Shown piece after piece: positions 1-64,000 of a DNA stretch of 64,000 nucleotides. The notes beneath the pieces are model-generated. The model made no database searches and was not told where the DNA came from. It was given only the letters and a program-made list of their open reading frames with translations. Position 1 is the first letter of the stretch, and each line of letters begins with the position of its first letter. The position numbers and the translations under genes are program-made. The DNA is taken from positions 14,245 to 78,244 of the forward strand of contig JAUCBJ010005549.1 of assembly GCA_032718475.1 (NCBI GenBank). Reading direction: 5' to 3'. The DNA is from Nemertoderma westbladi (taxonomy: Eukaryota; Animalia; Xenacoelomorpha).

Positions 1-1112
1 TTAAACAAATTTACAATTTATTTAACAAACCGTCCAACATTTTTTGGATGTCTATCCAGTTGCAGCTACTGTAAGTCAGTGCCTGATATACCAACACCGT
101 CAGTTATATACAATTTTAATATGATAGATTTAGATTTTTAATGAAATATATTCGATTTTATATTTTATTTAGCAAAATTGGCATAATTAAATATCGGTTA
201 TATTGTTTAATTTTTTTGTTGTGGTTAAATTTTCAGACATAACGCTAATGATTAATTAACTTTTTATTACTAAATGCTAATTAATATCAAACGAATTCAA
301 TCATTCATTCTTGGTGGCATGTTATTACGCTCAGCTAAAATAATTAAATCATGGGGCTTTCCAAAAACGTAAGGTGTGAGTTTAATAATATTTACCAGGG
401 ATTACTTTTAGGAATATCATTATTGCCTGTATATTTTTTTTACTTTAACTTTTAGTTGTTTTTTATCGCTGTTTTTTATATGTTTTATTATTTACAATCT
501 CTCTATTTCCTTTTATGATGCGTCTAATTCATTCACGTCATTTATAAACCTGTTTTAGTTTCTTTATATTATTCTGGATGCAAAATAAAATCATTCGAAT
601 CTTTGAATCTAGACTATTTTTCTTCCAACATCCCTCCCTCCGTGGATAAAAAACAGTGATATTGGCTTTTCTGATATTTATATTTCATTCCATTAAGCTC
701 TCGCCCAAAAAAACATTTGATTAAGGACTTGTTTTAGTTATTGTTTGTTTACTTTTGCTTGTTTGTTTGTTATAGTAGAAACATCTGCTCTACAGTAATT
801 CTTCAATTTTTAAAAATTCAATTGCTCAATAAAAACTCTAGCTACCATAACTAATAGTGTTCTAGAACGAGAAAAAAGTAAACTTATTTTTTGTTTTCAA
901 AAAATACTAGCTAATAAAAAAATATTAGCTATCATTTAAAAAAATCTACTAATGTTCACCGATTTCAAAAAGCACTCAAAAACACCAAAATACTGGTTAA
1001 AAAAAGGCAAAGGGTGACGTCAGGGCGAAGTAGTAACAATGCAGTTTGCATTAAGAATACTATGCCGGTTTATCGACAAAATTATACCACCACAACAAAT
1101 AACTTAATATTC

Positions 1113-1716
1113 TCATCTTTAAGGCCAGTGTCCTTTAAGATGCGTCTCAATAAAGTCCGCCACAATGTTTACTTTCTGTATGAGGCGGCGAAGATTGCCA
1201 GGCTTGTCCACACGGCCAAAGTAATGTCCTGCAAAGCAGAGGCGGTTTTGTTCTTGTGTCAAGCTTGGGGGAACCAATGAGACACCTCCAATGTTATATA
1301 GTGTCTGGTTGGAGATGTGTGCATTGTACTTGACACAGTGAACCCGGCGTAGCATTCTTGTGAATGTGCCGTCCAGAGATTTGGTGTCCTCAGCAGTTAA
1401 AGCCCAGCATGGACTCCCATAGAGGAGTACTGGAACTACTGCTGCTCTAAATAATCGGACCTTAAGTTTCCGATTAATTCGATGTGACTTCCAAATCCTG
1501 GAAAGCCTATTCAGCATGGTCTGCCCATGCCTTTCCCTTACGTATTCGAAGGTCCTCACCTGACTTCCGGATCCATGAACCCAGGTAACAGAAGTCGTCC
1601 ACATGCTCAAGCATACCATCATTTGAGCTTATGCTCATCCGATCAGAGACTTGCTGAGGACTTTCAAAGTTAACTGTCAGAATTTTGGTCTTTCTGGGGT
1701 TAATAAAAAGACCAAT
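1113..1716 (-). mobile_element. RTE-clade LINE fragment (C-terminal RT region), same family as 18442-20217
   Basis: Translations (DDFCYLGSWI; LNRLSRIWKS...KLKVRLFRAAVVPVLLYGSPCW) are nearly identical to the 586-aa ORF at 18484-20244. Frameshifted and truncated at both ends. Confidence 0.9.
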
Positions 1717-2354
1717 AAATAAATTTAAGGGGGCACTTAATAACAAAACACTTTGTTTAAGTGCCCAATTTAAGTTAAGTGAGTTTTTGAGAACCCGGGC
1801 CAATGTCTAATAGTGGGTTTGGGCCTCAATATGCGGTATAATTTGGCCATTTCCTTCCTTAACACACTGCCCGATACCGTATCCAAGTAACTCTGAGCTT
1901 ATATCCGCATCCACTCCCCCAGACACCCTCGCCTAAAATTTTGGTTACACTGATAACTTCTGTTTTTTTGTGTTGATTGTAGGCCTACAGTTTGTTGAGA
2001 CTTCAATTGAAAGCGAATTCCTTTATTGTACAAAAATAGTGCAAAATGGAAACTAATTCGGTAAAATAAATTAACATTTATTTGCCCTCTAAGTTTATTT
2101 CTGAACTTATTCGATTGATTTAGTTAACACTATTACGGCCGCTGTATTGATTCAGAATTACTTTACTTTATCGAATGACCCAACATAAACAGCGTAATGT
2201 TTTTCTTTCTCACAAAAGCAAAGTTGATAATAATATCGATTTTTAACCGCTATAAGTTTTACCACCTGCGTATTGTGTTCGCTTTCTGCACTATTATAAG
2301 GTTGTTATCCGTAATTCAATAATTAGTAATAACAACAAACAAAACATAACACGT

Positions 2355-2981
2355 TCGTGGGGACTTCGCGCAGCACGTAGTCGGCAAGCCTTGGCATACG
2401 GTTCATATAGAGCAAATGGGGCATGTCTAGTTTGGACCCCATATCCCATGCTATAAATGTATTCATTCGATATACAATCATATGTTAATCCGCTAGGTGG
2501 TGTCAAATTGTTATTCTGCAATTTCGTACTTACCAGTGCAGCACTGTACAGCAGTACCGTACCGGTAGGCCTATGTCATTACTTCTGAGTCTCTAGCGGA
2601 TCCCCAATTAAATGTCTTAACTTTTCAATTTCGTAAAAGATAGACTTCATGATTCTCTACAGGCCACCAAAATTTCAGCTCAGGAAAATGAGGCCTTCCC
2701 GAGAAATTTAACATTTTCTAAAAACCACATAATCTGTCGTAGCTGACGTCAGACTGCATGATTTTTCACCAAACTTTACAAACTTTCTAAACTTTCTCTC
2801 TACTACTTACCTACTAAGTTTGGTTCAATTCCGAACGAGCGATGCCGAGAAATTCGCGTTCAAACATTTACCAGACAGACGGACAGACAGACAGACGGAC
2901 AGACAGACAGACGGACATGCCCCATTTGCCCTATATGAACCGTATGCAAAGGCTCGCCGACTACGTGTCTCGCCCCACAAG
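2355..2981. mobile_element. Non-autonomous element with ~55-70 bp inverted termini and an internal (GACA/GACG)n microsatellite (MITE/HINE-like)
   Basis: 2375-2427 (acgtagtcggcaagccttggcatacggttcatatagagcaaatggggcatgtc) is an imperfect reverse complement of 2914-2966. A cagacagacggacagacag run lies at 2872-2916. Confidence 0.6.
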
Positions 2982-4379
2982 AATATTGAAAGTGCATCTA
3001 AACAATAATAAGGTGCACTGTAACTGGATGGGGCGAAACCATAAAAGTACATGCCTCATTTAGTCTAATTTTAGTCTCACCAACTCTTCAATAACGATTT
3101 TTGCCCTCTATTCACTAACCTTATGAGGTATGCCTATTCCTATCAGCTGATGGGATTAATGTTGCGTGTATATTTTATCCACTTTAGTATTCCCTACTAT
3201 ATTTTATTTTCCCATTTATTACTCTCCCAATACGAAACATTAGCTCTGCATGGCCAACCTGAATGGATTCACCACATACTAATATCGAACACGAAAGCTA
3301 CACCAATTTGTGAGTTGCACATGGAAATCTTTGAAACCAATTAATCTGCAAAACATTAAAATAAATCATATGTTTTTGTAAAGTAAAGTAAAAATCACTA
3401 TCAAATTCTACTCCATATCTTTTAATCGTTATTTTTTTTAGCAAAATCTCGTTCTTGAATTCGATTTTAGGTGTTGAATTCCGGTAACTTTTTGATCCTA
3501 TATGATATTTACATATTTATTATTATTATTAATTGTTTCATTACATAATCTCTTTGGATATTTTTCTTTATAGTGCGGATGTGAGAAAATAGGCAGCGAA
3601 GCAGAAGTAAATGACGACAGACAAAGAGAATTGTGCGGCTTGGAGGAAAAAAAACGTACTAATTTAGTAATATATTTAATTGTATGTACTGTAATATTAT
3701 TATTAGTAACCACAAAAATAGCCGGCATTATTTAATATTTTTTTAATAGCTAAGGTTTAATTAAGTTTAGTATTACTACTGGGGGTGTAATGCTAATCTT
3801 ATTCCCACTCAAAAAATCTTAAATAATCGCAATTCTCTTTCACATAACAAGCCTACCCACAATTAATTGTTTAACTCATCATCAATAAATAACAAACCAA
3901 CATTATATTTTATGGTATACGGCTTTTCATCTCAATACCTTTCCACTCGGAATTTTCGTCCCGGAATATTCTTCCTAAATATTATTTTATCCCCAGACTT
4001 TTCATGCGGCTCTAGAGGCCTACCGCTAGAAAAATGCAACTTCTACAGTAGATGATCCTGATTTTACATATCTGGGACGGATTGTTCTGAACGGCGGAAT
4101 TTTAATTGAATTTTAATTTTAATTGTTTAATTTTGTAACCGAAGTCTGAATGAATAGTTCAGGGCAAAAAGTCCCAGGACTAAACTTCCTATATTCTAGA
4201 ATATATATACTATGTATTCTGCCTTGTAGCCTTGTATGTTGATAGCTGGCATCCCAAACTGAGGTGACTCTTTTCTCAACTCTCTTTCTCAACGGTGCTG
4301 GTTTTTTAATACAGACATTTTTTTTATCTGGTGCTGACAATCACTGCAGATGGTTCAGCTGTGCAAAGGTTGGCGGTTC

Positions 4380-6200
4380 TAGAAGATATATGGTGGTGGA
4401 CGCCATGGGGGCTCGTCCAACATACTACATGTTTATTATGCTGGCCAGATTATCGCTAAAATATCGTTTTCTGATCCTCCCAGATAGCTAGCATTCCAGC
4501 GACTTTGAATTAATCCACCATCAGGGCTACTTGCTGCTTCCCCCAGTATGCAGTAAATAAACAGCAGCACCAAGCAATATACTTCACTACCGCATAGTAT
4601 ATCGAGAATAGATTCAGTTCTATCAGCCTCTTCCCAATCCATGAATCCACAAGTCGCCAGGACCAAACAGTTATGCTTCAACTCCGGTAAATTGTTGGAG
4701 ACTCCAGGAATCTCCGGCACCACCAGCCAGGAATCCACCCTTCAGGAACAACTTTCCATTGACAAGTCTTCCTACAACAGGCCACGTGTACTATCATCCA
4801 CGTGGTTCAATTCCCCCAGTATGTGTTACTACTGTTCAGCCGTCGCCTCATCTGTAATTTCATCAATCCGCGAGGCCACTAATGGTAGGAACCACTGAGA
4901 ATGATTCGGTATGTAAGCAATCACAGTCGTAGAGTCAGACCAGTAGAACGCATCATCAATCTCCAACCCAAGTTCAGTTTGAATGGTACGAGTTAGTCTC
5001 ACACCTAAGAAGCCCCTTGAAGTTCCAACCTAATGATAGTTGGCTGTTTAATGAGCACTCTCATTCCACTATCATATACCATCCCCAGGTAATTCCACTG
5101 CAGGATACTCCACTCCTGAGCATAGCTAATGGGATGCAGGTGCCTAGCAATCAGCATATCCTCCAATCCATAACCCCAAGGAATCCACAGCCTCGAGATC
5201 ACCCTATTGCACCACACCATTGCTCCAACTCTCTGTTGAATGTTGGGAACCAGCTTATCCTACCCACACGTCGTTGACCTCTGTATCCCAAAATACACCC
5301 AGAATCTCAACCACAGGGAGGATATCCACCTCCAGATGAAGTGCGGAATAACCCGCCCTCTCAGCCAGAGGTGTTGATCGCAAAACCTCCTGTAAGTTAC
5401 TCGACCACTGAATCAACTGGAAGCTCCCAGCTCCCAATGCAGTAGTGTGTGATAAGTCCACCAATCAGTTTCTTAGCTTTAGTAACCCTGTCCACAGAAT
5501 CTGAAAGGTCATCAGAAAAAATTGAGTTCTTTACCACATGCTCAACCCCAGAGAACACACATCCCATCTCTTCCATGCACATTGACCTCAAATACTTACA
5601 AGCAGATGACACCCCAAACACATGTGACTTCAACTGATATGTGGTTGATGGACCCTGTTCTGCAGTGTCATGCCATAGTAGTCGAAGCGACTGCTGATCC
5701 TGAATTGAGACTTTCAGTCGGTGGTAAATCACCTTCACATTTGCCATGAAGGCAATGGCATATCAATGGAACCAGAGCAGAACGCTAACTATTGAGTTTA
5801 GTAGCTCTGGCCTAAAATAAAGTTGTATGTTATACTGTTGCTCTGTCGACAATGACACAGACGTTCTCGGGTATATTTGGATCGAGTTCCCTATTATGAG
5901 GCAGATAGATGTCCCATGTGCTGGGATTCCACAACTCCTCCCCCATTGTCTGATACGCTTACCCATTCTCGAGATGAGTTTATGTCTTCTCGGTATATTT
6001 TTTCCAACACAAGATCCTTCATCAACTTCCTCTCTAGAAGGAGTGTCCTCATTCCATGGCATTCCAATCTCGAAGCATCCATCCTCCAGAAGAATCTTCC
6101 CCTCTTTAATTTAACATCTTTCCTTCCGATCATCTTGAGAAGTCAGTCGATGCACATCAACAGAGACCCCAAAACTCTCAGTAAGTGTCCCAACTATTGG
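4380..6200 (-). pseudogene. Decayed BEL/Pao LTR retrotransposon pol (RT, RNase H/peptidase A17 region, start of integrase)
   Basis: Fragments MANVKVIYHRLKV...SLRLLW...YQLKSHVFGVSSA...SIFSDDLSDSV (RT), PTIIRLELQGA and AFYWSDSTTVIAYI are BEL/Pao pol hallmarks. Many stops and frameshifts; no LTRs recognised. Confidence 0.8.
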
Positions 6201-6434
6201 GATAACTACCGGTATTCCTCTCGAGTTTACTCTACTCTCACTCTAAAATTCCTTAAATCATTGTATTACTTTAGATAAACGGTAGCCATCGAATAGAAAA
6301 ACATCATCTATAAAGAAGACTTAAATAATATTTAAGGTGTTACCCTTTCAAGCAAGCAAGCATTCAGTGTAAATATTGCCGTGACATTTTCAAGGGACAG
6401 CAGCTATTGTACCTATATTGATACATAAGTGATA

Positions 6435-6686
6435 CCGTGAGGACCATCCAGCGCATAATCTTGGGCTGTGGCAGCCTCATGGAGTGAATAAGCATAGTTG
6501 GTGGAGAGACCATGGCATTCTTGAGACGCATCTTAAAGGACTCTGGCCTCGAAGATGTGGATGATCTAGCAAATGTCATGGGTGATAGAGAGTTGTGTCG
6601 GCGCAATTTTGTCGACAAGCGGGCACAGCATTCTTAAAAATGCAGCTGCAATGCAGCATGCCGATCCTAGTAGTAGTAGTAGTAGA
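6435..6686 (+). mobile_element. 3' end of RTE LINE with (TAG)n tail
   Basis: Matches the reverse complement of 18442-18680 and ends in gccgatcctagtagtagtagtagtag. Confidence 0.85.
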
Positions 6687-6764
6687 TACATAAGTTATAC
6701 ACAATAGAGAAATAGAACAATGCCTGAACAACAATGAAAATATCAACGTATTATTTTGTTGTAG

Positions 6765-6944
6765 ATGTCGGTGTTTGGAGTGAATGGACTTTGGATAATA
6801 GTGTGTGCCCAGCAGATCCATCATCTCCTCTGGAAGACCTTGCAAGCAGAAGATGGAAGAGTTGCGAAAAGGAGAGATGGGGTGGTGGTTGTGAAGGGGA
6901 AGATCTGATGCCAAGCTGCCCTTCGGATCCAAGGTTTTATTATG
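6765..6944 (+). CDS. Internal exon, thrombospondin type-1-like module of a mosaic lectin gene
   Basis: Acceptor ttattttgttgtag|, donor G|gttcgt, 180 nt, phase 1-1. Encodes VGVWSEWTLDNSVC...RRWKSC...GGGCEGED (WSxW, R, GGxCxG pattern). Confidence 0.7.
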
Positions 6945-7488
6945 GTTCGTTTGACATTTAATTTTAAAATCTAATATATTTCACAAAAAAACGTAGGTTC
7001 AATATGTTCCTCAGTAATTAACAGAGTGTTATATCTGTTCGTATTCTATTCAAGATAATTACACTCTGCCGCTAGTAACCATCAATGGTAGTGCCATAAA
7101 TTTGCTGCGAATTTTTATTTGATACGAATTTCTATTTGCTGCGAATTTCTATCTAATTTTAAGGTCGAGGAACACTCTCCCTGTCCCGCTCTCCCTCTTA
7201 TTATTATTTTTATTATGATCCGCAAAAAAATATTTTATAGATTTTTTTGGTCACTAACAAGGTACTTACGGTTTTTTGCTGGATTGACTCGACTAAAACT
7301 AGAGGTAATAATTCCTCACCAAAACTAAGGTTGTAATTTAAAAGCATATCTGTAAGTATATTAATCTTATATATAATGGACAACAACTATAGTTTGTGAA
7401 ATATTTTTCTCATTATTTGCAACTAGAAACCCGCTGTAATGTTTCCTTAGAAAACTTAATTTTTAAGTTTTTATTTTTTATTTTACAG

Positions 7489-7611
7489 ACATCAATGAAT
7501 GCCTTGAAAAAGTTGATGATTGCAGCACACATGCAGACTGTACCAATACAGATGGCAGCTATACTTGTGTGTGCCATACTGGCTATACTGGTGATGGATT
7601 CCAATGCAATG
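7489..7611 (+). CDS. Internal exon, calcium-binding EGF domain
   Basis: Acceptor ttattttacag|, donor G|gtatgt, 123 nt, phase 1-1. Encodes DINECLEKVDDCSTHADCTNTDGSYTCVCHTGYTGDGFQCN, a canonical EGF_CA. Confidence 0.93.
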
Positions 7612-8296
7612 GTATGTATGCCTCCTATTTGTAAGTGCTATAATATATTTACTATATTTACAGTACTTGCTATACTATAATAACTTGAGGGATTTTTTTT
7701 ATAAGTGTTAGTTACATGAATACTTACATGGAACTGCAAATAATTATTGATATCTGAAAAGTCTCAGTAAAAGGTACCTCAGCAAAATACCCTTTGTCAG
7801 GTAATTTACAGTGTGTAGTTGATACCAAGTGGATATTGAATTGGGATTATTTAATTTTATGTTATAATTATTGGGTGAGAATAAATTTATATTACAGTAA
7901 CAGCCAACAACTAGATAACAACAATGACAACTCATTCTATTTTCAAATGGCAGTGATTTTTTATGTCAATTTATTTGACTTTTTTTGTCACTTTTTTTTA
8001 CGAATTATGCATAATGACTTTTGTTGTCCATTTAATGACTTTTATTGTCACTTTTTATGTATGTATTTCTTCAAACTGTCAGACTGCTGATTTCTGGACT
8101 GTCAGACAGTTGATTTCACTATGCCTGTGCCAAAACATTCCATGATTCCATGATTTATAGACTATGAGATAGATTTCCATATGCGCCTGTGGTAAAAAGA
8201 CTCTATATTTAATAGTTTGTGGTTGTTGTCGATAATCGATTACCACATGACGTAGCAAAACACTCATTTTATAGCCAAAAACAATCACCAATTGAT

Positions 8297-8862
8297 GGAA
8301 AGGAGCAGGTTAAGGCCGAGTTTTCTAACCAAAACAATAAACAGTCACTTTACCAAATCAGGGAAAGGAGCAGGTTACAGAGACGGGATTTTCTAACCAA
8401 AACAATAAACGATCATTTAACTAATTGAGGGAAAGGAGCAGGTTACAGAGACGGGATTTTCTAACCAAATCAATAAACGATAACATTACCAATTGAGAGA
8501 AAGGAGCAGGTTACAGAGGCGGGATTTTCTAACCAAAACAATAAACGATAACATTACCAATTGAGGGAAAGGAGCAGGTTACAGAGGCGGGATTTCCTAA
8601 CCAAAACAATAAACGATCACTTAAACTAATTGAGGGAAAGGAGCAGTTACAGAGGCGGGATTTTCTAACCAAAACAATAAACAGTCACTTTACCAAATCA
8701 GGGAAAGGAGCAGGTTACAGAGACGGGATTTTCTAACCAAAACAATAAACGATCATTTAACTAATTGAGGGAAAGGAGCAGGTTACAGAGACGGGATTTT
8801 CTAACCAAAACAATAAACGATCATTTAACTAATTGAGGGAAAGGGGCAGGTTATAGAGGCGG
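8297..8862. repeat. 68-bp minisatellite, ~8 copies
   Basis: Unit gggaaaggagcaggttacagagacgggattttctaaccaaaacaataaacgatcatttaactaattga recurs at 8361, 8429, 8497, 8565 and onward. Confidence 0.95.
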
Positions 8863-10387
8863 GCCTTCTGTGCTGTTGGAAGTAGTGGAGCCGCTATCCG
8901 TAACACTACTCAGACAGTAGTCATGATCCATTATTGATTATAAAACTAATACAGTAAGGCCTAAATTATGTGAAAGGTATATCCACATTTTCCACAATCC
9001 TGCAATCCAGTTTCGCCTATCAATTATTTAAAATTTATTAGCACAACCGGTAGGCCTACCATTACCGTATTTAAATGGTAGGCTACACAGTAGGCCTATA
9101 GCAGTACCAGTGCCGGTACCGGTACTAAAATACAGAAATACCTGCTTTATACCTACATCTGTACATACAATACAGCAAAATAGTGCTATATATATACTAA
9201 CCGGTACTGATAGCCTGAGAGAACAGCAGTAGAGAAACCGGTAGCATGGAACCTAACATTAGACTTTTGGATGACATAAAAAATCAAAAAAAATTGACAA
9301 AAAAAGGATAAAAATGGACAATAAAAATTATTGCGTTTTCAAATATTGACCCACCCCCTAACATTGTTAGTTCGCTAAGGTCCCCCCTTTGTTGGTCGCC
9401 CCAAAATACTTATTACAAACAATAAAAACCAAATTTAAATAATTTCTATTGAACCCGCCATCATCTCCCATCTCCCTATGTAAATATATTTGGACTCCTT
9501 GCTGGTCGCAATAGATCCTTCAATATGATGATTACTAACTTTGTTGAGGAGTAAACGTCTTGGCAGTAATATTTAACCATATCTTACCAGGTACATCAAA
9601 TAATCCTATAGGCATAACTGGTTAGTTTTCGCAGTAAAGCTGCTTTCAATTACCCAAGTCACCTTGCTGCCATTTTTCTACCATTTGGGATGATCCTCGG
9701 TTAAATATGCATAATAGAAAAAAGTTCAAAATAATTTTTGGTAACATTTTATGGGTTCTTTGCACCAGTGCAACACTGGGCACTTAATTAAGTAACGAGT
9801 TAATAGTAACCGGGTACTCAAATTAGTATCTGGGTACTAACAATTTGCAAATAAATATGCCTAATCACAACCAAGGCACTCCACAAATAGTTACCAGGTA
9901 CTTAAATTCGTAAGCACGTGCTGCTCTGATATGTAACCAGATGCTCCGATTTGTAACCGGATAATCAAATTAGTAACCAGGTACAGCGGGGAGTCCGGGT
10001 AATCAAATTAGTAACCGGCTGCAGCGGGGAGACCGAATAATCAAATTAGTAACCGGGTGTAGCGGGGAGTCCGGATAATCAAATTAGTAACCAGGTGCAG
10101 AGGGAGTCCGGATAATCAAATTAGTAACCGGGTAGAGCGGGGAGTCCGGATAATCAAATTAGTAACCGGGTGCAGAGGGAGTCCGGATAATCAAATTAGT
10201 AACCGGGTGCAGCGGGGAGTCCGGATACTCAAATTAGTAACCGGGTAGAGCGGGGAGTCCGGATAATCAAATTAGTAACCGGGTGCAGAGGGAGTCCGGA
10301 TAATCAAATTAGTAACCGGGTAGAGCGGGGAGTCCGGGTAATCAAATTAGTAACCGGCTGCAGCGGGGAAAACGAATAATCAAATTA

Positions 10388-11633
10388 ATTAATTATTATT
10401 TATTAAACCAAAATAATGGTACGATTGTAAAACTATATAAGCATTAAGCAAGCAAGCAGTAAAATCCAAATATACTATACATAAATAATAAAATATTTAC
10501 ACAGTTGTAAAACAATTTTAAATCAGAGTTTGTTGGCCCAGTACGTAAGGGGGTGGTGGTTGCTCGGGCAACTAAGGAGATGGTACGTGTCCGCCGGCCT
10601 CCCGCAGAGACTACATACACAGTCATTCCCCGCCTCATGAAATTCTGTGGGTCTGGATGTACAAATTCGGAAATGGAAACCGTGAAGAGCAAAGCGGGTT
10701 ATGGTGTGCCTCTTACGACAATTTGTGATTGTCCAACTGCGATTTATGAACGCGATACTGTTCCAGAACTCTACTGGGATTTCACGAGTTTTGTCTTCGA
10801 CTTCAGCGGTGTATTTTTTGAATACATCCGTGTCTGTTAAATTTAGTTGACCTTTAAGTACCATAGAAAGATTTCGCGAATCACAGAGAGCGTGAACTAG
10901 CCGATTCCTAGACGATTTGTGAACTGAAAGTACTCTTTTGAGGAAAGCAGCTTGGATTTTATCGATACTATGAAGGTTGTTGACTGACAAGAAAGGCCAA
11001 ATTTCGCGAAGTCCATACATAACTATCGGTGTTACTTTTAAGGAAAAAAGCTTTTTAGCTGTGCTAATAGATAGTAGATGTGGTTTCTGGATTGACCGTA
11101 TTGTGGAAAGTGATTTGCAGACTATTATATTTATGTGCTTTGTGAATTTCAAGGACGATTGAAATGTGACTCCCAAATATTTATAAGACTTTTCTATTTT
11201 CACCTCGTTTCCGTTGTAGAAAAATTTATCCTGAGCGGACAGTCGGCCACCTCTCCTAAATTTCATTACGGAAGTCTTTGTAAGATTTACTTCAAGACCG
11301 TTTTCCCGGGCCCAATTAGCAGTTGCATTTAAACCAGCTTGCACTACCTCACGGGAGTCGCCATAAAATAGCAAATCATCCGCAAATAATAATATAAATA
11401 ATTCCCCAATCTTGACGGTAATATCACGTATAAACTTCACAATATCGTAAATAAAAATTACGAACAGGAAAGGGCTCAAGCTGTCTCCTTGTAAAACCCC
11501 ACGCACTTGTTTTATAATTCTAGAATTACGGAGGCCATCTGAAATTACTATATAATTAGGACTTAAAATCGATTTAATGATGTTAAAAAGTGAACCACGA
11601 ATATTAAAATCAAACCATAATTAAATAATAATC
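10388..11633 (-). mobile_element. 5'-truncated non-LTR retrotransposon (RT C-terminal half, ORF 10523-11506) inserted in the satellite
   Basis: RT motifs GVLQGDSLSPFLF, LLFADD, YKYLGV and a C-terminal CxxC...HLL.C. AATAAA/(TAA)n tail at the left end. 13-bp TSD aataatcaaatta at 10375-10387 and 11634-11646. Confidence 0.9.
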
Positions 11634-12062
11634 AATAATCAAATTAGTAACCGGCTGCAGCGGGGAGACCGAATCATCAAATTAGTAACCGGGTAGAGCG
11701 GGGAGTCCGGATAATCAAATTAGTAACCGGGTGCAGAGGGAGTCCGGATAATCAAATTAGAAACCGGGTGCAGCGGGGAGTCCGGATACTCAAATTAGTA
11801 ACCGGGTAGAGCGGGGAGTCCGGGTAATCAAATTAGTAACCGGCTGCAGCGGGGAAAACGAATAATCAAATTAGTAACCGGCTGCAGCGTGGAGACCGAA
11901 TCATCAAATTAGTAACCGGCTGCAGCGGGGAGTCCGGATAATCAAATTAGTAACCGGCTGCAGCGGGGCGACCGAATCATCAAATTAGTAACCGGGTAGA
12001 GCGGGGAGTCCGGATAATCAAATTAGTAACCGGGTGCAGAGGGAGTCCGGATAATCAAATTA

Positions 12063-13777
12063 CCCAGTTAAACATGAGCTTATGTTTCATATGTGGTATA
12101 TATATGTTGTATGGAATAGGTGTGTCTGGAAATTGGGTTTTTATGCTCATGTATGAATAATACATGTCACGCATGCGGTGTTACATACACTTAGAATGTG
12201 TGTATCCCTATTTATGGTATTTATATGTTGCACATATGAATTTATCATAAATAAATGTGTGAGAATGCGCATGTGAATAATATATGTCGAGCATATGTGA
12301 AATAGCCATAGCCAAGACTCCGAGTTAAATTTAAATCCATAAACTATTCAATTCGTAATTGTGTAATCCAGTTCATGGATTTTATATGTTGCACACATGT
12401 TTGCCTTATGGTAATACAGGCCTTACAGTAATACATGTACAGAAAAGAATAGCGAGGGGGGATGCGGAATTTGTTGATGTCAATACTCAGTTTTTTGCAT
12501 TAAGAACAAATATCGTTTTAATCAGCAGTATAATACGTTGAATCTATATTTTTTTGTTAAACTGTATTTTCTAAAGTACCGGCTATTTAACAATATAATG
12601 TATAATCAATACATACAGACATAGGCCTACTATAATAAGGTTTAAATGATCTGTGAAGGCTGTATGGACACTAAATTGAAGTAACCATAGTCGATCGTCC
12701 AATTGTTTTGTTTATTGCATTTGAGGGTTGGTGGTGGGACTCATTCTTAAAATGATAGGCATTTCATAGTCTGATCCTGCAATCTTTCTTCTTAACCACG
12801 TTGTGTCGCTTGCAGTTTAGCTAGTGAATCGCAATTGATTTTATATTTTACCCATAACAGCGCGTTGCATAAGCCTACCGCTTATCATAAGCAACTCAAT
12901 TGTTCAGTGATGCAGTGTGTGACTTGCTTGCTTTCTGCCTTGCACTATGCACATTGTGCTGTGCATGTGCATTCTACAGTGCTGTATTAACAGAATTAGA
13001 CAAACATATGTATGGCTGTGTGGTGGTTTTCACTTGTCAGGTTGTGGTTGTGCATTGTCATCTGCGCTGCTAAATATCAGTAAGGGGTACAGACATAGAC
13101 AGATAACATACTGTACATGCACTATACCATCCGTAAGGTAGGCAGGCCTATTGCAGTTCTTATCCCGTTAAAAAATTGAACATATGTTTCATATGTGGTA
13201 TATATATGTTGTATGGAAAAGATGTCTTAAAATTAGATATAAAATATCATATGAGCAATTATATGATCTTAGAATTAATAAATTTTCGAAGATTTATCAA
13301 AATGAATAATCAATTATAGCTGAAAATTAGATAACTTAATTAAATCTAACTAATAGAATACGAATTTACGGATCATCACCAAAATCTATTAAGGATACTC
13401 TCATATCACTATGGATTAAATATTTTCATATATACTCCGATGCTTCCTTCTCTAAATGTATAGGGTAGGTGTACTGTAGGGCCGTAGGATAGGGTGTAGT
13501 GATTGGATAGGATAAGGTACTGAGGTAGGCTACCCCCCCCCCCCCCCCCGCCCAACCTCTCTATAGGAAATGCAGACCCACACCAGTGATTGGTCGGTCT
13601 CAGTTTAAATTTTTACTCTTTTTGTCGCACTTGTCACATAAAAAACATATGTGTATCACATGTGAACATTCCACGTATGGATCACATTTGACAACACTGT
13701 AACATTTACATATATGTATCACATGTCGAATTATTTATGGCAACCATATATGAAACACATACTCATGTTTAACTGGG
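12063..13777. mobile_element. Non-autonomous TIR DNA transposon (CCCAG termini, TA TSD; possibly CACTA/EnSpm-like)
   Basis: TIR cccagttaaacatgag...ctcatgtttaactggg. TA duplicated at 12061-12062 and 13778-13779, restoring the satellite unit caaattagtaacc. Internal direct repeat tatgtttcatatgtggtatatatatgttgtatgga at ~12081 and ~13183. No ORF. Confidence 0.85.
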
Positions 13778-14901
13778 TAGTAACCGGGTGCAGCGGGGAG
13801 TCCGGATACTCAAATTAGTAACCGGGTAGAGCGGGGAGTCCGGGTAATCAAATTAGTAACCGGCTGCAGCGGGGAAAACGAATAATCAAATTAGTAACCG
13901 GCTGCAGCGGGGAGACCGAATCATCAAATTAGTAACCGGCTGCAGCGGGGAGTCCGGATAATCAAATTAGTAACCGGCTGCAGCGGGGAGTCCGGATAAT
14001 CAATTTAGTAACCGGCTGCAGCAGGGAGACCGAATAATCAAATTAGTAACCGGCTGCAGCGGGGAGACCGAATAATCAAATTAATAACCGGCTGCAGCGG
14101 GGAGTCTGGGTAATCAAATTAGTAACCGGGTGAAGCGGGGAGTCCGGATAATCAAATTAGTAACCGGGTGAAGCGGGGAGTCCGGATAATCAAATTAGTA
14201 ACCGGGTGCAGCGGGGAGTCCGGATAATTAAATTAGTAACCGGTTATAGCGGGGAGTCCGGATAATCAAATTAGTAACCGGGTGTAGCGGGGAGTCCGGA
14301 TAATCAAATTAGTAACCGGCTGCAGCGGGGAGACCGAATAATCAAATTAGTAAGCGGGTGCAGCGGGGAGTCCGGATAATCAAATTAGTAACCGGGTGCA
14401 GCGGGGAGTCCGGATAATCAAATTAGTATCCGGGTAGAGCGGGGAGTCCGGGTAATCAAATTAGTAACCGGGTAGAGCGGGGAGTCCGGGTAATGAAAGT
14501 TCAATTTTTCACATTGAGATTCCAATAAAATGAATTTGTTTAAAAATAATACAATTCTAACCAAGCTTGTTGATCAAAAGCCAAATCAAAATAAATCAAA
14601 CAAATCAATCAAAAACAATTTCGAAAATTGTTTAAGAAATGATTGCCATGATTACATGAAAAAAGCCAATAATTAGAGACAAATTCCTTCAAAATTTAAA
14701 TTTTCCCGTGCAACTTCTCACACATTCCATAGAGGATAAATCATCCGTTCCAACATAAACACAACAACCCTATGATGGGTCCTTTTTCTTGTTATCCATT
14801 TTGTTACATCCAGCCAGTAGTGGTTCTGGGATTTCTAATTTTTTTGAATAATGTTAGACATCATTATTTACTAACATAATTTTTCTCTTCCACTACTGTA
14901 G

Positions 14902-15257
14902 CGTTATCTAGACTCCATGTAAACGAAAGGCTGAATGCCGGTGAATTCAGAAGATCTGCTGTGGGATACACTCTCCACCAACAACCCGATGGTAACCTTG
15001 TACTGTATTGCCCTGGAATGAAACCGCTATGGAATTCAGGAACGGTAGGGAATGCGGGTGCTTATACAGCTTTACAGTCTGATTGTAATCTGGTCATCTA
15101 CAGTAGTGATGGAAATGTGTTATGGAGTAATCAACGATCTCAATCACCTTGTAACACTCCTTGGTTGAATGTTCAGGATGATGGCAACCTCGTTGAATAT
15201 AAAGATGATGGTCTAACACTTGTATGGGCGACCATGACCAGTGGTGGAATATGTTAA
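14902..15257 (+). CDS. Terminal exon, bulb-type (GNA-like, mannose-binding) lectin domain
   Basis: Acceptor ttttctcttccactactgtag|, phase 1, in frame with ORF 14961-15257. Three QxDxNxVxY motifs (QPDGNLVLY, QSDCNLVIY, QDDGNLVEY), then a stop. Confidence 0.92.
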
Positions 15258-15704
15258 CGAAATTAACCGAGATAATGAAATGTGTGTCAATAATCTTTTA
15301 CTGTATCTGCTTTAAGCTACCGGTAATTAATTAATTATTTTGCATTTCTAAAGACATCAGTGTGCCAAGAAGCAAGTCTTCATATATTATAAATTATTTT
15401 ATTAACAACAACAAAAACGATTGGTACCATTAGCGTCGCCTTTTGATTCTCTACAGAAATGTTACCTACTGAGTTTCCCTATCTAAATAGTAAGCTCATA
15501 CAAAGGCTATAAAAAATGTGTCCACCATGCAGTAATGAGTCTACCATTACATCGCAGTGCATTAGTGTAGTAGACAATCCACTACAGTAACGCCATTTAA
15601 TCAAAATTACTGCAGTGGACAGTCTAGTTGTTTATGCCAGGTTACGCTGTGAAAAATACTCACAGACTGTATTAAAGTGTATATAATATGTGTAAATTAG
15701 ATTG

Positions 15705-15940
15705 AAGAATGGGGTAGTGGGAGTGGAGAAAGGGGTAGTGGGATTGAAGAATGGGGTAGTGGGAGTGGAGAAATGGGTAATGGGAGTAGAGAAATGGGTA
15801 ATGGGAGTTGATTAAAGGGGTAGTGGGAGTGGAGAAATGGGTAGTTAGATTGAAGAATGGGGTAGTGGGAGTGGAGAATGGGGTAGTGGGAGTGGAGAAT
15901 GGGGTAGTGGGAGTGGTGAATGGGGTAGTGGGAGTGAAGA
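15705..15940. repeat. 21-bp G-rich tandem repeat
   Basis: gaatggggtagtgggagtgga at 15855, 15876 and 15897, with degenerate flanking copies. Confidence 0.9.
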
Positions 15941-16265
15941 TATTGAAATATTCCGAAATATTGTTCGTTAATCGCCATTATGTAAACAAACCCCATGCAT
16001 TTGCTTTGTATATTTGATAATGCTTTGTACGCGAAATTAATATTATATTTTATACATGTTGGAACCAATTAGATCTGGTTTTTATTCTTCGGGTTTTTAC
16101 AGTTTGTGATTTTGTAAATGTATTTTGTACAGTGTATTGCTTTAAAATTAACGGTTTCACTGCTAATTGTACCGTGAATTTGACTGATTTTTTGATTATT
16201 TTTATTAGGTAATCTGTCTACTAACGGTACGTCCTTACTGCATTGCCAGTAGACCGGCTTGCCGA

Positions 16266-16482
16266 TTCCAAATCCTTACTCTACTAGGAACACCTCTTGC
16301 ATTAACACATGGAATTGGTTAATGAACTATTATTTGATTGGACGTTGAAATCATGTAAGGAATGGGTAGGGGGGTCGAACTATTGTAAGGGTTTTATATA
16401 GATTTATACTCAGTTGGCAGGTATAAAATGTTCCAAACGTTGTACGGAATGGACAAATTGGGTGAAATCGTGTAAGGGTTAT
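16266..16482 (+). repeat. Dispersed ~210-bp repeat; inverted diverged copy at 29672-29876
   Basis: ttggttaatgaactattatttgattggacgttgaaatcatgtaaggaatgg is the reverse complement of 29788-29838. Confidence 0.75.
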
Positions 16483-16929
16483 TATACCAACAGTATTACA
16501 AGAGTACACTTAGACTAACATACGTGATATTATTATAGGCAGTAGAACACGTTCTACTGCCCATTGCCTACTCTTGTGCTAACCGCCTCAACTTAATTTG
16601 GCGATTATTAAAGCACAATTTAGGTATTAATTCAGTACATTTATAGAGAAATATAAATGAAATTAGCACAAATACATATTAAATTTAAATGATATCAAGA
16701 AACGGCAAATTCATGTTCGTGTTTTATAGAAGTTTGCCACCGTAAATTAATATGCTAAGGTTTTATTATAAAAATTACGTAAGTAGGGCTACATACTGGA
16801 TAAAATCGGTTGAATATAAGTAAACTTGTGTATTTAATTTACCCTATCTAATTACGATTGTACATTAATTATTGTAATAATTATTGTATACTGTATGATG
16901 GGTTGTTTTAGTACACAACGCCATATATC

Positions 16930-17215
16930 GTAACAAGCCCCATGGAGAAAATAAGCATAATGAACAGCCAATGAATTTCGAGAGACACCTCCTAAAGGAA
17001 ACTGCCCTTGAAGGTGCCGATAATCTCGCGGAAGTCACGGGGGATTGGGAGTTGTGGCGGTGCAACTTTGTTGATAAGCCGGCATATCATTCTTAACGCA
17101 CGCTGCATTGGGCTTGCCAATTGTGGATTGCATGGTGGTGACAAAATGTTTTTGTTAAGCTGGCATAGCATCATAATGTGCAGTTTCAATGCAGCAGGCC
17201 GATTATAGTAGTAGT
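16930..17215 (+). mobile_element. Older diverged RTE 3' fragment
   Basis: Similar to 6435-6686 (catggagaaaataagcat...gggagttgtggcggtgcaactttgttgataagccggca...gccgattatagtagtag). Confidence 0.7.
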
Positions 17216-18441
17216 TGCTTAGGAATAGTCGGTCTGCTATTCGTGTGCATCGAACTGTACTATCGCGAGGACGAGTAGCTCTTACATTAAACGGATGCGT
17301 GCTGTGTTGCTGGCCAACCTCATGTGGTACTGATAAGATTTAATGCGCTAAAAAACGCTCAAGAAACCGGTCGATAAATGTAAATGCAAATCGAACAAAA
17401 AATGCTAAAGGATATTGCAAAAATTATGAGTTTATTTCATTGGAGCTTTTTATGTTTACATATTGTGAAATGCTTTTACAATTTAAAGTGAATGAATTTC
17501 AATATTTATGTAAGCGGATTCAATTCCCTACACCATCCACCGAAAATGGGACCAGTGGCATTTTACCAATATAGTTGGCGATGCGAGATTACCAATAAAT
17601 AATCTCGCCTCATAACCAACTCGGGGGGGGGGGGCGACACACGCCCTAAGCCACAGAGAGAGGTGAGAGGTCAAACCACCTCAGAGGGACAACCCAGCTA
17701 GCGAGGCGAGCATCAGGGAGTAACACCTACAGGGAGTGGCGAAGTGACAATTAGTATATAAGCCAATAGCGGGCAGGGAAGCACGTGGGGAAGGATAGGA
17801 GGGCATCCATTGGGTACCAAAGGCCACAGTAGCATAGAGGTGAAACCAACATGTATCAACCATATAGTTACTCTGATTACTGATTTACCGGTCAGTTCAA
17901 TATCACACAGTTGCGGACCGGCATAGTTTTGACCGTCATTTCATATGTGCTGCTGTCGTCATTTATGCTATACTGATTATTGTTACTATACCTGTATACA
18001 TCTGACTGTGCTATTATTTCTGAGATTATTAATACTGAGAAACAAACTCTGTTATTTTCCCCAACGGCCTTCGGCTAAAGATATTAGCTCAGCAGCCCAG
18101 CAGCCAAGTGACGCGTACAATCTTACCCGGTCGGGATCTCAGACTCGATCCCGTCACAGTCAAAACTTCCAACAACAGCTGTGACCACAACCTGAGGAGG
18201 AAAGAGGCCCAAAGATGAGCGAACAGACAACCCGAGAATCGGAGGGAGAAAGAACGCTGCCGTAGACCCCGGATGACACCAACCAAACGATCCGAGAGGC
18301 CGCAACGAGAGGATACTGGCCCGCCACCCCAGACTCGCCAGCGAGGGACAATCCGGATACCCATGCGGAGGGCGGCTGACAACAAGGAGGGAAAGTCAAC
18401 GAGGAGTCGACGCGAGGTGACGATGGCGGTCGGAGTACCGA

Positions 18442-20217
18442 CTACTACTACTAGGATCGGCATTCTGCATTGCAGCTGCATTTTTAAGAATGCTGTGCCG
18501 GCTTGTCAACAAAATTGCACTGCCACAACTCCATATCACCCATGACATTTGCTAGATCATCCGCATCTTTAAGGCCAGTGTCCTTTAAGATGCGTCTCAA
18601 GAAAGTCATGGGCTGTCCACCATGCTTATTCACTCCATGAGGCTGCCAAAGTACAAGATTATGCACTGGCTGGTCCTCACGGCGAAAGCAATGTCCTGCA
18701 AAGCGGAGGCAATTTTGTTCTAGTGTCAAGCTTGGGGGAACCAATGAGACACCTCCAATGTTATATAGTGTCTGGTTGGAGATGTGTGCATTGTACTTGA
18801 CACAATGAACCCGGCGTAGCATTCTTGTGAATGTGCCATCCAGAGATTTGGTGTCCTCAGAAGTTAGAGCCCAGCATGGACTCCCGTAGAGGAGTACTGG
18901 AACTACTGCTGCTCTAAATAATCGGACCTTAAGTTTCCGATTAATTCTCGGTGACTTCCAAATCCTGGAAAGCCTATTCAAGGCTGCCCATGCCTTTCCC
19001 TTACGTATTCGAAGGTCCTCACCTGACTTCCGGATCCATGATCCCAGGTAACAGAAGTCGTCCACATGCTCAAGCATACCATCCTTTGAGCTTATGCTCA
19101 TCCGATCAGAGACTTGCTGAGGACTTTCAAAGTTAACGGTCAGAATTTTGGTCTTTCTGGAGTTAATAAAAAGACCAACACTAGAAGCAGCATGTTCTAA
19201 TGAGCTGAGGAGCCGTTGGGCTCCCTCTAATGATTCTGAGAGTACTCCTAAGTCATCAGCAAAGTCTAGATCAGTTAGGTACTTGGCAGGATTTCCTCGA
19301 CTTCTGGAGCCAGTAGGTGGAGTTATCATCACCCCATCATCATTATGATGATCTAAGGACATGCGTAGAACATAGTCAACCACAATAATGAACAAGAATG
19401 GTGCAAGTGTGTCTCCTTGGAGGACGCCCCATAACACTTCAAATGGTTCTGTGTCACCATCTACAGTAGACACAAATGTTGTCGAACCATCGTATACTGA
19501 TCTGATTGCTGCAATAATTTCATCAGGAATCCCATATAATGAAAGTATGCTGAACATACGTGAGCGAGAGACTGAATCAAAGGCCTTGAAGAAGTCAACA
19601 AAGATAACAGCCAGATGCCTGTCTTTCTTTTTTGATAATTCTTCAATTATCCTTCTAAGTGCCAAAATGGGCTCCATGGTCCCACGACCTTTACGGAACC
19701 CATTCTGATTTCCACGGAGCAGTCTCTCAATGGGATCCCTAATGCGATTTAATAGAATCCTATTGTATAGCTTTGCAGCAATCGAGATCAATGAGATTCC
19801 CCGGAAAGAACCATAGAGTGTTAGGTTGCCCTTCTTGGGAACTGGCACCAACTTATTTGTTTTCATTTCTTGTGGGACTCTTGTTGTTCGGTACATGTCT
19901 ACTATGATGGGATAGATGAGCTTTAAACACTCAGGTATTTTAAAGACCTCAGGGGGAACACAATCTACTCCACTGGCACGATTGGTCTTAATGCTCTTTG
20001 CAGCAGCCTTCACTTCTGCAAAGGAGATATCGCCAATGGGAATATCTGGGAGTACAGACTCAGACACTTTTACTTCTATAAAGTTATCAAGCAATACCCT
20101 GTCGTTATTGAGGAGCTTTTCAAAGTGGGCTTTCCAACCATTGAGGCGATCGGCTGGTGATTCAGCCTTAACCTTGGTGGTTGGTTGGCTTTTCCGCCCA
20201 GTAAGCAGATTGATTGA
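18442..20217 (-). mobile_element. 5'-truncated RTE LINE with intact RT ORF (18484-~20217) inserted in LTR element A
   Basis: RT motifs QNGFRKGR, FVDFFKAFDSV, GVLQGDTLAPFLF, DLDFADD, FCYLGS. (TAG)n tail at 18442. 10-bp TSD ggagtaccga at 18432-18441 and 20218-20227. Confidence 0.95.
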
Positions 20218-21298
20218 GGAGTACCGAAGTAGCCGGCCAACCACAGGCCGAGGGCGACGAACAGCCCACTGGAACGGTGACGGTGGGGCCGACAGGACGA
20301 TGCCGGACGAGGTGGGAAGGTAGAGTCAACGAGGAGGACGTCGGGAAGAGTGATCACCTGCGACGGGCGTACAACGCCATGAAGAAGATACTAAAGGTCG
20401 CCAAAGAAGGGAGAAAGGTAGACCAGCCTAAACTATATCAGAGGCTAGGTGAGTCCAATAAACATTTCTGTTATTTAGTCCGTTTTGGACAAGGGGAACG
20501 GGTAAGTGAGAGGGCGAGGGGGTCGCCACGGAACTGTTTGAATTGTGGCGGTCCGTGGTGATGGAACCAGAGGTGGTGTACATAGGGCCTTACTTAGTAG
20601 ATGCCAGGGGAATTAAATTAGTGGGATGGGCGGACCCGTACGACGGCGAATCCGAGGTTAACCCCGAAGATTCAGTGTCGTCGGTTTGTAGGAACCCCAG
20701 CGAACGGTCGAAAATTACTAGGACAGAGAGGCGATGGGAGTCCGTCGCGACCGTAACTGCTGCATCCTCCGTGAAAGCAAGACGGGTGTTAGAGATAGAT
20801 CTGGCATGTCAATTAGACATTGTTGCGCTAGATCAAAAGGAACAAGAAAGGCAGTTGGATGAGGGAACTGCATTACTAGAGAGGGAGAGAGAATTAGCGA
20901 GAGAGTGCAAAGAGATGGCCGAGAGGGTGGCGAGAAACTATAGGGAGCGGGAGGAGGGAACGTAGCTGCCGATCGAGAATATGGTAGTCGCGGGGAGGAC
21001 TTCTTGGAATACTCGAGAAGATTAAACTTCAGTCCGGAAGGACACAGGCAGACTGCAGGACATACTGTAGGCCTTACTGCACATACTATAGGCCATGCTG
21101 GGAGAGAAGGTGTCGACGATAGGGTAGCGCGGATGGCAGGATTAAACCCGGAAGTCGTGGCGTACATACCGGTCAGTAGGCAAGAAGTGGATAGGCCTAT
21201 ACCGGTACCTGCACACCAGTATGACTATAACATGCAGGGATATAATATATACCCAGGGGAGGGGGGGGGGTATTGCCGATAGGTGCGTGGGCCCTAAC

Positions 21299-24200
21299 TG
21301 TTGTATATGTATTAGGCCATGGTTTTATCTGTCTGTATGTGTAACTTATAGGTATGGAATAATCTATCTATATATATAGCGGTACCTAAGTTGAGAATAT
21401 AATACCAGCCCATTGTCCAAGTATAGTTGATCATGCATCGATCGAAATTGTTGAACATATATTGGTGCTTTGTTTAGATTAACGAAATCAGTAGATTTTG
21501 CTTGTATTAGGGATTGATAATCTTCATCTTGTTCAGCCGCTTTCTGTAATTCTTTAATTAAGGGATCTGTGCAATAATTTTCTTCTGTTAGACTAATTAA
21601 TGCAATATGTGTCGATGAATTTTGGGGAGGTTGGGTGTCTTCGTCATTGCCATTGGAAGGATTATCTACTGGAGCCCGGCTGAGAGCATCGGCAATTGAG
21701 TGATTTTTTCCTTTACACCATGCCACGGAGAATTGATATCATGATTGTAAATCAGATTTAATTCGTTGGAGGCGTGCGTTTTCGATTTGACCAATTGTAT
21801 AATTATTGAATATAGTCAATAGAGGGCGATGATCAGTGACAACTACAAAATGGGATAAGCCTGCCACATATAGGTTACACTTAGTAATTGCGTATTTCAT
21901 GGCTAAAGCCTCTAGTTCAATCGTCGAATATCGCGATTCTGCATCGCTCAAATATCTGCTTCCGCATAACACTAATCGCCATTGAGAACTATGTTTTTGA
22001 AGCAGAACGAACCCCAGACCGTATAGTCTTGAAGCATCTGTCTCTATATGGGTTTCTTTACTCGCATCAAAATGGGCTAAAATTGGGGAACTTGTGAGTA
22101 CTTTCTTCACATCCTGAAATGCGATAGAGTGATTTTCTAGCCAGATGTATTCATTACGTGTTTTCAGCAAGTCACGTAATGGTATTGTTACCTCGGATAT
22201 TTTATCATTGAAGTTCCCCAGCTGATTGACCATTCCCAGAAATGATCTCAGTTCACTAATATTTCGGGGTTCCGGAAAGTCTATGATGGCCTTTACTTTA
22301 TCGGGTACGACCTCTATGCCATCAGTTGATATGATAAAACCTGCGAATTTAACACGATGCAGTGCTAACTTAAACTTACGTTGATTGAGAGTTACACCAA
22401 ACTCTCTGCATCTTTCTAAGAGTTCTTCAACACGACGAATATGGGTATCAAGATCTTTATCGACTATGAGAATGTCGTCTACTATCTTATGGATATTCTC
22501 AATTCCATCGAATGCTAAATCTGCCCTTAGATTAAAACTATCCCCTGTGGCAATGTAGCCCATTGGGGCACGGCAATATCTAAATCGCCCCCAGGGTGTT
22601 ATAAATGTTGTATAATCACAACTATTTTCATCCAGTGCCAGTTGCCAATACCCATGCACCGCATCCACTTTCGTAAACCACAAAGAATTCTATCTCTGAT
22701 ACCACATCAAATGGTGATTTTGCATTATGTACTGGGCGTTTTACTTGGCAATTTAATTTTGTAAAATCTGCCGTTATTCGTATCCCTCCACATGGTTTAG
22801 GTACGCAGACCATGGGATGACACCAGGCCACTGGCCTGTCTCCTATTCGCTCAATAATTAATACCTGCTTCCAGCATATTATCGATGGATTTCTTTGCCT
22901 CTTCACGATAGGAGAATGGTATTGTTCTAGCAGTATGAACTGCAAACGGTTTTGCATTTTCTTGTAATTCAATAGTCATGGGGGGCCCTCCCATGACTCG
23001 CAACTCACCTTTTGATTTAAATACATCAGAAAATTTTGACAATAATTCTGTTTCTGTAATTTTAATGAAATTTTGTTCTGAGACATTATTACAATTCAAT
23101 TCTTGCTGTGATGCTGTAGAAGTTTGTACAGCAGGTACAATGTTAGGTAATTGTACTGGGAAGTTTTCATAAACTAAGCCCAAACCAATACATGCGCTAA
23201 GAGAAATATAAACATCCTTATCTGGAATATTTCTACAAAAAATAAAAGTTTCTTTGTGTTTCTGTGATCCCAACATAATAAATAAGTCAAAGCATCCAAT
23301 CACGTCTAATTTGGATCCATTAACACCTTCAACAGTTTCATTAAATTTATTTAACTTTGATTCATCGATGCCAAGACTAGTTAACATTGAAATACCAGCT
23401 ACAGTGGCCTGAGCACCAGTGTCGGATGTAATACATTGTTCGCCTAGGAATGTATTATTCAATGTATAAACGTTTACTGTAATTATTGGTTTCTTTCTAG
23501 AGCTTACCTGTTTATTACTGGTATCAGTTGGTGCTATTATAACAGCTGAACTTGATTTATTGTAGGATGAATTGCCACCTCCGCCTGTATTCCTAGTGGA
23601 TGTTAGGCAGGCTCGATCAAAGTGTCCCTTCTTCTTGCATTTACGACAAGTTTTTCCTGAGGCTGGGCAAGGTCTCCCATATTGGTGGGGATAATTGCCA
23701 CCGCAGAAATAACAAAGTTTCTTGGCTTGAATGTTTGTGCTTTCCATAGAGTGACTTTGTTTCCGTTCCTTCCATCTGTCCCATTTCCGACCCCTGCTCA
23801 TGCTGCGACCTGAAATTTTTTGTCATGTTCTTTTTCTTGCCCTGATTTATTAATGTTAATTGTTTTTCCACCAGATGCTGATCGGAGTTTTTCATCATCC
23901 TGCTTTGCTGTCTCCATGTTCCGACAGAGAGTTAAGGTCTCGTCTAGGGTTAAAGCTGGCTTTTTACTCAATAACTCTTGGCGTACTTCATCGTCATTTA
24001 TGCCACAGGTTATAAGTGTAGTGAGCCAATCGTCTTGAGTCATTGACGCTAATTCGGCGGTGTCAGCCAATTCGCGCAATTTTAAATAATAATCATCAAA
24101 TAATTCTCGATCCTTTTGGGTTCGCCTTACCAGTTGAAAACGGTCTACTGCTACATTGCATTTTCCCTTTAAGTATAGTCGAATTTGGATGAGAACTTCT

Positions 24201-25345
24201 TTGAGAGTCATCTCAGTGTCCTGTGGGATTCTCATAATTGTTTTAATTCGTTCCAAAAGATCGGGAGAGCAATAAGACCAGAACATTGCTAATTGTTCCT
24301 ATCTGGTGCGTTCGCGAAGTTTAACCACAGTTTCATAATTGGCCCAGGATGGTTCCCAACGTTTAAATGTTTTGTAGTCCACAGTATCCATTAAGGTGTC
24401 TGGGATTTTAGCAGTTGCTTTAACTGTATCTCGAGGATTTCTTACAGGGTTTATTGGATCCCCGTCTCTTGGAGTTCCATCAGTGCCTGAAGAAGAAGGA
24501 AGTCGAAGTGATTGCAGAAGAGACTTCATTTCTTCATCCCGGATTCGACTTTCCTGCTCCTGGTGCCTCCTGTCTTCTTCACGTTGTTGCAGCATGTGTG
24601 CAAACATCCTCTGCATCATAGATAGCGTATCCGAATCCTGTTCTACTGGATGTTGCCGGTAGGCTCCTCTTGAATCTTCCTTAGACATAGCTGTAATGTT
24701 ATCGTGGTGTTTTTGTATTGCCACTTTTAGCATACTACACATTCGCGCTGTTGACTGTTTAGAATCCCACTGCATGGACAAAACATCGAATGCCGCGTGG
24801 ATTTCCTCACGAGATAGCCGTTCTATCTCATCATTGGAGAGTTGGAGAGTCTCATCTAGCGTTCTCTCCATCATCAGTATAAGTTTACCGAACCGTAAGT
24901 GGCTTAGGCCTACTGTTTATGGATGTAGATAAATAGGCCTACTGGCATAGGCTACTAGGCTAGTCTGGCGGATTGGTCGGTAATTATGTATATCAACGTT
25001 CGCAAAGTTGGTACCGGTAGTGGAGAATCTGGTAGGTTCAGCAGTACGTTTTTACCGGTACCAGTATAGTGGTTATGTGAACAGCCCCCCTTATAGCAGG
25101 CGGTAGAGTATATGTAGATGATTTAAAATTAAAAGATCAGTAGAGTTCGAATATCTAAACACTGACTGCGCCATGCTGTGTTGTTGAACCATAGTTCATA
25201 AATAATAAGATAAGTAGTCTGACTGACAGACTGACTGATATATATATTCTCAACTTAGCTACCGGTATATATATAGATAGATTATTCCGTACCTATAAGT
25301 TACACATACAGACAGATAAATCCATGGCCTAATACATATACAACA
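21299..25345 (-). mobile_element. Ty3/Gypsy (Mag-like) element, gag-PR-RT-RNase H, integrase missing, with inverted LTR-derived termini
   Basis: gag 24874-23798, double zinc knuckle [10 protein letters not shown]...[14 protein letters not shown], protease DTGA, RT KVDAVHGYWQ/IVDD, RNase H TDAS/ELEALA/TDHRPL/ADALSR. 5' LTR 25345-25174 followed by PBS TGGCGCAGTC. 5-bp TSD CTAAC at 21294-21298 and 25346-25350. Confidence 0.93.
25161..25173 (-). promoter_or_regulatory. Primer binding site, probably tRNA-Ser
   Basis: Minus strand reads ...cacagCA|TGGCGCAGTCAGT, complementary to a tRNA 3' end GACTGCG-CCA as found in animal tRNA-Ser. Confidence 0.6.
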
Positions 25346-27796
25346 CTAACATGTTAACATCAACCCCAGCACCAAACATAACACTGGTGGGTGGGGGGGG
25401 GGGGGGGGGACGGGACAGGGTGACATTCCCCCATTGCAGTATCAGCAATACACTCAGCCAAGAACAAAAACCCCAAACCCCTCAGACCCAAATAAGTCGT
25501 GCAACATGGAGATATGGAGGGGACTGTTACCCCCGATGATATATCCAACGCAAGGAAAGTCGACGGGTCCGATGGGGGAACCGCACCCAACAGCAAGGGA
25601 GTCTGTATCACAACCATCGAGCGCGCTGGAAGTACAAGCGATGGGAATGGCACCACTCATCGACGCGCTAAAGACAAGGATCGAGCTACCGCCAGTGGAG
25701 CCGTTCAAATTCGATGGTAGTAAGCCGGAGGAATACATGCAATTCCGGCGTATGTACAGCAATGAAATACTAATGAAGAACTTGACACAGGCGGAGTGCC
25801 TTAAATACTTACAAGTCTACACAGGGGGGCCAGCATACGACATCGTGAGGCAATACCAAGGTATTGAAGGAGGATTCACGACTGCATGGCAAAGCCCTGG
25901 ACAGGGAATTCGGGCATCCTGCGAAGATCATCCGACAAACCTTAAGAGGAATAACATCAGGCGGACTACAGGATAACCCTGTCAGCATTAAGACCTTCGC
26001 GAATAAAGTCGAAAAGGTGCTGATTGTGTTAAAGACCCTAGATGCACCTTACGAACTTAACACATCGAATAACATCACTACTGTACAATAGCGCAGGCAC
26101 TACCGATCTGGCTGAGGAACAAGTGGAGAAAGATCGCCTTCTCCACCCAGGAGAAGAAAGATGAGGAGCCAGGGCTAGAGGAGATGTCGAACTTCCTTAA
26201 TTATGAAGCAGAATTGATTACAGACCCAGTCTACAGCGAGGAGAGTTTGGGTAAGGTGCCGAAGGCAGAATGCAGCCAATCTAAACCAGAACATAGTTCG
26301 GCGGATGCATTTCCAAGAGTTAGACAGTTGCTACTGCATGTGGCCATGCAGGGGACTTGTAGTCTATAAGCAGCTGGGAGTAGGGCCACACCGTGGCAGG
26401 GACAGAAGCAAAACAACAACACAAACAAATACAATCCCAATACCCCCAGCAGGCCGAGTCCAAATAACCAAAACACTAAACCGGTAGATATGAATCTACG
26501 TGCGATACAAGGTATGCTACGACCCCAGCTACAAATGTGAATTGCATAGAGATGGAACCCATAAGACCATGGACTGTAAGCATTGTCAGGCGTTACTCAA
26601 ACAAGTTCGCATAGCCTACGCTGATTAGAATGGACTATGTCATCGATGCGCGGTAGCAGGACACTGGAAGGATGAATGGCAGGAACCACTGATAGAATAC
26701 GACGAGACTGATGAGACTGGAGGCCAGAGGCATTCTGGAGGCATTCTCACACCATTTGGATGGACGCTCACTGGCCCAATTAGGATGAGGATACCGTTTG
26801 GTGTGTCCGAGACATCAGGGTGCATGCTGTCCGGTACTGTTGAGGACATAGAGGAGAAACCAGAGACGGGCGATGGGGAGGTCCCATATGGGAAGCGGCC
26901 CGAGGAAGGACACCCGGAGTCGGGGATGGGTATGGATCTGGAACCATGCATAGTGGAGTGTGGTGACAGGGTGGAGGATAAGTCCAGAGAAATACCACCA
27001 ATAGATGAGTGAGGAGAGGAAGCAACAGCAAGAGAGTGGGCGGAGGAGAATGGGTTCGACGCAGAGGACCTAGAGGCGATGGGATGGAACATAGATGTTC
27101 CGGGCGAGTATCGGTATGAGGATGGAGAAGAGTGGACGGCAAGACATCCGGAGAGATGTCCGTATCAGACGCCGGTCAGTTGAGAAGCATGCCGATGGGG
27201 ACAAGGTCGAGTAGGAGGACAGGGTGGAAGCGGAGAAAATGTGGGAAGATTAGACCAAGGGCAGAGAAGCCGATGATGAAACGTGACCAAGGAGGCAGGG
27301 AAGTTGGAGGAGGCTTGTTATACACACACATGGGGATGGCAGAGTGCGAAGGGGCATTAAATGGTAAGCCATTATGCGTACCGAAGGATGACCGGGGGTC
27401 ATCAGGGGCTTTACTGCCGGCGCACATATTGAGGGGGAGGCCAGCAGAGGTGGCAAATACCAGTGAGGATGACATGAAGGGCGGCATTCAACCGCCAAAT
27501 GACGACAAGATGGAGGGTGGCATTTTGCTGACAGGGGACCATGAGGAGACTAGTGAGATGACGAAAAGACCGGATTTAAGGGTGGAGGAGAAAGGAAGGT
27601 CAATCCCAAAAGAGTTGAAATTGACAAGGAGAGTGGGCCGAAGATTAAGAGGACCTACAGGGGCGCATTGGGAGAGTTGCCTGCTGGAAGAATCGCCCTT
27701 AGGTTGTTGAGTCGTCCAATAAGTTGGACTGAGGGGGGTGGGAATGTGGGCGAGACGCCCTTCCCACACACAAAATAAAAAAAAAATAAAAAATAA

Positions 27797-28312
27797 TAGA
27801 TAGATGGTAGATAGATGGTAGATAGTAGATAGAGATAGTGGATAGATAGATGGTAGATAGATGGTAGATAGTAGATAGAGATAGTGGATAAATAGATGGT
27901 AGATAGATGGTAGATAGAAGATAGTAGTAGTGTACATAGTACCGTATAACCTGTGGGTACTGAGGGCACCACGTGGGGAATTGAGGGGTATGTACGCATA
28001 CCATAGTAGTAGGGTACATAGTAGTGTAGAACCTGTGGGCACTGAGGGTGCCACATGAGGAATTGAGGGGTATGTACGCATACCATAGGAGTAGGGTACA
28101 TAGTACCGTAGTACCTGTGGGCACTGAGGGCGGCACGTGAGGAATTGAGGGGTATGTACGCATACCGGAGTAGTAGGGTACATAGTACCGTAGAACCTGT
28201 GGGCACTGAGGGCGCCATGTGAGGAATCGGGGGGTATGTACAGTACACATACCGGAGTAGTAGGGTACACAGTACCGTAGAACCTGTGGGCACTGAGGGC
28301 GCCACGTGAGGA
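27797..28312. repeat. Purine-rich (tagatgg/tagata)n microsatellite followed by an ~82-bp tandem repeat (~4.7 copies) inside LTR element A
   Basis: acctgtggg recurs at 27949, 28031, 28113, 28195 and 28282. Confidence 0.9.
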
Positions 28313-30016
28313 ACTGAGAAGGCAGATAGGATAATAGCACAGGCAGGGGGGGGAACATAAATAAATAAAATAAAATTAGGGGAATATTAGCACGAAGGAA
28401 AGAACAAGGTAGGAGGTAGGCCATCATTGATTTAAACCGTAGTCAAGTGCAACATTTTTCCAATTAGCTACTGGGATTGGGGACTAATTGACTAGAACAG
28501 CAGGACGAGACTTAGACTAACATGGTGCACACATGTGTGGGACCCGATAAGTGTGTGGAGAGTGAAAACGAAAATGGGGGAATGGGGGAAGTATGGGGAG
28601 GAGGTGTTGGCATGTGAGGGAGTGAAAGGAGTGCGATTAAAGTGTGGGGGGCAAGCACGGATGAGGATGAGTCCCAAGGGACTGGTGAGAGAGGAAGGGA
28701 CAGCAAGGTCCGTGAAGAAGATTTGAGGAAGGTTAGATAAAAATTGTGTGGAGAGAGAGGACAATGATCTCAAACAGAGACACCAGATACCTTGGTGCAA
28801 CATAGCTCGCGATTGGACCAAGGATGGGTAGTACCAACATACCCATGGGGGCCGGTCTGGAAAGCCGACCCCGAGATGAAAACACCACCCCACATCCAAT
28901 ATTAGATTGGATTCCAGCGGAATTGAAGCGCACTTGAGGTTGATGCTATCTTCTCACCGGGAAGATAGCGGGGGGGGGGGGGGGGGGGAGTGTAAGCGGA
29001 TTCAATTCCCTACACCACCCACCGAAAATGGGACCAGCATGAGGCTAGCATCAGGGAGTAACACCTACAGTGAGTGGCGAAGTGACAATTAGTATATAAG
29101 CCAATAGTGGGCAGGGAAGCACGTGGGGAAGGATAGTAAGGCATCCATTGGGTACCAAAGGCCACAGTAGCGTAGAGCTGAAACCAATATGTATCAATCA
29201 TATAGTTACTCAGATTACTGATTTACTGGTCAGTTCATTATTACATAGTTGCGGACCGGCATAGTTTTGACCGTCATTTCATATGTGCTGCTATCGTCAT
29301 TCATGCTATACTGATTATTGTTACTATACCTGTATACATCTGACTGTGCTATTATTTCTGAGATTATTAATACTGAGAAACAAATTCTGTTATTTTCCCC
29401 AACGGCCTTCGGCCAAAGATATTAGCTCAGCAGCCCAGCAGCCAAGTGACGCTTACAATCTTACCCGGTCGGGATCTGAGACTCGATCCCGTCACAATTT
29501 AAAATATACCAATGAAACAAAAATTAGAATCTATTCGATCGGAAAAGTCAAGGAGAAAAATGGTGTGTAAAACGATTCCTTATACAACATTATTTCCACT
29601 CTAAATATATGTATACTGCTATTTGTGTATATTTTTACTGTCACCTGACAATGAACCGTTTAATAGGCACATAGCCCTTACATGATTTCACCCACTTTCT
29701 CCCTTCCTTACAGCGTTTGGAACCTTTTCTACCAGCCAACTGAGTATAAAACCCTTACACTAGTTCGACCCCTCTTTCCATTCCTTACATGATTTCAACG
29801 TCCAATCAAATAATAGTTCATTAACCAATCCCAGGTGTTAATACAATAGGTGTTCCTAGTAGTGTAAGGATTGGGAATACGCGACCAGGTCCTTATAGCT
29901 TGCAATCTCACAGTACTGCTATATTCATACCTGTATATTTGAGTAGGCCTATATGGTAGTAAGTCCGGATTACTGCCATGGTATGTATGGAAAACATATA
30001 ATATCAAAATTATATT

Positions 30017-30207
30017 GACACAGTTCGGGTAGGGTGGGTTGACCTCAGGTGACTAGTGAAATGAATAACAACAGTTTTTAGAAGCTTTCTCCCAACAGGG
30101 CTTTCCATAATTACCTGAAGAAGCCCTGTTGGGAGAAAGCTTGTAATAACTGTTGTTATTCATTTCACTAGTCACCTGAGGTCAACCCACCCTACCCGAA
30201 CTGTGTC
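30017..30207. mobile_element. 87-bp-arm hairpin, probable Penelope-like element terminal repeat in inverted configuration
   Basis: 30017-30103 is a near-perfect reverse complement of 30121-30207, and the spacer/right arm carries a CTGAAGA...GAAA hammerhead-like core. Confidence 0.6.
30110..30147 (+). ncRNA. Candidate minimal type-I hammerhead ribozyme
   Basis: attac-CTGAAGA-a-gccc-tgtt-ggga-GAAA-gc-tt-gtaat: helix I ATTAC/GTAAT, helix II CCC/GGG, palindromic AGCT helix III (dimer-type), NUH = CUU. One G-A mismatch at the base of helix II. Confidence 0.5.
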
Positions 30208-30772
30208 CATATGACTACCAAGGTGACGAGAGCGCGAGAATTCCTCCTTAAATATCAGAATTATAGTGAACTATAAGTATAATAAGAGGTAACCTTCTGT
30301 ATCAGTTAAGCAGTACTGCAGTATATCAATTTAACACCAAAACCAAAATATAATGGGTATGGGGCGAGCCATATAATACAATAGCACCGCTATATGCGAA
30401 TACACAAATGAGTAATTCAATGCCTGTGAGACCCAATATTTTATTCATAATATTTTTCAATTTTTAACTTATCTACTTACAAGCTGTTAATAAGCATCGT
30501 ATCCGTACATTTAGCACTCTACTTATATTGCACTATACTATACTATTTAGCAATATACTTAATTCTTTATTTTTTGAATATTTTCTAGATATCAATAGAA
30601 ACGTTGTTATCTTCAGGTACCCTAAACAATATGAATACCAATACTTTCCTAAAATCAACATTAATCTTATGTATTCCTGACTATAGTTAAATATTCGAGA
30701 ATATTAATAATAATTATACTCATTCAACGCCTAGAATTACAAAATTAGGTTAAGGTTATAATTAGTTAGAGT

Positions 30773-31100
30773 TTAGATAGGTAGGTAGCATTGCTTGAGA
30801 TATTTTGAGAAAGTCCTCTTTGTGTTTTGATTTTTTATAATCACTGGGATTGCGTTCCATATGGATGGGCCCAAAAAACTCATGGATCCTTGTGTGGAAG
30901 AAAGTCTAACAAGGGGGGTGTAAAAATTGAGTTTAGTTGCAGCACGAGTAGCGTAGCCATGTACTGTTGATGTTTTAGAAAAGAGCTGACCAAGGTCAGA
31001 GTTCGGAGGGATGGAGTTAGTGTGAATGTCGAACATAAACAAGGATACTTGGTGTTTAAACAATAAATCAAGGGGGGAATATGTTGAGAGATTTATATAG
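30773..31100 (-). mobile_element. CR1/L2-group LINE 3' fragment
   Basis: HGYATR...SFLGPSIWNAIP...TFSKYLK matches the typical C-terminus of CR1/L2/Crack ORF2. Confidence 0.75.
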
Positions 31101-31629
31101 TAGGTTGGAGGAAGCTTGGGAGTTTGTGTTTATCTTAAAAGAATCATTTAAGACATTGCAGTGGCTTTTAAACCAAGCCTGGAAAAGATTATGATTGTGA
31201 TTTCAAGATTATGTACTATGCTGCTGGTCCACTTCTTTTCTATCCTGTCAATCATCAAGTTGTATAGAATGGACTACACTCGGCCTAACATTAGCATAAT
31301 GTGCAGTTCAGAATGCAATAAATAAATCAGCGTGTTTCCTGAACTATCTTAATACGAGGTATGGAACTACAGTAACCATGGTACTAAACTTGTCACGCTC
31401 TTATAACACAAACACATACAGGTACACTTGCCATGGATTCGTTTCCATATTTCTGTATTAATTATTGATAACGCAAATTACTAGTGTGTGTATGGGATGC
31501 CCTTTAGTCCTTTCGTATATTAACGATACTATATGCAATTTGTGAGGCAATCATCACTTTACTCGATATACTGCCTGCAGTTACTGTTTAATACAAATTT
31601 ACTCCATACTATACACAAGATAGAGTACA

Positions 31630-31915
31630 ATGTGGTCTGCTTATGTAACTATTTACATTCTGGCAAATTTTGCTACATCAGTGTCATATTGTGGATTGTA
31701 TATCAACTCTTTCTGCACTAACCAGACTTCACTTGGTGTGTCTACCAAAGCATCATCATTGAATGAATGCAGCATTGATTGCGAACATAATAACCGCTGC
31801 TGGTCCTTCAACTTCACTGACGACAGATGCGAGATATTCGAAGAGGACTGTCTCGCAGACATGGCCAACTGGGATACTGAGGTTCTTGGGAACCGATGGA
31901 TAAGAAAGAAAAAAG
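31630..31915 (+). CDS. Exon 1 of a secreted lectin-like gene: signal peptide plus PAN/apple domain
   Basis: Hydrophobic N-terminus MWSAYVTIYILANFATSVS and PAN signature CSIDCEHNNRCWSFNFTDDRCEI. Donor AAG|gtaagt, phase 1. Confidence 0.8.
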
Positions 31916-32172
31916 GTAAGTTAGAATATTTTATGTTGTGAAAATAATTTCTATAGTGGACTCGACATTCTGCAGGATATTTAAAACAATACAATGTCTA
32001 CTATCTATGAAATATAAGAAATTCATGATCTTACAACAGTTCTATCATTGAAGTTAAGTTTACGAAGTAAGCGAGCTTAGCCAAATGGTTACGGACAGCT
32101 TTTTCAACCATTTGCTTGACGGGCGGTCGGACTGTCTGCCGGATTGTCTGACTGTCTGTGTAGTAAAGTTGA

Positions 32173-35100
32173 TGCCGTTATTCCCGACACCAAGGGGGAA
32201 AACGCCGATGCTGGAGGCGGAATTTTCAGACCACTTTATCCCGGCCAGTCACCGTATATTGGGAGTGGAGAAGGATATTACCTGAAATGCACAATTGCGG
32301 GTAGAGAAAAAGTTTCATTGGTTGGATATAATCTTTAATGTAACTTGACTCTGGTTGAACTCTGATTGAGAATAATTTGGGCTTCCCCACACCAATATAC
32401 CAAATATTCACAATAATACACAAATATAAATTCCTACAGTAAATTATTTAATTCCCCACTGTTCGCTTTCAGATTTTGACCTAACTAATGTTCCCCATTT
32501 TCCCTCGGTCCTAGTCCTGGTACCGTAGTGTCAGTGTCGGTCGATCCTTCGCATGTCCGTCCCACCCTTCCTGAACCGTGACGGGATCGGTCATCAGGAA
32601 AGCAGTACGGATTAGCTAGGGGTCTGTCGGTTCATCACAGGGTCCCAACCACCTAAGCTTTCCGAATCCTTTTCAGGCTCGTAATCGCGTCGGTAGCCAA
32701 GAACCTGCTCCGAATAGTCGGTAGGCCAGTAGAGTCCGGTACTCTGTCTTTCGACCCTGTTGCATGTCCGTCCCACCCTTCCCGAACGCTAAAGGGATTG
32801 GTCATCAGGAAAGCGGTACGGCTTAGCTAGGGGTCTGTCAGCCCGTTGTGAGTGCCAACTGTCGGAGCTTTCCGAGTCCTTCTCAGGCTCGTACTAATGC
32901 CAGTCGTGGAACCTACGCCAGGAAGTCAGTCCTCGTCGAACCCTTCCTTTCCGTCTGGTCAGTCGATCCTTCGCAAGTCCCCAATGCGAAGACTCCTCAA
33001 GAGTACCTTTCAGGCTCAGTCATAGCCAACATACCGGGAACCGCTTAGGATCTGTCAGTTCCCATCACAAGGGTTGTCTAGGCCTCGGAACAAGGACTGC
33101 CCTTAGCGGTTCCTGGCCATCAGCGGCGATTACGAGCCTGAAAAGGATTCGGAAAGCTTAGCTGGTTGCAACAGGGATTTGCGACGGGAACTGACAGATC
33201 CTAAGTGGTTCCCGGGTCATTGGTTACGACTGAGCCTGAAAGGGACTCGGGCAGAGTCTTCGCATTGGGGACTTGCGAAGGATCGACTGACCGGACGGAA
33301 AGGAAGGGTTCGACAAGGACTGACTTCCTGGCGTGGGTTCCACGACTGGCGTTAGTACGAGCCTGAAAGGGACTCGGAAAGCTCCGACAGTTGGGATTCA
33401 CAACGGGCCGACAGACCCCTAGCTAAGCCGTACCGCTTTCCTGATGACCGATCCCTTTAGGGTTCGGGAAGGGTGGGACGGACATGTGACAGGGTCGAAA
33501 GACAGAGGACTGGACTCTACTGGCCTACCGACTATTCGGAGCAGGTTCTCGGCTACCGACGCGATTACGAGCCTGAAAAGGATTCGGAAAGCTTAGGTGG
33601 TTGGGACCCTGCAATAAACCGACAGACCCCTAGCTAAGCCGTACCGCTTTCCTGATGACCGATCCCATCAAGGTTCGGGACGGACATGCGAAGAAACGAC
33701 CGACACTGACACTACGGTACCGGGACTAGGACCGAGGGAAAATGGGGAACATTAGTTAGGTCAAAATCTGAAAGTTAAGCGAACAGTGGGGTAATTAAAT
33801 TATTTACTGTAGGAATTTATATTTATGTATTATTGTGAATATTTGGTACATTGGTGTGGGGAAGCTCAAATTATTCTCAATCAGAGTTTAACCAGAGTCA
33901 AGTTACAATATAGATTATATCCAACCAATGAAACTTTTTCTCTACCCGCAATTCTGCATCTCAGGTAATATCCTTCGCCACTCCCAATATCCAGTGACTG
34001 GCCGGAATAAAGTGGTCTGAAAATTGGAATAAATGATGAAATGTGGAATAAATGATGAAATGTGGTAATAAATGATGAAGTGTGAAAGAAATAATGAAAT
34101 GTAAAATGAATAAACTATAGAAATGAAAAAAGACAAAAAAAGTATAAAATGTAGAATGGAAAAAGAATCTAAAAAAGAAGCGGACATAAAAAGTCAAAAA
34201 ACTGGTTGGATAATAATGTATAGCTATAGTAACTGTAAATACTGAATGTAGTAACAATAAGATGATAGATGCCTATATAGCAATAACATTAACTATATTA
34301 AAAATAACTATTCTGCAGTCGCTATAGAATCAGACTTTCTGGATTTATAATTAACTGAATTAATTTTTAACAGACGTAATTTACAATTTGGACCCGAATC
34401 GCCAGATTCTTGGTGAATTAAGTAATACAATTGATTTATTGGAGTATACACAACCTGGATCTCCTAGTTTTGATGTGAAATGGAACAACCTATTGAGCGA
34501 GAATGTGCGAGTCATTCGTTTCTCCAGGAGGGAGGTACCGGATTCCCGTAACCTGCAGACGCTCCAGTTCACCGACGCAAGTACGAGCCTGAAAAGGACT
34601 CAGAACGCTGAGGTAACCGGAGGAGGAGAGTTGTCGTTCTGGGATACGTTTTGGCAAAGCATTTACAAATCCCGGTGCCTAATTTACGACAACGAGGGCA
34701 ATGCGACGCCGACTCCAAAGGCGGTTACAATGGCGCGATGTCAGAGTTTCATTGACGACAAGAGTACATATCTCGCACACTGGGAAACCTGGCGGAATGT
34801 ACGGCGATGGTGCGAGAGGAATGTATGACAGTCATCCAAAACCGAGACGACTATAAAGAGAAATACGGGACGAAGGAGTACGGTCGGTCGCTAATCGTTG
34901 TCCTCGGAACCCTAGACGGATTGGTACTGATATGTTGAATCTTCCCGACACCCCAACAGGAATTACAGACAGCCGGGGCAATCTGGCTACTACCATCGGC
35001 GATCCAACAGGTATTGTCAGATATAAGTCAGATATAAAGGCGGATCTCCGGAACAACTACACCAATGCTCCGTCCGGAAGGAATTGTAGAGAGGACATTA

Positions 35101-38100
35101 GTGCGATCAGCCACTTCATCGACAACCAAACCCTGCTGGCCTGGTTACTGGCCACGGACTTTATGGGCGGGTTTAAAGAGGTGAGACAGACTAAATCCGG
35201 TATCGGCTACCTAGCAGTGCAAAACGGCGGTTTAGATTTTAAACCACAGAAATTCCCGGACTACAATAAAATCTACGGCGTGCATCCGGATTTAGCGATA
35301 CAGCATGAGCGGGAGAACTGTTGGAGGGACGTAGAGAGGAAGTGGATGATCCACCAATGCTGGTATGATCCGGATCGACGAAACTACATCTACGTCACGA
35401 TGGAATCGTACACGGTTGCCAAGTTTATCTGTAAAACGCTCGATAAACTCATTAGCGCGGCCCCCAAGTGCTTCATAGATTACGAATGGAACGAGGTGAT
35501 CGACCACGCGTTTAAGGCAGTGCAGAATATCCCACCGGGAGATACCAAGACCCTAGACTTAATCGAATCCTGGGACCTGCACGGACCATTCGATATCCCC
35601 ACGATTACCGATCTCCTTGGCGCAGAGGAACCTATAGTATCGTCGGAAGGAGAGGAGTTATGGAAACACGAAGGCATTCTGCTATCCACACCAAAACGTC
35701 AACTCGAACCGGAAATCGCCTACGGATCAGCCACTAAACGTATCGCCGCGACTGAGCCTGCGACGGAATCTGGCGTAACCACTCCACTTGACTCCGGTAG
35801 TCCGGCGAGAGAGCTAGTTCCCACCCTCGCGCTTAGTGACTTCGACAATGCATGCAGGAGGTTATCTCCTTTCCCATTTCCTGGAGGAGAGCATTGGTCC
35901 ACGGAAACTCCAAGTACCAGTACACTGCGACCCGATCGGCTATCCAAGTTACGAAGGGTCCTAGTATACCGCCAACCCCTGGAGACCTTCTTGGGATTCC
36001 TTCGGCGAATGTTCCGGCACCCCCGACAGATCCCGATCTTCTTAGGTCGGGAAATGCAATTCGACGTTTGCAGTAGCTGCGGTTCAGATCAGTGTCCTCG
36101 AGGAAACAAACAACGAGTTACCGAACCGTGTTTCCAAATCCTTGGGATACTCTATTGTCCATACTGCGCTACCCCGGGCCATGACGTAGCGGTTTGCCCG
36201 ACACTTTATAGCATCTGTAAAACGGGCGGTTTCCGTGGGCATACAGCGCGCCCTCGATGCAACATTAAATGTCCTACCAAGGACGTTACTGCTGCCGGGA
36301 ACATGGTTATGTTCGAGACGTACGCCAATGCACACATAAAGACCAGAGCGCGATTGAGTGCCCGAAACGTCGCACAGGAGATGGCGTGCGGATATTTCTC
36401 GTTCCCCGAATGCCTCCATACGGTAAAGACCTTACCTTTCCAATATGTGGATTTATTACTTAGCAGCGCTAATCTATTCGGCCCCTTCGAAGCGATCAGA
36501 CGTCTATACTCGTATACGGAAGCGTTTGGAGACGGAGAATGGTTCCAGGCGGCTCGAACCACCGAGTTGGAGAGGAGAACAGATCTCATCTCGATACCTC
36601 CCCGAGGAAGGGCTGCCAGGAGGCAGGCAGGGGCGATGCTCACGTCGGCCAACGATGCTCCTCTACCCGCACTGGGGATAGATGAAAGTCGACGGGCGAA
36701 GAAAAGGAAAGCATATCAAAGCAGGAGATAGAAGACCAGGACATTTTATAGACACTTATTCGAACATTGATTTTTATACGTATGTAAACTGACTCTAGGA
36801 CAAATTAATCAAGACTATGCAATAGTAAAAAATTGTGTTTTTTATATAGGGAAATGACCTACGCAAACTCGAACTACAGATAGACCTCACGAAGGTCATT
36901 TGGGGGGACTGCTCGCGATTTCAATTTATCATAAAGCGAGATACATATTTTTTGGATTTATATTTTATGAATGTGCCAATATCAGTAGTGGGTGCGGGAA
37001 CATTAAATTTGGGCACATTCGATAGACTGGGGGCGATTTATGGGCGAATCTTGGGGCGACTTACGGGGCGCGGGAATCATATCAGATATGTAAGGGCCAG
37101 GGGTGGGAGGCAAAATCAAGCAATACTCTCAGCTGTCAGGGTTGCCTGATAGTTACTGAGGCCTAGACAACCTCCTTCTACTTCGGTAGTTGGTAACCCA
37201 CTAGGCCTGGGGACAAGGACTGCCCTTAGCGGTTCCTGGCCATCAGCGGCGATTACGAGCCTGAAAAGGATTCGGAAAGCTTAGCTGGTTGCGCCAGGGA
37301 TTTGCGACGGGAACTGACAGATCCTAAGCGGTTCCCGGTACGTTGGCTACGACTGAGCCTGAAAGGGACTCGGGCGGAGTCTTCGCATTGGGGACTTGCG
37401 AAGGATCGACTGACCGGACGGAAAGGAAGGGTTCGATGAGGACTGACTTCCTGGGGTGGGTTCCACGACTGGCGTTAGTACGAGCCTGAAAGGGACTCGG
37501 AAAGCTTCGACAGTTGGGACTCATAACGGGCCAACAGACCCCTAGCTAAGCCGTACCGCTTTCCTGATGAGCGATCCCTTTATGGTTCGGGAAGGGTGGG
37601 ACGGACATGCGACAGGGTCGAAAGACAGAGGATCGGACTCTACTGGCCTACCGACTATTCGGAGCAGGTTCTCGGCTACCGACGCAATTACGAGCCTGAA
37701 AAGGATTCGGAAAGCTTAGGTGGTTGGGACCCTGCGATAAACCGACAGACCCCTAGCTAAGCCGTACCGCTTTCCTGATGACCGATCCCATCAGGGTTCG
37801 GGAAGGGTGGGACGGACATGCGAAGGATCGACCGACACTGACACTACGGTACCGGGACTAGGACCGAGGGAAAATGGGGAACATTAGTTAGGTCAAAATC
37901 TGAAAGCGAACAGTGGGTAATTAAATAATTTACTGTAGCAATTTATATTTGTTTATTATTGTGAATATTTGGTATATTGGTGTGGGGAAAGCCCAAATTA
38001 TTCTCAATCAGAGTTCAACCAGAGTCAAGTTACATTAAAGATTATATCCAACCAATGAAACTTTTTCTCTACCCGCAATTCTGCATCTCAGGTAATATTC

Positions 38101-38204
38101 TTCTCCACTCCCAATATCCGGTGACTGGCCGGATACCATAAAGTGGTTTGAAAATTCCGCCTCCAGCATCGGCGTTTTCCCCCTTGGTGTCGGGAATAAC
38201 GGCA
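32173..38204 (+). mobile_element. Unclassified 6-kb element: inverted repeat copy, direct copy, orphan ORF, direct copy
   Basis: Repeat R at 32173-33070 (inverted), 33090-34025 and 37213-38204 (direct). The outer copies form ~900-bp TIRs starting tgccgttattcccgacac. GC-rich relative to the host intron. No clear TSD. Confidence 0.8.
34374..36731 (+). CDS. Orphan protein with Cys/His zinc-knuckle cluster (ORFs 34388-34828 and 34932-36731, probably one frameshifted gene)
   Basis: 599-aa open frame containing CSSCGSDQC...CPYCATPGHDVAVCPTLYSICKTGGFRGH...C and a basic C-terminus RRAKKRK. Preceded by a 146-aa ORF in another frame and acceptor taatttttaacag| at 34373. No RT, DDE, GIY-YIG or tyrosine recombinase motif recognised. 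Confidence 0.7.
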
Positions 38205-38638
38205 ACAAAAGTTATGATTTGGTTAATATAAGTCAGTATAATAATAAAACAAAATAAATGACAATGAAAATCACAATAACAATGAAACACCTTAATAAAC
38301 AAACTGCCCCTAATATTCCCCAAAATCGGGAAAAAATAGTTTTTTTCTCTGTAAAATATTGTCAACCCGTATGGTTTGAATTGATTTTACTTTGATTAGA
38401 TTAACATTCATGGTTCCTTGGTCATTTTTTGGCCATTCATTTTTTACATAATTTAACTTAATCTATATGATGGATCAATAGGGTTCAATTGATTTTACTT
38501 TGTTTATAAAGAAAAATCAAAAATACAAAATTTTTTGATGGAATTTATTAAATTTTATAGAAAAGCTTCAAAAAAATTAAAACTTTTTTGAGAAGTTTTT
38601 TTTCTCATGCAACAAATATTTATTTAATTTCATTCTAG

Positions 38639-38926
38639 TTAATTGGGCTGGTTTGTACAACTCACCGTGTCGTATTGGCGACATAAATCTCGGAGATGTT
38701 TCACTAATGGAACAGAAAGACATCCTCACTTTTACAGAATGCATGTCCAGATGTGGGGCGACAAATTGTATGGGCGTCGCCTGGGCCTGGTCTGAGGGAG
38801 ATCTACCTGCCACATTATGTTGGTTTGACCTTCAAACATATTCGAACACAAAACTAAGGGGCATAGTTTCAACACATAGAGACAATATAGCGTTCTTTGA
38901 GAAGAAAGGAAATATTGACTTACAAT
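38639..38926 (+). CDS. Exon 2, second PAN-like domain
   Basis: Acceptor atttcattctag|, phase 1. Encodes NWAGLYNSPC...TFTECMSRCGATNCMGVAW...LCWF. Donor T|gttagt at 38927, phase 1. Confidence 0.75.
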
Positions 38927-39019
38927 GTTAGTTATGTTGGGGGCGACACAACTGGGCAACTGTTCGAGTTCCAGATGTGCATAGTGTGATATGTATATGT
39001 GTATATGATCTTCGTTTAT

Positions 39020-39210
39020 TAGTAGTATTTGTGGTATTTTGCAGCTCCTGGTAGTTGTAGATTCTTTGCTTTCTGTATAAACCCTCTGATCTCTCGACTG
39101 AAACGATTTGCGGATGATGGTTTCATAAAAGCTCTTCACTTTCTTCTTCTGATGGATGACTCAGCTTTGTTAGCCACTACTCGTGCTCGAGCTTTAGAGA
39201 AATTGAACAT
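39020..39210 (+). mobile_element. Small degraded LINE RT fragment in intron
   Basis: LHFLLLMDDSALLATTRARALEKL resembles the RT xxDD core of non-LTR elements. Confidence 0.55.
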
Positions 39211-39394
39211 TAATTTTATGAAGAATTTAACATGTCCAAGACGAAGTTCGTGGTAGTACTCATGAGTAAACTATGTTATTTTAATTCTTAAATAGCTGCA
39301 TATGTATTGAAATTTTTGTTTATAGTTAGGCTTATTTGGAATTTATGATAAGATGTACCAGAAATCCTGCAACTAACTAACATATATATTTCAG

Positions 39395-40155
39395 GCATTT
39401 CTAAATGGCAGAAGTTAGATGGTTCACTTACATGGGTGAGTGCTGGCCAGGCTGGAGTTTGGGGTGTGGACTCGACTGGTCGTATTTTCTACAGAGAAGG
39501 GACATATGGATCCTGCAGTACTGGAACAAAATGGGTCATTATCGATGGTGGACTCGCCAATATTGCTGTTGGAAGCAATATTGTTTGGGGCGTTAATCTC
39601 CACTATCAGATTTTCTATCGAAGAGGAATCAGTCCTCAAAACCCAGCAGGTAATAATTGGCCAATGATTGCTGGTGGACTTAGCCGGATAACAGTAGATT
39701 CAACCAGTAATGGAGTCTGGGGTACCATCTATAACAAGGTTTACCAGAGAGTGGGTATAACTACCTCGACACCATCTGGAACATCTTGGTATGAAATCAT
39801 TGGCGCGAGCATGGCTGACATCAGCTTCGGAGCAGCAGGCCTGTGGGGTATCAACTTAGGATATGCTCCCTACTACATGCAAGGCACATTTGGTTCAAAT
39901 AACAATGTTGGTAGCTTTACAGGATGGGCAGCTGCAGATTGGCTAACAATTAGTTCTGGAGCAAATGGTGTTTTATGGGCAACAAAGACAAACCATGAAA
40001 TTTACACAGCCACAGTGGAAGAAGGGTATATAAACCCTGTTTGGGAACGTGTAGATGGGGAATTGGAGCAAGTGAGCGTCAGTGATTGGAATGGTGCAGT
40101 TTGGGGAGTGGATAGTGCTTCAAAAATATGGTTCAAAAATGGAGTATGTGACTAA
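39395..40155 (+). CDS. Terminal exon, tectonin/tachylectin-1 (fish-egg-lectin-like) beta-propeller
   Basis: Acceptor tatatttcag|, phase 1, in frame with ORF 39436-40155. Repeated WxxIxGxLxxIxVG...VWGVN/D blades (about six), then a stop. Confidence 0.92.
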
Positions 40156-40188
40156 AGGTTAGTACAATTTATACAGAGAATTGTAATG

Positions 40189-40535
40189 TATGGTGGCCCT
40201 GAGCGGCCAAAAGTTTGTTTTTTGTAATCTTTTTTTTTTGTTCACCCGACTTTTGTAAACTCGTTCGAACGACTTTACAAAACTCGAGAAAACAAATCTA
40301 ATTGGCTGGAGTGGTTTCTATACCAACAAACATCCAATCAAGTTTGTTTCCCCGACTTTTGCAAACTCGTTCGAACGACTTTGCAAAACTCAGGAAAACA
40401 AAAGTTTGTTCTTTGTAATCTTTTTTTTTTGTTCACCCGACTTTTGTAAACTCGTTCGAACGAGTTTACAAAAGTCGGGTGAACAAAAAAAAAAGATTAC
40501 AAAAAACAAACTTTTGGCCGCTCAGGGCCACCATA
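40189..40535. mobile_element. Palindromic MITE with TATGG termini and 6-bp TSD (IS3EU-like) just after the lectin stop codon
   Basis: tatggtggccctgagcggccaaaagtttg...caaacttttggccgctcagggccaccata, with GTAATG duplicated at 40183-40188 and 40536-40541. Confidence 0.85.
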
Positions 40536-40808
40536 GTAATGTAATAAGTTTGATGGTCGTGATTATTGTACTGCAGTATTATTATGAGATCGTAATAAAT
40601 GTTAATAAGAACACAAGATAAGTTAACATACCGGATTTGCAACAAAAATGTAAATTCGTATGATTATAGTATAATCTTACAGTGACTGAAGTTAAGTATA
40701 TTAAACTAAATAAAACACTATATGTATGGTGGTGATTATCGGCTGGTACTGAAGTGTAGTGCTGTGGGACCCAGCAACATAGCGCCCCCTACCGGGGGAC
40801 CCAACAAT

Positions 40809-41447
40809 TGTGACGGGATCAGGGATCCCGACCGGGTTGTTATAGTACGCGTCACCGTTCTGCTTGGGGATCGTGCTAACAGCTTTGGCCGAGGCCGTAG
40901 GGGAAAAACAATAAGAGTTTGATGTTGTCTTTCGATATTAGTAAAATACAATCGGTGATATCACAATATAATAAAACGCAGAAATACAGATAAATAGTTA
41001 CCGGTATGGCGGTGTCGGTCAATAACTATGGCCGGTCTGCCCTAAACTGAATAACACATCTGATACACCAATCTAACATTCTGAGATAATATATGATTAA
41101 TGCATTGAATATTGCTTCACCTCTTACTCTACTTTGGCCTTCTACCAAAATGGATGCTGTCCTGTTCCCTATCACGTGCTTCCCTCCCTTCTATTGGCTA
41201 ATATACTACTTGTCACCTTGGCACTCTTTGGGAGTGTTTCGCCCGCACTAACTGTGCTCCCTCCGAGGTGGTTTGACCTCTAACCTTCCTTTCTGTGTGG
41301 CTTCGGGGCTTGTGTCGCCCCCCCCCCCCCCCAATGTTGGTTATGATACGAGATTAATATTGGTAATCTCGTATCCCCAACATATTGCTAAAATGCCACT
41401 AGTCCCATTTTCTGGTGGGTAATGAAGTGGAATTGAATCCGCTTACA
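40809..41447 (-). mobile_element. Solo LTR related to the LTRs of element A, inverted
   Basis: Ends tgtgacgggatc...gaattgaatccgcttaca are the reverse complement of the ends of 17509-18158. TSD ACAAT at 40804-40808 and 41448-41452. Confidence 0.9.
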
Positions 41448-42069
41448 ACAATATAGCGCACCCTAAAGGAGTGTTAGCTTATCCAATTCCGCTAACATGA
41501 ACCCACAGAGTGAGCCATAAAGCAATATTGGGAGCACGAGGTTGATTACCAATCAACCTCGTGTCAGCCCAGTAAACGGGGACAATAGGCCCCAAAGGAG
41601 ACACACACAATAAGGGTCAGGGGCCAAACCCCTAACCGAGAGAGAACACAGGGAGTGAAGGGAAACACTCCAAAGGGTGCCAACAGGGATATCAACCAAT
41701 CAGAGGGGGGCAAGGCATCGATTGAGTAGCAATAAGGCCACCGTGCAATATAACCAGTTACCAGTAATCATACCGGTCAGTTATTCAGTTTACTCAATCA
41801 GATCAGTAGGGTGGAACGGGGACTTCTGTCACCGTCCGCTACCGCCATTATATATTACCTATTGTGTCATACTATATTATATCAACTGTCAGACTATTAT
41901 ACCTTTATACATATTACCCAACATCAGAACTCTTTTACCTTTCACACACGGCGGGGACGCGTGGGCAGAAAACCCAAACGGATAAACCGGGATCCGTAGA
42001 TCCCGTCACAGTGACAGAACTAGATCCGCCCAGCTGCCCTGACAGTGATAGACTGACACCAAAGGCGAG

Positions 42070-45000
42070 ATGAGTCGAGAGAAAGGAACGACACCGCCGC
42101 GGACCCCGGACGACGATCTAACGATCCGCGAGGCCACGGCGAGACGATACGAACCCACGACGCCGGTCGATGCTACGCCGACCACGTCGACGCAGGTTGA
42201 CGCCACGTCGATAACGAGCAACACGGCGAACCAAGGTGTGGGGGGTCGTCTACCAGGAGAGAGCGAGTCGAGTAGAGGAGACGAGTCGGGAGGAGAAGAG
42301 AAAGACGAGTCGACGCGGAGCGAGGGTCGACGAACCGATGTCGCCGGTCCGCCACAGGCCGAGGACGACGAACGGTCCACCGGAACGGCGACGGTGGGGC
42401 CGTCGGTACGACGTCGGACCCGGAGAGACAGAGGAGAGGTCGGCGACGAGGACGTCGGGGTTTCTGATCGACTTCGACGGGCCTACAACGCGACCCGGGA
42501 ACTACTAAAGGAGGCCAAGGAGGGGGCGAGAATAGACGAGGTCAGGATGACAAAGGGACTAGGTGAGTCGGACAGATACTTTGATCACCTAGTGTGTTCT
42601 GGGCAGAGAGAACTAGCAGAGTTGAGGGCGTGGGGAGTTGCCTTCGAACTGTTTAAACTGTGGGAATGTGGGGGTATGGAACCTAGTGTAGTGTACATAG
42701 GGCCATACTTAGTCGATGCCAGGGAAGTTAAGTTAGTGGGTTGGAAGAGACCTGGGGAGGGCGAATCCGAGGTTAACTCCGAGGATTCGGTCTCGTCGGT
42801 CGGAGGAAGTTCCGGGAGGCGGGGGAAAGTTAGTGGGACGGAGGGGCGGCGGGAGTCCGTCGCAACCGATAAGTCTGCTACATCCTCCGCAAAAGAAAGA
42901 AGGGTGCGAGAGAGTGAACGCGTGGCGTATAAATTAGAAAAGGTTGCGACAGAGCAGAATGAGTTAGAGTGGCAATTGAGAGAGGAAACCGCATTCTCAG
43001 AGAAGGTAGGAGGCTTGGAGAGGGAGTGTAGAGAGAAGGCCGAGGAGTATAGAGAGAGGGCCAAGGAGTGTAGAGAGCTAGAGATGGGTGTAGAGAGCGA
43101 GCAGTTTGAGATGCTTGCGAGAGGGGCAGAGTTGACCGAGCAGAATATGCGAGAGAAGGGGATAAAGGATGAGCGCAGGCGGGATGATTTGCGTGCTCAG
43201 CTAGGGAGGCTTGCGCAATATCAAGCCAAACTTAAACGGCGCCGACTAGAACTGGCGCGGTTGGAAATGTCAGAGAGTGAGACCCCACTTACAAGCACCG
43301 GGCGAGAGAACCAGAACTGGTGTAGCCGTACGGGCGGGGGGGGTAGTAGTAGTACGTTAGAGACAGTTAATGTTAATAGTACCGTAGTAGATAACCATAA
43401 TCCCTTTATTACAGGAAATAATATTTTACCGGGTAGTAGTAATTTAAATTTAAATACAAATATCCTAAATAATAATTTCAATTCAAACCCGCAAAATAAT
43501 TCGAATAATAATTTAAGTTTAGAGAATAGTAGTGATCTAAGTAATTTAAATAATTTAAATAATAATCTCGTTTCAAATTCTAATAATTTAATTGATTTAA
43601 CAAATAATATTGGGAATGGTGCTATTAATATGAGCGTGTCGGACGTACATAACCCGGCAGACGGTGGCCTGGTAGGCCACGTAGTTAGTAGGCAGGAAGT
43701 GGCAGGGTTGAGCCAACCCGACGGCGGCCTGGTAGGCCACGTAGTTGGTAGGCAGGAGGTAGCGGGGTTGAGCCAACCCAAGGTGGGCCTGATGGGCCAC
43801 GCAGTAGTAGAGAGAGAGGCAGGGGTGAATAGACCCAGCCGTAGTAGAGACAGTGCGTCGACTAGAGAGGGGTGTAGAGACGAAGTAAGAGATATTGAAG
43901 TTAGATGTGGCGGGTGGGGGGGGGCTACGGGCGCCCCACCACATAAGATTAGTGGCGAGAGAGGGGGGGCAGAGAATGCCCCACAAGAGGGGTATAGAAG
44001 TGTAGTAAGAAATAGTGAAGTTAGAAGTGGCGGGTGGGGGGGGGCTGCGGGCACCCCACCGCGAGAGATTAGTAGAGAGAGAGGGGGGGCAGGGAGTGTC
44101 CCACAGCCGTCAGCGGATAATGCGAGGGCCGAAATAGGTAAACCGCAACAACCGGCGACGGAGAGTAATAGGGGGATTGCGAGTATCCCCAGCGGCGTGC
44201 GATCGAGCAGAGAGAAGCAGGTTGACGTCGCGAGAGGGCAGACGAAGCGTCGAGCCCGACCAGAAGAGGGAAGAAGAACAGTGGAGTTTAACCGGGAGGT
44301 CGACGAGAGACCTCACGAGCCGGAATACTACACAGAAAAGAGAAGAAGAGAAGATAGTAGAAGAAGTGTCGCCACGAACGATAGCAGTGCGAGGACGGAT
44401 AACGGACCGTCGATAGTAGAGATGGAGTCAGGGAGCCAGTGGGGTCGAACTTCGGGAGATTGCCGTCGCCCCGGAGAAACGCACCGCACGCCAGGAAGGG
44501 GGTACAGGACGTACCAATACGAAGAAGAGAACAGGAGAGGGGATCGAGGGGAAACTTCCCGACGGGATATAGCTGCCGATCGAGAGTGCAGTAGTCGCGG
44601 GGAGATTCGAGATTCGCGAAGAATAAACTTCGGTTCGGAAGGGCACATGCAGACTGCAGGACATACTGTAGGCCTTACTGCACATACTATTATAGGCCAT
44701 GCTGAGAGAGATAGAGTAGGCGATGGGGTAGCGCGAACGACGGGATTAAACCCGGAAGTCGCGGAGTACATACCGGTAGGTAGGCAAGAGGTAGGTAGGC
44801 CTGTATCGGTACAGCAGCATGACTATAATAATACACAGGGACATAACATATATCCAGGGGAGGGGGGAGTTATTGGAGATAGACGTATGGGCCCCAATGT
44901 ATTAACATCAACCCCAGTACCAAACAAACCGGCTGGGGGGGGACAGGGTGACATTCCCCCATCACAATATCGACAATATACCCCGATAGGAGCGAGAATA

Positions 45001-45780
45001 TCGAACTCCCTGGACGAGAGCAGGTCGTGCGGACAGTCACCACCACACGCGGCCATACAGGGGACTGCTAGTCCACAGTTAGGTGGTAGCAGGGCCACAC
45101 CGTGGCAGGGACAGAAAGAAAATAACACCAAAAATAAACACAATCCCAATATACCCAGTAGGCCGAGTCTAGACAACCAAAACATTAAATCGGTACATAT
45201 AAACCTAAGCGCGATACGTGAAGGACTATACAGGAAACGCTATAATCCAGGATTCCAATGTCAATTACATCGGGACGGAACCCATAAGACCAGGAGTTGC
45301 AAGTACTGGCAAGCGTTGCCCAAACGAGATCGTGTAGCCTACACAGACGCAAACGGACTATGTCATTGATGTGTGGTAAAAGGACACAGATCCGGAGAGT
45401 GTTGGAAAGGGAGACGATGTGAAAGGACTATGAGCAAACATAAGGGAGTCGGGAAAGTGGAAGGAGGCGTGTTGCATACACACGCAGGACGGACACAGTG
45501 CGAGGGGGCATTGCACGGGCAGACACCGCGTATACCGAGGGACGAGCGGGGGTCGTCGAGGGCCCTAATGCCAGCGCACATACGAAGGGGGAGGCCAGTA
45601 AAGGTGGCACCGAAGAGAGTGTGGCGAAGAGCTAGAGGACGTATAGGAGGGCAGCAGGAGAGTGCCTACCGGAAGAAGGGGCACGTGAGAGTTTTTAGTC
45701 GTCCAAAGTTTTGGACTGAGGGGGGTGGGAATGAGGGCGAGACGCCCTTCCCACGCACAAAATATAAAATAATTATTTAA
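42070..45780 (+). CDS. Gag-derived low-complexity protein (1099 aa to TGA at 45367; same frame continues to 45780)
   Basis: Coiled-coil segment, Asn-rich segment and terminal zinc knuckles CQLHRDGTHKTRSC and LCH*CVVKGHRSGEC. The stop corresponds to CGA in element A (tgtcatcgatgc). Confidence 0.75.
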
Positions 45781-45829
45781 TTAAAATTAAGAAAATAATT
45801 AAATAATAGAGTAGGTAGAAGCTAGGTAG

Positions 45830-47470
45830 TAAGGGTTAGTTAGTTAGTCAGTTAGTTAGTTAGTTAAAGAGGGCACGTAAGTACCGCTAGTTAGAGAGTT
45901 AGTAGGTACGTAGTACCTAATCAGAGTTAGAGTTAGTAGGTACGTAATACCTAGTCAGAGTTAGAGTTAGAGGGTAGGTAGTACCGATAGAGTTAGAGTT
46001 AGTAGGTACGTAGTACCTAGTTAGAGTTAGAGTTAGTAGGTACGTAGTACCTAGAGTTAGAGAGTTAGTAGGTACGTAGTACCTAGAGTTAGTTAGAGAG
46101 TCAGTAGGTACGTAGTACCTAGTTAGAGTAAGAGTTAGTAGGTACGTAGTACCTAGAGTTAGTTAGAGAGTCAGTAGGTACGTAGTACCTAGTTAGAGTT
46201 AGAGGGTACGTAGTACCTAGTTAGAGAGCTAGTAGGTACGTAGTACCTAGTTAGAGTTAGAGTTAGAGGGTACGTAGTACCTAGTTAGAGAGTTAGTAGA
46301 TACGTAGTACCTAGTTAGAGTTAGAGTTAGAAGGTACGTAGTACCTAGTTAGAGTTAGAGGGTACGTAGTACCGTCAGTTAGTGGAGCTGGAGTAGTGAG
46401 AGGGTACGTAGTACCGCTAGTTAGAGTAAGAGTTAGAGGGTACGTAGTACCGTTAGTAGAGAGTTAGCAGAGTAGAGTTAGTAGTAGAATGGTTGTGGGC
46501 ACCGTAAGCGCCACATAGAAAGTAGTAGCAGTAGAGGGTTGTGGGCACCGTAAGCGCCACGTAGTTAGAGTTAGTAGGGAATGCGCTGAACTTAGTGGGG
46601 CACGGGCGTGATGATGTGTGTGATGTAAGAGCAGGGTATGTTAATTAGAGTTAGTGGGAGTTAGAGGTTAGTAAGAGGGTACGTAGTAGTACCGGTTGTG
46701 GTTGTGGGCACCGTTAGCGCCACGTAGATAGAGGTAGAGTTAGTAAGAGGGTACGTAGTACCGGTTGTGGTTGTGGGCACCGTTAGCGCCACGTAGAGAG
46801 TTAGTAGAGTTAGAAGGTGCCGTGCACAAGAGGTGCCGGGCACAAAAAGAGTTAGTAGAGTTAGAAGAGAGTTAGTAGAGTCAGTAGTAGTTCACATAAT
46901 TAACGTACCCACTCTGCCGGCACTCAGAGCGTCACGTGTAGGCGATGAGACGTAAAGGGGATGTAGAGGAGTAGAGACGGGCACATAGGGTGCCAGAGAG
47001 TAGAAGAGTAGAGACGGGCACATAGGGTGCCAGGTAGTAGAGTTAAAGAGGTAGTGTAGTAGAGAGGGCACATAGGGTGCCAGGTAGTAGAGTAGAGCAG
47101 AGAGGGCACATAGGGTGCCAGGTAGTAGAGTTAGAAGAGTGAGTGGAGTTAGTAGAGCTAGTTAGTAGAGTTAGCAGAGCTAGTGGAGTAGAGTTAGCAG
47201 AGCTAGTGGAGTAGAGTTAGCAGAGCTAGTGGAGTAGAGTTAGCAGAGCTAGTGGAGTAGAGTTAGTAGAGCTAGTTAAGCAGAGTTGGTTGACTCAGAG
47301 GAGTCAAGTAGAGTTAGTAGAAGTAGAAAGTTAGTAGGAGTTAGTTAGACTTAGTAGAGAGTTAGAGTCAGTAGAAAGTTAGAGGCTCTCAGTTAGAGCT
47401 AGAAGTAGTAAGAGTTAGTAGTTAGCAGAGTTAGTTAGATAGTTAGAGTTAGTAAGCAGTAGGTAGATAG
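45830..47470. repeat. Compound purine-rich tandem repeats inside element B
   Basis: Arrays of agttagtaggtacgtagtacct, gttgtgggcaccgt(t/a)agcgccacgtag, gggcacatagggtgccag and gagttagcagagctagtggagta, with strong A/G strand bias. Confidence 0.9.
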
Positions 47471-48497
47471 TATGATAGCACAGGGGTAACATTAGAGATT
47501 AAAGCCTTAGGTAGTGACAAGAGAGTGGAGAGGTAATAGTGCGGAGTGCGAAGAGAGCGTGGGCGCAATTCAAGTGTGGGGGAGGAGAAGTGAGAGGAAG
47601 AGTGTGGGACGAGGAGGTCCGGGGGTATGCGAGAGTTGGAGTAGAGTGGTGAGAGTGTTGGGGAAACAAAAATTGTGTGAGAGAAGCGCACGATCGGCCC
47701 GACATGAGACGCCAGAGGGTAGTGACATCATACCCATAGGGAGCGGCCTGGAAAGCCGACTCCGAAAAAATATACCCACCCCACACCCGATGCTAGATCG
47801 GGATCCAGCGGAATTGTAGCGCACTTGAGTTGGATGCTATCTTCTTACCGGGAAGATAGCATGGGGGGGAGTGTTAGCTTATCCAATTCCGCTAACATGA
47901 ACCCACAGAGTGAGCCATAAAGCAATATTGGGAGCACGAGGTTGATTACCAATCAACCTCGTGTCAGCCCAGTAAACGGGGACAATAGGCCCCAAAGGAG
48001 ACACACACAATAAGGGTCAGGGGCCAAACCCCTAACCGAGAGAGAACACAGGGAGTGAAGGGAAACACTCCAAAGGGTGCCAACAGGGATATCAACCAAT
48101 CAGAGGGGGGCAAGGCATCGATTGAGTAGCAATAAGGCCACCGTGCAATATAACCAGTTACCAGTAATCATACCGGTCAGTTATTCAGTTTACTCAATCA
48201 GATCAGTAGGGTGGAACGGGGACTTCTGTCACCGTCCGCTACCGCCATTATATATTACCTATTGTGTCATACTATATTATATCAACTGTCAGACTATTAT
48301 ACCTTTATACATATTACCCAACATCAGAACTCTTTTACCTTTCACACACGGCGGGGACGCGTGGGCAGAAAACCCAAACGGATAAACCGGGATCCGTAGA
48401 TCCCGTCACAAGGAGGACCCAGCAACATAGCGCCTCCAGATCTTACGGTCAGCCATACACAGTGCCGGGGAACCCAGCAAAAAGGCGCCCCAGATCT

Positions 48498-48818
48498 CTA
48501 CTACTAGGATCGACATGCTGCATTGAAACTGCATTTTTAAGAACGCTGCGCCGGCTTGTCGACAAAATTGCGCCGCCACAACTCCCTATCACCCATGACA
48601 TTTGCTAGATAATCCGCATATTCAAGGCCAGTGTCCTTTAAGATGCGTCTCAAGAAAGTCATGGGCTGTCCACCATGCTTATTCACTCCATGAGGCTGCC
48701 AAAGTACAAGATTATGCACTGGCTGGTCCTCACGGCGAAAGCAATGTCCTGCAAAGCGGAGGCGATTTTGTTCTAGTGTCAAGCTTGGGGGAACCAATGA
48801 GACACCTCCAATGTTATA
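48498..48818 (-). mobile_element. RTE LINE 3' fragment with (TAG)n tail
   Basis: Near-identical to 18442-18765 (VPPSLTLEQNRLRFAGHCFRREDQPVHNLVLWQP). Confidence 0.9.
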
Positions 48819-48972
48819 TTGTGTATAACTTTGTCAAACTTGTGTATAATAGATTTGATATAGTTATATACTTTTAGTAAACTGTTTTTTAGATGTTTTT
48901 TTTAATTATTATATTCTGTTATATAATATTAAAAAAAACTAATTTGATTGATTGACAGAGACTAACACGTTG

Positions 48973-50172
48973 TGTTCGCGCTTTTAGACCTTTAGCAGTT
49001 TAACCTGCCAATTTTAGGTGTCTTCTAGTTTATAAATCGACTTTAGCCTATAACAAGTATTTGGTGCACATAAAGTTACATTAGCCGAAGCCAGCCTATG
49101 CGCGACCATTCACCCACGGTTAAGGGAGACTGGATTCGGATGCTTTGACCTTATTGCGGTGTAGACTTACTGTATTATTCGATTGCTCGTTACTATAATA
49201 TCTCTGACAAATATTATTCACTTTCGGGAAATATTAACAGTTCCTTTAGGACGTGGCGCTCTAAGTATGTAAACAGAGTTATGACTTACACTAAACACAA
49301 CGGGATGGCTATTGATTTTCGTATAAAGCGCATTCTTTAGGAAATGCTTTGTTATCTGTCACACTCCTGCACACTACCGCATACTGCTGCACACTGATCT
49401 GCTGACCTTCACTAAATTTGATCATATATAAGGAGAATAGCAACTGACACATGTAGGGATTATGAAATAGCATTCAATTCACTCCAAAACCACTATAATG
49501 TAAGTCGCAGTTGCTACAGGTAACTGGTCCCTCTTACCTTCAGTATATCAAGAAGATTGGGGTTTTATGATTATTTATCGATATTCTCCAAATATAACAA
49601 CATATCCATCAACTTATAACAATTAATAACCGACAGTAAACAGAAGTAAAATAATGCGGTAGGACAAGTATGTATGTTCTGGTTTGTCCAGTTTGTATGG
49701 TTTGGATTGATAACAGTTATACGTTCCTATAATCAAAGCCGTCTAATGTTTGGCTAAAGTCTGAAACTCAGAATAATTCCAAAGCCAATGTTCTGGGGCT
49801 CAGGAAAAGGTAAACAAAGACCGTCATGCATTGCGCGATTTCCCGTAGGCTTCTGTGCAAAATAAAATGAAAATCGCTCTGATTGGTCGAGTGAGCCGAA
49901 CAAAGAAAGTTAAGAAAGCTCCACATCGACATCAAATCAGCTGATAGATTTCGTCATCTGAATTACACTGTGTTAAGAGTATTAGGCGTATTGCGGCATA
50001 AAATGGCTTGTTATGTCCGCTAAAGTACACATACAGAAAAAATGGCTTTTTATGTCCGCTAAAACACCTACACAGTACTTTGCGGGAAAAATGGCTTGTT
50101 ATGTCCGCTAAAACAACTAAACAGTTCATTGCGGAGAAAACATGACTGGTTAATGACTGGAAAGCCTTTACA
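48973..50172 (-). mobile_element. 1.2-kb solo LTR
   Basis: TG...CA ends (tgttcgcg...ctttaca), TSD CGTTG at 48968-48972 and 50173-50177. Diverged homolog of 61554-62786. Confidence 0.85.
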
Positions 50173-51411
50173 CGTTGTTTAGGTTAGAATGTTGATACAT
50201 TCTAAATTCAATATAGATTTCATCGAATTATTTTTATTATATTATTCACATTAAAGAATAATATTATGCATTGAATGCGATAATATAAAATGTCCAATCT
50301 TGGCAAATTAACAGCTTATTTCAATACTAAATTATCAGTTGATGGAAAGGGGCAGTTTCCGGAGGCACATTATTGTAACTAAATCAATAGACGAAAGTTA
50401 ATATAACAGGTTATAGTTTTATTTATGAGCTGTTATTTGCGTCGATTTTTCCCATGAGAGGGATGCAGTTTCATTGTGTCAAGGTGCGTTTATTAACATA
50501 TACCGTAATAATATAGCAGAATTTAGTTGACATTTTGTCTCTTTTACATCACTACCAATATCCATGCAACACCAAGGAGGATTATATCACTATCACAGCC
50601 GGGGGCTATTAAAATTTATCCACCTAACTTCCAAATAAATCCACCTGTACCTCTCCACCTAACTTCCAGCCAGTCCACCTAGACGATTTTTGTTGGAAAT
50701 AGTGTTCCACATTGTTTCCACATGTTTGAACATGCGTGACTGAACCATTGTTAATTCACCGGGGCGTGCTTTGAATTCACCAAGATAGGTTTTGCAACAA
50801 TCCCCCCCATCATGCCTCCTGTGAAACGTATTTGACTCCTACTGTATATCTGTCTGTCTGTAGACCTACACATTGATCAGTGCTTGTTGATTTAGTGCAT
50901 TTAATACTGGCCAAGATTAGCAAGTAATCACATTAACAACCAATCAAACAGAAATGCCCATAAGAACTTAAAGCATTTATAAAACAGGCAATATCATTGG
51001 ATGTTCAGAAAATGATCCTTGGGTTTTTACTCTCATTGCTGCACGATTTATCCATTACTGTATTATGATTTAGAGTTTAACGAGACAATGTGATCTATGA
51101 TTTAAAAATAAACATTTCTATTCTATTTCTAATAATAAACATTTAATAATCTAATAATAATAATAATGTAGCACAGACATTACTATATCACAGTATTAGA
51201 ATTAGAAACATCATAGAAGAATTAGAGAAGCTGTAGGCCTACCATGTATGTTCAGTCAGGTACAAGGCTGCAGCTACCTGAGTACAAGTACCGGTTACTG
51301 AACAGTGTAGTTTACTACAGTACATGTGGTGCTATTGTACTAAAAGACAGTAGCACTAATGCACTAGGCCTATGTACAACTGCTATATCTTGATGATTAC
51401 TGTAATGTATT

Positions 51412-51484
51412 ACATAACAAAACAGGACATAACAAAACAGGACATAACAAAACAGGACATAACAAAACAGGACATAACAAAACA
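51412..51484. repeat. 15-bp tandem repeat, ~5 copies
   Basis: acataacaaaacagg repeated. Confidence 0.9.
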
Positions 51485-52213
51485 TGCACGGCTTAGTATT
51501 TATACTCTTATAATATTATTCTCATATGCATATATCATATTAAAATTGTTTATTTATTTATTACAGGTATCCCGTTTGTCCTGCCTGGGGGTCTATAAAT
51601 GTTGCATCATTCACACATGTAGCTGTTGTTACACCAATTTATCTATTTGGACGATGGAATGGTTTGGGTATATGCTACGAAGTAATATCCCATATTGTTT
51701 CTTGCTATAATTTATTGTAGTTTGAATGTAATATATATACAAGGTTTTGGGTATATATAATCACTATCATTAAGGATATATATTTTAATATATAAAGTAA
51801 TACGCTAACAATAATACGATGGTTATCATAGGGTAACCTCGTAAAATAAATCAATTAATTTAAATTTTTTATATAAATTTTTTGATTGTTTTTAATTATT
51901 AATTTAAGTTTTTATTGGGACAGTCAAACAATAGTTAGCTGGCTAATACCGACACACCGATTGATTCCAAAGCTCCAATGGTAAACAAGAGAGCCGTGAT
52001 CAAGCCGTCGAATAAGAAATGAAAGAATATTATTAAATAAATTGAATTTCACACAGAATTTATTTATTTATTTATCAACAGGAACAATTAAAACACGTAA
52101 CATCGATAAATATGAGAACATTGAAACTAGCTAAACATCAACGATTAATAATGGAATTCATGAAAAAACATACATAAAGGTCCAAGGTCACAAAGTTCAA
52201 AGGTCACAAAATC

Positions 52214-52383
52214 TCAAATCCTCATATATAAATCGAGATCATTGGTTTCCAAGGCAACGTCAGTGGGATCGTATGAACGACTCATTCTAGAATCCATCTC
52301 TCTCGGGTCTTTAAAGTTCCTCTCGATGTATTTCATCAGCCTGTCCACTGACTGCTCTGCGTTATCCAAATTATAGTCTTCCA
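52214..52383 (-). CDS. Probable last coding exon of the polycystin/PKD-family gene
   Basis: Acceptor atatttatag|, phase 1, matching the upstream donor. Encodes VEDYNLDNAEQSVDRLMKYIERNF...LYMRI*. Confidence 0.7.
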
Positions 52384-55300
52384 CTATAAATATGTAAAAT
52401 TACTGTACTTAAATTAAACGTTTTCATTGCAAGGCCCTTTCAGATGTTTAGATAACTTAGTGGTTCAAGTAACTTCACAACTCGTCTTCATGTGATGTTT
52501 AACCATCGGTTAGCATAACGAAAATAGAAGGAAGTCTATAAGTATTTTTTACATTAAAAATTCAAATTTCATATATCCGGGTCAATCTACAAAATAGTGA
52601 CCAAAAAAAAGCTCCAAAATATTTTTTTCTCAAAATATGAAAAACCATATATATTTTGAAAGGATTTTTCATGCTGAATCCGAAAATCGCAATTTCGAAT
52701 TTCCCACCTTAAATATGTACTCCAAACGAAAGTATGCCCATGTTACAGGCAATGCAGCAAAGTAATAAAGACCGAGTCTTCCTATCAGTTACGGGATATT
52801 TCGGGGCGATAGTGTCAAATATTACTAAGAAACATAGGAGTGACCTCGGGAACTATGGAATCAGAGTTCTATTAACATCGACTGCAACGTGTTGATTACT
52901 AAGAGATAACCATCCGGGTGGGTAGGGAATAGTGAGTGCGTGTTAAAACGGTGTCTGACTTGCGATTGGATAGCTGCTAACCCACAAACAACACCTTGGG
53001 GTGGACGAATTGTAGGTTGGTTTAACTGTGCATCAACTGGCTCCCATCGGAAACTGTCAATACTGAAAGTAAATTTTTATTTTCCAAAAAGCTTAAAGAC
53101 CTTGACCTGCTATCTTTTTGTAAATTTAATAAAATTTGTAAACATGCGCATATTTTTATTTTTTTTTTTGATTATTTTTGTGAATCATAACAATCAATTT
53201 TTATTGTAAATATTTTATTGCACATAGCTTACTGTTTACTGTACCCTTGTATTTATTTGATTTTATATTTTCAGCACTGCTTCTGTCTATTCTACTGCAC
53301 CGTTTTATGCTTTTTTATTTTGAATGTAAATATGATATCTTTATTCACTGCACCAAATTTATTTATTTATTTTTTTATCAATTTTCAGAAATTCGTAGAC
53401 TATGACATTGTTGCGTTAATTTTAATTTTATTTTGTAGAATATATTTCTGTATTTTTGTGTAATTTTAGAGCCTGCTCGGGCAACCATAAGTGTTTAATT
53501 TTTAATAACCTGGTTGTTTTCTCTCCTCATGTACTTTTAATTTAATTTTTATAAATACATAGAGTGATAATAATAATAAAATAAAACTAGTGTACTATAC
53601 ATAATAATAATTTGCCGTCGCACACACCCGGATCAATATTACATAGGACAGACTGAGCAGAGTCTTAGTTGAACATTTTCGCGAGTGTGAACTTAGTGAC
53701 TTGCGAGTGACCATTTTGCGGAAATACCGAACCGATAAGGTGATATTCATGGTGAGGAGGCCGTGTACATTAACCGATTTAGACCCCCTCTTAATAAAGT
53801 GAACCCCCATAAGTGCTGGTAATAATAGTCAGAATACAGTAGCTTTGTCTACTACAATAATGAATTTTCGTTGCAAATAAATAATTAAGTACTGTAGCTT
53901 TATTTTATGGATCTCTTGAGTTTTACTTACTAAATACAATATGTAAAATATTATTTGCCATCTTATTTCGTCAACTATTTTATATTATTTGTTTAAAACA
54001 TTTACGTATCACGTTAATGGGCTGGTTATTGGCATTTTATATTTTCACTTGAGTTTTATTTTGGAATATTGCAAAATAAATTTCATTAATGAATAATTAC
54101 CCCTAAATTTTTTATATTAATTCTGCAATGTTCTTTCATTAGAATAATTTTATTAAACTTCAAAAAAAATTTCCACCCGTTTTAATGTCGTAATTTTATA
54201 TTATTTGGTAAGTAATATTAAGTAGAAACATGTACTTATTAGGCCAATGGGCTGTTTAATAGCACTTTATATTTTTCACTCATACTGTGTTTTGGAATAA
54301 TTCACAATAAATTCAATTAACTACTTACGTGTGTTTTTATCTCATTGCTACAATATTGTTTTCGTTAGTACGTATTAGTTTTATTACATTTTCAATATTT
54401 TTTGCCGCCGTTTTAATGTAGTTATTTTGGTAATATTAATTTAGAAACATATTAGGTAAATTGGCTGTTTAATGGCATTTCATTTTTTTCACTTATGTTA
54501 TTTTCCACTTACCAGTGCAATAATAATGTTATTATTTAATGATTATTTAAAAAAAAATTAAATACTCATTTACAGTTTAATAATTAGTTGGTGATAGGCC
54601 TAGGTTATGTGAATATCCTGCTTATACTCTGTAATACCCATAGTAACTGTAGTAAGCTGTGTGTCTGTCTAGCTTGTTATGTACCGTGGAATGTACATGC
54701 AGATATGCACGAGCTGCACAGTCAGATAGTGCGTACTGTCAGACTGTGGACTGCTACACAAAACGCAGTAACGGTACAGCTGTAAATTTCAGTTTCATGC
54801 ACCGAGTTTATTTGTTTTTGAGTATAGTAGTTTTTATTTCAGGTAAAAAATGTTTCATATATTATTTTACAATAATTATTACCGGTACCATTATTGTATT
54901 TATCAGTTTTATACCTTCCAATTTTAATAGCTCTATCTTGATGATAAAAAGTTAGTGTTTTCGGATAAAATTTGAGGATACTGTGTCCTTTAGATTGTTA
55001 TATTATCTCAAACTTGTATTAAACCTATATTTGATAAGGATAACTCAAACGAGTAACTGTTACAGGCTGGACAGATTTTGTCTAAAAATACCGACCATCA
55101 CTACAAACAATCACTACACTCAATGATGCCATTATGTCATTCATACTGTATTAAAATATTGATCAGAGATTATAGGAAATCCTTTCGTCTTTCTGATGAT
55201 ATAGATTATATAATTTAAACAAAGATTTTAAAACATATCATTATGCTAGGTTGGAATATCACAAAATTTGATACTTCGACATGATCAAATTGCTGCCATA

Positions 55301-56207
55301 TTTGTAAAAATTAAGATGGTTCAATATTTTATGTTGTCACTAAAGTGCGAATACATTTGTCTTTCAAATGATGTATAACATTATAGGGGTCGTGATATGT
55401 AATGCTTCGTAAGAGAGGGTCGAAGTCAGCGCCATTACGGATTTCACTTTGCAGAATTTGTGCATAATTCTCGGCTTATCGGAAAAATATTACTTTAGAA
55501 AATACTTCTCTCTATAATTAGATTTTCATCCAAACATTATTAATTATTTTAGAAAAAAACATAAATTTTGGTGTGCTTATTGCAAACCGGTATTAATTAA
55601 TCAAATTATCTGGCGTTTTAAAACGTTTTCCAAAACAATGAAATGCGTTCTTATTCGGAAATGGCATTACTCAAGTCAAGAACTATTAAGTGATATTCTA
55701 TGTTCAATAGTGTAGGCCTACTCTATGTAAGAGACAGGGGGGGAACTGGACGCAAAATCCGCCTTGGCGAATTAATATTCCGCCTCAATGTTAAATTCTC
55801 AATTTAGGGAAAGGGACAGGTTACAGTGGCACGTTATTTTAACCAAAACAATAAACTAAGCAAAAATAAAACAGGTTACAGTTTTATTTTTGAGAATAAT
55901 CAGATGTTACTTGCGTCGAATTTCCCCTGGAGAGGGATTAATTTTTATTGCGTACAGTTTCCCCCCCCCCCCCCCCCCCATATCTGCTGTGTAAAGATTT
56001 TAAATTATGTTTTACAATAAGAAACACTTTGAAACACATCAGAGATGCCAACCAATTAAAAGTTTCAAACTGCCAGAAATTTCCGGAATTTAAAACGAAA
56101 CGCCCCGCCCTAGTTGTCATGTTTCTTAAAACTGAAATTAAATTAAAGGAGGTTGGCTACCCCGGATAAAGTGCTTGCCAATGCCATATAAGGCAGTATA
56201 GCCTCAC

Positions 56208-56424
56208 CTGGCCTAACATTTCTCGCGCGTTTTCTCCAGCCGGTCGCGTGAAGGATTTTAGCCCAAATAAAATCGACAATTTCGAACTCGTCTGGGTTCT
56301 CCTTGAGATCACCTTTGACTTTATCGATGGCCTCAACGAGGATGGTTGTAAACACATTGACGAGGATTATAAAGAGAACTGTGGTGAGCAACCCGAAGTA
56401 AATTGGAGCCACAATAGGGGAAAC
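56208..56424 (-). CDS. Polycystin/PKD channel exon (last TM helix)
   Basis: Acceptor tgtttcccag|, donor G|gtgagg. Encodes VSPIVAPIYFGLLTTVLFIILVNVFTTILVEAIDKVK...EFEIVDFIW, typical of the PKD channel C-terminus. Confidence 0.88.
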
Positions 56425-56687
56425 CTGGGAAACAGATGAGTTGTAATAGTGGCAATATATACTTGGAGATCCGGACAAGCACTGCATGCTTTAAATGCTG
56501 CAGCCTAGCTAACAGCTGATTACTTCTAAAGAAGATTCTCTCATTCACATTACTTCTAAAATTTAAAGTGTAACCTGTTCTATTGACATTCGTTTATTGT
56601 TTTGGTTAGAATAATGTTCCACTGAAACCTTTTCCTTTCCCTTAACCATGGCTTTATCTCTCAAATGTTTGAAACAATCTATCTTTG

Positions 56688-56752
56688 TTCGGCATCCTGC
56701 ATTGTAACTGCATTATTAATGCCCACGCCGGCTTATTTACAAAATTGCGCCG
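56688..56752 (-). mobile_element. Very short diverged RTE 3' remnant
   Basis: tcggcatcctgcattgtaactgcatt...gccggcttatttacaaaattgcgcc resembles 18457-18525. Confidence 0.5.
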
Positions 56753-56912
56753 AATCTTCATCTTAAAGTGGTTAAAATTCGAACCAAAAACTTGGTAATG
56801 AGAGTGGAAGGCTATGTTATGAAAAGGTTATCAGTAATACCCTGAATTAATTCGCCAAAAACAGTCATCGATAAATTCAATATGCTGTAGAATAACACGG
56901 TATTTCTCCAAC

Positions 56913-57082
56913 CTGGTACATTTCGTCGTAATGGAACTGCCCAAGTGCCGTAGAAACGAGTTCCTCAAAACACCAGATGGGGGAGCTAAAATACAGCAGA
57001 CGAGTTCCAAAGGTAGCGTAACCAACAGCAGTGAAAGCAGAGAGATACAGAAAAAACATGAACATAAACCCAAGTAGGGAAC
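56913..57082 (-). CDS. Polycystin/PKD channel exon (TM helix and pore region)
   Basis: Acceptor tttttgtctgtacag|, phase 1; donor CAG|gttgga, phase 0. Encodes GSLLGFMFMFFLYLSAFTAVGYATFGTRLLYFSS...LGQFHYDEMYQ. Confidence 0.85.
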
Positions 57083-59405
57083 CTGTACAGACAAAAACAT
57101 GAACATAAACCCAAGTAGGGAGCCTGTAGAGACAAAAAATGAATATAAACCAAGTAGGGAGCCTGTAGAGACAAAAACATGAACATAAACACAAGTAGGG
57201 AGCCTGTAGAGACAAAAGAATGTACATAAATCCAAGTAGGGAGCCTGTAGAGACAAAAACATGAATATAAACCCAAGTAGGGAACCTGTAGAGACAAAAA
57301 CATGAACATAAACCTAAGTGGGGAGCCTGTAGAGACAAAAACATGAACATAAACCCAAGTAAGGAGCCTGTATCAAGACAGAAACATTAACATAAACCCA
57401 AGTACTGTAGGGAGCCTGTAGAGACAAAAACATGAACATAAACCCAAGTAGGGAGCCTGTAGAGACAAAAACATGAACATAAACCCAAGTAGGGAGCCTG
57501 TAGAGACAAAAACATGAATATAAACCCAAGTAGGGAGCCTGTAGAGACAAAAGCATGAACATAAACCCAAGTAGGGTGTCTGTAGAGACAAAAGCATATG
57601 GACATAAACCCATGTAGGGAGCCTGTAGAGACAAAAGCATGAACATAAACCCAAGTAGGGTGTCTGTAGAGACAAAAGCATATGGACATAAACCCATGTA
57701 GGGAGCCTGTAGAGACAAAAACATAAACATAAACCTAAGTAGGGAGCCTGTAGAGACAAAAACATGAATATAAACCAAAGTAGGGAGCCTGTATCAAGAC
57801 AAAAACATTAACATAAACCCAAGTAGGGAGCCTGTAGAGACAAAAACATGATCATAAACCCAAGTAGGGAGCCTGTATCAAGACAAAAACATTAACATAA
57901 ACCCAAGTACTGTAGGGAGCCTGTAGAGACAAAAACATGACCATAAACCCAAGTAGGGAGCCTGTAGATACAACATTAAAATAAACGCAAGTAGGGAGCC
58001 TGTAGAGACAAAAAAATGAACATAAACCCAAGTATTGAGCCTGTAGAGACAAAAACATGACCATAAACCCAAGTAGGGAGCCTGTAGAGACAACATAAAC
58101 ATGAACATAAACCCAAGTAGGAACCCAAGTAGGGAGCCTGTAGGGACAAAAACATGAACATAAACCCAAGTAGGGAGCCTGTAGAGGCAAAAACATGAAC
58201 ATAAACCCAAGTAGAGAGCCTGTAAATACAACATTAACATAAACCCAAGAAGGGAGCCTGTAGAGACAACATAAACATGAACATAAACCCAAGTAGGAAC
58301 CCAAGTAGGGAGCCTGTAGGGACAAAAACATGAACATAAACCCAAGTAGGGAGCCTGTAGAGGCAAAAACATGAACATAAACCCAAGTATTGAGCCTGTA
58401 GAGACCAAAACATGAACATAAACCAAAGTAGGGAGCCTGTAGAGAGAAAAACATGAACATAAACCCAAGTAGGGAGCCTGTAGAGGCAAAAACATGAACA
58501 TAAACCCAAGTATTGAGCCTGTAGAGACCAAAACATGAACATAAACACAAGCAGGGAGCCTGTAGAGACAAAAACATGAACATTAACCCAAGTAGGGAGC
58601 CTGTAGAGACAAAAACATGAACATTAACCCAAGTAGAGAGCCTGTAGAGACAAAAACATGAACATTAACCCAAGTAGGGAGCCTGTAGAGACAAAAACAT
58701 GACATAAACCCAAGTAGGGAGCCTGTAGAGAGAAAAACATGAACATAAACCCAAGTAGGGAGCCTGTAGAGAGAAAACATTAACATAAAGACAAGTACGG
58801 AGCCTGTAGAGACAAAAATATGAACATAAACCCAAGTAGGGAGCCTGTAGAGACAAAAACATGAATATAAACCTAAGTGGGGAGCCTGTAGAGACAAAAA
58901 CATGAATATCAACCCAAGTAGGGAGCCTGTAGAGACAAAAACATGACATAAACCCAAGTAGGGAGCCTGTAGAGACAAAACATTAACATTATCCCAAGTA
59001 GGGAGCCTGTAGAGACAAAACATTAACATAAACCCAAGTAGGGAGCCTGTAGAGACAAAAACATGAACATAAACCCAAGTAGGGAGCCTGTAGAGACAAA
59101 AACATGAACATAAATCCAAGTAGGGAGCCTGTAGAGACAAAAACATGAACATAAACCCAAGTAGGGAGCCTGTAGAGACAAAAACATGAATATCAACCCA
59201 AGTAGGGAGCCTGCAGTGACAAACACATGACATAAACCCAAGTAGGAAGCCTGTAGAGACAAAAACATGAACATAAACCCAAGTTTATGTTTAAGTGTAG
59301 GGAGCCTGTAGAGAGAAAAACATGAACATAAACCCAATTATTGAGCCTGTAGAGACCAAAACAAAAACATGTACCCAATTAGGGAGACTGTAGAAACAAA
59401 AACAT
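57050..59405 (-). repeat. 41-bp minisatellite (~57 copies) made of a splice acceptor plus exon start
   Basis: Minus-strand unit ttttgtctctacag|GCTCCCTACTTGGGTTTATGTTCATGT. The last copy runs directly into the unique PKD exon. Confidence 0.95.
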
Positions 59406-59701
59406 GTCTATAATAGGGTTTCTTCACTATCTCTGTCTATAATTAAATTTTTAATTTGCTTTTTATACTTTAATTATGAAATTTTTATAAAATTTTATTT
59501 TTTACAATATTTTTATTTACTTTTATTTTAAATTTTAATATTTGAATTAAAAAATTATAATTTATTTAAATTTAAATTAGATTTCAATTAAGTGAAGTTA
59601 TTTATAATTCAAAGTTACTATTAAATTCAAAAATACTATTAGGGGCTTGGTTCCTACATGCATTATCTACACAATATTTTCGATTTTTTAAACAAACTAA
59701 C

Positions 59702-59857
59702 CTTTTGCTTTGTGGAAAGTGGCTGCAAGCATACCGAACCGTTTATTAAACGCCAGCAGTTTCAACATTTTCAGCGCAACGCAAAAAGAAACAAATCCGA
59801 TGCATTTTATGAAAACATCGCCGTATAGGATAAGTAAGTCAGAGTTTAAGAATTCAC
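59702..59857 (-). CDS. Polycystin/PKD channel exon
   Basis: Acceptor cccatttttag|, donor AAG|gttagt, phase 1-1. Encodes EFLNSDLLILYGDVFIKCIGFVSFCVALKMLKLLAFNKRFGMLAATFHKAK (LKLLxFNKR motif). Confidence 0.88.
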
Positions 59858-61477
59858 CTAAAAATGGGTATACAATAATTTGAAATATTTTTGGGGACGC
59901 GAAATCAATTTCTGATCAAGTTCCTGACGCTCCCCATTTTTCTCCATGACAACAGGGCATTGTAATTTTTGTTGATTTCCACATGTGGTCTAAATACGAG
60001 AACACCACACAACAGTATGTTTAGTGTTGCATGTACTGTAGGGCGGTCGACGCTTTACAATAAAGATACTGGCCATCACGGATACAGCCCTTGTTACCTG
60101 TATAGATCTATTGTGTGAACTTCTTAAGATGAAGTTTTGAAAACAGCTTAAAAAATTATTTATTACTTGGAAATAATGTAGAAACTAAATTTTTTCCGCT
60201 CCATTTGCTATAGAGTTGGATCATCCTTAGTCCTATTTAATTACTTATAATTTAATGTAGAAACTTGTTCACTATTCTCGAGGTATTATATTTATTTAAA
60301 GGGTCTATAGAATATTGAAAAACATTTTCTACGTTTTCTTGCCATGTAATACTTAATAATAAATAAAACTTTAATAAAAGATATAGAGATATTATAGTCT
60401 TACAAAATATATTGCATTGTAGTATTTTACTATATATAGTTTCCATAGTTACTTACAGCGATTCAAATTATTGTATTATCTTATTATCTTCAATCCCTGA
60501 TGCTTTCTAATGTTAAATTGTATATAAGCGTTCTGGAATATTTATTTATTTAAGTATAGAACAGCTCAACTTAACATTAGACTTTTACTCCAATGATTAA
60601 TATTTTAAAGAGAACAACACATTTTACAAAAATATGTATTTTTATATATTTTTTTTGTATTTTTAAGTATTTTTTTGTCCTCATTGCAATCGCATTTCAT
60701 CAAAATATTGTATTCCAAGAAATACTATTCCTCGGACAAAAAAATGTTCATTTCTTAATGTAATAGTTTGATTGTGTTTAATTATTTTGTTCTATCTTTT
60801 AAACTAATTAAGCAATAATTTAAGTACCAATTTAAGAATAAAATTAAGTATTACATGTGAAAAAAAACGTAGAACATTATTTTCAATATTCTCTAGAACG
60901 TTTAATAATCTCGCTGGATAAAACGCTTGTTCGTTAAATAAAATTCCTAGAGAATAGAAAAAATTATACATTTTTTCCCAATTAATAAATAATATTTTCA
61001 TTCCGCATTGGCATATTCTTTAATTATCTAATTTAATTAAATTGGAATGCAGCGAAGTGGATGGGGCTGGCGGAAAATATTATTCATCAGAGTAACGGGA
61101 CATGTAAATTAGATTTCATTGATCGCTTTGCTTCTATGATGGGTAACCTACTGTATATATAATATCTGTGAAAACGCAGTTGGATATAAGTTGCATAACA
61201 ATGCTATTCATTGTAATTGCTGCAGGAAGATATAAGTATTGCGATCAGTTCTTACACCATGTATATAAATATAACGCTCCTACTCACTTTACTGATCAGC
61301 TATTTTGATTGTTTACAAATTTTATGTATCATTTCAGAATAAATTTTGTGAAAAAATTTTAGTATCAAAGTAATTATTTACATTGCGCTAATCCAGGTGG
61401 TCTGTAACACGAACAAACGTATTGAGTAAGTGTAAAATATAGAAACGAGGATCAGATAGTAAAATACATTGGAACGG

Positions 61478-61553
61478 AACCAGGACAATTTCCCCCGGAC
61501 AATTACCCCCCAGACAATTGCCCGCCGAGGACATTTTCCCCCGAGGACAATTG
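61478..61553. repeat. Short ggacaattncccc repeats (likely transposon subterminal array) interrupted by an LTR insertion
   Basis: ggacaatttccccc / ggacaattacccccc / gacaattgcccgcc / ggacattttccccc. Confidence 0.6.
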
Positions 61554-64000
61554 TGTTCGCGCTTTCAGACCTTTGGCAGTTTAACCCGCCAAATTAGGAT
61601 GTCTTCTAGATAATAAATCACCTTTAGCCTATGACAAGTATTTAATTCACTACACTAGTCGAAACCAATCTGTGCGCGATCATTCACCCGCTGGATAATT
61701 CCCGGGAGATTGGGTTCGACGGCTTAATTTTATTGCTATGTAAGCTTAATGTATTATTCGACTGACAGTATTATATAATCTCTGACAATATTATTCACCT
61801 TCGGGAATATTAACAGTTCCTTTAGGACGTGGCGCTTTATTTATATAAACAGAGTTATGACTTAAACTACTCACAACGATATGGCTTAGTTATAATTCAC
61901 ATATATGGCGCATTCTTTAGGAAATGCTTCGTTATCAGTCTCACTCATACACAATGCTGCACAATACTGCACACTGATCTGCCGATCTTCACTGATTTTA
62001 GTTATATATAAAAGGAACACGGACTGACTCATGTAGGGTCTATCAAATAACATTAGATTCACTTCAAACCACTTTAACATAAGTCACAATCGTTATGTAT
62101 AACCTTTCTCTCTTACCTTCAGTATATCAAGAATATTGGGTTTTCGGGGTTATTTATCGTTATTCCAAATATAATAATTCATCAACCAAATTATGAAGTA
62201 CAGACAGCAAATAGCAGTATAACAATATAAAGTATGCACAGTGTTACACAGTATGCAGTGTATGCAGTACTGCAGTATGCATTGATTGCATTGAGTTAGG
62301 TTAGTCAAGATAACGGATATATGTCCTTATGATTAAGCCTACTAGTGTACGGCTAAAACAGTAAAGCACAAAATACTTCCAAGCCGTTCTTTCTTTGGCT
62401 CAGGACTGAATGTAAAACACTGCACATAGGCATTGCGTCATTTCTCGGAAATTTTCTGTACAAGGAGCCACAAAAACGCTCTAATTGGCTGACTGAACTG
62501 AGAGACGCCGTAGAACAAAGGAAATCAACACGTATGAATGTCAGCTGTTAACCGTAGTCATAGTAACTACTGTTCAAGAGTAGCTATCACCCCTTTGCGT
62601 CACGAATTGCCATAGAATCATAAAATATGCCTTTCACAGTACACATACGGAGGCAATAGGTCTTAGATCCTCTAAAAACACCGATACAGCAATAATACGG
62701 TCTCTTACACTTATTAAATCAACTACAGAGTATTTTAATGTAAAAGATAATAAAAATAACGGGGCAATTCAGCAAAGGCTTTTACACCGCTCCCAGAAAA
62801 TGGGATTTTCAGTCTATAAAATATAAAAATCACAGTTTCTAAAACCTAAAGATACTCTAAACAGTTAGTCTTTCTTGCGCGGACGGCGTTTACGCAGTTT
62901 TTTAAAGCTAGCAAGAGTCCTTTTCTCTTTGGGGGGAACCACTTTACTAGGAGGGCCATAACTCCTGGGTGAAGGGTGCAATATGATTGCATTAGAAGGT
63001 TTGGGTTTACTGTCGGTGTCTCGTCCATTTCGATATGCTTCTCCTCGAGCTGATTTTCCTCCGCTTGTCATGGGATATGTTCGTCCAAAACTCTTGCAGA
63101 GAATAGGGTTTTCTAAGCTTGATATCTTCTTAGAGATTCGAGATTTCCCAATCGAACCGAGATAAGGCCAATTCGTTTATCGATTGGACTTACTGTTATA
63201 ACTTACGTTTATCTGAACAAACGCAGGTTTCCTTTTTGATCTTTATAGAATCACGTTTAACTCGTTTCGTACAAAACTCTCCTTCACCTTGATGAAGGGT
63301 TGTATCGCGTTAAACGGGGACGACCATACGGTAGGATAGTGATATTAGGTGTCCGCATCACAATCCGGCTAGGTAAGATGGGCGGCTAGCTAGAAATCAC
63401 TGTCGGAGTGTTACCGATTAATTGTTAGGGTAGCACTAGATCTTTGAACAGTGAATACAGTCCACGAGGATCCGCGACACCACCAGGATCGCAGGTCTGA
63501 GGTCCAACTAAGGAATGAGGAGGTTTGACCGAGTATTCCGGGACTCTGATCGTAGGTTTACTCCAGGATCGTTCGAGCCGAGTGAGCATAGGTGGTACGT
63601 CAAACAAGTTTCGCTCGAAACTCCAGTAAATATAACGAGCACAACTGTGTTTAACACAACGTTTCCGTGGATGTTTATGTCTTTCCGTTTATTGGCTGGA
63701 TCTAGGGCATTTATCGTAATAATACCAAAGACGCACGTCTGGTAGGGGTAACGCGGATGATATTTATTTGTTGTTACAATGCTTCTATCAAGAATTCCCA
63801 ATATATGTTGGAGTTACCGCGTTTATTTGTTTCTTTAATGTCTTTTCTTTCGAGCCGATTTCGAATAGAATTTTCGCATTCGAATTTCAGTTTATGGTTC
63901 CGACTCCGCTGGGCAGGATATATAGTCGACATAGTCCGTATTGTGTAAATTGATAGAATGACCAGTAGTTAAGAAGCCCATATACGTACCATTACGGCTT
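61554..64000 (-). mobile_element. 3' LTR (61554-62786) and 3' internal region of an LTR element continuing beyond the window
   Basis: LTR homologous to the solo LTR at 48973-50172. On the minus strand a purine tract gggagcgg precedes TGTAAAAG. Internal region is more GC-rich with broken ORFs. Confidence 0.75.

Follow-up and report, generated by a model that had tools for sequence, protein, structure and literature searches.

Intron 1 of a PAN/tectonin gene of the xenacoelomorph Nemertoderma westbladi contains a 6-kb element that we consider, at somewhat better than even probability, to be a decayed Penelope-like unit lacking a reverse transcriptase (RT), which carries its own exonuclease-knuckle gene and was likely mobilised in trans by a Penelope-type enzyme. 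Gene loss is the norm among non-autonomous retroelements. The element lies in a stretch of 64,000 nucleotides of contig JAUCBJ010005549.1, here called the window, to which all coordinates refer.

Layout of the element and its repeat

The features are as follows, with the evidence for each in brackets.

31630-31915, 38639-38926 and 39395-40155, plus strand: host exons (PAN_1 and Tectonin matches)
31916..38638, plus strand: host intron 1 of the PAN/tectonin gene, containing the element (contig joint, Pfam)
32169..33086, minus strand: copy A, inverted terminal repeat (repeat comparison)
33072..33086, minus strand: 15-nt junction piece (exact reverse complement of 37158-37172)
33078..34025, plus strand: copy B, upstream direct repeat, pseudo-LTR-like (repeat comparison)
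34026..34387, plus strand: AT-rich leader, part of the family (high contig cover)
34388..36731, plus strand: broken single gene of ~777 codons (relatives' alignment, contig variants)
34571..34614, plus strand: extra GAAA-capped hairpin module, located in the 5' portion of the gene (repeat comparison, folding)
34640..35520, plus strand: predicted DEDDy 3'-5' exonuclease domain, in three frames (relatives' profile alignment)
36069..36458, plus strand: Cys/His-rich region (relatives' alignment)
36732..37200, plus strand: 3' untranslated region of the unit (sequence, contig cover)
37159..37208, plus strand: predicted stem-loop closed by an 8-bp inverted repeat (folding, repeat alignment)
37201..38208, plus strand: copy C, downstream direct repeat (repeat comparison, RNA folding)

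The original prediction placed the element in intron 1 of a PAN-tectonin gene, and this is supported both by a single contig of run X5 with a GT..AG joint (31913->38637, cut +2) and by the domain matches of the flanking exons. It also described three copies of a repeat, R, in the order inverted, direct, open reading frame, direct, which we found again with coordinates that agree within ~12 nt (A inverted 32169-33070, B direct 33078-34025, C direct 37201-38208). The copies are 4-6% apart, the mismatches in pairwise comparison of ungapped columns being 54/841 for A/B, 47/902 for A/C and 40/942 for B/C; the private substitutions (31 in A, 22 in B and 13 in C) are uneven for one event off one template. 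Copy C consists of a GC-rich 5' 660 nt of repeated hairpins and an AT-rich 3' part that has an AC-rich stretch at its end. Copy A, read on the minus strand, passes from the equivalent of 37158-37172 across a ~129-nt jump to the equivalent of 37302-38208. With regard to the 30-40-nt tail of Penelope-like insertions, A and C run ~52 nt past B; contigs with loose ends at 34025 (8, 6 and 5) and at 38210 (3), together with a 6-nt microhomology, suggest that the missing end of B is probably a deletion private to the window copy, between two AAAATT words. The longest candidate for a target site duplication (TSD), the 6-bp AAAGTT (left 32165..32170, plus strand; right 38208-38213), is weak, being a single 6-mer found by scanning offsets, and no empty allele was present among the listed joints of the sequencing contigs.

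At the head-to-head junction the 15-nt piece is, as had been described, an exact reverse complement of 37158-37172 with its AGGCCT palindrome, where the first 8-9 nt of copy B overlap with it. The proposal that it is a template-switch scar is supported, in the broader form of a scar left by template switching or annealing. Copies A and B both start at the arms of the predicted stem-loop 37159-37208 (z -2.4; 5 of 200 shuffles fold equally well).

The folding of R is strand-specific (z -5.8 on the plus strand and +0.2 on the minus strand), and its hairpins include four with a GAAA-capped core and two with a k-turn-like pattern. A loop-E-like pattern (AGUA or AUUA / GAA) occurs 3 times against 0.02 in shuffles and a k-turn-like pattern once against 0.06, although the patterns were written post hoc and the modules are copies of one another, so that the excess over shuffles is description only. 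Covariation in the hairpins of R was no better than in the control, and Rfam gave no match at its gathering score, with two irrelevant matches at E<=5. Searches for a hammerhead returned 18 weak rows with a 2-bp stem II when all orders of its three parts were allowed at loose settings, and none at stricter settings with seven core variants. Hairpin ribozyme loop B, group II intron domain V, SECIS and C/D boxes were considered by eye as possible resemblances and dropped. A scan for bacterial promoters did no better than chance and has no relevance to this animal DNA.

A repeated family and its predicted exonuclease-knuckle gene

The element belongs to a repeated family that is represented in contigs from two studies, with 2624, 1821 and 1841 matching contigs in runs X1-X3. 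Summed depth, which is not copy number, reaches hundreds to thousands inside the element, compared with ~40-130 in adjacent flank bins. Contig cover is unbroken from the stop codon into C, and only 1-3% of the X1-X3 contigs continue into unlike sequence, though these contigs are short and there are more loose ends (645) beyond those listed. An internal-deletion joint, 34873->36723, is found in X2 and X3, and deletion derivatives are apparently commoner than the gene core.

The earlier statement that no RT, GIY-YIG, DDE or tyrosine recombinase motif is present holds: Pfam matched none of these, and no transposase, in the two main frames of the window copy, in which the exonuclease-knuckle gene leaves no room for an RT. 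Of 39 other window frames scanned, none matched GIY-YIG and three matched RT, these looking by eye like LINE and gypsy types.

The enclosed frame of 624 codons had been reported as an orphan gene. It is only the 3' part of a gene that starts at 34388, ~470 nt further upstream, spans three frames and fills 2.3 kb of the 3.2-kb interval from B to C; nor is it an orphan, as relatives and profiles reveal a broken gene for a predicted DEDDy exonuclease with CCHC knuckles. The window copy has four lesions (start codon at 34388, frameshift at 34782-34784, stop at 34936 and an 11-nt tandem duplication at 35016-35037), three of which are open in other copies seen as contigs, and we infer the same for the fourth. 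In other copies all listed depth reads ATG at 34388, ~99% of depth has C at 34936, and an additional G stands at 34784. Among the differences listed, 11 of 14 are synonymous around the ExoI candidate (34651-34777), but the long frame has 16 non-synonymous changes out of 18. These counts cover listed entries only (46 used, with several hundred more existing); the excess in the long frame is as would be expected from private decay of the window copy. The coding region is intronless and has a CpG observed/expected ratio of 1.14, with 1.0 in R and 0.6-0.7 in the flanks. The AT-rich leader has a 19-bp minisatellite at 34009-34121. A putative 5' intron, with its donor at 33965 and running to 34373, would join an ATG of R in frame, but in the main variant shown its acceptor AG is missing, and at 34388 the other copies already possess an ATG.

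In remote relatives of the gene product a DEDDy 3'-5' exonuclease domain of EXD2/WRN/Nibbler type precedes CCHC zinc knuckles; the window frames align to both parts. The knuckle region is common to five of seven phmmer matches, as well as to P0014; the other two, P0001 and P0007, are repetitive proteins and were discarded as spurious. The relatives are 24-36% identical, belong to no curated family and form clusters of 1-3 members. A profile search with A1 returned P0003 and P0014 alone, and loci of the relatives were found neither in metagenome contigs nor in viral contigs, a DNA motif search included. The N-terminal domain of the relatives matches EXD2 by HMM (E 2e-4), Foldseek (E 6e-5) and VIA-align (Z 9.2, rmsd 10.1, 114 aligned), and by ESM features it scores 0.94 to PF01612, with 25 of 30 matches. 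Aligned to the relatives' exonuclease profile, the X-linked read-through of the window scores 17.4 bits, against 4.7 for the best of 1000 shuffles. An RNase H-like exonuclease fold is thus predicted for the relatives, one of which was modelled with low confidence (pLDDT 51), and the window frames are tied to the relatives by alignment; in type the nuclease resembles EXD2/WRN (DEDDy) and not TREX/ERI1.

By eye the window contains D-x-E at 34688-34696, G-x-N-x-x-x-D near 35076-35096 and Y-x-x-x-E, which we take to be candidates for ExoI, ExoII and ExoIII, respectively. The ExoIII Glu is found in P0003, P0005 and the window, and the profile alignment stops short of the ExoI candidate, its ExoII Asp being out of register by two columns. 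In the Cys/His-rich region a single canonical CX2CX4HX4C knuckle is flanked by two degenerate ones, with a conserved helical extension; the knuckle profile matches PDB 7c45 (E 0.006), and the fold model of the region was too poor to use (pLDDT 36.6). Searched with the long frame of the window, Pfam gave a zinc-ribbon at E 0.6 as its sole match, ESM Atlas only sub-0.9 CCHC/DUF8363 leads, and a word-index search none of 6011 candidates.

DEDDy genes are known from rotifer Terminons, in which such ORFs lie beside the Athena RT, and from rotifer LTR elements (PMC5408684, PMC6431247; these two, PMC3846280, PMC7797062 and PMC8557442 are cited from excerpts throughout). Like Terminons/Athena and Juno/Vesta, the window element has a retroelement-borne DEDDy gene related to RNase D, Mut-7 and WRN. 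However, those elements encode their own RT, Terminons are telomeric and have hammerheads, and for two families the excerpts describe DEED and a Cys-His-Cys motif rather than CCHC knuckles (PMC5408684, PMC6431247), whereas the window gene stands alone, is intronic, and has knuckles at its C terminus and Y-x3-E as ExoIII. What retroelement-borne DEDDy genes do is described as untested in the excerpt of PMC5408684. The host proteins EXD2, WRN exonuclease, Nibbler/Mut-7, EXD1, Egalitarian and TbRND (comparison structures PDB 6k17, 2e6l, 7jw2, 5fiq and 7c45) share the DEDDy fold in the N-terminal domain, TbRND having a C-terminal zinc-finger domain as well (PMC7797062). They are single-copy genes and 10-20% identical to the window family in the aligned part. 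The window family sits in a mobile unit and differs from them in ~60 residues inserted after the ExoI candidate.

Relation to Penelope-like insertions and alternative explanations

The general scheme of Penelope-like elements (PLEs) is published (PMC8557442), and its partial tandem (pLTR) with an adjacent, inverted, 5'-truncated copy is found in the element. The layout and the short head-to-head overlap, both as published, thus back the original comparison with Penelope-like insertions. In Adineta vaga, Pen2a_Av has two direct pLTRs and, with a 15-bp overlap, a shorter inverted one; an RT-less NRPS insertion is framed by Pen3a pLTRs (PMC3846280). The window element resembles these in its direct repeats with a shorter inverted one overlapping, in the palindrome near the 5' end of the repeat and, in the case of the NRPS insertion, in RT-less cargo between direct repeats. 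The NRPS cargo, however, is a one-off intron-containing host gene with ~200-bp pLTRs and a proven 8-bp TSD (PMC3846280), whereas the window element is one of a repeated family with ~1-kb hairpin-array repeats, its own gene and a candidate TSD; at ~1 kb, R greatly exceeds the pLTRs of the rotifer examples in length (193-218 bp). Naiad/Chlamys PLEs, including MRC1 and Chlamys-2_cBra, are alike in having a pLTR with an inverted copy, non-autonomous members and one family with a zinc-knuckle ORF, and in being without a canonical hammerhead, which is absent from the pLTRs of Naiads and most Chlamys (PMC8557442). In the excerpt of that report, no protein-coding cargo is given for the non-autonomous members, no exonuclease appears, and the Chlamys-2_cBra knuckle ORF lies upstream of the RT ORF, unlike the arrangement in the window.

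Terminons and Chlamys-2_cBra bear on an alternative in which the family is an autonomous, multi-ORF PLE, with exonuclease-knuckle as an accessory ORF and an RT that the window copy lost or never had. The DEDDy ORFs beside the Athena RT (PMC5408684, PMC6431247), the upstream knuckle ORF of Chlamys-2_cBra (PMC8557442) and the joint 34873->36723 in X2 and X3 all speak for this; the unbroken cover from stop codon to C, and the 1-3% of contigs entering unlike sequence, argue weakly against it, and we regard it as unlikely though a serious contender. It is improbable that a host RNase D/EXD-type gene family was passively amplified between PLE terminal repeats under host-level selection, as with the rotifer NRPS. 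Capture of host genes by pLTRs is published (PMC3846280), and host proteins with exonuclease and zinc finger exist (TbRND, PMC7797062; the PDB 7c45 knuckle match), but the low identity of the relatives and their small, uncurated clusters are unlike conserved host genes, the coding region is intronless with R-like CpG content, and a hairpin module of R is located inside it.

We find it quite improbable that the element derives from a DNA transposon (Mutator, Foldback or Kolobok-like) with A and C as very long terminal inverted repeats and B as an internal duplication. A and C do form 0.9-kb inverted ends with almost identical end points, a DEDDh nuclease is known from KolobokD (PMC9587614), and deletion derivatives apparently outnumber the gene core; yet there is no transposase in the window copy, the head-to-head junction of A and B draws on sequence lying immediately upstream of C, only one strand of R is structured, and the nuclease resembles the EXD2/WRN rather than the TREX/ERI1 type. 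A non-autonomous LTR or DIRS-type retroelement, in which B and C are LTRs, the DEDDy gene corresponds to ORF3 of Juno/Vesta (PMC5408684) and an inversion came later, would account for two ~1-kb direct repeats around a gene with a gag-type knuckle. It is very improbable and largely refuted already: TG...CA ends are not common to B and C, by eye no primer-binding site follows B and no polypurine tract precedes C, ARAGORN found no tRNA in the window, and there is neither an internal complementary region (ICR) complementary to both outer ends nor a split-direct-repeat order (definition in PMC8969392), only the 15-nt piece being complementary, to one internal end, with no tyrosine recombinase. Finally, an assembly or library fold-back artefact is hardly credible, even with the A/B junction unbridged by any contig among the joints listed (15 of 43), since R copies that diverge by 4-6% are not expected of a fold-back, and copy A has its private substitutions, 52 nt absent from B and a piece located 4 kb away.

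Proposed mechanism and its implications

For the decayed, RT-less Penelope-like unit, the absence of an RT from the copy and its Penelope-like ends imply that it was likely moved by the reverse transcriptase of another element, in line with the earlier suggestion of a non-autonomous retroelement mobilised in trans. The suggestion of a new class was not borne out; the element is better seen as a variant, because RT-less pLTR-framed cargo and DEDDy genes on retroelements are already known (PMC3846280, PMC5408684).

A PLE protein has been reported to nick and extend both strands, starting inside the RNA in an AC-rich stem-loop (PMC11167929). We propose that an RNA spanning more than one unit (R-body-R) would be bound through structured R, that both target strands would be nicked, and that two cDNAs would share a starting point in the AC-rich 3' end of R. 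The first cDNA would yield C, the body and B; the second would consist of R alone and yield A, with one internal jump. Both would halt at stem-loop 37159-37208 and anneal via its 8-nt self-complementary arms, giving the head-to-head junction. The protein may bind the RNA of the element via its knuckles and trim or protect 3' ends of RNA or cDNA, a role that would explain a passenger gene kept under purifying selection.

A bolder reading, which we hold only tentatively and at well below even probability, is a split two-component Penelope-like system, in which an RT-less satellite has its own exonuclease-zinc-knuckle gene under purifying selection and a 1-kb protein-binding RNA-hairpin array in place of the hammerhead, and would belong to a broader class of eukaryotic satellites, so far undescribed, that act as helpers or modulate silencing and are recognisable in other organisms by the same protein family. 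In the literature covered, which excluded Repbase, Dfam, subscription papers and supplements, we found no RT-less PLE-framed exonuclease-knuckle family.

If an RT-less unit does carry a selected nuclease gene, that gene would be of benefit to the unit or to its partner, perhaps through the trimming of RNA or cDNA ends or through interference with small-RNA silencing, and so small a unit would be a simpler test case for DEDDy function than a 40-kb Terminon. The junction fits a two-primer model of the inverted pLTR, a still unexplained step in the Penelope cycle, and elements of this kind would escape pipelines that classify PLEs by their RT.

Repeat layout and insertion site

The element is framed by three copies of a terminal repeat of ~1 kb, R, in the inverted, direct and direct arrangement of the original prediction, and repeat finding and self-BLAST place them as follows:

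32169-33070, inverted, R copy A
33078-34025, direct, R copy B
37201-38208, direct, R copy C

The predicted 15-nt junction piece is likewise present, 33072-33086 being the exact reverse complement of 37158-37172, and therefore minus-strand A begins at the equivalent of 37158, from which ~129 nt are skipped before it runs on to the common end. The start of copy B corresponds to 37201. The starting points of A and B form the two arms of a predicted stem-loop, closed by an inverted repeat of 8 bp, through which the two copies overlap head to head. The pairwise differences (A/B 54 of 841 columns, A/C 47 of 902, B/C 40 of 942) and the private substitutions among the 841 shared columns (31 in A, 22 in B, 13 in C) show that A did not arise from B by a copying error. 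At the 3' end A and C are 52 nt longer than B, resembling a Penelope tail. We consider a private deletion in B likelier, because other copies run past 34025 with the 52-nt sequence and past 38210 with sequence resembling that downstream of B, and because a 6-nt word lies on both sides of the gap.

On the gene's strand, folding of R's GC-rich 660 nt is far better than that of shuffles (z -5.8, 0 of 20 shuffles); the opposite strand has no excess (z +0.2). The window contains a 17-nt core 12 times (0.02 expected), always within the element and once inside the gene. This core folds into a GAAA-capped hairpin in which 96% of cells are paired; changes in it are one-sided only, and covariation does not beat the shuffle control. 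Internal loops of the R hairpins resemble loop-E and k-turn motifs, patterns recognised post hoc. Rfam and motif scans, with the parts in any order, gave no convincing hammerhead.

The location in the first intron of a PAN/tectonin gene is also borne out, by a GT..AG joint (31913 to 38637) in one contig of sequencing run X5 and by Pfam matches of the flanking exons to PAN_1 and Tectonin. The sole TSD candidate is a 6-mer. One contig of run X2 tracks the left flank up to 32164 and then diverges, near the element's left end, and no empty-site joint was seen among 15 of 43 contig joints examined. The host gene (31630-40155, plus strand) has a hydrophobic N-terminus and, besides its PAN domain and tectonin propeller, a second Cys-rich exon. 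One contig over 38309-39598 counts 51 differences and as many gaps, which suggests a divergent allele or a paralog. Flanking the host gene are probable MITEs (30012-30212, 40189-40535), namely a near-perfect hairpin of 92 bp and a set of nested palindromes, 59-108 bp long. A young LTR element (41472-48410) has identical LTRs (543-nt exact repeat 41468-42010 / 47868-48410, TG...CA inside), an apparent 5-bp TSD (AGGAG) and a frame of 1105 codons (42052-45369) without a Pfam match. The inner frames scanned gave no pol match, and the family may be gag-only. At ~20200-29000 an older relative is split by a gypsy element, and the window holds several minisatellite arrays with units of 21-82 bp. Further features are:

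10523-11620, 18484-20325 and 21739-24916, a pair of LINE-like RT fragments and a gypsy-like element with a frameshift

The enclosed gene and its relatives

The gene between the repeats (34388..36731, plus strand) had been taken for an orphan, a view that no longer holds. Its 3' part, a 624-codon frame, gave nothing useful from Pfam, a word-index search or ESM Atlas; exhaustive phmmer returned seven matches, of which two repetitive proteins were discarded and five with E from 5e-8 to 1e-4 (P0002-P0006) have the Cys/His region in common with it, and a search from P0003 added P0014. These relatives are either unnamed or hypothetical, fall into clusters of 1-3 members and match no Pfam family at cut-off. 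The exonuclease domain is matched too, as tblastn of P0003 hits two different window frames in order, and an X-linked read-through of the window reaches 17.4 bits with the relatives' profile, where the highest of 1000 shuffles attains 4.7.

The relatives' N-terminal domain is predicted to be a DEDDy exonuclease by profile, structure model and ESM routes. A four-sequence profile matches EXD2 (E 2e-4) and the WRN exonuclease (E 0.017); the structure model is modest (pLDDT 51), and with it Foldseek finds EXD2 (E 6e-5), all eight matches at E<=0.001 being EXD2 chains, and VIA-align to EXD2 gives Z 9.2 and rmsd 10.1 over 114 aligned; ESM features match PF01612 clusters at 0.94 (25 of 30 matches). 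In the predicted exonuclease the ExoIII residue is Glu. The profile alignment stops short of the ExoI candidate (D-x-E at 34688-34696), which is followed by a ~60-residue insertion. The knuckle profile finds its counterparts in LIN28 and in nucleocapsid knuckles (E 2e-5 at best). This unnamed family is marked out by its three Cys/His clusters together with a helical extension that is conserved; the exonuclease is present in P0003, P0005 and P0014, absent in P0004 and P0006, and degenerate in P0002, which has the knuckle block twice.

The breaks in the gene are particular to the window copy. In other copies the ATG at 34388 is found in all listed contig depth, 34936 is C, with no stop, in ~99% of depth, and one more G stands at 34784, as read from loose ends in runs X2 and X3 and one-gap contigs in X1 and X2. 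The third frame change falls at an 11-nt tandem duplication, which we infer to be private to the window copy; divergent contigs stop beside it at 35009-35010, and a zero-difference contig of depth 20 crosses it in X1 and X2. An intact family gene would be ~777 codons. Among 46 contig differences scored, the best-supported ones only, 11 of 14 around the ExoI candidate are synonymous and 16 of 18 in the long frame are non-synonymous, a pattern consistent with a family gene under selection and a window copy that is decaying neutrally.

A repeated family in the sequencing contigs

The element belongs to a repeated family. The evidence is sequencing-run contigs, part of the stretch being found in three of six listed runs, from two studies; X1 and X3 are a single sample, and one run may be the source of the window sequence. 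Over 31200-39600, 2624 contigs aligned from X1, 1821 from X2 and 1841 from X3. Summed depth in X1, which does not equal copy number, is ~46-133 in flank bins (except the first, another repeat), 170-4000 in the gene and ~1100-9700 in R, and the step is nonetheless clear at both element ends. Depth in the leader and 3' UTR bins far exceeds that in the gene core, suggesting an abundance of gene-less derivatives, and a joint from 34873 to 36723 in X2 and X3 marks an internally deleted derivative without most of the gene. Separately, in X5, from which the spliced host joints come, one contig jumps back from 37617 to 37212, 406 nt inside R with 25 other letters between; this implies a ~431-nt period, near R's internal 435-nt period, and may reflect an R relative that is tandem or circular.

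Relation to Penelope-like elements

The element lies outside autonomous Penelope-like elements (PLEs), because RT and EN were looked for and are absent from this copy, the lack of RT having been predicted. That the family has RT in cis in other copies we regard as unlikely. In the rest of the window the only RTs met are LINE- and gypsy-like (39 other frames examined, of 92 of at least 100 aa). By analogy, the element appears to function like a non-autonomous PLE: the same layout is described in Pen2a_Av and an RT-less NRPS insertion framed by pLTRs, the partial-tandem PLE terminal repeats (PMC3846280), and in the general PLE scheme (PMC8557442, PMC8969392). DEDDy genes are also carried by rotifer LTR elements and Terminons (PMC5408684, PMC6431247, PMC5718144), KolobokD has a DEDDh gene (PMC9587614), unlike the predicted DEDDy type here, and retrozymes are non-coding PLE dependants (bioRxiv 10.64898/2026.07.22.740005). 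Literature searches, with Repbase, Dfam and supplements outside their scope, brought up no stand-alone exonuclease-knuckle unit in PLE repeats.

We propose that two cDNAs would be primed off opposite strands, halt at the 37159-37208 stem and anneal by its arms, with RT supplied from elsewhere than the element copy. Purified PLE protein nicks both strands and extends them, beginning within its RNA at an AC-rich stem-loop (PMC11167929); A and C share an AC-rich stretch as their end. Since A, B and C have diverged unevenly, more than one template may have been used. TbRND joins an exonuclease and a zinc finger and acts on RNA (PMC7797062). Our guess from the protein's own domains is that it might bind RNA and trim ends, or interfere with silencing.
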